Virus record (IMG/VR): IMGVR_UViG_3300036846_000255 | Coordinates: 1-19,577 of that record | Origin: a virus | Reading direction: 5' to 3' (one strand) | Length of the DNA: 19,577 bases | Shown: piece after piece, positions 1-19,577 of the stretch | How the letters are laid out: each line of letters starts with the position of its first letter | Numbering within the stretch: position 1 is the stretch's first letter | The notes under the pieces: generated by a model | Databases searched by the model: none | What the model saw: only the letters and a program-made list of their open reading frames with translations | Told to the model about the DNA's origin: nothing | Position numbers and translations under genes: made by a program

Positions 1-99
1 ATAGAGGTGAACCCCTCGTTAACCTAGACCCCCCACCCCAGTTAACGAAAGTTCTCATGAAACTCTAATTAATTTCTAACCGTATTCACAGCACCTGGG
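1..99. repeat. Left inverted terminal repeat (ITR), perfectly matching core
   Basis: I compared nt 1-99 base by base with the reverse complement of 19479..19577 and they are identical. The first mismatch is at nt 100 (g versus t). The repeat sits exactly at the window edges, as expected for a complete linear protein-primed genome. Confidence 0.97.
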
Positions 100-250
100 G
101 AGTTCTCATGAAACTCTAATTAATTTCTAACCGTATTCACAGCACCTGGGTTCTCATGAAACTCTAATTAATTTCTAACTGAATTCACAGCACCTGGAAA
201 GTTCTCATGAAACTCTAATTAATTCCTAACTGTATTCACAGCACCTGGGG
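51..250. repeat. Left subterminal tandem array of four ~48-nt iterons
   Basis: The unit gttctcatgaaactctaattaatttctaaccgtattcacagcacctgg starts at 51, 102, 150 and 201, giving spacings of 51/48/51. Copies 3 and 4 carry variants (ctgaattc in copy 3; aattcctaactgtattc in copy 4). Each unit contains the palindromes TCATGA and AATTAATT. Confidence 0.95.
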
Positions 251-259
251 TGTTTATCA

Positions 260-268
260 TGGTATACT
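260..268 (+). promoter_or_regulatory. Extended -10 promoter (TGgTATACT) immediately inside the left repeat array
   Basis: TG at 260-261 and TATACT at 263-268. No good -35 lies at 17 bp; TTCACA at 235-240 is 22 bp away. It is followed by the TAATTCA leader shared with the next two promoters. Confidence 0.55.
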
Positions 269-298
269 TAATTCATCAAGTAAAGGGGGAACATAAAA

Positions 299-490
299 AT
301 GTATGAAAACACTAAAGAAGAGTTAGAGAATAAACTAGAAGAAGTTATGGAAATAATTGATAATTTAAGTGCTGAAAGAACATACTGGAAAGAAACAGCT
401 GAACAATATAAAGAAGAACGTGATATTATTACAGAAGCATACGAGAATTTAAAAGAGTCAATCTTCAGTGAACCTAACAAAGATGAATAA
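299..490 (+). CDS. Hypothetical, very acidic 63-aa protein; first gene at the left end
   Basis: ORF with the SD-like sequence aaaggggga 7 nt upstream. By my count the residues are 17 E, 3 D, 6 K and 2 R, and heptad-like spacing suggests a helix or coiled coil. I recognise no family. Confidence 0.7.
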   Translation: MYENTKEELENKLEEVMEIIDNLSAERTYWKETAEQYKEERDIITEAYENLKESIFSEPNKDE

Positions 491-519
491 AATTAATTTA
501 AAAAACTTAAACAAAAGTG

Positions 520-548
520 TTGACAACAAAAACACCACATACTATACT
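520..548 (+). promoter_or_regulatory. Consensus sigma-A-type promoter
   Basis: TTGACA at 520-525, a 17-bp spacer and TATACT at 543-548. An A-rich upstream tract (aaaaacttaaacaaaagtg) may act as an UP element. Confidence 0.8.
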
Positions 549-578
549 TAATTCATAAGTTAAGAGGAGGAATTACAA

Positions 579-725
579 ATGAAAGAAATGAGTTATTCAG
601 ACGGGATGAAAATGTACAATCACTTGAAAGTAAACTTTTGTAATGATGTAAGGTTAGTGAAATGGGACAATGTAACACATATTTATGTAGGACGTAGACA
701 TTTAGATAGTTTTCTAAATAAATAG
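579..725 (+). CDS. Hypothetical 48-aa protein (below the ORF-track cutoff)
   Basis: ATG at 579 is preceded by AGAGGAGG at 8-nt spacing and by its own consensus promoter. Manual translation gives MKEMSYSDGMKMYNHLKVNFCNDVRLVKWDNVTHIYVGRRHLDSFLNK, ending at TAG 723-725. Confidence 0.6.
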   Translation: MKEMSYSDGMKMYNHLKVNFCNDVRLVKWDNVTHIYVGRRHLDSFLNK

Positions 726-769
726 TTAAATCAAACTAAAAAATAAAACTAAAAAAATCAACAAAACTA

Positions 770-798
770 TTGACACTGGTTTCTATAAATGGTATACT
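770..798 (+). promoter_or_regulatory. Consensus sigma-A-type promoter with extended -10
   Basis: TTGACA at 770-775, a 17-bp spacer, TG at 790-791 and TATACT at 793-798, followed by the TAATTCA leader. Confidence 0.8.
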
Positions 799-868
799 TA
801 ATTCAAGGTTAAGGAATAACCTAACAAACAAAAAACTAAAAACTTAAACAGTAGAGGAGAAATATATT

Positions 869-1228
869 ATGAATAACGTAACATTACTAGGACGCGTAAC
901 TAAAGACTTTGCAGGTACTAAAACAGATAAAGGGTTAGTAATCGCTCGTAACAGCTTAGCAGTTAACCGACCTACAGAAGGTGCAGACTTCATCAACATT
1001 GTAGCATTTGGTAAAACAGCAGAGACACTAGGTAAGTTCGTTAAAAAAGGACAAAGAGTTCTTATCCAAGGACACATCCAAACTGGTTCATACGAGAAAG
1101 ATGGTAAATACGTATACACTACAGATGTAGTAGTTGACCGCTTTGAATTTATCGAATTAGCACCTAAGAAAGAAGAAGCAGAAAAAGAAGAAGTAGAAAA
1201 AGATGAAATGCGAGACCTACCATTCTAA
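869..1228 (+). CDS. ssb: Single-stranded DNA-binding protein, bacterial OB-fold type
   Basis: The N-terminal ~100 aa follow the bacterial SSB pattern (VTLLGRVTKD..., LAVNR..., ADFINIVAFGKTAE...FVKKGQ...QG.IQT.SYEKDG....T.VVV). An acidic tail ends in DLPF, matching the bacterial SSB C-terminal tip (DDDLPF/DDDIPF). SD is GAGGAG. Confidence 0.9.
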   Translation: MNNVTLLGRVTKDFAGTKTDKGLVIARNSLAVNRPTEGADFINIVAFGKTAETLGKFVKKGQRVLIQGHIQTGSYEKDGKYVYTTDVVVDRFEFIELAPKKEEAEKEEVEKDEMRDLPF

Positions 1229-1236
1229 CGAAAACA

Positions 1237-1261
1237 GAGATGAGAGCTTCGGCTCTCTCTC
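1237..1261 (+). terminator. Possible weak intrinsic terminator or RNA hairpin after ssb
   Basis: The sequence gagaTgagagc-ttcg-gctctctc forms a ~10-bp stem with one bulge and a UUCG loop. The downstream tract (attatctat) is only moderately U-rich. Confidence 0.35.
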
Positions 1262-1275
1262 ATTATCTATAAAAC

Positions 1276-1289
1276 TGACATATATGTCA
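1276..1289. promoter_or_regulatory. 14-bp perfect palindrome TGACATATATGTCA (candidate operator, copy 1 of 3)
   Basis: Perfect dyad located 15 nt upstream of the ATG at 1304. The same core occurs at 3864..3877 and 6257..6272. No usable -10 lies downstream here. Confidence 0.5.
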
Positions 1290-1303
1290 AAAAGGAGAAA
1301 ACA

Positions 1304-1723
1304 ATGAAAACATTAAAAATAGCTTTTATGTCTGTGTTATCAATTTTAGTCTTTATTACTTCTATGTCAGTCACTTATTTAGTATTAGAAAGGAACGAAC
1401 AACATGAACAAAGCACACCTAAAATTACACAATCGAGTGAAACTATCTCAACAATTGAAGAAACACAAACAACTACAACAGAGTCTTCATATTCAAATGA
1501 ATCAACTCAAGAAGAAGTAGTCGCTCCTTCTGTTCAACCACCAAGTACAGAAGAATACACAGTTAATAATTATTTAGGTGTTGATACTTATTCTAACTTA
1601 AATGCTGATAATTATTCTATTACACGTAATTCAGATGGAGTCAGGGGTGTGTTAATTGTTGAATCACCTTATTCAATGCAGTGGTTTTACGATGACAACA
1701 GAGGCTTAATCTACACTAATTAG
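1304..1723 (+). CDS. Hypothetical membrane-anchored protein (N-terminal TM helix, S/T/E-rich linker)
   Basis: SD is AAGGAG. Residues ~7-28 are hydrophobic (AFMSVLSILVFITSMSVTYLVL), followed by a low-complexity T/S/E-rich segment and a ~60-aa C-terminal domain. I recognise no family. Confidence 0.7.
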   Translation: MKTLKIAFMSVLSILVFITSMSVTYLVLERNEQHEQSTPKITQSSETISTIEETQTTTTESSYSNESTQEEVVAPSVQPPSTEEYTVNNYLGVDTYSNLNADNYSITRNSDGVRGVLIVESPYSMQWFYDDNRGLIYTN

Positions 1724-1734
1724 GAGGAAAACAA

Positions 1735-2163
1735 ATGTTAAAATTTAAAGAAGGACAGACATATATTTGTACGAAGGCAAACTTACCTTGGTGGACAAAA
1801 GGAAAAGAGTATAAGGTATTTTTTGATGAGCTACCTCGAGTTTTTGCAATAAAAGACAATCAAGGAACTATTTGGTATGACTATGAACTAAACGATACAA
1901 CACACAAATTCAACCTCAAAGACAATCCATTAGCAGAGAAGAGAACAACTGACTTAATTGACAACCAACCACACTACAAAAACCAAGGTATTGAACCTAT
2001 TGACTTAATGCGTAAAAACTTCTCTAAAGAAGAGTTTGCTGGATTTTTACAAGGTAATGTGTTAAAATACATGTTGCGCTACAAAGATAAGAATGGTCTT
2101 GAAGATTTAAAGAAAGCTAAGACATATCTAACATGGTTAATCGAGGAGGAAACTAATGACTAA
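1735..2163 (+). CDS. DUF3310-like phage protein with an extra N-terminal domain
   Basis: The C-terminal half shows the DUF3310 pattern as I remember it: PHY..QGIEPIDLM......F..GNVLKY.LRYK.KNG.EDLKKA..YL.WL. SD is AGGAGG. The N-terminal ~70 aa are unassigned. Confidence 0.7.
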   Translation: MLKFKEGQTYICTKANLPWWTKGKEYKVFFDELPRVFAIKDNQGTIWYDYELNDTTHKFNLKDNPLAEKRTTDLIDNQPHYKNQGIEPIDLMRKNFSKEEFAGFLQGNVLKYMLRYKDKNGLEDLKKAKTYLTWLIEEETND

Positions 2164-2614
2164 GTACAAAGTAACAGATAAATCATATGGTAACTACAAT
2201 GGTAAACTTAATTACGATTATGCTTTCGATACTTCTAAATTCAACGGGTTAGTTAGAGATACCGAAAGGTCTTTACAAGGATTAGAAAGAGCATTTAACT
2301 ATTTACCAGGAGAACACCACTTTCCTTTTAAAAAACCTATCTCTTACATTGATGCTAAAGCCTTAGTAACTGGAGCATATGTAGCTCCTATTAGAGCTAT
2401 CTTAAATCACTTCTCCGAACATTCGTCTGAGCGTAGAGCAAACAAACAAAAAGAAGTGATAGCTAAAGATGCTATGAACTCAGAATCACCTAGAGAGTTA
2501 ATCAAAGAATTAAATAAACTAAACAAACTATTTGAAAAATATGCAGACGATAAATTCAAAGGACGTCGTAAATTCGCTATCGTTGCATACAATGAATTAG
2601 GATATAACGGATAG
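2156..2614 (+). CDS. Hypothetical 152-aa protein (weak candidate terminal protein)
   Basis: SD is GAGGAGG and the gene overlaps the previous one by 8 nt. It has a basic C-terminal half (RRANKQK, KFKGRRK) and lies in the replication module. There is no recognisable similarity to phi29 p3. Confidence 0.65.
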   Translation: MTKYKVTDKSYGNYNGKLNYDYAFDTSKFNGLVRDTERSLQGLERAFNYLPGEHHFPFKKPISYIDAKALVTGAYVAPIRAILNHFSEHSSERRANKQKEVIAKDAMNSESPRELIKELNKLNKLFEKYADDKFKGRRKFAIVAYNELGYNG

Positions 2615-2624
2615 GAGGAAAACA

Positions 2625-3866
2625 ATGGGATTATTTAACAAGACACAAGAAGAAAAGTTTTTAAAATTCATCGAAAAATTTAGAAAGGAAAATATCCCCT
2701 CAAACTTTAACCAAGCTAGAGGGGTTGAAAATTTAATCAACCCAGACAATGACTACACAGTGTCCATCTCTTCACGTACGGACGGTAAGAGTTTTAACTA
2801 TATGGGTATGTTAATGGCTGTTGCTTTTGAGTTTGACTTAGGTATTCTATTCCTTGACCGTCACTACACAGTAAGACAAGCTTACATGGAAAACATCTGG
2901 GAGATAATGCACGTTATGCCACATTTCGATGAGAAAGAGTTATCATTCGAACGTAGTGATGAATACGTAACAGTTGTCTATAAAGACAAAACAATCGGTG
3001 CTATTACAGATATCAACAACAGTTCTGACTTGAAGAACCACTCTCATTTTCTAGCTAAATTCCCTATCTTGGTTTACGATGAATTCTTAACAATTGAAAC
3101 AGACTATGTTCCTTTAGAAGACAAACACTTTGAACGTATCTACCGTTCAGTTGACCGTAACGACCATATACCTCTAATTGACATCCCTAAGGTATTTCTA
3201 CTAGGTAATCCTGAGAACTTTGCTAGTCCTTTAATCGCTATGCTAGACTTGTATAATAAACTAGAGAAACACCCTATTAACACGGGTAAACATTATGACA
3301 ATATCTATCTTGAAATGTTTCGTAACGATAACCAGAATGCTAAGCGTAACTTACGTGCGTTTAAATATGCTGATAAAGGTTCTATCTCAGGTGAGTTCCA
3401 AATCAACAACACATATATTGCAAACGATGAAATAAGAGCGATGATTAAACGAGGAGGATTTAACACTTTTAACATCAAACTAGAAGAAGGTTTCTTAAAA
3501 ATCACCTACAACTTAGAAACACGTAAAACTCTAATCAGTTACATTTCATCTGTTTCTAATTATGACTTTTGCACACAAGTATCCGATAAGAAAGATGGTG
3601 TTGTATTCTTAGGAGAAACATACTTTAAAGACACTCACTTAAAATACCATGAGCGTGGTTTCTACTATTATGACAACAGCTATACTAAATCACTGATTAC
3701 AAGAGACTCATCACTCGTAGAGTTAAAAATTTGGAAGTGCGTATCTAAACATGCAATCTCACACACTGAAAGCTTATCTGATAGAATTGAAAAAGAATAC
3801 AAAGATACTTACCTTGAAAACACCTTAAAATCAATTCATAAAAAGTTTATGCTAGACAACTTCTAA
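2625..3866 (+). CDS. DNA encapsidation (packaging) ATPase, phi29 gp16-like
   Basis: Walker A-like SSRTDGKS at aa 49-56 (nt 2769-2792). Walker B ILVYDEF with D152/E153 (nt 3078-3083). The downstream segment VFLLGNPENFASPLI parallels phi29 gp16 CICLSNAVSVVNPYF. SD is AGGAGG. Confidence 0.8.
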   Translation: MGLFNKTQEEKFLKFIEKFRKENIPSNFNQARGVENLINPDNDYTVSISSRTDGKSFNYMGMLMAVAFEFDLGILFLDRHYTVRQAYMENIWEIMHVMPHFDEKELSFERSDEYVTVVYKDKTIGAITDINNSSDLKNHSHFLAKFPILVYDEFLTIETDYVPLEDKHFERIYRSVDRNDHIPLIDIPKVFLLGNPENFASPLIAMLDLYNKLEKHPINTGKHYDNIYLEMFRNDNQNAKRNLRAFKYADKGSISGEFQINNTYIANDEIRAMIKRGGFNTFNIKLEEGFLKITYNLETRKTLISYISSVSNYDFCTQVSDKKDGVVFLGETYFKDTHLKYHERGFYYYDNSYTKSLITRDSSLVELKIWKCVSKHAISHTESLSDRIEKEYKDTYLENTLKSIHKKFMLDNF

Positions 3867-3881
3867 CATATATGTTATATT
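3853..3881 (+). promoter_or_regulatory. Putative promoter in front of the polymerase gene with a palindrome in the spacer (copy 2 of 3)
   Basis: TAGACA at 3853-3858, a 17-bp spacer and extended -10 TGtTATATT at 3873-3881. The 14-bp palindrome TAACATATATGTTA (3864..3877) spans the spacer and overlaps the -10. Confidence 0.45.
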
Positions 3882-3899
3882 AGTTTGTGAGGTGAGAGT

Positions 3900-6242
3900 A
3901 TGGAATATGTAAAATATTTAGATGGCACAACTAAACAAGACATTATTAACTATTTAAACAAGAGTAAGATACACCAGTTTGATATCGACATTGAAACATT
4001 AAGCTATAACATGAATATGAGTAGAAAGAAACCTACAGCTATGAAAAGTCGTATGTTTACTTTCACTGCTTCATGGTTCGATGAGTCAGGACGTATTTAT
4101 ACAATTGCAACACCATCAGTTAAATATTTCATTGATGATTTCCTTCTCCCTTATGCTAAGAAAACAAAGGGAAAAAGCAAACGTTCTGGTTTTGCTCGAG
4201 TGGTTTTCAATGTGCACAACGGTAACAAGTTTGATAATCACTTCCTAGCGAAAGAAATACACGAAACCTATCATGCGAAATATCGTAACTGGGAAGATGA
4301 TAAAAGCAAAGTAAAAGTGAACTTAGGGAAACACATGATGAAAGGAGAAAACACAGAAAACTATATTCTAGAGAAGAGGGTAAAGGGTATGTCCCACCTC
4401 TCTTTCTCTGCTGTTATAGGTGATTTACAAATTGACACAGTTGATACAGTCATGAAAACAGGATGTGCCTTATCAACAGTCGGACAAATGCTTTTATCTG
4501 CAGGATGTATTACAGAAGATAAATTAAAAACAACTTTCGACTATGCTAAATATCATTACCAAGAAGACATGTCAGAAATTGAAGTAAACACGGAAGTATT
4601 AGACATCTTCAATTCTTTAACAGAAGAAGAGTGGGTTTATATTGCAAATGACACATACATTCTTTCATCTTTAAGAAGAGACTTTGAGAAGATTTTTCCA
4701 GGTTTCGACTATAACAAACAAACAAAAACACAAAACATTATTAATGCTTACAAAAGAAACAATACAGCTGAATATCAAATACTTGGTAAGATTACCAAGC
4801 AAAACGAAACTTCTTTAAGACCAGATGTTTACGAGGTGAACTATAGTGATTATGACGTTCAAGGTGAGAACATGGCACGTATTGTACAAAACTTTTATAA
4901 GGGTGGGTTAAACTTTTATAATCAAGATTACGTTGGTAAACTTTTAACAGGAGAGTTTATCAGTTTTGATATTAACAGTTCTTATCCATCCATTATGTAT
5001 GAGTTCCCTATGCCTTGGTTAATCAGAAACCATTACGAACACAAATGTGTTAAGAAGGTATCAACAGATTTACATGAAGAATTCACCCTTTACAAAGTAA
5101 CAAAAGAAGTTTTTAACCGTTTGTTAAGCTTACTAGGTTCTAGAGTTGTTAGACAAATGTTAACAAAATATTTCAGAAGAGAAGGTGAGTTTGTTTATTT
5201 GACTACTTGGACATTCAAAATGTTAAAAGAGAATTTTCATTTAGAAATTCCAGAAATTGAATGTGAACAATGGTATGAGTTTAGCGTAAAATATTTCGGT
5301 GCTAGAGACGCTATCACGGAGTTTTACTTCACTAAAACACAAGGAAAAGCAAAGAGTGTGGTGGAATTCGTGGATAATAATCCTATGAATATTGTCTTAC
5401 ATGAAGACCAAAAGAACGAGAAAGTATTTACAAAACCTATGATTGACATCGCTAAAGTAAATCTTAACGGTATCTATGGTGCTCCGGCTCTAAAACCTGC
5501 TTATTCAGTTGGTTATCGTGATGAAGACGGGTTTTTACACGTTGAACGTAATGGTTACTTAAATACAGAACGTAATGCTATGACAAGTGTATTCACGACG
5601 GGTGGGGCTTTATGGAGATTAACACAACCTTTACAATATTTAACAGATAAAGAGATTGACGACGCTTTTCTTTACTGTGATACAGATAGTTTATACATGA
5701 AACGTTATATTTTACCTAAACTACCTAAAGAAATGTTTCACCCGATGAACTTAGGTTCTTGGGATATTGAACACAACTTAATTACCGAATTTTATGTATT
5801 AAACCATAAAAAATATGCTTTCTATGACAATGGTATTGTTTTCCATTGCGGAGGTATCCCAGAAGACGCTTTTGATACAGATATGTCTTTCAAAGAGTTT
5901 GTAGACACACAATTCCATAAAGGGGTACAAATGCCTAACAACCGTAGTATTATGACATCAGAAGGAACAATCGTTATTTACGAAAGTAGCACTGAACTAG
6001 ATGAAGGTGGTAGTTATCCAGACCGTTATACTGATGAAGATGAATTAATTGAACAAATGGTAAAAGAAGAATTAAGAAAACAGTTGACAGATGAGGATGA
6101 TAATGATATTCTCTATATAGAATATGAGTTAGGTTCAATGTCCTTGAAAGACGTTTATCCTTTCGAGTACGAAACATCAAAAGATTCCTTGGCTGGCTTG
6201 TATTATGATTCGGGAGATATTAGAAATAATATTTCTCGATAA
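3900..6242 (+). CDS. Family-B DNA polymerase, protein-primed type (phi29 p2-like)
   Basis: Exo I is DIDIETL (D30/E32). Exo II is HNGNKFD (aa 106-112). Exo III is YIAND (Y247..D251). Motif A is FDINSSYPS (aa 356-364), motif B KVNLNGIYG (aa 519-527), motif C YCDTDS (aa 592-597, nt 5673-5690) and KxY is KKY (aa 637-639). Confidence 0.95.
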   Translation: MEYVKYLDGTTKQDIINYLNKSKIHQFDIDIETLSYNMNMSRKKPTAMKSRMFTFTASWFDESGRIYTIATPSVKYFIDDFLLPYAKKTKGKSKRSGFARVVFNVHNGNKFDNHFLAKEIHETYHAKYRNWEDDKSKVKVNLGKHMMKGENTENYILEKRVKGMSHLSFSAVIGDLQIDTVDTVMKTGCALSTVGQMLLSAGCITEDKLKTTFDYAKYHYQEDMSEIEVNTEVLDIFNSLTEEEWVYIANDTYILSSLRRDFEKIFPGFDYNKQTKTQNIINAYKRNNTAEYQILGKITKQNETSLRPDVYEVNYSDYDVQGENMARIVQNFYKGGLNFYNQDYVGKLLTGEFISFDINSSYPSIMYEFPMPWLIRNHYEHKCVKKVSTDLHEEFTLYKVTKEVFNRLLSLLGSRVVRQMLTKYFRREGEFVYLTTWTFKMLKENFHLEIPEIECEQWYEFSVKYFGARDAITEFYFTKTQGKAKSVVEFVDNNPMNIVLHEDQKNEKVFTKPMIDIAKVNLNGIYGAPALKPAYSVGYRDEDGFLHVERNGYLNTERNAMTSVFTTGGALWRLTQPLQYLTDKEIDDAFLYCDTDSLYMKRYILPKLPKEMFHPMNLGSWDIEHNLITEFYVLNHKKYAFYDNGIVFHCGGIPEDAFDTDMSFKEFVDTQFHKGVQMPNNRSIMTSEGTIVIYESSTELDEGGSYPDRYTDEDELIEQMVKEELRKQLTDEDDNDILYIEYELGSMSLKDVYPFEYETSKDSLAGLYYDSGDIRNNISR

Positions 6243-6256
6243 TTTAAACAAAAGAG

Positions 6257-6285
6257 TTGACATATATGTCAAATCATGATAAACT
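6257..6285 (+). promoter_or_regulatory. Consensus promoter whose -35 lies inside a 16-bp perfect palindrome (copy 3 of 3)
   Basis: TTGACA at 6257-6262, a 17-bp spacer and extended -10 TGaTAAACT at 6277-6285. The palindrome TTGACATATATGTCAA spans 6257..6272. The upstream tttaaacaaaagag nearly repeats the UP region of the promoter at 520. Confidence 0.8.
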
Positions 6286-6316
6286 AAGTTCATAAGATAA
6301 AGAGAGGAAGATAAAT

Positions 6317-6508
6317 ATGATTAAAGAATACAAGGTAATGAACGAACGAGTATACAAAGTGATTGCTGTAGATGAAGATGGTTATGAAATGGATTTCTTC
6401 ATTAAAGGGGAAGATTCAAATCACGCACAACACAAATTTATCAAATTAGCTCAATTCAACGATAACGGATTAACCTACAAATCAATTAAGGAGATTACAA
6501 TCATATGA
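6317..6508 (+). CDS. Hypothetical 63-aa protein
   Basis: SD is GAGAGGAAG. It is the first gene after the 6257 promoter and its stop overlaps the next start (ATGA). Confidence 0.7.
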   Translation: MIKEYKVMNERVYKVIAVDEDGYEMDFFIKGEDSNHAQHKFIKLAQFNDNGLTYKSIKEITII

Positions 6509-6660
6509 AAACTTATAAAATTACTTTTCACGACGCATGGGATGGAACAACAGGAGAAACTTATATCTTCGCACAATCTGCTATAGACGCTGAAATTATT
6601 TTCACTCAAGAAGAAGACATGTATGTAACAGTATTAGATGTACAGGAGGAAGAATTATGA
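6505..6660 (+). CDS. Hypothetical acidic 51-aa protein (below the ORF-track cutoff)
   Basis: ATG at 6505 lies in an ATGA overlap with the previous stop, with AAGGAG 10 nt upstream. Manual translation gives MKTYKITFHDAWDGTTGETYIFAQSAIDAEIIFTQEEDMYVTVLDVQEEEL, ending at TGA 6658-6660, which overlaps the next ATG. Confidence 0.6.
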   Translation: MKTYKITFHDAWDGTTGETYIFAQSAIDAEIIFTQEEDMYVTVLDVQEEEL

Positions 6661-6863
6661 AAAAAGTACTAGGATTTATCATGTTTTCAGTGGTTGCAAT
6701 ACTAACCATAGGTATTAACTTAGTCGGAATACAATTCTTTTATGAAGCTATTAATTATCATCTATCAGCAGATACAATATTGGGTATGTTCTTTGTAGGC
6801 ACTACCATTATAGGTTTAGATAGTTTAATGATTTGGCTTGTCTTAGAAATTAAGGAGGAATAA
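6657..6863 (+). CDS. Hypothetical small membrane protein with two TM helices
   Basis: SD is AGGAGGAAG. The hydrophobic segments are LGFIMFSVVAILTIGINLVGI and ILGMFFVGTTIIGLDSLMIWLVL. Confidence 0.7.
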   Translation: MKKVLGFIMFSVVAILTIGINLVGIQFFYEAINYHLSADTILGMFFVGTTIIGLDSLMIWLVLEIKEE

Positions 6864-6865
6864 TA

Positions 6866-6937
6866 ATGTTATCACTCGTATGGATCATGGCTATTTTAGG
6901 TTTTGTTGCTTTAGTTAATTATATAGAAGGAGAATGA
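6866..6937 (+). CDS. Possible 23-aa hydrophobic micropeptide
   Basis: AAGGAGG lies 7 nt upstream of ATG 6866. Manual translation gives MLSLVWIMAILGFVALVNYIEGE, and the stop overlaps the next ATG. It is very short, so the call is tentative. Confidence 0.35.
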   Translation: MLSLVWIMAILGFVALVNYIEGE

Positions 6938-7005
6938 AAATGATTAACAAATTAAAAGATTTTTTACATCGAATTTTAAAAACAGGAGGATTAGTGACCG
7001 CATGA
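6934..7005 (+). CDS. Possible 23-aa (or 21-aa from ATG 6940) basic micropeptide
   Basis: GAAGGAG lies upstream. Manual translation gives [23 protein letters not shown], and the stop overlaps ATG 7002 (ATGA). It fills the otherwise non-coding gap in a tightly coupled gene string. Confidence 0.3.
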   Translation: MKMINKLKDFLHRILKTGGLVTA

Positions 7006-7235
7006 ATAATAACGAACGTCGAGAGTTTCTAAGAAGGTTTTGGATTGCTATGGAAGTAATTATGGAAGAAAAACGCCTACCACATTCTAAAGTGGTGGGT
7101 AATAACACATCGCTAGCTAAAAGTCGTGAATTAAACCCCACAATTGTAAGACTTGAGTCTTTTGCCAACAACTTAGATATGGATTTTAACAAATTTATGA
7201 AAAAACTAAATGAAGAGATGGAGCTAATTAAATGA
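7002..7235 (+). CDS. Small putative DNA-binding protein (divergent XRE-like HTH)
   Basis: AGGAGG lies 10 nt upstream. The segment [22 protein letters not shown] resembles the conserved C-terminal part of XRE/Cro-type HTH domains (NPsletLlkiAkaLgvsldeL). The helix-turn-helix proper ([17 protein letters not shown]) is shorter and atypical. Confidence 0.45.
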
Positions 7236-7795
7236 ACTTGAACCCTGAATTTTTAGAAGACGCTTTGAAACCAGAAAAGAACTACATGGCGAACATGCCT
7301 GCACGTTGGGAAGTTGTATCAGTAAATCCGAACTATGAAGTTTCAGATTTAGGTGAGGTTAGAAATATTAAAACTGGACGTATTTTAAAACAGAAAGATA
7401 GAAATGGATACGCTGCTGTTAATTTATCTTATGAAGGTAAAGTGAACACCTATAACGTTCATCGTTTAGTAGCAGAAGCTTTCTTAGATAATCCAGAAAA
7501 CAAAACTCAAGTAAATCATAAAGACGAAATTAAAACAAATAATTCATTAGTTAATTTAGAATACGTAACACCTCAAGAAAATATTGAATATTCTAAAGCT
7601 ATTCAAGTAATCGGTAAAGACATTCATGGGAATATTGTAATGGAATTTGAGTCATTAACAGAAGCTGGAAGACAAGGTTACTTCCCTAACTATGTCAAAC
7701 GTTCATTTTTGTATCATGTCCCTTATAAAGGGGTATATTTTACAATCATGCCACCTAAAGCACAAGAATATAAGGAGCGTAAACTATGGCAATAA
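7232..7795 (+). CDS. Free-standing HNH homing endonuclease (NUMOD4 + HNH_3 pattern)
   Basis: The NUMOD4-like part is [29 protein letters not shown]...NGYAAVNL...VHRLVAEAF. The HNH part is [24 protein letters not shown], as in I-HmuI-type enzymes. The gene overlaps both neighbours (ATGA at 7232; 10 nt at 7786). Confidence 0.85.
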
Positions 7796-9786
7796 CAAAA
7801 GAACAATTCGCAAATGCTAAAATTGATGAGTCTTTCGGGATTTCAGATGATGTGTTAGTTAAATATGTACAAACAAGTGTTTCAGGTTCTAGGTGGTGGC
7901 GTTACTGGAAGGATGACGCTGCTAAAATTAAACAAACATTTGATATCGCAAGACAAAATGGTATGTCAGCAGCTCTCTTAGTTGTAAAAGAGAAGGTAGA
8001 AGGTGTTGGTTTTACTAACGGTGATATGGACGGGTGGGGTAACCACTTTGATCATCCAAACGCTGACCCTATGGTAGACTTAGCTAATTATGCACAAGCA
8101 ACTGTTACAGTAGCTAACTCAACAGCTTACAATCCTTCTTGGGTTGATATGGGTAACCCTGTTAACTGTGTACCTAACGGTGTTATAGCTGAAGGAAATG
8201 CAGACTTTGCTTCTACTCCTACAGGAACAATCAAACGCGCTTATGTACCAATGACAGCAGCCACAACTTGGGCTTATTATTATCCCCAAGCATTAAACGC
8301 TAGCGTAAATGGTGTTCAAACATACGGGAACCCTATTCAACAGTGTACAGATTACTTAAATGAAATGGGGGCTAAAATTACAGGTTCTGGTGGTGCTGGT
8401 GATGGTGGTACAGCTCCAGAAGGTGGAGGTAATGATGTAAAACCAGGAGAGCCAAACCAAAACAAACCTTTAGAAGGTAGTGGAACGAGTTCTTTTGACC
8501 CAACATCTATCATCGAAGCTATTCAAAAAGCGATTAAACAAATTTTAGATTTACTCACACAAAACTATTCACAAGAAAAATTATCCATTTACGGTTCTAA
8601 AACAGGTTTAATGTTTACCCAAGTAAATAAGAACTATGTTTTTGCTTATGATTTTTTCAATGATAACGTTAAATCTATCAGTGATACGTTAAGTGATGTA
8701 GTTGGTGATGAGTTACAAAACAGTGGAGCTATTCAAGATGAATTACCCAACGGTGTAAACCAAACAGTTGAAATACTCTTAACTAGAGCGTTGAAATATG
8801 TCGATAGTGAAGTTTTATATGATGAAGCCAAAGACGGAAACCCTGAAAATGGAGCGACCGATAATGCTCGTTTCATGTCTTGGTGTGTTCAAACCATTCA
8901 CCCTTCTCTAAAAGGTGCATCACATAAAGATTTTTTCAATCGTTTTAATGCTGCAGGTTATGTGAGACATCGAGGGTTATGGGCTGACATTTCTAAACAT
9001 ATCCAAATAGGGGATATTATCTGTTGTGCAGATAATTTAACAATTGATACAGGCGGTAAAGAATACTTCATCGCTTTAGGTGATGATGAATGCATAGAAG
9101 CTTACCCCTGGGAGAATGGAGAGAGAAGTAGTAAAGGTGGTAAACCTGTAGCAAAAGGAGTAGCTAAATTTAAGCTTTCTGAAAGAACTGCTTTGGGTTG
9201 TGCTGACATCGCTATTATTCGTGTATACACACCTAAAGAAGTAGAAAACGATACACCTTCAACACCAAATCCACCGTCTGGTAGTGTTAATTCAGCATTA
9301 GCTCACATTGCTTCATTTATGGGGCGTACGATCGGGTCTGGTCAGTGTTATGCCTTATGTGCTGAATTCGCTGGTGTATTAGGAGGTCCAGGACTTGGCG
9401 CAGGGACTAAGTATAGTATTTCTGGTTTAAGTGGTCAGGGGTCAACAAGTGCTGCTGCGGATATCGGTATTTGCTACAAATGGAGTGCTTATGGGTGGAC
9501 GATGATACAAAACCCTTCTTTATCACAAATCGTTCCAGGATGTATCTTAAACATTAATAGAAGTGTAAACGTAACTGAATCTATGGGTGAAGGTACTTCT
9601 GCTTGGTTTAACTGGACATCTGACCCTACTTACGGTCATACAGTTGTAGTTGAGAAAGTTAGTGGAGATAACCTTACTGTTCTTGAACAATGGGGTGGTA
9701 GCCGTCAATATACCATGAGAAACATGATGAAATATTCTGGTACTGGTGCATCGGGAATCTCAAGTATTTGTATTCCTCCTAGTTAA
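7786..9786 (+). CDS. Multidomain virion or tail-associated peptidoglycan hydrolase (C-terminal CHAP domain), phi29 gp13-like role
   Basis: The C-terminal ~165 aa show the CHAP pattern ([12 protein letters not shown] with the Cys, [10 protein letters not shown] with the His). A Gly-rich linker ([17 protein letters not shown]) follows an N-terminal ~195-aa domain, much like the gp13 domain layout. The middle region has an NlpC/P60-like outline (FMSWC ... IGDIICC) but no clear His. SD is AAGGAG. Confidence 0.7.
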
Positions 9787-9820
9787 TAAAGAAAGTGCAT
9801 CCCCCGTTTAGAATAAACGA

Positions 9821-9855
9821 AAAACAAGCCCGCTCTAGGCGGGCGTTTTTCTTTA
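9821..9855. terminator. Bidirectional intrinsic terminator between the convergent arms
   Basis: The GC stem gcccgc (9828-9833) pairs with gcgggc (9839-9844) around a 5-nt loop. It is flanked by aaaaacaa upstream and gtttttcttt downstream, so each strand reads a hairpin followed by a U-tract. Confidence 0.8.
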
Positions 9856-10695
9856 TTAAAAGCTTTTTAATCCAGAGAAGATGTCGTGCGTTGGTTGTTT
9901 GACATTACCCTTCTCATCCTGAGTGCGTCGGAAGACTACTTTAACTTTCTTACCTTTTACTTGAGAATAATTAAACTCTGCGTGTAAACCAAAAGCGTAT
10001 GTTTCGCTAACGTTCAAAGCTTTATTTACATCCTTTCTAACAATCCCTTTAGACTTTTTACGGTCAATTTCTTTTCCTTTTTCATCTAAAAGAATCGCAT
10101 AATTGTAACCACTGATTTGAGGTAGGTAAACCCAACCATCACAAATGATTTTATCACCCTGCTTCTCGAATTTATCGATACTACCTGCAGGACTTGGGTG
10201 TGGTGACCCAGCTGGAGAACTACCCATATGTTTCTTAATTTCGTTAATGAAGTAGTCTCTCGTTTTATTACCAGCACCATGAATTTCTTGTGATCGGTGA
10301 GGACATGCTGTAGAACTAAATGTGTTGTGAAGTCTTACAGTTGTCGTATTTGGTTGTAAACCGTGACGTTTTAAGATTTCGGCTGCTAATTTAATAGCTT
10401 TAGCTTCATTTGCTAAAAATTGATTTTTGTCACCCATTGATTGACAAGCCTCAATACCAATATAGTTAGCATTACCGTCTGAGTTAGCCGTATGCCACGC
10501 CATATTACCTTCATCTTCCATTTGTAGAGTGCCATCACTAGCAATATAGTAATGTGCAAAACCATTTGCTGCGTTAGCGTTTGTTACATAACCTTTATAA
10601 AAATTAACATTTGCTGCATTTGAACCAGCGTCATTATGAATGACAACTCCTTTTACCTTACCATTTCTTTTTCCTGCAATTCCTTTTGTAATCAT
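9856..10695 (-). CDS. Endolysin: N-acetylmuramoyl-L-alanine amidase (Amidase_2/PGRP type) plus C-terminal wall-binding domain
   Basis: The N-terminal domain carries KGVVIHNDAGS (Zn His) and VRLHNTFSSTACPHRS (His/Cys), as in T7-lysozyme-type amidases. A P/S/G linker (GSSPAGSPHPSPAGS) precedes an unassigned ~105-aa C-terminal domain. The gene lies directly downstream of the holin, with an ATGA overlap. Confidence 0.85.
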   Translation of the reverse strand: MITKGIAGKRNGKVKGVVIHNDAGSNAANVNFYKGYVTNANAANGFAHYYIASDGTLQMEDEGNMAWHTANSDGNANYIGIEACQSMGDKNQFLANEAKAIKLAAEILKRHGLQPNTTTVRLHNTFSSTACPHRSQEIHGAGNKTRDYFINEIKKHMGSSPAGSPHPSPAGSIDKFEKQGDKIICDGWVYLPQISGYNYAILLDEKGKEIDRKKSKGIVRKDVNKALNVSETYAFGLHAEFNYSQVKGKKVKVVFRRTQDEKGNVKQPTHDIFSGLKSF

Positions 10696-10916
10696 TTAAC
10701 TTCTTCCTCCCTAGTAAATTTTAAACTAATATTTTCAATCATTGATTTAATAATCTCAACGTCTCCCAACGCATCAGTCAGTTTTTGGATTGTTTCTTGG
10801 TAACGAATTTCACGACCATTGTTTGTTTTCATGACCCAGATGAATAATCCGATGAAGAGAGCTGCAAAACTTACTTCATTAGGGTTAGACAAAAGATTTT
10901 CTACGAATTGTTCCAT
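10692..10916 (-). CDS. Holin, single-TM BhlA/UviB-like
   Basis: It has one TM helix (VSFAALFIGLFIWVM) followed by MKTNNGRE..YQ..I..L and a charged coiled tail, which resembles the BhlA family as I recall it. SD is AAGGAGGTGA. It sits immediately upstream of the endolysin. Confidence 0.7.
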   Translation of the reverse strand: MEQFVENLLSNPNEVSFAALFIGLFIWVMKTNNGREIRYQETIQKLTDALGDVEIIKSMIENISLKFTREEEVK

Positions 10917-10939
10917 TCTATCACCTCCTTTCTCATACT

Positions 10940-10948
10940 ATTTTAACA
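10940..10948 (-). promoter_or_regulatory. Possible internal extended -10 promoter for the lysis cassette
   Basis: The minus strand reads TGtTAAAAT about 25 nt upstream of the holin ATG. There is no convincing -35. Confidence 0.25.
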
Positions 10949-10955
10949 TATCTCA

Positions 10956-12707
10956 TCAATTTATAATAGAGTTATTCATAATTGATTGAGAAAATGGGTT
11001 TGTTAAGTCTTGTCTGTTGTGCCAGAATTTAACACCTACTTGTAATAAAGCTTTGATTTGTTGCATGAATTGAGGTGCTACACCTGTTAGGTTATAGACT
11101 CCTTCAATTTGTAAGTAGTTAACAATTCTCATAGAGTCGATACGTTCAACTTTCCCTTGTTCTTCAAATTGATAACCGAATGACTTGTAGTAACGTCTGA
11201 TTTTTTCTTTTTCTCTATCGCTTGGTGCGCTTAATTTAACTGTGAAACCGAAGATATCATTAGCAATAGAGAATGCTTCTCCTCCAGATTGTGAAGATAA
11301 TGAAGGGGATGAAAGAGCCATATCTGCAAATTCTGCTTTTTGTTGACGATAGAAATTTTGTTCATCAACAATTTTACTACCAATGTTTAAGGGGTTTAAT
11401 GACCCACCTAAGATAGTGTAAGCGTCAGTAAAGACATTTGTTGCTTTCTCATTCACTGCTTGAGAATCATCTGTCATTGTACGGTTGATGTTCTTCACAC
11501 GTCCAGATAACGTGTTTGTTTCTGCTAAAGCTCTCTTGTTTGCATTTGAAGCAAGTCCTAAATTGTAGTTATCTACTAACACTGGAACTTCTGTCCAATT
11601 AGAAAAGTTTAAACTGTTGTTTAAGAAGGTTCCAGCTTTTACCTGACCCTGATCTGTTTCACCATCAGAAGCCCAGTTAAGTGGGAAGATAGAGATTTTA
11701 TTTGAATAACCAATACTTGTTACCATATGGAATTTTAATCCTGTAGAAGGTAGGAAACCTAAATCTAAATCTAGGGACTCACCAACCCAGTTATAAACTT
11801 CTAAAGTTCCGTATTCGTTACGTAAAAGATGCTTCTCGTCTACAGGGTAACCTAGATAACCCATAATTGTTTCAGGTGACCAGTTGATATCTGAAATGTC
11901 AGCATTTGCAGATGTTTTGTTATTAGCAAATTTCTTTAAGTAATCATGAGATTTACCGTTGAATTTACTTGCTTCTAAATCACCTGTATCAATCAAATCT
12001 TTAGGGATTAACATCACTGATTTAATATTCTGACCAATCCAAGCAAAATCTGTTAGAGCTGCTGAGAAGGATTTAAAATGGTCTAATTCAATTGCGTATA
12101 AACCTACTGGAGAGACGATTTTATCATATTTAACCCCTTTTGAAAGCTTAATGTTTGGTTTGTTAACCGTACCGAATTCCGCTTCTAAGTCTACTGCACA
12201 TTGAAAGACACAAATCATTTCTGTCCAGATAACTGATTTTGAATAAACATATTTCTTAGTTGTTGTTTTCAAAATGTCACTGTTGGTTCTCAATTCTGGT
12301 AAACGTTCGTTGTAAGCTGTTTGTGGTAAATGTTGACGTTTGATTGTAACATTATCTAACCCTGTTAATACATTCCCTTGAGTGAAGGTAGCTAGTACAT
12401 CGATAACGATTTGGAAAGCTGTTACCTGGTCATTAACGTATTGTGTAGCCATTACGTAGAAGAAGTAAGGTTTATTTGTAAAACCATCTACGAAACAACC
12501 ATAATTCACACCCTCAGTATTCTCATACTGAATGGGTGCATTGATTGTTAAACGATCTCTTACCATGTTGAATTGTTTCTGGAATTCTACTTTTTGGAAC
12601 TTTCGATCTAACCAGTTCTTATAAGCTGACACCGTATCGTAATGAACCGTATTATTAAAGTCATTCATCGGTGTGTTGTAGTATAAAGTAATTGTACTTA
12701 ATTTCAT
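10956..12707 (-). CDS. Tail knob / distal tail tube protein, phi29 gp9-like
   Basis: The size (583 aa from ATG 12707) matches gp9. The N-terminal pattern YFFYVMATQYVNDQVTAFQIVIDVLATF parallels gp9 WFYAFVTELEFKN..VT...FEIDVLQTW. I chose the start at 12707 because GGAGGG lies 5 nt upstream; the track's 12746 start has no SD and would overlap the previous gene. Confidence 0.75.
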   Translation of the reverse strand: MKLSTITLYYNTPMNDFNNTVHYDTVSAYKNWLDRKFQKVEFQKQFNMVRDRLTINAPIQYENTEGVNYGCFVDGFTNKPYFFYVMATQYVNDQVTAFQIVIDVLATFTQGNVLTGLDNVTIKRQHLPQTAYNERLPELRTNSDILKTTTKKYVYSKSVIWTEMICVFQCAVDLEAEFGTVNKPNIKLSKGVKYDKIVSPVGLYAIELDHFKSFSAALTDFAWIGQNIKSVMLIPKDLIDTGDLEASKFNGKSHDYLKKFANNKTSANADISDINWSPETIMGYLGYPVDEKHLLRNEYGTLEVYNWVGESLDLDLGFLPSTGLKFHMVTSIGYSNKISIFPLNWASDGETDQGQVKAGTFLNNSLNFSNWTEVPVLVDNYNLGLASNANKRALAETNTLSGRVKNINRTMTDDSQAVNEKATNVFTDAYTILGGSLNPLNIGSKIVDEQNFYRQQKAEFADMALSSPSLSSQSGGEAFSIANDIFGFTVKLSAPSDREKEKIRRYYKSFGYQFEEQGKVERIDSMRIVNYLQIEGVYNLTGVAPQFMQQIKALLQVGVKFWHNRQDLTNPFSQSIMNNSIIN

Positions 12708-12717
12708 GTTTTCCCTC

Positions 12718-13572
12718 CTATGTGATACTAAATGTGATAGGTTCAACGAAAATAGGTGTTGTTCCAGATTTTGAAGCGATAGAGCAAACCCCTGTAGGTC
12801 TTACATAAATTTTTGCTGCATCTGTTTGTGTAGCACTTTGACCTGGTAGCAAGTAGTGATATTCGTACGACCCAGATGCTGGAGGTCTGAAACCTTCCGG
12901 CAAAGTGAAGCAATCCCCAACACCGTTATTCGTTGTGTTATGAGCAAGTGTGCCACGCATGTATACAATACCGTTTTGACGTTTGACTTGAATGGTTTTT
13001 GAAGCTGTGAACGGTTCAATCATTGTAACATCTCGCCATGTAGTATCAACTACTTTAGTTTCTAATGTATTTAACCTTGTGTTTTGTGTCGCGTTGATAG
13101 ATACTTGAGTGTTTATTTCAGTATCAATTTTTGAGTTTGCTGTTGTGATTTGTTGGTTAATTTCATCGAATTTAGCTGGATAGGTCATTACTTCAGTTTC
13201 TAAATCACTTAAACGGATGTTAATACCTGTAAAACTTCCTTCAATGTTACTCACCCGATTAATTAAATCGTTTAATGCTACAGTCATTTCTTCTTTATTA
13301 GCTTTTGTATCATTTAATTGAGTACAGTAATCAACAAGTTCTTGAATTTGTTGTTTGATTACATCATCCTCAGTTTCTAACAATTCAACTCTAGTCAATA
13401 ATTCGTTAATAATCTCTTCATAATTATCAAATAGTAATTCTTTGTACACGTTCTTGATTTTAATAAAAATACGACCAGCTCTATCAGCTACCATGTCTAA
13501 TTCTTTACTAGTGTTAAGAGGAAGGGACTCAATGTCCCTAACCTCTAATGTTTTTCTGACGAAATCTTCCAT
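12718..13572 (-). CDS. Tail fibre / receptor-binding protein (coiled-coil stalk plus C-terminal beta head)
   Basis: About 170 aa of heptad-rich sequence (ELLTRVELLETEDDVIKQQIQELV..., NIRLSDLETEV..., NTRLNTLETKV) precede a C-terminal domain with the W.DV...G.VYMRG.L....LPEGFRP pattern common in phage fibre tips. I set the start at 13572 because GAAGGAGAG lies 7 nt upstream. Confidence 0.65.
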   Translation of the reverse strand: MEDFVRKTLEVRDIESLPLNTSKELDMVADRAGRIFIKIKNVYKELLFDNYEEIINELLTRVELLETEDDVIKQQIQELVDYCTQLNDTKANKEEMTVALNDLINRVSNIEGSFTGINIRLSDLETEVMTYPAKFDEINQQITTANSKIDTEINTQVSINATQNTRLNTLETKVVDTTWRDVTMIEPFTASKTIQVKRQNGIVYMRGTLAHNTTNNGVGDCFTLPEGFRPPASGSYEYHYLLPGQSATQTDAAKIYVRPTGVCSIASKSGTTPIFVEPITFSIT

Positions 13573-13573
13573 A

Positions 13574-14362
13574 TTAATACTCTCCTTCAATTCCAGAAAT
13601 TGTAAATCCTGTATCAGATGTGAAAGTTGCGCTACCGTCTGGTTTATGAGTGACTAAACGACATTCATCATATTTCAACACGATGTTGTCTCGTACCATG
13701 CTTAACTTCATTCGTACTTGGTAGGACTCATCAATTGTTCCGGCTACAGCTGAGAACATCAATTGTGGGTTATCAACTGCAGGCACTTGAACTCTAAACA
13801 TCGTACCTAATCCTTCAATTGTGAAGATCAATGAACGGAAGCGGCGTGTAGAAACAGCTAAGTTCATGTTTTGACCTACAGAAGCTGCTGTGTCTCCTTT
13901 CTTCCAAAGAATAGATACCTGTGGAATTCGTTTCCAGATAAGTGAGTTGTTGTTACCCCCACCACTACCTGTATTGTTTGATGTGTTTAAATACCATAGA
14001 GATCCTGACTTTTGAATAGTCATAAGGTAAGTCTTACGTCGGTTATCCTCACCCCATACTTTCATTGTAATCAAGTCACCAGGTACAGCATCGTCAGGGA
14101 CGGGTACTTGGTCATCCCATGAGTAAACTGTTGCGTACGTGCCAAAGGGTAAATCCCAAATACTATACTTTTCATTTAAGTAATTGTCTTTGTAAGCATG
14201 TCCATGTGCTTGACGAAAAGCGTTTGAACTCATTAATCCGTTATTCAATTCTGTTGCTAGCATGTGTGGGTTCGTACCATCACCATCTGAGTGACTACCG
14301 AACTCTTTAGCTAGTTTATTAACAGCATTTTTTAATTTTAAAATCTCTTCATTTGTATTCAT
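13574..14362 (-). CDS. Second tail fibre / appendage-like protein
   Basis: The short N-terminal helix and HMLATELNNGLMSSNAF resemble the A..aGlMS motif of phage fibres. The remainder is beta-rich with a G/N loop (NTGSGGGNNN). It lies in the tail module and its SD is AGGAGG. Confidence 0.55.
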   Translation of the reverse strand: MNTNEEILKLKNAVNKLAKEFGSHSDGDGTNPHMLATELNNGLMSSNAFRQAHGHAYKDNYLNEKYSIWDLPFGTYATVYSWDDQVPVPDDAVPGDLITMKVWGEDNRRKTYLMTIQKSGSLWYLNTSNNTGSGGGNNNSLIWKRIPQVSILWKKGDTAASVGQNMNLAVSTRRFRSLIFTIEGLGTMFRVQVPAVDNPQLMFSAVAGTIDESYQVRMKLSMVRDNIVLKYDECRLVTHKPDGSATFTSDTGFTISGIEGEY

Positions 14363-14372
14363 GTCTTTCCTC

Positions 14373-15806
14373 CTAGTATGCGATAATGTCTGTTAAAGCA
14401 GCATTACCAATCGGTTTTAGTGTAGCTGTACGCTTAGAAATATCAATCTCTAGTACGTGGAAACCTGCTTGTGTATTCGTACCAACTTTATTAGAGTCTG
14501 CTGGATAAGCCTGACGTAAACTAATAATGTTGAAAGCTTGCAGTGTTCCTTTAGGTGATACACGGTCTAAGTGTAAATGTCCATGTGCATAACCGATGAA
14601 TTTAGATGTTTCACGAGCTTCAAAAGCTGCCATGATATCCACTAAACGTTGTCCGTTCTTCATTTTTGTTACGTCTAAATCATGATGACCCATGACTAGG
14701 ATATTGTAGTTTGCTTCTAGTGTTGTAAGTTGTCCTTCCAAGAAGTTTAATTGAGCTTCACCCACTCCACTATCAAAAGATAGCATTTCTTGGTAAGTTA
14801 AGTCCATTGTATTCAACCATACAATAGCTACTTGTTGGTTAGGAATTTTGTGTGTTCCATAAGGTGCATTACCGTAAATCTTAGATAATTCTGTTGCTGT
14901 TAGGATCTCTTTCTCATGTCTAGCCTTACCATCACGTAAATAAGGAAGTCCACCAATGTCATGGTTACCAATTAACATGAATGTGTCGACTGGTTCGTTC
15001 ATTACCAAAGCGTTTGCTACTTTACGAGCTGCTGTTAAGTTAGAGTATTTCACACGTTCTGGTGGAATGACTGCAGCGTTGTCTGTTACCTGACCGTTAA
15101 TACCATCCATGTTATCACCCATATAAAACACTGAGTGAGTTTCACGAGCGACATCTTGAATGTTGTGAATAGAATCGTAATACTGGCGAGAACTAAAACC
15201 GTTGATATCTGTTCTTAAATGAATGTCAGTTACAAGTGTTAAGTTTGTGATGTTAGGGTCATTTTTTACTAACTGGTTCTTCACTTGTTGTTGATTACTT
15301 TGAGTAACTAAATCTGTGTTGTATTGATTAAAACCACCAATCATTACAGTAGAACCGTCTACATTGATTTCATCAACTCGGTCAATTAATGTTCCTACGT
15401 GTTCATCTAATTTGTAAATCATTGCGTACAAATCTTTAACGAACAATCCATCTTCTTTAGCTTCTACAGCATTTTGTAGTTCCATTAAAAGTGGTTTAGG
15501 TAGTAAACTGTTTAATTGTGCGTCTCCTGTAGCTGCTGAAATTAAGACATCTGCTTTAATTTTAATGACCTCTTCTAAATCGAAATTAGGGTCTAATTCA
15601 GCGATGAAATCTCCAATCTTAGTTAAATCTACAGTGTTTGTGTCTTCTACTTCTACATCCCGGTTAATTAAACGTGCCACTAATTTCATTACACTATCTA
15701 ATTGTTCATTGATAGCACCTAAATATTCTAAATAGCTCTCTGCATTTGTAGTGAAGTCTTGTTTGATGTTGTAGTTAGGGTTACCAAATCTAGATAAGTT
15801 ATACAT
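14373..15806 (-). CDS. Tail-module protein with a calcineurin-like metallophosphoesterase domain
   Basis: All five MPE motifs occur in order: D194-I-H196, G230-D-NM-D234, G280-N-H-D283, GHH (H374/H375) and G409-H-L-H412, plus an EAQLNFLEGQL helix. The N-terminal ~185 aa are unassigned. The gene lies directly after the lower collar gene, where phi29 has gp12. SD is AAGGAGAG. Confidence 0.8.
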   Translation of the reverse strand: MYNLSRFGNPNYNIKQDFTTNAESYLEYLGAINEQLDSVMKLVARLINRDVEVEDTNTVDLTKIGDFIAELDPNFDLEEVIKIKADVLISAATGDAQLNSLLPKPLLMELQNAVEAKEDGLFVKDLYAMIYKLDEHVGTLIDRVDEINVDGSTVMIGGFNQYNTDLVTQSNQQQVKNQLVKNDPNITNLTLVTDIHLRTDINGFSSRQYYDSIHNIQDVARETHSVFYMGDNMDGINGQVTDNAAVIPPERVKYSNLTAARKVANALVMNEPVDTFMLIGNHDIGGLPYLRDGKARHEKEILTATELSKIYGNAPYGTHKIPNQQVAIVWLNTMDLTYQEMLSFDSGVGEAQLNFLEGQLTTLEANYNILVMGHHDLDVTKMKNGQRLVDIMAAFEARETSKFIGYAHGHLHLDRVSPKGTLQAFNIISLRQAYPADSNKVGTNTQAGFHVLEIDISKRTATLKPIGNAALTDIIAY

Positions 15807-15819
15807 TTATTTCTCTCCT

Positions 15820-16497
15820 TTACCAAGTTTGAAGGAAGCAACGACGATCATATTCATTGAAGTAGCTTTCCCACAATCCTTGTAGTTTTTTGAATGTCTC
15901 AGCATTGTAGCTGGTGTTTGATGTTTCTGAGTGTCCTGTAGCTGTTGTGTTACCAATGTCTTCCCTTTTAGATTTAGATACGGAATTATCATCAGCATAA
16001 GCTAAATCATTCTTATCTAAGTTCAAATTCACTTGATCTTGAGGGAGAGTGGTGTTAGCACTTCTGTCACTACTTGTAGAATTGTTGTTCGACTGGTTCT
16101 TATTACTTGAGTCTGAGATTGATTTGTTTTCGTTTGCTAAAGCAGAATTGAAGTTGTGATAGATAGCTTCTATTTCTTGTTCATGAATGAGTGAAGTGTA
16201 AACAACTTGAGAAGCAAAGTCCTCTAAAGTTTGTCTACCAATCTCTCTATTTAAGAACCTTAATGTGAAAGCTTTTTTGAAGAACTCATCAACTTCTGGA
16301 GTAGGGAATTGATAATCAGCGAAAAATTCTTCTGTTACAATTCTAGCAATGTCAGAATCAAAACGTAATGCTTTTTGAATAAATCGATAATCTTTGTTGT
16401 TACCTGTGTACTGATTACCGTTAAAGAACTCATTCTTCCCCTCCTTTATCAAGCTTGCTCGCAATACTTGCATTAATGAGACTGTTGTTGCCCCCAT
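15820..16497 (-). CDS. Lower collar protein, phi29 gp11-like
   Basis: It lies directly after the portal gene. The pattern FFKKAFTLRFLNREIGRQTLEDF resembles lower-collar proteins of small podoviruses, followed by an S/N-rich central loop. ATG 16497 has AAGGAGG 8 nt upstream; the alternatives 16518 and 16473 lack an SD. Confidence 0.6.
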   Translation of the reverse strand: MGATTVSLMQVLRASLIKEGKNEFFNGNQYTGNNKDYRFIQKALRFDSDIARIVTEEFFADYQFPTPEVDEFFKKAFTLRFLNREIGRQTLEDFASQVVYTSLIHEQEIEAIYHNFNSALANENKSISDSSNKNQSNNNSTSSDRSANTTLPQDQVNLNLDKNDLAYADDNSVSKSKREDIGNTTATGHSETSNTSYNAETFKKLQGLWESYFNEYDRRCFLQTW

Positions 16498-17452
16498 CGT
16501 CAGAACCTCCTTGCTCATTCATTACTGTTAATGTGCTAATTGCGTTGTCATCAAACAGTGGGTGGATTTCATAACCATATCGTTTATTAATTAAACGACA
16601 AGCATTGTTTCTTGATGTTAGATAAATATTACCGTTAGCAGTTGTATAAGATTTACCAGAATTACTTTCTCCTTCTGATACACCACTTTCTTTATCTACT
16701 CCTAAAGTTGAGAAACCTAGAATAGAGTTTAGTTCGTTTAACGTGTTTTGATACTCACGTTTTAATTCAGCTAACATACCTCCAACGTTAGAGTTGTTCC
16801 ATTCTTTGATGTGTTCGTCTGGATCAAAGTGTCCAGTAACTTTAGTGATAGGAGAACCATTATAAAGACTTTCAGCGATGTTGTTCACTGTTTGGTCATT
16901 AGGCTCACCGATTAAGAATGTACTGATTTTAGCTTGCATTTTAAGAGAGTAACGAGATAAAACAATTTCAGCTAATTCATTTGTATAGTGTTGGATGATT
17001 TCCATATCACTATTGTAAGCTAGTGTTTTATTTCTAAAAACAACAAAGTTACCACTTTGAGCGTTGTCTACGTCTGTAATTTCTTTCATACGTGGTAAAC
17101 GTAATTCTTTAGGGATAACCCATTGAATGTCTTTACCTCTTAAAGGTTTAGCTGCTAGAATGTTTGCGGGGTCAGAAGGTGTCATACGTTGTTTAGATAC
17201 ACCTAACACTCTGATTTGTCCTAAAGCTGTTTCACCTACAATAACATCATAGTTGTTTCTTAGCATCACTTCCACTTTTAACCAATCTACTGCTGGTAGT
17301 TGGTCTGCATTGTAGTATTTAATTGTTGAGGGTAATAGTTCAAGATAACGAGAATAGAAAATGCGGGCAAATCGATTTCTATGATTTACTACCCGCACGT
17401 CTATTTTCTCAGAGAGTTCTTGTTCTATACCCATATTCATGGGTTCAAACAT
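16430..17452 (-). CDS. Portal / upper collar (connector) protein, phi29 gp10-like
   Basis: Several collinear matches to gp10 as I recall it. NRFARIFYSRYLELL matches NRWFIHYLNYLQSLA. NELAEIVLS...QAK matches AELAELKEIISVNQNAQK. LGF...ESGVSEGESNSG....NGNIYLTSRNNACRLINKRYGYEI matches LGI...ERMVTDEVSSND....[24 protein letters not shown]. SD is AGGAGG. Confidence 0.88.
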   Translation of the reverse strand: MFEPMNMGIEQELSEKIDVRVVNHRNRFARIFYSRYLELLPSTIKYYNADQLPAVDWLKVEVMLRNNYDVIVGETALGQIRVLGVSKQRMTPSDPANILAAKPLRGKDIQWVIPKELRLPRMKEITDVDNAQSGNFVVFRNKTLAYNSDMEIIQHYTNELAEIVLSRYSLKMQAKISTFLIGEPNDQTVNNIAESLYNGSPITKVTGHFDPDEHIKEWNNSNVGGMLAELKREYQNTLNELNSILGFSTLGVDKESGVSEGESNSGKSYTTANGNIYLTSRNNACRLINKRYGYEIHPLFDDNAISTLTVMNEQGGSDDGGNNSLINASIASKLDKGGEE

Positions 17453-17474
17453 GTAGTAACCTCCTATTTAATTG

Positions 17475-18647
17475 TTAGTCCGCAGATGGACCAGTGATAA
17501 GAATCTTGTTGTAGAAAGGTGAGATTGCTTTCATTGAGTAATAGTGAATCCAGTGAGTTACTTCATCAAACTCTGGGTTGTAGAAAGGTTCTTTCAACAT
17601 TCCTTTAGTGTAACGGTTGTATTTGATAGCATCCAAGTCAAAGATGTAAGCCCACAAATCAGAAGAAGGTTTGATTTCTTCAAATTTAGCAGCATCCTCA
17701 GCCGGTAAGAACTCATTAACATCAAATGTTACTACAGACCCTTTAGGGATGATGTCAGTTGCTGTTGTTTGGTAATCACCTAACTCGCGGAAAGCTTGAA
17801 CAGCTGCAGCTGATAAAGTAGTATCTTCAATTGCGCGGAACGCTCCACCTAAATCTTCAAAAGAGATAATGCGTTTAGAGATGTCGATACCTTCAGAAGC
17901 AAAAGTGTTAGCGAGCTTAGTGTTAAGCAAGTAAGCTTTCATAGCGTCTGTTGTTAAGATAGCAATCTTAGACAATTTAGAAACAGTAGTGTAGCGAGCG
18001 ATAGCTCCACCGGAAGCTAAGCGAGCTTCATTGTATTTGTCTGAGTTGTTTTGCAAGTTCATCAATGCTTCAGCGATTTTGTTGAACAAGTCTTCTTCAG
18101 ATGTTGCAGAACGACGAGCTTTAGCAGGTGTTACGTTCTCAGCGTAATCGACTAACATAGCTTTGATTTGACGTTCTTCATCAACGTTGATATCAGAAAT
18201 TTTCTTTTTGTAAACTCCAATAGCGTATTTAACTCCATCAGATAATTTAGCAAAGTTCATACGTTGGTCATTGTTGTTAAGAGTGAATTTCATCTTACGC
18301 ATGATACCAGGTCCGTATAATTTAGTAATCATTTGTGGGTAGTTACGTTTAAGCATAAGAGCTTCATCTTTACTTAAATCCATAGTTGTTGGAATTGTAT
18401 CACGGATTACGTACTCTTCTGAGTATTGTCCTACAAAGTCAACTTCTTTAGCTAACCATTCAAATGAGTTACCTAGTGCTGCTTGAATCAAAGCTGTTTC
18501 GTTTAATTTAGGGAATAAGAATTTGTTAATGAAAGTTTCAAATTCAGTTCCTACAGAAGACCAGTTAGTACCTAATGTCCATGCTCGTCCTTGTGTGTGG
18601 TTATAATCTTGTAATGCTTGTGCAATATTCGTTCCTAATGTTCCCAT
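17475..18647 (-). CDS. Major capsid protein
   Basis: 390 aa, with a strong SD (AGGAGG). It is placed between the scaffold-like gene and the portal gene, as in phi29-type late operons. I see no motif-level proof by eye. Confidence 0.7.
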   Translation of the reverse strand: MGTLGTNIAQALQDYNHTQGRAWTLGTNWSSVGTEFETFINKFLFPKLNETALIQAALGNSFEWLAKEVDFVGQYSEEYVIRDTIPTTMDLSKDEALMLKRNYPQMITKLYGPGIMRKMKFTLNNNDQRMNFAKLSDGVKYAIGVYKKKISDINVDEERQIKAMLVDYAENVTPAKARRSATSEEDLFNKIAEALMNLQNNSDKYNEARLASGGAIARYTTVSKLSKIAILTTDAMKAYLLNTKLANTFASEGIDISKRIISFEDLGGAFRAIEDTTLSAAAVQAFRELGDYQTTATDIIPKGSVVTFDVNEFLPAEDAAKFEEIKPSSDLWAYIFDLDAIKYNRYTKGMLKEPFYNPEFDEVTHWIHYYSMKAISPFYNKILITGPSAD

Positions 18648-18648
18648 A

Positions 18649-18813
18649 TTATTCTGCTCCTCCTACGTTGTGGATTTTGTTTTCGTACTCATCACGTGAT
18701 GATGGGTCAATGCTCATTTCTGGTGTTAATTGTGGTGTTTTGTCAAACTTAATATCGCTTCCAGCTCCTTTAGTGAAAGACTTAAGTTCGTGTGCTTGTA
18801 AAATTTCTTCCAT
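18649..18813 (-). CDS. Hypothetical 54-aa protein between the scaffold-like gene and the capsid gene (below the ORF-track cutoff)
   Basis: ATG 18813 has AAGGAGAG 7 nt upstream. Manual translation gives MEEILQAHELKSFTKGAGSDIKFDKTPQLTPEMSIDPSSRDEYENKIHNVGGAE, with its stop 1 nt before the capsid ATG. Confidence 0.55.
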   Translation of the reverse strand: MEEILQAHELKSFTKGAGSDIKFDKTPQLTPEMSIDPSSRDEYENKIHNVGGAE

Positions 18814-18826
18814 ATTATTTCTCTCC

Positions 18827-19153
18827 TTATAGGTCTAATAGTTTTTCGATGTCTTCTGGGTCTTCTTGAGCAGGTGCTTCCTCTTGTGGTGCTTGCTCTG
18901 GTTGTTGTGGTTCTGGTTCTGGTTCTGGTTGAATTGTAGATAGTGCGTCAACTTGTGCTTGCAGTTGTTTGACTAATGCCATAACTTCTTCAATGCTAGC
19001 TGCTTCACCTACATCCTCAACAGGTGGATTAGCAATTTCCTCTGATACTGGTTCAGGTTCAACTGGTAATTCAGGTTCTGCTTTTGGTTCTTCTTGTTTA
19101 GGTTCTTTATCTTCAACATCATCAACAAGTTTGTTTGTTTCTTCATCTGCCAT
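18827..19153 (-). CDS. Putative scaffolding protein (108 aa, extremely acidic, P/E-rich arms around one amphipathic helix)
   Basis: It is the first gene of the structural operon, upstream of the capsid gene as with phi29 gp7. I set the start at 19153 because AGGAGG lies 7 nt upstream; the track's 19204 start lacks an SD. The central helix is ASIEEVMALVKQLQAQVDAL. Confidence 0.55.
   Translation of the reverse strand: MADEETNKLVDDVEDKEPKQEEPKAEPELPVEPEPVSEEIANPPVEDVGEAASIEEVMALVKQLQAQVDALSTIQPEPEPEPQQPEQAPQEEAPAQEDPEDIEKLLDL
18909..18930. repeat. Hexanucleotide microsatellite (GGTTCT)x3 plus GGTT inside the scaffold-like gene
   Basis: Direct read. It encodes the PEPEPEP run on the minus strand. 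Confidence 0.9.
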
Positions 19154-19296
19154 TAAAACACCTCCTAAAAATAAATTGAGCAGTTTAACGTCATGTTGTA
19201 CCATACTTGCTCAGGACGTGTATGTAAGAGAGAGGTTTATCAAGTAAAGGTTAGTCACTAACGATGAGTGCTGTTTGGTTTAGTACCTCTCTCACT
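19154..19296 (-). other. Long (~140 nt) structured 5' leader of the structural operon
   Basis: The region between the predicted transcription start and the scaffold ATG holds a 9-bp long-range stem: gagagaggt at 19228-19236 pairs with acctctctc at 19285-19293. This stem encloses a 13-bp dyad, GTTAGTcACTAAC (19250..19262). A second 5-bp helix (acgtc/gacgt) lies nearer the SD. Confidence 0.4.
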
Positions 19297-19302
19297 AAAA
19301 TA

Positions 19303-19331
19303 AGTATAACATGATAGTATATTATATGCAA
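19303..19331 (-). promoter_or_regulatory. Promoter of the structural/lysis arm
   Basis: The minus strand reads TTGCAT (19331-19326), a 17-bp spacer, then extended -10 TGtTATACT with TATACT at 19308-19303. Confidence 0.7.
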
Positions 19332-19366
19332 GTGTTTTATTCATTAAAATGTAAAAAGATTTCAAT

Positions 19367-19527
19367 AAGAGTTTCATGAGAACCCAGGTGCTGTGAATTC
19401 AGTTAGAAATTAATTAGAGTTTCATGAGAACCCAGGTGCTGTGAATTCAGTTAGAAATTAATTAGAGTTTCATGAGAACCCAGGTGCTGTGAATACGGTT
19501 AGAAATTAATTAGAGTTTCATGAGAAC
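19367..19527. repeat. Right subterminal tandem array of three exact-period 48-nt iterons plus a truncated fourth
   Basis: The units are 19480..19527, 19432..19479 and 19384..19431, in reverse-complement orientation to the left array. A stub (aagagtttcatgagaac) lies at 19367..19383. The two inner units carry the ctgaattc variant seen in left copy 3. Confidence 0.95.
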
Positions 19528-19577
19528 TTTCGTTAACTGGGGTGGGGGGTCTAGGTTAACGAGGGGTTCACCTCTAT
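19479..19577. repeat. Right inverted terminal repeat (ITR), perfectly matching core
   Basis: It is the exact reverse complement of nt 1..99. Confidence 0.97.

What the first reader, a model, noticed from the sequence alone, without database searches (positions are those of the whole stretch)
1..250. Long ITRs that run into unequal arrays of ~48-nt iterons
phi29 itself has only a 6-bp ITR. Here the ends share a perfect 99-nt inverted repeat that continues into tandem units of gttctcatgaaactctaattaatttctaaccgtattcacagcacctgg. The left array has four copies (starts 51/102/150/201, spacing 51/48/51). The right array has three exact 48-nt copies plus a 17-nt stub (19367..19527). Each unit contains two short palindromes (TCATGA, AATTAATT). 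Repeat variants are shared between ends (ctgaattc in left copy 3 and right copies 2-3), which suggests exchange between the termini. Arrays of protein-sized repeats next to protein-primed origins look like iterons for an origin-binding or end-organising protein. The 48-nt period is twice the 24-bp binding period described for phi29 p6, although no p6 homologue is visible here. That link is inference only.
Basis: partly seen in the sequence, partly recalled or inferred. Interest (0 to 1): 0.75.

Follow-up and report, generated by a model that had tools for sequence, protein, structure and literature searches.

The report
Amplified end-repeat boxes in enterococcal phage
Both ends of this small Enterococcus phage genome carry three to four tandem copies of a 48-base block, which is an amplified version of a short end-specific element that all its relatives carry once beside their replication origins.

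Summary
There is a perfect 99-nt ITR, four units on the left (starts 51/102/150/201), and three clean units plus a decayed fourth on the right.

The window is a phi29-like Enterococcus podophage of the Rountreeviridae/Sarlesvirinae, near Minhovirus.

The 48-nt unit is not the elementary repeat. It consists of four boxes (TCTCA/TCTAA/TCTAA/TCACA) spaced exactly 11 nt apart. It is colinear with a single-copy segment at nt ~51-95 of the early-gene end of nine relatives.

All 14 termini examined for box layout, from seven genomes of two genera, carry an inward-reading box pair 11 nt apart, directly after a C-rich block (one end has a TATAA variant). The distance from the physical end is fixed at 54 or 43 nt where it could be anchored. 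Genome interiors hold such pairs only at chance level.

The array is therefore a lineage-specific tandem amplification of a conserved, end-specific element. Most likely this element is a protein-binding auxiliary part of the protein-primed origin, and it may also act on the adjacent terminal promoters.

The phi29 p6 link is not supported: there is no p6 homologue, the boxes are sequence-specific, and the period is 11 nt. The binding protein is unknown, and the copy numbers are not independently verified.

The parts
1..50 (+). Left terminal core block: the non-repeated part of the ITR and probable core origin. It holds a C-rich tract flanked by CGTTAAC/GTTAACG.
   Evidence: Identical at both ends (I1). 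Conserved in IME199, SHEF14, Ump and Zip, with invariant columns listed in alignment A1. As single-stranded DNA it forms an 8-bp stem, z = -2.6.
51..98 (+). Left unit L1 (CCGTATTC variant), with boxes at 53, 64, 75 and 86.
102..149 (+). Left unit L2 (CCGTATTC variant), preceded by the spacer GGA at 99-101. Boxes at 104, 115, 126 and 137.
150..197 (+). Left unit L3 (CTGAATTC variant, as in R2 and R3). Boxes at 152, 163, 174 and 185.
   Evidence: (I2). Its 3' part and its junction to L4 are present in the independent Logan contig.
201..248 (+). Left unit L4, next to the promoter (TTCCTAACTGTATTC variant), preceded by the spacer AAA at 198-200. Boxes at 203, 214 and 236; the third box has decayed.
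   Evidence: Its TCACA box lies 22 nt from the -10 hexamer, as I counted it in the early-end sequences of IME199, Ump, Zip and phiEFM13 printed.
260..268 (+). First early promoter, with an extended -10 (TGgTATACT), driving the 63-aa ORF at 299-490.
   Evidence: The same -10 and leader cassette recurs at 539 and 789 (D3, D9), where the scan also finds full TTGACA-17-TATACT promoters. This site has no good -35 and was identified by eye.
19528..19577 (-). Right terminal core block, identical to 1-50.
   Evidence: I1.
19480..19527 (-). Right unit R1 (CCGTATTC variant).
19432..19479 (-). Right unit R2 (CTGAATTC variant).
   Evidence: I2.
19384..19431 (-). Right unit R3 (CTGAATTC variant, identical to R2).
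19336..19383 (-). It matches the unit at 28 of 48 positions, and its first 27 nt are 85% identical.
   Evidence: I13, D2. One search shows that it continues into sequence homologous to the RNA-side end of IME199.
19303..19331 (-). Inward-facing right-end promoter, TTGCAT-17-TATACT, upstream of a conserved non-coding RNA-like segment.
   Evidence: Read directly, with positions. The strict consensus scan does not list it, so it rests on inspection and on conservation in relatives.

Best explanation
The 48/51-nt units are tandem duplications of a conserved subterminal module found in enterococcal Sarlesvirinae phages.

The module holds four boxes, (T)TCTAA-like, all reading inward from the terminus and 11 nt apart, which is about one helical turn. 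It lies between the roughly 50-bp terminal core origin and the inward-facing terminal promoter.

Inferred mechanism:
- The boxes are half-sites for a sequence-specific double-stranded-DNA-binding protein, encoded by the phage or the host, that binds as dimers or higher oligomers on one face of the helix.
- This complex acts as the auxiliary part of the protein-primed origin. It could help open the terminus or position the terminal protein-polymerase complex. Because of where it sits, it probably also influences the neighbouring terminal promoters.
- In this lineage the module was amplified by slippage or unequal exchange in two registers, 51 nt (carrying the AAA that precedes the unit) and 48 nt.
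- The copies were then spread between the two ends by the exchange that keeps ITRs alike, such as out-of-register panhandle pairing or recombination. This pushed the older, end-specific copies inward.

Shown: the anatomy, the homology to single-copy modules, the end-specificity, the fixed distance from the terminus, and the higher conservation of the boxes.

Inferred: protein binding, the role in replication, and how amplification and exchange happened.
For: **Anatomy**
- Each unit holds four boxes at exactly 11, 11, 11 nt. The window interior has no such chain, and 200 shuffles gave none of three or more.

**Homology**
- The unit aligns colinearly with nt ~51-95 of the early-gene end of IME199, Ump, Zip and SHEF14.
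- It also matches the corresponding segment of L171, L172, L177, L378 and L380.

**Position and orientation**
- All 14 termini examined for box layout, from seven genomes in Minhovirus and Copernicusvirus, have a box pair 11 nt apart directly after the C-rich block. IME199's RNA-side end has TATAA variants at the same spacing.
- The first box starts 54 nt (55 in the window) from the physical end in Minhovirus and 43 nt in Copernicusvirus. I derived this by anchoring on IME199, IME195 and the adapter junction in L380.

**End-specificity**
- Interior pairs number 0-3 per genome, against about 2 expected by chance. At least one pair lies in the terminal 120 nt of 11 of 12 ends.

**Conservation**
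- Box columns carry more information than the spacers (1.69 against 1.22 bits), and an 11-nt comb peaks at the box register.

**Alternatives weakened**
- The unit has no hairpin potential as single-stranded DNA (z = 0.3-0.7).
- The array contains no sigma-70-like promoter.

**Amplification and exchange**
- Nine relatives have one module at the early-gene end, in sequences that run through it without a break.
- Left 101-197 is identical to the right end in shifted register (I2).
- The AAA spacer repeats the junction between the core block and the first unit.

**Precedents in protein-primed replicons**
- phi29 p6 recognition regions lie at 46-68 and 62-125 from the ends (PMC4974454).
- Host Spo0A boxes lie at the phi29 origins (PMC2731898).
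- TRF1 binds the pGKL plasmid ITRs (cited in PMC6831550).
Against: - No binding protein was identified. The early ORFs show no known double-stranded-DNA-binding domain.
- The only conserved candidate is the 77-aa protein at 7002-7235. It gives a weak XRE/C-protein-like fold match (E 0.45, TM about 0.5). That fold usually binds inverted repeats, not direct repeats.
- The module also sits just upstream of the terminal promoters. The TCACA box lies 22 nt from the -10 hexamer at the early end in five genomes (my count). A mainly transcriptional role therefore cannot be excluded.
- Successive units are not in helical phase: 48 nt is about 4.6 turns. The array does not form one continuous binding face.
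- Relatives manage with a single module, so the extra copies may have no function.
- The relatives are homologous, so the termini examined are not independent observations.
- The copy numbers rest on one assembly.
Confidence: 0.55

Rival explanations
1. The module is mainly a transcriptional element, either an operator or an UP-like upstream region for the inward-facing terminal promoters (the first early promoter and the right-end RNA promoter). The array is then a set of duplicated upstream sites that tune or repress early transcription.
For: - The TCACA box lies 22 nt from the -10 hexamer at the early end of the window, IME199, Ump, Zip and phiEFM13 (my count).
- In Copernicusvirus the last box abuts the -35 TTGACA.
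- The module covers about -38 to -80 of the first early promoter, where activators and UP elements act.
- In phi29 the p6 complex at the right end also represses promoter C2 (PMC11476376).
Against: - The first box pair keeps a fixed distance from the terminus at both ends, whereas its distance to the promoters varies. It is 11 nt from the -35 in the Ump, Zip and SHEF14 RNA-side ends (my count) and about 100 nt in IME195.
- No box pairs beyond chance occur at internal promoters, even though the same -10 and leader cassette recurs at 539, 789 and 6275.
- The boxes form part of the ITR regardless of which promoter follows.
Confidence: 0.2
2. The extra copies have no function. They are tolerated products of slippage or unequal exchange in the ITR, and only the single module next to the terminus (or next to the promoter) matters.
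For: - Nine relatives carry a single module at the early-gene end.
- Two duplication registers (48 and 51 nt) and several point variants suggest repeated, undirected events.
- The genome length of 19577 nt lies within the 18.7-19.9 kb range of relatives, so there is room in the capsid.
- Cp-1 also has a diverged 94-nt subterminal tandem duplication.
Against: - The box sequences are intact in 15 of 16 left and 12 of 12 clean right positions despite point changes elsewhere in the units. The copies may simply be young, however.
- Both ends reached four modules, placing the -10 hexamers at similar distances from the ends: 263 on the left and about 270 on the right.
Confidence: 0.3
3. This is the first reader's reading: the array is a p6-like lattice in which an architectural protein wraps the DNA every 24 bp, with 48 nt holding two dimers.
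For: - The element lies 51-98 nt from the end, similar to the p6 recognition regions at 46-68 and 62-125 (PMC4974454).
- On the right array there are four boxes per 48 nt, which averages 12 nt per box.
Against: - There is no p6 homologue.
- p6 recognises bendability, not sequence (PMC4974454), whereas here a sequence motif is conserved across two genera.
- The real spacing is 11, 11, 11 and then 15 or 18 nt.
- The 51-nt spacings on the left break any 12- or 24-nt lattice.
Confidence: 0.07
4. The boxes are sites for a host OmpR/PhoB-type response regulator. This would let the host's physiological state gate phage replication, as Spo0A does for phi29.
For: - The architecture matches: direct hexamers separated by 5 nt (TCTAAT-N5-TCTAAC), as in WalR/VicR sites TGTWAH-N5-TGTWAH.
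- TCTAAT half-sites occur in footprinted S. mutans VicR sites at gtfB and atlA (PMC4168254).
- The boxes are shared by phages of E. faecium and E. faecalis, while the small early phage proteins differ between them.
- phi29 offers a precedent (PMC2731898).
Against: - Every box has C where the WalR consensus has its conserved G.
- The VicR sites containing TCTAAT are low-affinity and are paired with a consensus half-site (PMC4168254).
- No binding data exist, and the resemblance is in architecture only.
Confidence: 0.12
5. The copy numbers, or the arrays as a whole, are an assembly artefact of a short-read metagenome assembly.
For: - Only one full-length assembly exists.
- Tandem repeats next to ITRs are hard to resolve.
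- The k=31 Logan assembly breaks inside both arrays.
- The window already lacks two terminal bases.
Against: - The Logan contig independently contains the L3-AAA-L4-unique junction.
- It breaks exactly where a 31-mer has two continuations. That requires at least two junction types in the reads, whereas single-module relatives assemble straight through to the terminus.
- Every left junction is unique in sequence. The only identical neighbours, R2 and R3, are bridged by about 136 nt, which is within Illumina read length.
Confidence: 0.1

Closest known systems
Single-copy subterminal region of enterococcal Sarlesvirinae ITRs (Minhovirus IME199, Zip, SHEF14, Ump; Copernicusvirus IME195, Ef7.2, Idefix)
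   Same: These are homologous sequences. They share a terminal core starting AAATA, a C-rich block, and then inward-reading TCTAA boxes 11 nt apart. Idefix is reported to have a 61-bp ITR (PMC6356687).
   Different: The relatives have one module, or in Copernicusvirus a diverged run of 5-7 boxes, and ITRs of about 50-70 nt. The window has 3-4 near-identical tandem units and a 99-nt perfect ITR. Allowing for one 51-nt indel, the similarity between ends extends to about 200 nt. The papers I read do not mention the boxes.
phi29 p6 nucleation regions at the replication origins
   Same: Both are subterminal (tens of bp from the end), lie next to a protein-primed origin, and are present at both ends. 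In phi29 this region forms a multimeric nucleoprotein complex that activates initiation and represses a terminal promoter (PMC4974454, PMC11476376).
   Different: There is no p6 homologue here. p6 reads bendability with a 12/24-bp period, whereas here a sequence motif is conserved with an 11-nt period. The phi29 ITR is only 6 bp.
Host Spo0A boxes near the phi29 origins
   Same: Both are short sequence-specific boxes for a regulator, placed at both origin regions of a protein-primed phage and affecting replication and nearby promoters (PMC2731898).
   Different: The motif differs (TGTCGAA), and there is no fixed 11-nt array. Enterococci have no Spo0A, and no binder is known here.
Auxiliary origin regions inside the ITRs of other protein-primed replicons (adenovirus NFI/Oct-1 sites; the pGKL plasmid TRF1 site)
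   Same: The layout is the same: a core origin at the very end, then protein-binding sites further inside the ITR that stimulate initiation. The adenovirus part comes from my own knowledge. TRF1 is cited in PMC6831550.
   Different: The proteins and motifs are unrelated. Those sites are not built from a helically phased box array that has been tandemly amplified.
Streptococcus phage Cp-1 subterminal duplication
   Same: Cp-1 is a phi29-like phage with a long (236-bp) ITR, a C-rich block near the end, TTCTAA-containing 19-nt repeats 25 nt apart, and a 94-nt tandem duplication across the ITR boundary.
   Different: The Cp-1 duplication has two copies at 76% identity, and each copy carries a full promoter. 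There are no 11-nt-phased boxes, and the phage belongs to a different family (Salasmaviridae).
Plasmid iterons
   Same: Both are arrays of direct repeats in helical phase at an origin.
   Different: Iterons are 17-22-bp sites for a Rep initiator encoded alongside them, at a theta-type origin. Here there is no Rep, replication starts at the DNA ends by protein priming, and the conserved box is 5-6 nt long.

Membership tests
Protein-primed linear phage genome (phi29-like, Rountreeviridae/Sarlesvirinae) | A family-B DNA polymerase of the protein-priming type | tested here: met
   PF03175 DNA_pol_B_2 matches the 780-aa ORF at 3900-6242. It is 58% identical to the Ef7.2 polymerase.
Protein-primed linear phage genome (phi29-like, Rountreeviridae/Sarlesvirinae) | Inverted terminal repeats at the ends of a linear genome of about 19 kb, with phi29-type morphogenesis genes | tested here: met
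   There is a 99-nt perfect ITR. The window also has a phi29-type connector (PF05352) and about 77% nucleotide identity to Minhovirus genomes over 34-55% of its length.
Protein-primed linear phage genome (phi29-like, Rountreeviridae/Sarlesvirinae) | A terminal base reiteration that allows sliding-back, with the true physical ends present | tested here: inconclusive
   The window starts ATAGAGG. Relatives start AAATAGAGG, and an adapter junction in L380 shows AAATAGAGG as the physical end. The window probably lacks two A's at each end.
Protein-primed linear phage genome (phi29-like, Rountreeviridae/Sarlesvirinae) | [quoted passage not shown] | not testable with these tools
   The only candidate is the 152-aa ORF at 2156-2614. 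It lies upstream of the packaging ATPase and the polymerase, matches phrog_26026 of unknown function, and is 26% identical to its Ef7.2 counterpart. This is the same position as the Idefix candidate (PMC6356687).
phi29 p6 nucleoprotein origin complex | A p6 homologue is encoded | tested here: not met
   Pfam and PHROGs gave no hit for 10 early ORFs. A tblastn with p6, using a sequence recalled from memory, gave a best E-value of 0.096, inside the HNH gene.
phi29 p6 nucleoprotein origin complex | A 12/24-bp bendability periodicity without a conserved sequence signal | tested here: not met
   The spacing is 11, 11, 11 and then 15 or 18 nt. A sequence motif is conserved across two genera. Bendability itself was not computed.
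phi29 p6 nucleoprotein origin complex | Recognition region located tens of bp from both ends | tested here: met
   The first module lies at 51-98 from each end, compared with 46-68 and 62-125 in phi29 (PMC4974454).
Plasmid-type iterons | Direct repeats bound by a Rep initiator encoded alongside them | tested here: not met
   No Rep-like protein was found among the early ORFs. The replication genes are of the protein-priming type.
Plasmid-type iterons | Several direct repeats in helical phase at an origin | tested here: met
   There are four boxes at 11-nt spacing per module and four modules per end. Successive modules are not in phase, since 48 nt is about 4.6 turns.
OmpR/PhoB-type response-regulator site (WalR/VicR: TGTWAH-N5-TGTWAH) | Hexamer direct repeats separated by 5 nt | tested here: met
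   The unit reads TCTAAT-taatt-TCTAAC. The architecture is as described in PMC4168254.
OmpR/PhoB-type response-regulator site (WalR/VicR: TGTWAH-N5-TGTWAH) | A TGT core in the half-sites | tested here: not met
   All boxes read TCT or TCA. TCTAAT occurs only as a weak second half-site in VicR footprints (PMC4168254).
OmpR/PhoB-type response-regulator site (WalR/VicR: TGTWAH-N5-TGTWAH) | Demonstrated binding by the regulator | not testable with these tools
   This requires EMSA or footprinting.
Auxiliary origin region within an ITR (adenovirus or pGKL type) | Protein-binding sites inside the ITR, next to a conserved terminal core | tested here: inconclusive
   Position and conservation fit. Binding and stimulation of initiation were not tested.

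The most novel reading that the evidence does not exclude
The phased TCTAA boxes are the recognition sites of a so far unidentified origin-licensing factor of enterococcal phi29-like phages. This factor could be a phage protein that takes the place of p6, or an essential host response regulator of the OmpR/WalR type that couples phage replication to the state of the host cell wall or growth. The four-fold amplification at both ends in this phage would then be an adaptive change in origin strength, or in titration of the factor.
Probability: 0.2. Interest if true: 0.7.

Novelty: new variant of a known kind. Interest (0 to 1): 0.5.

Why it matters
Outside the Bacillus phages, what activates the origins of phi29-like phages is unknown, and no p6 equivalent has been found in the Rountreeviridae.

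This analysis turns an odd repeat in one genome into a defined motif shared by two genera of enterococcal phages. The motif consists of inward-reading TCTAA boxes, 11 nt apart, at a fixed distance from both ends.

That motif makes the question directly testable. The 48-nt unit is a ready-made bait carrying four sites, suitable for a DNA pull-down, footprinting, or in vitro protein-primed replication with zero, one or four modules.

It also provides a natural example of ITR growth by tandem amplification and exchange between ends.

Two practical points follow. These phages are candidates for therapy against vancomycin-resistant enterococci, and their ends are often missing or carry adapter sequence in database records. 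Engineered phi29-type replication systems also depend on origin strength.

Tried and rejected
**Searches that found nothing useful**
- Rfam found nothing in the window at gathering thresholds. At the right end, E-value mode gave only chance-level hits.
- The exact unit is absent from IMG/VR.
- Terminal-core patterns recovered only IME199 and Zip in IMG/VR.
- My metagenome scan used too loose a pattern (CCCCCNCCNNNGKTAACGA). L021 was also a chance hit.
- The pattern TTCTCATNAAACTCTAAT gave only chance matches in IMG/VR and genome contigs. None had the flanking module.
- A BLAST of nt 1-300 and 1-110 against phage genomes found only IME199 and SHEF14 termini at about 81% identity. No other phage has the array.
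- A paper search for the run accession found nothing.

**Right end of the Logan contig**
- Look-ups of right-end proteins (125, 108, 54, 390 and 477 aa) returned no record. The right end of that contig was therefore inferred from its length only.
- P0002, the closest relative at 94% identity, lies on a contig without ends.

**Looking for a binding protein**
- Pfam and PHROGs show no double-stranded-DNA-binding domain among 10 early ORFs.
- The 77-aa protein gave only a weak XRE/C-protein fold match.
- A tblastn with p6 was negative.

**Ideas rejected**
- The unit as a structured single strand: z = 0.3-0.7.
- Promoters inside the array: none found.
- The TCATGA and AATTAATT palindromes as the functional core: not conserved in relatives.

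**Not attempted**
- DNA curvature and bendability modelling.
Full report
**1. What the window is**

The 19577-nt window is a complete or nearly complete linear genome of a phi29-like Enterococcus podophage.
- Megablast finds only enterococcal Rountreeviridae/Sarlesvirinae phages. The best are vB_OCPT_Ump, phiEFM12-14, IME199 and Zip, at about 77% identity over 34-55% of the window (taxonomy).
- It encodes a protein-priming-type family-B polymerase (PF03175) and a phi29-type connector, an SSB and a DUF3310 protein.
- No record in the phage collection covers 80% or more of it, so it is a new species-level relative of Minhovirus.
- According to the protein index, the same 19577-nt contig comes from JGI and Logan data (P0001).

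**2. The observation**

- The perfect ITR is 1-99 / 19479-19577 (I1).
- The left array has four units starting at 51, 102, 150 and 201, with spacers GGA, none and AAA.
- The right array has three full 48-nt units.
- Left 101-197 is 100% identical to the reverse complement of 19432-19528 (I2). The ends therefore share variants in a shifted register.

Four corrections apply.
- R1 differs from R2 and R3 at two positions.
- The 'stub' is a decayed fourth module. Its first 27 nt are 85% identical to the unit and 28 of 48 positions match overall. It runs into sequence homologous to the RNA-side end of IME199.
- The palindromes TCATGA and AATTAATT are not conserved in relatives.
- The window probably lacks two terminal A's. 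IME199 begins AAATAGAGG, and in L380 an Illumina adapter is joined directly to AAATAGAGGTG.

**3. Is the array real?**

A Logan contig from run SRR11835973 (19230 nt) is identical to window 168-2490.
- It begins inside left copy 3 and contains the L3-AAA-L4-unique junction.
- From its length it should end near 19397, inside R3. I could not read that end.
- A k=31 assembler stops where a k-mer has two continuations. This is expected if the CTGAATTC-variant unit is followed by AAA in one place and by another unit elsewhere.
- Relatives with one module assemble straight through to the terminus, and in one case into the adapter.

Tandem repetition is therefore supported at the read level. The exact copy numbers are not independently confirmed.

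**4. Anatomy of the unit**

The 48-nt unit is built from four pentamer boxes, TCTCA, TCTAA, TCTAA and TCACA.
- They sit at unit positions 3, 14, 25 and 36, exactly 11 nt apart. The gap to the next unit's first box is 15 or 18 nt.
- The interior of the window (301-19300) has no pair of such boxes at 11 nt on either strand. Shuffled sequence never gave a chain of three or more.
- All boxes read inward from the nearest terminus.

**5. Relatives**

*Homology of the unit.* It aligns without gaps to nt ~51-95 of the early-gene end of IME199, Ump, Zip and SHEF14. It also matches the same segment of five further relatives recovered through the 77-aa protein: L171, L172, L177, L378 and L380. Each has one module, with gaps of 11/11/11 or 11/10/12.

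*Distribution of box pairs.* Fourteen termini from seven genomes were examined for box layout: window, IME199, SHEF14, Ump, Zip, IME195 and Ef7.2. All have a first box pair 11 nt apart directly after a C-rich block.
- IME199's RNA-side end has TATAA in both boxes at the same spacing.
- Copernicusvirus ends carry 5-7 boxes over about 100 nt, often as pairs 11 nt apart.

*Distance from the end.* Anchoring on the physical end, the first box starts at nt 54 in Minhovirus (55 in the window, which has one extra C) and nt 43 in Copernicusvirus. I derived these values.

*End-specificity.* Interior box pairs occur at chance level, 0-3 observed against about 2 expected per genome. Eleven of 12 terminal 120-nt stretches hold at least one pair.

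*Conservation.* Across seven lineages the box columns are more conserved than the spacers (1.69 against 1.22 bits). The 11-nt comb has its maximum at the box register.

*Caveat.* These genomes are related, so the counts are not independent events. Between the two genera, however, the terminal blocks have diverged strongly while the boxes remain.

**6. History of the array**

The array is specific to this lineage. Nine relatives have one module at the early-gene end.
- The AAA spacer before L4 repeats the junction between the core block (ending ...CGAAA) and L1. This implies one duplication register of 51 nt and another of 48 nt.
- The copies carry point variants: CCGTATTC, CTGAATTC, CTGTATTC, and TTTCT or TTCCT. 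These mirror variation seen among relatives.
- If the 51 nt at left 51-101 are removed, the two ends are identical for 146 nt (I1, I2).
- The promoter-proximal copy at each end is the most divergent and is specific to that end.
- The simplest reading, which is inference, is amplification by slippage or unequal exchange. Spread between the ends would follow by the process that keeps ITRs alike in protein-primed replicons, such as out-of-register panhandle pairing or recombination. That mechanism comes from general knowledge of adenovirus-type ITR repair and was not tested here.
- Both ends now hold four modules. Their inward-facing -10 hexamers lie at similar distances from the ends: 263-268 on the left and about 270-275 on the right.

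**7. What it most likely does**

The evidence points to double-stranded DNA recognised by a protein, in a role tied to the genome end.
- The boxes are direct repeats at about one helical turn.
- They have a fixed orientation and a fixed distance from the terminus.
- They are present at both ends regardless of which promoter follows, and absent from internal promoters.
- They are more conserved than the spacers.
- The unit has no single-strand structure, and the array contains no promoter.

The best-supported model is an auxiliary origin element lying next to the ~50-bp core. Three systems work in a comparable way:
- phi29 p6 recognition regions at 46-68 and 62-125 from the ends (PMC4974454);
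- Spo0A boxes at the phi29 origins (PMC2731898);
- TRF1 on the pGKL ITRs (cited in PMC6831550).

The module also lies just upstream of the terminal promoters. At the early end the TCACA box is 22 nt from the -10 hexamer in five genomes (my count). A second or alternative role in transcription therefore remains open. Whether the extra copies add anything is unknown.

**8. Who binds?**

This is unknown.
- No early ORF has a recognised double-stranded-DNA-binding domain, and none resembles p6.
- Non-structural proteins shared with Copernicusvirus Ef7.2 are the SSB, the DUF3310 protein, the 152-aa terminal-protein candidate, the ATPase, the polymerase, the HNH endonuclease and a 77-aa protein.
- The 77-aa protein models with confidence (pLDDT 82.5). 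It weakly resembles XRE/controller-protein helix-turn-helix folds (probability 0.93, TM about 0.5, E 0.45). It is only a candidate.
- The hexamer-N5-hexamer layout (TCTAAT-N5-TCTAAC) matches that of OmpR/PhoB-type regulators such as WalR/VicR. TCTAAT occurs as a weak half-site in VicR footprints (PMC4168254). The conserved G of TGT is, however, C in every box. This is a lead, not a result.

**9. Comparison and novelty**
- phi29 has a 6-bp ITR (PMC11476376, PMC4974454). The Copernicusvirus Idefix has 61 bp (PMC6356687). Cp-1 has 236 bp and a diverged 94-nt subterminal duplication.
- A 99-nt perfect ITR that continues into 3-4 near-identical 48-nt units is not present in any phage record I could search.
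- The kind of element is known: protein-binding auxiliary sequence inside the ITR of a protein-primed replicon.
- Two things appear to be new. One is the box motif, with its conservation across two genera. The other is its tandem amplification in this phage.
- I rate this a new variant of a known kind, with interest 0.5.

Noticed in passing
window 19224-19295 (- strand), promoter at 19303-19331: A conserved non-coding segment of about 72 nt lies downstream of an inward-facing TTGCAT-17-TATACT promoter. It has a terminal helix (GTGAGAGAGG / CCTCTCTCTTAC) and an internal hairpin. Four pairs show compensatory changes in a five-phage alignment. It is probably the packaging RNA (pRNA) of this group. 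Rfam has no match.
   Followed up: partly
window 1 and 19577; L380 1-40: The window starts ATAGAGG at both ends, whereas IME199 starts AAATAGAGG. In Logan contig L380 a TruSeq adapter (...GCTCTTCCGATCT) is joined directly to AAATAGAGGTG, which marks the physical end. The window is probably two A's short at each end.
   Followed up: yes
window 29-39 and 19539-19549; L167 (IME195), L375 (Cp-1), L376 (P68) and L377 (C1), first 50 nt: A C-rich block (CCCCCCACCCC, CCCCCCTCCCC, CCCCCACCCC or CACCACCCCACC) lies 13-40 nt from the terminus in enterococcal, staphylococcal and streptococcal phi29-like phages of two families. I do not know of a described function.
   Followed up: partly
window 16-23 / 41-48: An inverted repeat, CGTTAAC ... 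GTTAACG (two HpaI-type palindromes), flanks the C-rich tract in the terminal core. As single-stranded DNA it forms an 8-bp stem (z = -2.6). It is partly conserved in relatives as CGTTAAC ... GGTAACG.
   Followed up: partly
window 258-308, 538-588, 789-805, 6275-6325: A conserved cassette recurs before several early genes. It holds the -10 (TATACT), the leader (TAATTCATnAAG) and the ribosome-binding site. At 520-548 and 770-798 it has a full TTGACA-17-TATACT promoter.
   Followed up: partly
window 7002-7235 (+): A 77-aa protein (phrog_10028) is conserved across Minhovirus and Copernicusvirus. Its predicted fold weakly resembles XRE/restriction-modification controller helix-turn-helix proteins. 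It is a candidate phage regulator.
   Followed up: partly
L169 (MK721183, Ef7.2), last ~17 nt: The right end of this GenBank record begins with TGTGTATAAGAGTCAG. This looks like a remnant of the Nextera mosaic end, that is, adapter sequence left in the deposited genome.
   Followed up: no
L375 (Cp-1) 94-137 and 169-356: The Cp-1 ITR region holds two 19-nt repeats starting with TTCTAAAA, 25 nt apart. It also has a 94-nt tandem duplication at 76% identity in which each copy carries a promoter, straddling the ITR boundary at 236.
   Followed up: partly
L006, L007, L009 (phiEFM12, phiEFM13, phiEFM08): These 'complete genome' records start at the first ATG of a gene and lack most or all of the terminal repeats and the RNA region. 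Many database entries for this group therefore cannot be used to study the ends.
   Followed up: partly
window 2156-2614 (+): A 152-aa ORF lies directly upstream of the packaging ATPase and the polymerase. It matches phrog_26026 of unknown function and is 26% identical to its Ef7.2 counterpart. By position it is the best terminal-protein candidate, as proposed for Idefix IDF_05.
   Followed up: no

Follow-up and report, generated by a model that had tools for sequence, protein, structure and literature searches.

A Cro/C-protein-like candidate autorepressor and a three-site early/replication operator in a Minhovirus-like Enterococcus podophage

A 77-aa HTH protein encoded in a chain of very small genes of an Enterococcus podophage is predicted to be a Cro/C-protein-like autorepressor, acting on an early/replication regulon through a palindromic operator that is present in three conserved copies, one within the promoter of its own operon, one within the DNA polymerase promoter and one ahead of a 139-aa gene. 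We put the probability of this reading, in which the 77-aa protein would be the operator binder and repression the effect of binding, at about 0.55. The window, that is, the whole stretch of 19,577 nucleotides analysed here, is a complete 19.6-kb Minhovirus-like Enterococcus podophage genome, and the small-gene region is the middle of its rightward (early/replication) arm. Near-identical DNA in GenBank phages was limited to one 80-nt match, no Rfam family matched in the window, and no restriction endonuclease was found in it. The positions of the features discussed are collected in Table 1.

Table 1. Promoter, operator sites, genes and terminator of the small-gene transcription unit and its proposed regulon (window coordinates).
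Feature	Position	Strand	Description
Operator site 1	1275-1290		CTGACATATATGTCAA; 14-bp perfect palindrome at 1276-1289
Operator site 2	3864-3877		Perfect 14-bp palindrome TAACATATATGTTA within the DNA polymerase promoter
Operator site 3	6257-6272		Perfect 16-bp palindrome TTGACATATATGTCAA, core ACATATATGT at 6260-6269
Sigma-A-type promoter	6257-6285	+	TTGACA 6257-6262, 17-nt spacer, TG 6277-6278, TAAACT 6280-6285
63-aa core protein gene	6317-6508	+	ORF, conserved in the clade
51-aa core protein gene	6505-6660	+	Predicted beta-beta-alpha-beta
68-aa protein gene	6657-6863	+	Two TM segments (hydropathy); sporadic insert
23-aa micropeptide gene	6866-6937	+	Single TM (hydropathy); own AAGGAGG RBS
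21-aa basic peptide gene	6940-7005	+	pI 10.3; alternative 23-aa start at 6934
77-aa XRE-type HTH gene	7002-7235	+	phrog_10028; candidate operator-binding repressor
HNH gene	7232-7795	+	187-aa NUMOD4 + HNH_3 endonuclease; same slot in all relatives
Tail-spike lysin gene	7786-9786	+	666 aa, glycosidase plus CHAP; final gene of the transcription unit
Intrinsic terminator	9828-9844	both	Closes the + strand arm; first strong one after the 6257 promoter

The original prediction of a near-consensus promoter (TTGACA-17-TGaTAAACT) was borne out, the site at 6257 scoring 10/12 and having in addition an extended -10, in a setting where promoter-like sites overall are not above chance (62 found against 71 expected). 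This promoter occupies the gap between the DNA polymerase gene, which it directly follows, and the small genes, and its position is kept in Minhovirus, Copernicusvirus and metagenomic relatives. From it the gene order is 63 aa, 51 aa, accessory slot, 23 aa, 21 aa, HTH, HNH and lysin. The ORF chain first proposed (63, 51, 68, 23, about 22 and 77 aa) is present, as are the ATGA overlaps said to link nearly all of its members, which were found at five of the six junctions (6505, 6657, 6934, 7002 and 7232), the exception being a 2-nt gap between the 68-aa and 23-aa genes. The HTH gene, in contrast, does not end the operon as had been supposed: the HNH gene is translationally coupled to it through an ATGA overlap, the start of the lysin gene overlaps the end of the HNH gene, and a terminator is reached only after the lysin gene. 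The C-terminal part of the HNH protein weakly matches a HTH DNA-binding PHROG, and the 666-aa lysin has a homologue in SHEF14 ORF11 (bioRxiv 10.64898/2026.03.11.711020).

The -35 element of the 6257 promoter is indeed embedded in a perfect 16-bp palindrome (site 3), which spans the -35 plus the upstream half of the spacer. This palindrome had been taken for the switch of one small-gene operon, but two further conserved copies exist. The window contains exactly three copies of its 10-bp core, ACATATATGT, against 0.02 expected and 0/200 shuffled sequences with as many, and all three fall at gene-block junctions; the rest of the genome, with the leftward arm and its promoter region near 19330, yielded no further operator copy. 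Site 2 lies over the spacer and extended -10 of the DNA polymerase promoter (TAGACA-17-TATATT, 3853-3881), and site 1 is flanked by the hairpin that follows the SSB gene (1242-1257) and by the RBS of the 139-aa gene (ATG 1304), with no promoter beside it. A minus-strand promoter made by site 1 (TTGACA-17-GATAAT, 1290-1262) was discarded as window-specific, its -10 being unconserved in relatives. Every site is a single dyad conforming to the consensus T(G/A)ACATATATGT(C/T)A, with a degenerate tandem half-copy at site 3 in phage Zip only. All three syntenic sites are kept in four related loci (L015-L018) and in Zip, and sites 2 and 3 also in L021; across seven related genomes the core is invariant (30/30 positions, versus 55/150 for the flanks).

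A symmetric variant of the operator, GATATATATATC, is found in Copernicusvirus, with exactly three sites each in ZEF1, Idefix, Efmus4 and Ef7.2 when counted at no more than one mismatch (0.09 expected in ZEF1). These sites sit at places equivalent to those of the Minhovirus type, the counterpart of site 1 being TGATATATATATCA. The two cores differ by a symmetric C>T / G>A change, accompanied by a diverged HTH recognition helix (two forms were compared across the genera, one of which reads GNNAYLCQKGxYNPT), a co-variation that represents one evolutionary split with two states. The register of the operator differs between the two promoters, and in Copernicusvirus it covers the spacer instead of the -35, a variability that fits repression and not position-dependent activation.

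The 77-aa product was correctly recognised as a divergent XRE-type HTH protein: its AF2 model (pLDDT 96.7) has this fold, which is shared by every one of the best 50 PDB neighbours of the model. The restriction-modification controller (C) proteins C.BclI and C.Esp1396I head the list, with full-length TM scores of 0.66-0.69; Foldseek E-values are modest (0.025 or worse) alongside high TM scores and probabilities. Its neighbours in a viral structure library are annotated as HTH_XRE, Cro/C1 or CI. Contrary to the view that none of the small proteins falls in a recognised family, it is a member of phrog_10028 (E 1.5e-23, residues 3-75 on profile positions 2-74 of 80), a catalogued, uncharacterised family. 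The 77-aa family comprises 41 clusters, all of 76-82 aa, and every contig retrieved was of the small Enterococcus podophage type. Pfam HTH models, including those of the HTH_3 clan, gave nothing above threshold for the family, a few of 37 members having weak matches to HTH_10 (0.0014), HTH_29 and HTH_23; a PDB sequence search with the family profile returned nothing meaningful, and an IMG/VR scan with the 77-aa protein gave no match.

The unit opens with two core genes, those of the 63-aa and 51-aa proteins, which are conserved vertically and syntenic in Minhovirus and are not variable cargo. The 63-aa protein shows 89-97% identity to its counterparts in close relatives and 50-52% to those of Minhovirus, and a profile match (probability 87%, E 4.5e-6) to a syntenic Copernicusvirus family of 68-aa proteins indicates that its family probably extends to that genus. 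For the 51-aa family, which is possibly also present in Copernicusvirus, a search of 1.84 billion proteins gave just 2 real representatives. The suggestion that these two products are diverged paralogues did not hold, given that BLASTP produced no alignment and hhalign a probability of 0.6%; PDB sequence searches with both family profiles found nothing meaningful. The 51-aa protein is very acidic (net charge about -10), and its AF2 model (pLDDT 88.6) has as weak structural neighbours T7 Gp2 (TM 0.73), the RNAP epsilon subunit/YkzG (0.69) and p56 (0.5-0.6), with all Foldseek E-values at least 0.14 and ribosomal proteins scoring alike. T7 Gp2, Firmicute YkzG and phi29-family p56, the latter an early protein of protein-primed phages, share with it a length of about 50 aa, a strongly acidic character and a beta-beta-alpha-beta arrangement, and no sequence similarity was found to any of them. 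Since this phage has no polymerase of its own, shutting off the host RNAP in the manner of Gp2 would work against the phage itself.

The small-gene cluster is also a hotspot at which small genes are inserted sporadically. One of them, the 68-aa gene, is missing from L005, L006, L015-L018 and Minhovirus, and its homologues form only two clusters (87-91% identical) among 5.8 billion proteins; the one cluster looked up occupies the same slot in L025 and L026. Other small genes are inserted in L018 (54 and 74 aa), L015 (55 aa) and L016 (about 62 aa), and DNA methyltransferases are carried in the cluster of L021 and phiEFM12. A holin function for the 68-aa TM protein is unlikely, a BhlA-type holin and an amidase endolysin lying together on the minus strand. 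Hydropathy and pI agree with the characters first assigned to the products of this part of the cluster (a 68-aa protein with two TM segments, a 23-aa peptide with one, and a basic peptide of about 22 aa). Both micro-ORFs are conserved in six related loci, the first as a peptide of 24-25 aa, and judged from their sequences they have coding-type substitution patterns, with variable sites by codon position of 13/4/18 for the 23-aa and 6/1/10 for the 21-aa peptide. In all relatives the basic peptide starts at the second ATG (6940), preceded by a well-spaced GGAG; its GG codons double as the RBS for the HTH gene, whose start codon shares an ATGA with the stop codon of the peptide.

In the proposed circuit, a dimer of the 77-aa protein would bind the three operator copies and repress. 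At site 3 it would occlude the -35 of its own promoter, resulting in negative autoregulation; at site 2 it would sit over the spacer and extended -10 of the polymerase promoter; and at site 1 it could, as a conjecture, act as a roadblock to elongation. Both modes have been described for C.Kpn2I, which represses a strong promoter through -35 occlusion and also acts as an elongation roadblock (PMC6237814). The net result would be that early and replication transcription units are dampened in a coordinated, feedback-limited way. An autoregulatory loop is plausible given the combination of a palindromic promoter, coupled small genes and a small XRE-type HTH protein, and the copies at the polymerase promoter and ahead of the 139-aa gene imply that the regulator, unlike Aca proteins, would control replication genes. 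Because the 6257 promoter also feeds the lysin gene, whose product is a virion protein needed late, repression would have to be partial or bypassed.

Among known systems, the C proteins (C.BclI, C.Esp1396I, C.AhdI and C.Kpn2I) resemble this arrangement in their size (about 77 aa), their XRE-type fold, their location in the operon that they regulate and a palindromic operator with a TATA-rich centre that overlaps their own promoter. They differ in being linked to a restriction endonuclease, whereas here there is none and a methyltransferase occurs in some relatives only, and in acting through paired C-boxes (activation then repression), whereas here there is one dyad per site and the three sites are dispersed and include the DNA polymerase promoter; their identity to the 77-aa protein is 18-20%, and the latter has no Pfam HTH_3 match above threshold. 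Lambda Cro and its relatives are likewise small early dimeric HTH proteins that bind palindromic operators in early promoters and so reduce early transcription, that of their own genes included, but this is a strictly lytic protein-primed podophage without a CI partner or lysogeny switch, and it has single dyads at three separate junctions in place of the tripartite OR/OL. The p4 protein of phi29 (with p6) occupies a similar niche, as a small early protein that reprogrammes host RNA polymerase at several promoters (PMC11476376). However, its fold is an unrelated N-hook and not a HTH, it is absent from the best 50 structural hits and from the sequence hits, and it acts from sites placed between divergent early and late promoters to activate the late one, whereas here no operator copy was found beyond the three described, the leftward arm included.

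The region had originally been read as an anti-defence locus of the acr/aca type, with the small proteins as inhibitors of host defences and the HTH protein as a dedicated Aca-type autorepressor. We now regard this as very unlikely, even if part of it stands: an inverted repeat in a strong promoter, followed by small coupled genes and, downstream of them, a small HTH protein, is the layout expected of such loci, one that predicts negative autoregulation (PMC6765145). The sporadic inserts, among them the 68-aa TM gene shared with L025/L026, the methyltransferases of two relatives (a known counter-restriction device) and the weak resemblance of the acidic 51-aa protein to the small inhibitors Gp2 and p56 would also agree with it. 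The dedicated operator, the variable cargo and the terminal HTH gene do not hold, since the operator is shared with replication junctions, the 63-aa and 51-aa genes belong to the core of the clade and of Minhovirus and leave the 68-aa TM gene as the only patchy one, and the transcription unit continues through HNH and lysin to 9828. The HTH gene is kept in both Minhovirus and Copernicusvirus, always coupled to the HNH and lysin genes, and so is no mobile acr-aca cassette. None of the small proteins matched an anti-defence, Acr or Aca-like model when compared with Pfam, PHROGs, NCBIfam and PDB sequences, the 77-aa protein in particular had no Aca-like match at E <= 10 among Pfam, NCBIfam and PDB sequences, and NCBIfam and PADLOC scans matched only the HNH gene, as a homing endonuclease. 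An anti-defence role is unsupported for the core genes, whereas the sporadic cargo may have one.

It is also conceivable, if unlikely, that the palindromes are operators of a host regulator or of another phage protein, with the HTH protein having its target elsewhere, for example in assisting the HNH endonuclease, to whose gene its own is always translationally coupled. The operator variants also track the host, separating phages of E. faecium from those of E. faecalis (bioRxiv 10.64898/2026.03.11.711020), and a host-specific factor would yield the same pattern. On the other hand, the 77-aa protein is the sole recognisable sequence-specific DNA binder among the early proteins, the others having no further recognisable domain of this kind; it is encoded in an operon that carries the operator; its nearest structural relatives are dimers that bind palindromes overlapping their own promoters; and the HNH protein has a NUMOD4 region and a weak HTH PHROG match of its own. 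That the palindrome works as an RNA hairpin (in processing, stability or translation) or as a recombination or module boundary appears extremely improbable. Site 1 does lie in transcribed sequence immediately 5' of a RBS, the symmetric C-G to T-A change between the genera would keep a stem, and every site is at a module junction, but the predicted hairpins have marginal stability (-3.8 kcal/mol at site 1 and -1.7 kcal/mol with z = -0.4 in ZEF1, no hairpin being formed at site 2), sites 2 and 3 are placed inside core promoter elements, ahead of where transcription is expected to start, and there is no Rfam match.

A broader and more speculative extension, which we consider quite doubtful, is that this phage, one of the smallest tailed ones, carries here a regulated island for host takeover and counter-defence. 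The 51-aa protein would inhibit RNA polymerase or uracil-DNA glycosylase (in a Gp2/epsilon- or p56-like manner), the inserts (68-aa TM protein, methyltransferases and small ORFs) would modulate defence or exclusion, the 21-25-aa peptides would be translated and have functions of their own, and one C-protein-like HTH protein would time both the island and replication via a three-site regulon co-evolved across two genera.

Enterococcus phages of the Rountreeviridae are therapy candidates against vancomycin-resistant enterococci, and transcription control in them is undescribed in the literature searched. To our knowledge, the sole worked-out regulatory model for protein-primed podophages is that of phi29 p4/p6, which is unrelated to what is proposed here. 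The conserved operator, in its Minhovirus-type consensus or as the Copernicusvirus TGATATATATATCA, together with the 77-aa candidate, constitutes a testable circuit, and its Minhovirus- and Copernicusvirus-type variants a natural orthogonal operator/repressor pair. In addition, two conserved micropeptide genes missed by standard annotation come to light, and the map of insertion points for accessory genes in a 19-kb genome is useful for engineering.

The 16-bp palindrome over the -35 element of the small-gene promoter, TTGACATATATGTCAA, is indeed perfect. It is not a private control site of the small-gene operon, since two more conserved copies stand at other gene junctions. The genome contains exactly three copies of its 10-bp core, ACATATATGT (at 1278, 3866 and 6260), against an expectation of 0.02, and none of 200 shuffles reached three. 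Four metagenomic relatives and phage Zip have the motif at the same three syntenic positions, while sites 2 and 3 are found on the truncated contig of a more distant relative, L021. Across these genomes 30 of 30 core positions are invariant versus 55 of 150 flanking positions, and no other conserved copies were found elsewhere in the compared genomes. This pattern of conservation is strong evidence that the three-copy palindrome is a functional cis-element.

Operator copies and other features in the window and in related phages
Feature	Genome	Position	Strand	Description
Site 1	Window	1275-1290		CTGACATATATGTCAA; near-perfect second copy of the 16-mer, flanked by the post-SSB hairpin and the RBS of the 139-aa gene
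Site 2	Window	core at 3866		TAACATATATGTTA; inside promoter-like TAGACA-17-TATATT before the polymerase gene, over spacer and extended -10
Site 3	Window	6257-6272		Originally predicted palindrome; covers the -35 and the upstream portion of the spacer
Small-gene promoter	Window	6257-6285	+	TTGACA 6257-6262, 17-nt spacer, TG 6277-6278, TAAACT 6280-6285; score 10/12, extended -10
Terminal repeats	Window	1-254 and 19364-19577		Tandem copies: 4.1 left, 3.4 right
Rightward arm	Window	299-9786	+	SSB, DUF3310 protein, packaging ATPase, type-B DNA polymerase, small genes, HNH endonuclease, 666-aa CHAP protein
Leftward arm	Window	19204-9856	-	Virion and lysis proteins
Bidirectional terminator	Window	9828-9844		Meeting point of both arms
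Operator copy	Copernicusvirus			Spacer of left-end promoter
Operator copy	Copernicusvirus			TGATATATATATCA; directly 5' of the RBS belonging to the gene that follows the SSB terminator
Operator copy	Copernicusvirus			Spacer of promoter after the polymerase gene
DNA methyltransferase, C5-type	L021	4946-5656		Directly after the operator-bearing promoter, rightward transcription unit
DNA methyltransferase, different type	phiEFM12 (L003)	2251-2808		After the HNH gene, rightward transcription unit

The window is the entire linear genome of a small podophage of the protein-primed type. Each end carries a perfect inverted terminal repeat of 99 bp and, next to it, tandem repeats of 48-51 bp, presumably tied to the replication origin or the terminal protein. 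Its polymerase is ~83% identical to those of the E. faecium phages Zip, IME199 and SHEF14 (Rountreeviridae, Sarlesvirinae, Minhovirus) and ~58% identical to that of the E. faecalis Copernicusvirus phages. DNA-level similarity to GenBank phages is negligible, so that the phage is a new species-level relative; its nearer relatives, whose 77-aa proteins are 78-94% identical, occur as contigs of ~19 kb in public metagenome assemblies. A packaging RNA (pRNA) is expected in phi29-like phages; an Rfam scan of the whole window detected neither a pRNA nor any other RNA family.

Around the operators, further features were observed. In Zip (L019, reverse complement, 5356-5377), a degenerate tandem copy, ACATTTATGT, precedes the site 3 core by two bases, and site 3 could thus be a double site in Minhovirus proper. 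The minus strand at site 1 (window 1242-1290) holds a near-consensus promoter, TTGACA-17-GATAAT, aimed straight into the hairpin at 1242-1257; it is probably fortuitous, its -10 not being kept in relatives. The 139-aa gene directly downstream of site 1 (1304-1723) encodes a protein with weak N-terminal matches to membrane proteins (CreD, DUF2140), for which no PHROG family was found and which may be a membrane-anchored replication organiser.

The near-consensus promoter predicted upstream of the small genes, TTGACA-17-TG/TAAACT, is present, as are the six small ORFs, and ATGA stop/start overlaps link five of the six junctions, that with the HNH gene included. Hydropathy likewise backs two transmembrane segments for the 68-aa protein and a single one for the 23-aa peptide, and the following peptide is basic. 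The chain had been expected to end at the 77-aa HTH gene, which is not the case: it continues by overlap into the HNH gene (7232) and from there, again by overlap, into the 666-aa gene (7786), and the unit shows no convincing terminator ahead of 9828. The 666-aa protein is a homologue of SHEF14 ORF11, a tail-spike lysin characterised by experiment (bioRxiv 10.64898/2026.03.11.711020). The NUMOD4/HNH_3 endonuclease gene (7232-7795) occupies one and the same place in Minhovirus and Copernicusvirus, in every case coupled to the HTH gene, and therefore looks vertically inherited, unlike a recently mobile homing endonuclease. Strong rightward promoters (window ~263, 520-548, 770-798 and 6257-6285; ~115-145 and 5888-5920 in L020) have sequence in common beyond the hexamers, upstream 'TTAAACAAAAG.G' and downstream an initial region 'T(T/A)A(A/G)TTCATAAG', which suggests one promoter cassette. 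At window 6074-6112, in the 3'-terminal part of the polymerase gene, lies a promoter-like TTGACA-17-TATTCT with TG, which over 35 nt shows 71% similarity to the real promoter region (6247-6281).

The 77-aa protein belongs to phrog_10028 (E 1.5e-23), and its family comprises 41 clusters of 76-82 aa, every retrieved contig being of the small Enterococcus podophage type. Searches against Pfam, NCBIfam and PDB sequences gave no match for it, with sub-threshold HTH matches in a few members. The AlphaFold2 model (37-sequence alignment) has a pLDDT of 96.7, and its best 50 Foldseek matches in the PDB are all XRE-type HTH proteins, led by the equally sized restriction-modification controllers C.BclI and C.Esp1396I (TM 0.66-0.69, full length) and then ClgR, Stl, DdrO and PrgX. 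In the viral structure library the Zip and Idefix homologues came first, followed by HTH_XRE, Cro/CI and immunity-repressor proteins. The earlier guess of a divergent XRE-type HTH is therefore supported. No recognisable sequence-specific DNA-binding domain was found in the other early phage proteins.

ACATATATGT is absent from the four Copernicusvirus genomes (ZEF1, Idefix, Efmus4 and Ef7.2), each of which has exactly three copies of GATATATATATC (up to one mismatch; 0.09 expected in ZEF1). Compared with TGACATATATGTCA, this motif carries a single symmetric change in both half-sites. The HTH homologues of the two genera are ~33% identical and keep a G-N-N turn and an N-P-T cap, whereas the putative recognition helix differs, with NNAYLCQKGx as the Copernicusvirus form; the L021 HTH is only 53% identical, yet has a Minhovirus-type helix (NNITLAKNKE) together with a Minhovirus-type operator. 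A dimeric regulator co-evolving with its operator would produce such co-variation; this is, however, only one evolutionary event, and the host species changes along with it.

The most economical model is that a dimer of the 77-aa HTH protein binds all three operators, although both this pairing and the sign of regulation are inferred. The dyad is centred near -28 at the protein's own promoter, covering the -35, and near -17 at the polymerase promoter, and lies wholly within the promoter spacer in Copernicusvirus; such varying registers over core promoter elements fit steric repression, not activation. Site 1 leaves no room for a rightward promoter, and the best available idea is that it acts as a roadblock to read-through from upstream early promoters. 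C.Kpn2I offers a direct precedent: it acts as an elongation roadblock and, at a strong promoter, represses by blocking the -35 (PMC6237814). The resulting circuit would be Cro- or C-protein-like, combining negative autoregulation with a coordinated limit on replication-gene transcription. A tension in the model is that the promoter to be repressed also precedes the tail-spike lysin gene, so that repression would have to be incomplete or be offset.

In working mode the element resembles Aca, Cro and C-protein autorepressor circuits. It nevertheless departs from an acr-aca locus on key points: the operator is shared with replication genes, core genes stand upstream, the HTH gene is not terminal, and the small proteins matched no Acr- or Aca-like entry in Pfam, PHROGs, NCBIfam or PDB sequences. 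C-protein systems differ as well, since the window has no REase and a single dyad per site, and the window system is therefore not one of them; phi29 p4 is unrelated to the HTH protein.

The core 63-aa and 51-aa genes, syntenic in Minhovirus at 50-65% identity, are not the diverged paralogues once suggested. The 63-aa family matches the syntenic Copernicusvirus 68-aa family by profile (probability 87%, E 4.5e-6), and the 51-aa family weakly matches the syntenic 57-aa family (41%, E 2.8e-4). The 51-aa protein, very acidic (net charge about -10) and with only two real representatives among 1.84 billion sequences, is modelled as a beta-beta-alpha-beta unit (pLDDT 88.6). In the PDB it comes closest to RNAP epsilon/YkzG, T7 Gp2 and the phi29-family UDG inhibitor p56, a resemblance that is only a lead, all having E >= 0.14 and ribosomal proteins scoring similarly. 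Both micro-ORFs are absent from Minhovirus proper and kept in six related loci, each ORF having an RBS of its own, and their variable sites by codon position (13/4/18 for the 23-aa, 6/1/10 for the 21-aa) are distributed as in translated sequence. For the basic peptide, the start that is conserved is the second ATG (6940; 21 aa), and this ORF holds the RBS of the HTH gene and terminates in an ATGA overlap, so that it probably couples HTH translation to upstream translation.

The 68-aa gene is sporadic, being absent from most relatives; only two homologue clusters were found in 5.8 billion proteins, and the one that was looked up occupies the same slot in two contigs. Within its second transmembrane segment, 28 nt (6807-6834) are 71% identical to 6893-6920 in the TM micropeptide gene, a likeness that could stem from partial duplication or from chance, both stretches being made of hydrophobic codons. 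Small inserts of other kinds sit at other junctions of this cluster in other relatives, and DNA methyltransferase genes lie in the same rightward transcription unit in L021 and phiEFM12 (Table). The anti-defence reading lacks support where the core genes are concerned and could hold only for sporadic cargo. No description of these genes, promoters or operators was found in the searchable literature; the phage HTH family is previously uncharacterised, and its three-site operator regulon is newly recognised.

Follow-up and report, generated by a model that had tools for sequence, protein, structure and literature searches.

The window analysed here, a stretch of 19,577 nucleotides, is the complete 19.6-kb genome of an Enterococcus phage of the Rountreeviridae, related to Minhovirus. 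An open reading frame of 477 amino acids fills positions 14373-15806 exactly and lies on the minus strand according to the ORF list; translation of the plus strand over the same interval was rejected because stop codons occur throughout. The first-pass annotation had given the exact extent of this frame and had left out its strand. It had also placed the gene directly after a lower collar gene, and this was borne out: the frame at 15820-16518 (minus strand) is a lower collar or tail stem gene, which matches the PHROG family 'adaptor Ad4' (E 2e-52) and Andhra gp16 (31% identity, E 2e-36). The two genes are separated by 13 bases, within which a Shine-Dalgarno sequence AGGAG could be read at 15815-15819 (minus strand), 8 nt upstream of the ATG at 15806. 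The portal or upper collar gene (16430-17452, minus strand) was recognized by Pfam Phage_connector and by the PHROG upper collar connector family, and both collar genes may encode docking partners of the 477-aa protein. The 477-aa gene sits between the lower collar gene and the tail knob gene; the late operon is tightly packed and an internal terminator is absent. The genome also encodes a 666-aa glycosidase/CHAP tail lysin. The possibility that the 477-aa protein is the head fibre was rejected, since the head-fibre homologue is the 290-aa frame at 12718-13590. The gene order capsid-portal-collar-fibre is kept in Andhra, a C1-like Streptococcus phage, Idefix, SHEF14 and uncultured picovirus contigs. 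Based on the ORF list, the match to PHROG 7158 (E 9e-91) and the homologues, the whole frame (14373-15806, minus strand) can be described as a putative collar-anchored appendage protein with a C-terminal metallophosphoesterase domain.

The N-terminal region had been called unassigned at first; the region is real, nevertheless it can be assigned. Judged from the library matches, the family profile A2 and the pairwise comparison with Andhra gp15, residues 1-150 (15357-15806, minus strand) constitute the anchor module that is conserved among picovirus tail fibres. In its sequence a conserved loop, P-x-Y...D-[YF]-x-T-N-x-x-S-Y-x-x-[YF]-L, precedes helical segments, and about 95 of the 109 representative-library matches cover the anchor part alone. 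The strong match to solved fibres comes from the family profile, in which the window sequence is included: it aligns with residues 22-71 of Andhra gp15 (8EGR, E 2e-13) and with residues 28-63 of P68 gp17 (6IAC, E 2e-9), whereas the pairwise match of the window N-terminus to Andhra gp15 is weak (E 3e-4). In the Andhra structure the conserved N-terminal stretch of the receptor-binding protein, which is present as 12 trimers, contacts the portal and the stem/collar proteins (PMC9710869). The profile matches to Andhra gp15 and P68 gp17 thus lend homology support to the earlier suggestion of a collar-docking module; residues ~1-150 would, by homology, fasten the protein to the portal and the lower collar, and the appendage would probably consist of 12 trimers, as the solved virions of Andhra and P68 suggest.

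The genome setting and the anchor also bear on a non-structural, intracellular role, in which the protein would be an Mre11/SbcD-like nuclease or a cyclic-nucleotide phosphodiesterase that blunts host signalling. Weak Mre11, SbcD and CpdA-type matches of distant relatives point in this direction, but we consider such a role very improbable, since the gene sits in the late structural operon with collar and knob genes on either side, the protein bears the tail-fibre anchor, the same domain is carried by BppU_N baseplate anchors and siphovirus tail-tip modules, and the nuclease family matches are all far below the curated cut-offs.

The C-terminal part, residues 186-477 (14376-15251, minus strand), was assigned as a metallophosphoesterase domain by Pfam, by an AF2 model and by Foldseek. 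The Pfam profile PF00149 (Metallophos) matches residues 189-412 with an E value of 2.2e-6 and 28.7 bits against a curated gathering threshold of 21.5, a match that is more than chance. The protein has the motifs that provide the ligands of two metals in the order DxH / GDxxD / GNH[DE] / H / GHxH, and the signature of DIH, GDNMD, GNHD, GHH and GHLH noted by the first-pass annotation is present at residues 194, 230, 280, 373 and 409. On the minus strand, motif I (D194-I-H196) is encoded at 15219-15227, motif II (G230-D231-N-M-D234) at 15105-15119, motif III (G280-N281-H282-D283) at 14958-14969, motif IV (G373-H374-H375) at 14682-14690 and motif V (G409-H410-L-H412) at 14571-14582. In alignments A1 and A3 motif I is invariant, as are G230 and D231 of motif II, the G, N and H of motif III, H374 of motif IV and the G and both H residues of motif V. 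Across 14 relatives, 21-61% identical to the window protein, there are 13 invariant columns, and 11 of these are the motif residues D194, H196, G230, D231, G280, N281, H282, H374, G409, H410 and H412. The complete site claimed earlier is therefore upheld by catalytic residues that do not vary among the relatives, and it looks catalytically intact, the activity itself being a prediction from these conserved residues.

The AF2 model of residues 171-477 has block-mean pLDDT values of ~50-96, mostly above 80 from residue 310, while the first 163 residues are of low confidence. A Foldseek search against the PDB gave 47 matches at E<=0.001, every one a metallophosphoesterase, among them the Lmo2642 phosphodiesterase, acid sphingomyelinase, SMPDL3A, purple acid phosphatases and Mre11; the model thus has the alpha/beta sandwich fold of the solved metallophosphoesterases. 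In a direct sequence search of the PDB the whole protein had no match at E<=1 and only per-domain profiles matched, the best matches of the domain profile among solved structures being purple acid phosphatases and SMPDL3A. No NCBIfam subfamily matched the 477-aa protein at E<=1, so the sequence offers no clue to the substrate.

Several more specific identities were considered and rejected. In purple acid phosphatases motif II reads GDxxY and supplies a tyrosinate ligand, and motif I lacks His; the window protein has DIH and GDNMD, and its likeness to them is at the profile level only (E 1e-9). An Mre11/SbcD identity was discarded because there was no NCBIfam match at E<=1 and no SbcC-like frame in the complete 19.6-kb genome, and a PPP-type protein phosphatase because of the form of the motifs and the lack of a family-level match.

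Directly downstream, a 262-aa protein is encoded at 13574-14362 (minus strand). Its AF2 model (pLDDT 78) resembles baseplate chains of phi812 (E 7e-9) and the C-terminal domains of phage K gp144 (E 1e-5), a fold like that of receptor-binding proteins, which makes it a possible specificity partner; its gene is kept beside the phosphoesterase gene in Minhovirus and Copernicusvirus. Since a receptor-binding-like protein is encoded there, the phosphoesterase protein may not itself select the host and need not be the specificity-determining receptor binder. This neighbour has to be weighed together with the invariant residues when the domain is regarded mainly as a binding module of a conventional receptor-binding fibre, in which the metal site would grip the phosphate of a wall polymer with little or no turnover. 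We judge this reading improbable. It fits with the position of the gene, which is that of a receptor-binding protein, and with a divergence as fast as that of host-interaction proteins; against it, even relatives with as little as 21% identity keep all seven canonical metal or catalytic residues unchanged, among them His282 of GNH, the general acid, as one would expect if selection maintained catalysis, and the adjoining gene already encodes a dedicated receptor-binding-like fold.

The closest structural parallels of the architecture are P68 gp17 (PDB 6IAC/6IAB) and Andhra gp15 (PDB 8EGR), which are likewise encoded directly after the lower collar gene and share with the window protein the conserved N-terminal anchor followed by an exchangeable distal domain. 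Only about the first 50 residues can be aligned with these solved fibres, and the distal domain is a binuclear metallophosphoesterase in the window protein, a beta-propeller with a tower domain in P68 and a beta-helix in Andhra. The pre-neck appendage gp12 of phi29 is likewise encoded after the lower collar gene; it forms twelve appendages, which recognise wall teichoic acid (PMC11476376). The equivalence to gp12 by synteny, proposed by the first-pass annotation, gains weight from this position and from the anchor homology with P68 gp17 and Andhra gp15. However, gp12 is a beta-helix tailspike, different from the window protein in both fold and chemistry: neither a sequence nor a fold match to phi29 gp12 was obtained, there was no beta-helix match in Pfam, and no tailspike was found among the Foldseek matches. 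The word tailspike, used before, is too loose for a model that is an alpha/beta phosphoesterase and contains no beta-helix.

The same anchor carries other cargoes in other phages: GDPD phosphodiesterases (in two proteins, P0028 and P0042), an SGNH/GDSL esterase, pectin-lyase-like beta-helices, an M14 peptidase and the P68-type receptor-binding propeller. When IMG/VR was scanned with the GDPD-bearing P0042 nothing was found, and with P0028 only anchor-sharing fibres without GDPD were recovered. GDPD is a TIM barrel, a fold unrelated to that of the metallophosphoesterases, and the window protein had no match to the GDPD profile (Pfam PF03009) at E<=10. The tail proteins with GDPD are nevertheless comparable as virion-borne phosphodiesterases with a proposed teichoic-acid target, as is suggested for the window protein, and the parallel drawn with them in the first place is stronger than it was stated, since GDPD stands on the same picovirus anchor as well as in Enterococcus siphovirus tail modules. 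GDPD domains in phage tail or baseplate proteins, as in the Enterococcus siphovirus IME197 and in Staphylococcus Kayvirus, have been surveyed, and the survey of 506 enterococcal genomes lists GDPD and does not mention a calcineurin-like domain (PMC10194240). Virion-borne phosphodiesterases are already known; the metallophosphoesterase form proposed here would differ from those known.

The comparison was extended to two hydrolases of teichoic acid from Bacillus subtilis, the endo-acting PhoD and the exo-acting GlpQ. PhoD belongs to the wider metallophosphoesterase fold class. It is described as an endolytic teichoicase that cleaves glycosylated wall teichoic acid (PMC7086022), thus the chemistry has a precedent on a teichoic-acid substrate in this fold class. 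PhoD is a secreted cellular enzyme, whereas the window protein is a predicted part of the virion, and the PhoD-like profile (Pfam PF09423) was absent from its Pfam results at E<=10, so that a sequence relationship is undetectable.

The domain architecture, the synteny, the anchor homology, the conserved catalytic residues and the exchange with other wall-active domains lend the structural reading of the 477-aa protein good support, and we infer its presence in the virion, its oligomeric state, its catalytic activity and its substrate. The proposal that it is a collar-anchored appendage whose phosphoesterase cuts phosphate-linked wall polymers at attachment is, in our estimate, evenly poised between holding and failing. 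According to this proposal residues ~186-477 would be displayed on the tail exterior as a canonical binuclear metallophosphoesterase, and upon contact with the cell the enzyme would hydrolyse phosphodiester bonds in the phosphate-rich polymers of the enterococcal wall, for which the teichoic-acid decorations of the EPA rhamnopolysaccharide, wall teichoic acid (WTA) and lipoteichoic acid (LTA) are candidates. The polymer layer would be thinned, or the receptor destroyed, and the tail knob and the 666-aa tail lysin could reach the peptidoglycan; the binding specificity might be shared with, or supplied by, the 262-aa neighbour and the head-fibre homologue. Adsorption of Idefix, a phage that bears a homologue, needs the EPA decoration genes, and these decorations are described as teichoic-acid-like ribitol-phosphate units (PMC11269942). 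The presumed substrate would be teichoic-acid-type phosphodiester bonds in EPA, WTA or LTA.

The virion appendage could also be an active enzyme with a substrate other than the teichoic-acid backbone, such as extracellular DNA of biofilms, head groups of phospholipids or glycolipids, the phosphodiester between a wall polymer and MurNAc, or phosphomonoester substituents. The superfamily spans nucleases, nucleotide and lipid phosphodiesterases and monoesterases, and the neighbours of the window domain are just as mixed: by fold they range from sphingomyelin and nucleotide phosphodiesterases to acid phosphatases and Mre11 nucleases, by profile the best solved-structure matches are the purple acid phosphatases and SMPDL3A named above, and the nearest solved neighbours give no substrate-specific signal. 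We still find such a substrate unlikely, because wall glycopolymers or peptidoglycan are the targets of the domains that take the place of the phosphoesterase on this anchor (GDPD in two cases), because EPA decorations are required for the adsorption of Idefix, and because the protein has no DNA-binding or capping domain and the 19.6-kb genome no Rad50/SbcC partner.

A bolder form of the wall-polymer proposal, to which we give somewhat less than even credence, is that the appendage is an endo-acting 'teichoicase', the representative of a new metal-dependent class of phage depolymerases stripping or cutting the teichoic-acid decorations of EPA (or WTA/LTA). Every enterococcal picovirus would have kept this enzyme and siphoviruses would have reused it on their baseplates, and it would act as a receptor-destroying enzyme next to a separate receptor-binding protein. 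Phage therapy against vancomycin-resistant enterococci is a prospective use of the enterococcal picoviruses (Minhovirus, Copernicusvirus), whose adsorption apparatus is essentially uncharacterised. If cleavage of EPA, WTA or LTA is true, it adds a new fold to the virion-borne depolymerases of Gram-positive phages, which so far comprise beta-helix lyases and hydrolases, GDPD, SGNH esterases and peptidoglycan hydrolases; it would account for the passage of these phages through the teichoic-acid layer, and it would provide a small recombinant enzyme with which enterococcal wall polymers could be dissected or removed in biofilm work, strain typing and sensitisation. The architecture of an anchor plus a cassette gives a rule for spotting the host-interaction protein in uncultured picovirus genomes and is a natural scaffold for swaps of the distal domain.

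Homologues of the protein were found in 53 phage records, of which 48 belong to Enterococcus phages (SHEF14, IME199, Zip and Idefix carry one), and a second word-indexed search with alignment A1 gained one further protein. A search for prophage copies in bacterial and archaeal genomes returned a single locus, a picovirus fragment binned into a MAG and no prophage, so host range cannot be inferred from prophages. The domain on these phages is no new sighting: in more than 40 records of Enterococcus phages the homologue already bears the label calcineurin-like phosphoesterase, phosphodiesterase or collar fibre, although PHROGs lists family 7158 as 'unknown function'. The members of PHROG 7158, the Idefix protein ('virion protein with calcineurin-like phosphoesterase domain') and that of phiSHEF14 ('phosphohydrolase') are full-length homologues at the same locus, 29-70% identical and not different in kind from the window protein, and their annotations are inferred ones. 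The literature search found no paper characterising a metallophosphoesterase on a phage tail, no functional study of the homologues, and no virion proteomics, cryo-EM or enzymology of any of them. Neither the Idefix paper nor the SHEF14 paper discusses the protein, and the structural module in the Idefix paper consists of the tail, connector and major head proteins only, therefore the database label 'virion protein' rests on inference. Divergence is faster in the 477-aa protein and in the 262-aa protein encoded after it than in the capsid, portal and knob proteins; between the window and Idefix, the capsid proteins share 70% identity and the phosphoesterase proteins 29%. The same phosphoesterase domain was detected in siphoviruses as well, joined to BppU_N baseplate anchors; its place in the Enterococcus siphovirus vB_ElaS_B1578 is after Dit and Tal, and another Enterococcus siphovirus has a GDPD tail protein within its tail module.

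The N-terminal region of the 477-aa phosphoesterase protein, which the first-pass annotation had left unassigned while suggesting that it could dock to the collar, is, judged by sequence homology, the fibre anchor of picoviruses. Its open reading frame was found exactly at 14373-15806, although the ORF listing corrected the strand to minus; it has an ATG start with AGGAG ahead of it, and 13 bases separate it from the stop codon of the preceding lower collar gene, which was recognized by its matches to the PHROG adaptor Ad4 and to Andhra gp16 (E 2e-36). Terminator-like sites were sought on the coding strand of the late operon holding the phosphoesterase gene and none was found to interrupt it. 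An exhaustive HMMER search against 1.84 billion representative proteins gave 109 matches, about 95 of which cover residues ~2-150 alone, in proteins of 200-940 aa; the anchor-only matches have the common consensus PWYDDRADYNTNAKSYYDYLA...INRLLxRNIEVxDTNTIDLTKIGDW...LKADVILS...DGLYSPDY. An anchor profile, built with the window sequence among its members, matched two fibres with in situ structures at their N-termini, Andhra gp15 (8EGR, residues 22-71, E 2e-13) and P68 gp17 (6IAC/6IAB, residues 28-63, E 2e-9), and the window sequence alone matched residues 16-70 of Andhra gp15 (E 3e-4). In the Andhra structure the N-terminal loop touches the clip and stem domains of the portal as well as the collar domain of gp16; the receptor-binding proteins of P68 and Andhra, elsewhere unrelated, share this conserved loop alone, and the Andhra protein is present in 12 trimers per tail (PMC9710869).

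Andhra, SHEF14, Idefix and uncultured picovirus contigs all keep the gene order capsid-portal-collar-anchor-bearing fibre, as does a C1-like Streptococcus phage, the 'tail fiber' of which has the anchor too. Since the anchor is homologous to solved fibre N-termini and the synteny agrees, the suggested docking to the collar is supported. A 6.4-kb contig of the 'Candidatus Coprovivens excrementavium' MAG (DVII01000035.1, locus L007) carries the picovirus order capsid-portal-collar-phosphoesterase fibre-264 aa protein; it is a phage fragment binned as bacterial, and its reading as a prophage was rejected.

The five phosphoesterase motifs stand where they had been placed (DIH 194, GDNMD 230, GNHD 280, GHH 373, GHLH 409), and the calcineurin-like signature was confirmed by Pfam Metallophos over residues 189-412, above the curated threshold. 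All motif residues are invariant in the alignment of close homologues (30-86% identity). When distant relatives found by the exhaustive search of representatives were added (21-28% identity, other domain architectures), just 13 invariant columns were left, and because 11 of these are canonical metal or catalytic residues, the domain shows, at the level of sequence, the pattern of an enzyme held active by selection. The AlphaFold2 model of residues 171-477 had block-mean pLDDT values from ~50 to 96, mostly >80 from residue 310, and with this model Foldseek returned metallophosphoesterases only, the top matches being the Listeria phosphodiesterase Lmo2642, acid sphingomyelinase, SMPDL3A/B, purple acid phosphatases and Mre11. 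The best matches of the family profile among PDB sequences were weak, namely purple acid phosphatases and SMPDL3A; identity with the former was ruled out by the motif forms DxH and GDxxD, which are of the classical metallophosphoesterase type, and NCBIfam gave no subfamily match for the protein. By the motif invariance, the model and the exclusively metallophosphoesterase Foldseek matches, both fold and active site are established; the sequence gives no reading of the substrate. Taken with the anchor homology and the synteny, the intact motifs make a strong case for a structural, collar-docked, enzyme-bearing appendage.

The final residue, Y477 (14376-14378, minus strand), is an aromatic position, Tyr in nearly all members of two alignments with relatives (A1 and A3); in the members from picoviruses and those of BppU_N type it is the C-terminal residue or lies within a few residues of it, and in larger fibre-like proteins it stands at the domain end. 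This conserved aromatic at the domain or protein end suggests from sequence a structural or active-site role of the C-terminus. Y316 and Q352, outside the classical motifs, are also invariant.

Both halves of the protein are exchanged among phages. In other phages the same anchor carries GDPD glycerophosphodiester phosphodiesterase domains (proteins P0028 and P0042), a GDSL/SGNH esterase, pectin-lyase-like beta-helices, an M14 carboxypeptidase, the P68/phi11-type five-bladed receptor-binding propeller and, in most cases, short coiled-coil fibres. The phosphoesterase domain, PHROG 7158, is also found in other tail proteins: joined to the BppU_N baseplate anchors of P0044 and P0057, in an 'upper tail fiber' gene after Dit and Tal in Enterococcus siphovirus vB_ElaS_B1578, and in large fibre-like proteins of uncultured phages. 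Another Enterococcus siphovirus, IME197, encodes a GDPD tail protein inside its tail module. Host-interaction domains classically behave as cassettes in this way, which puts the phosphoesterase into one functional slot with the GDPD phosphodiesterases. The swapping points to the cell surface. Among virion proteins common to other genera, the phosphoesterase protein and its downstream neighbour are the fastest-diverging (identity to Idefix 29% and 36%, respectively, against 52% for the knob, 56% for the portal and 70% for the capsid). In the phage records PQ554527.1 (H71) and PQ283533.1 (H70), the 40-kb 'Acinetobacter phage D2SVT' and vB_ElaS_B1578 have the same phosphoesterase tail protein with identical match statistics, and the host label of D2SVT may be wrong.

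As to the substrate, WTA and LTA are also present in enterococci besides the rhamnopolysaccharide, and the fold of PhoD is of the metallophosphoesterase type. GpdQ (3D03), which we take to be a metallophosphoesterase glycerophosphodiesterase, appeared in the family profile search of PDB sequences at E 0.18. Idefix (Copernicusvirus) has a full-length homologue of the phosphoesterase protein, and its adsorption is lost in mutants of epaX and the adjacent gene in the variable epa region, which build rhamnopolysaccharide decorations (PMC6356687); these are described, in a passage of PMC11269942 citing Guerardel 2020, as teichoic-acid-like units with ribitol and phosphate. A binuclear phosphodiesterase around the tail could cleave such wall polymers, and a bacterial precedent for the chemistry is PhoD, cited in a passage of PMC7086022 as an endolytic teichoicase on glycosylated WTA. 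The interpretation in the first-pass annotation is supported in part, and the teichoic-acid substrate that it proposed for the appendage would be a reasonable candidate.

The domain itself is no discovery, since 48 Enterococcus phage records already carry annotated homologues, labelled variously ('putative calcineurin-like phosphoesterase', 'phosphodiesterase', 'phosphohydrolase', 'minor capsid protein', 'lower collar protein', 'putative collar fiber protein', 'virion protein with calcineurin-like phosphoesterase domain'). A full-text literature search turned up no study of these homologues, whether functional, proteomic or structural; PHROG 7158 is labelled 'unknown function' in PHROGs, and the gene is absent from the structural gene list of the Idefix paper. 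A survey of tail-associated lysins in 506 enterococcal genomes lists endopeptidases, transglycosylases, NlpC/P60, pectinesterases and GDPD, with no mention of a calcineurin-like phosphoesterase domain. The appendage would be a virion-borne phosphodiesterase or depolymerase cassette, a known kind, built here on a different fold, and no categorically new mechanism. Conservation of the family extends over a group of phages with therapeutic relevance, simple biochemistry would suffice for a direct test of the hypothesis, and the rule of anchor plus cassette is generally useful.

Directly downstream lies a 262-aa ORF (13574-14362, minus strand), conserved beside the gene of the phosphoesterase protein in the two enterococcal genera and labelled 'minor head protein' in PHROGs. 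Its AlphaFold2 model (pLDDT 78) best matched phi812 baseplate chains (E 7e-9) and the two C-terminal domains of phage K gp144 (E 1e-5), and weakly the phi11 host-recognition device, all of which we take to be staphylococcal phage receptor-binding proteins; judged by this model it is probably a tail receptor-binding protein working with the phosphoesterase appendage. The 290-aa coiled-coil protein (12718-13590, minus strand) is homologous to gp13, the head fibre of Andhra, and is the most divergent structural protein relative to SHEF14 (44% identity over part of the length), the counterpart there having 619 aa with a CBM22 insert; its gene is absent from Copernicusviruses such as Idefix and corresponds to the hypervariable SHEF14_15 locus, proposed by the SHEF authors as a host-range determinant. 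The 666-aa tail lysin (7786-9786, plus strand, opposite to the other virion genes) has a C-terminal CHAP domain and is a homologue of SHEF14 ORF11, the dual peptidoglycan hydrolase activity of which is the topic of a 2026 preprint. The most economical model is a division of labour, in which the phosphoesterase protein would be the anchored enzyme, one or two further proteins would bind, and the glycosidase/CHAP tail-tip lysin would be the third part.

The genome is complete and linear, with exact 99-bp inverted terminal repeats (1-99 and 19479-19577). Repeats of this kind are expected for a protein-primed phi29-like phage; those of Idefix have 61 bp. It encodes protein-primed type B DNA polymerase, encapsidation ATPase, phi29-type major capsid protein, portal, lower collar, tail knob, amidase and the CHAP tail lysin. 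The nearest relatives at the DNA level are the Enterococcus faecium Minhovirus phages Ump, phiEFM12-14, IME199, Zip and phiSHEF14, with ~77% identity across 34-55% of the genome for most and across 22% for phiSHEF14. Because of this gene content and partial identity, the window is a new member of the enterococcus-infecting Rountreeviridae (Sarlesvirinae), and a fairly distant one. The mechanical ORFs of portal and lower collar overlap by 89 bases (16430-16518, minus strand), and since the Andhra gp16 alignment begins at residue 47, the true start of the lower collar may be an internal ATG. Between the convergent tail-lysin (plus) and amidase (minus) genes a GC-rich hairpin at 9828-9844 has T-runs on each strand and resembles a bidirectional terminator.
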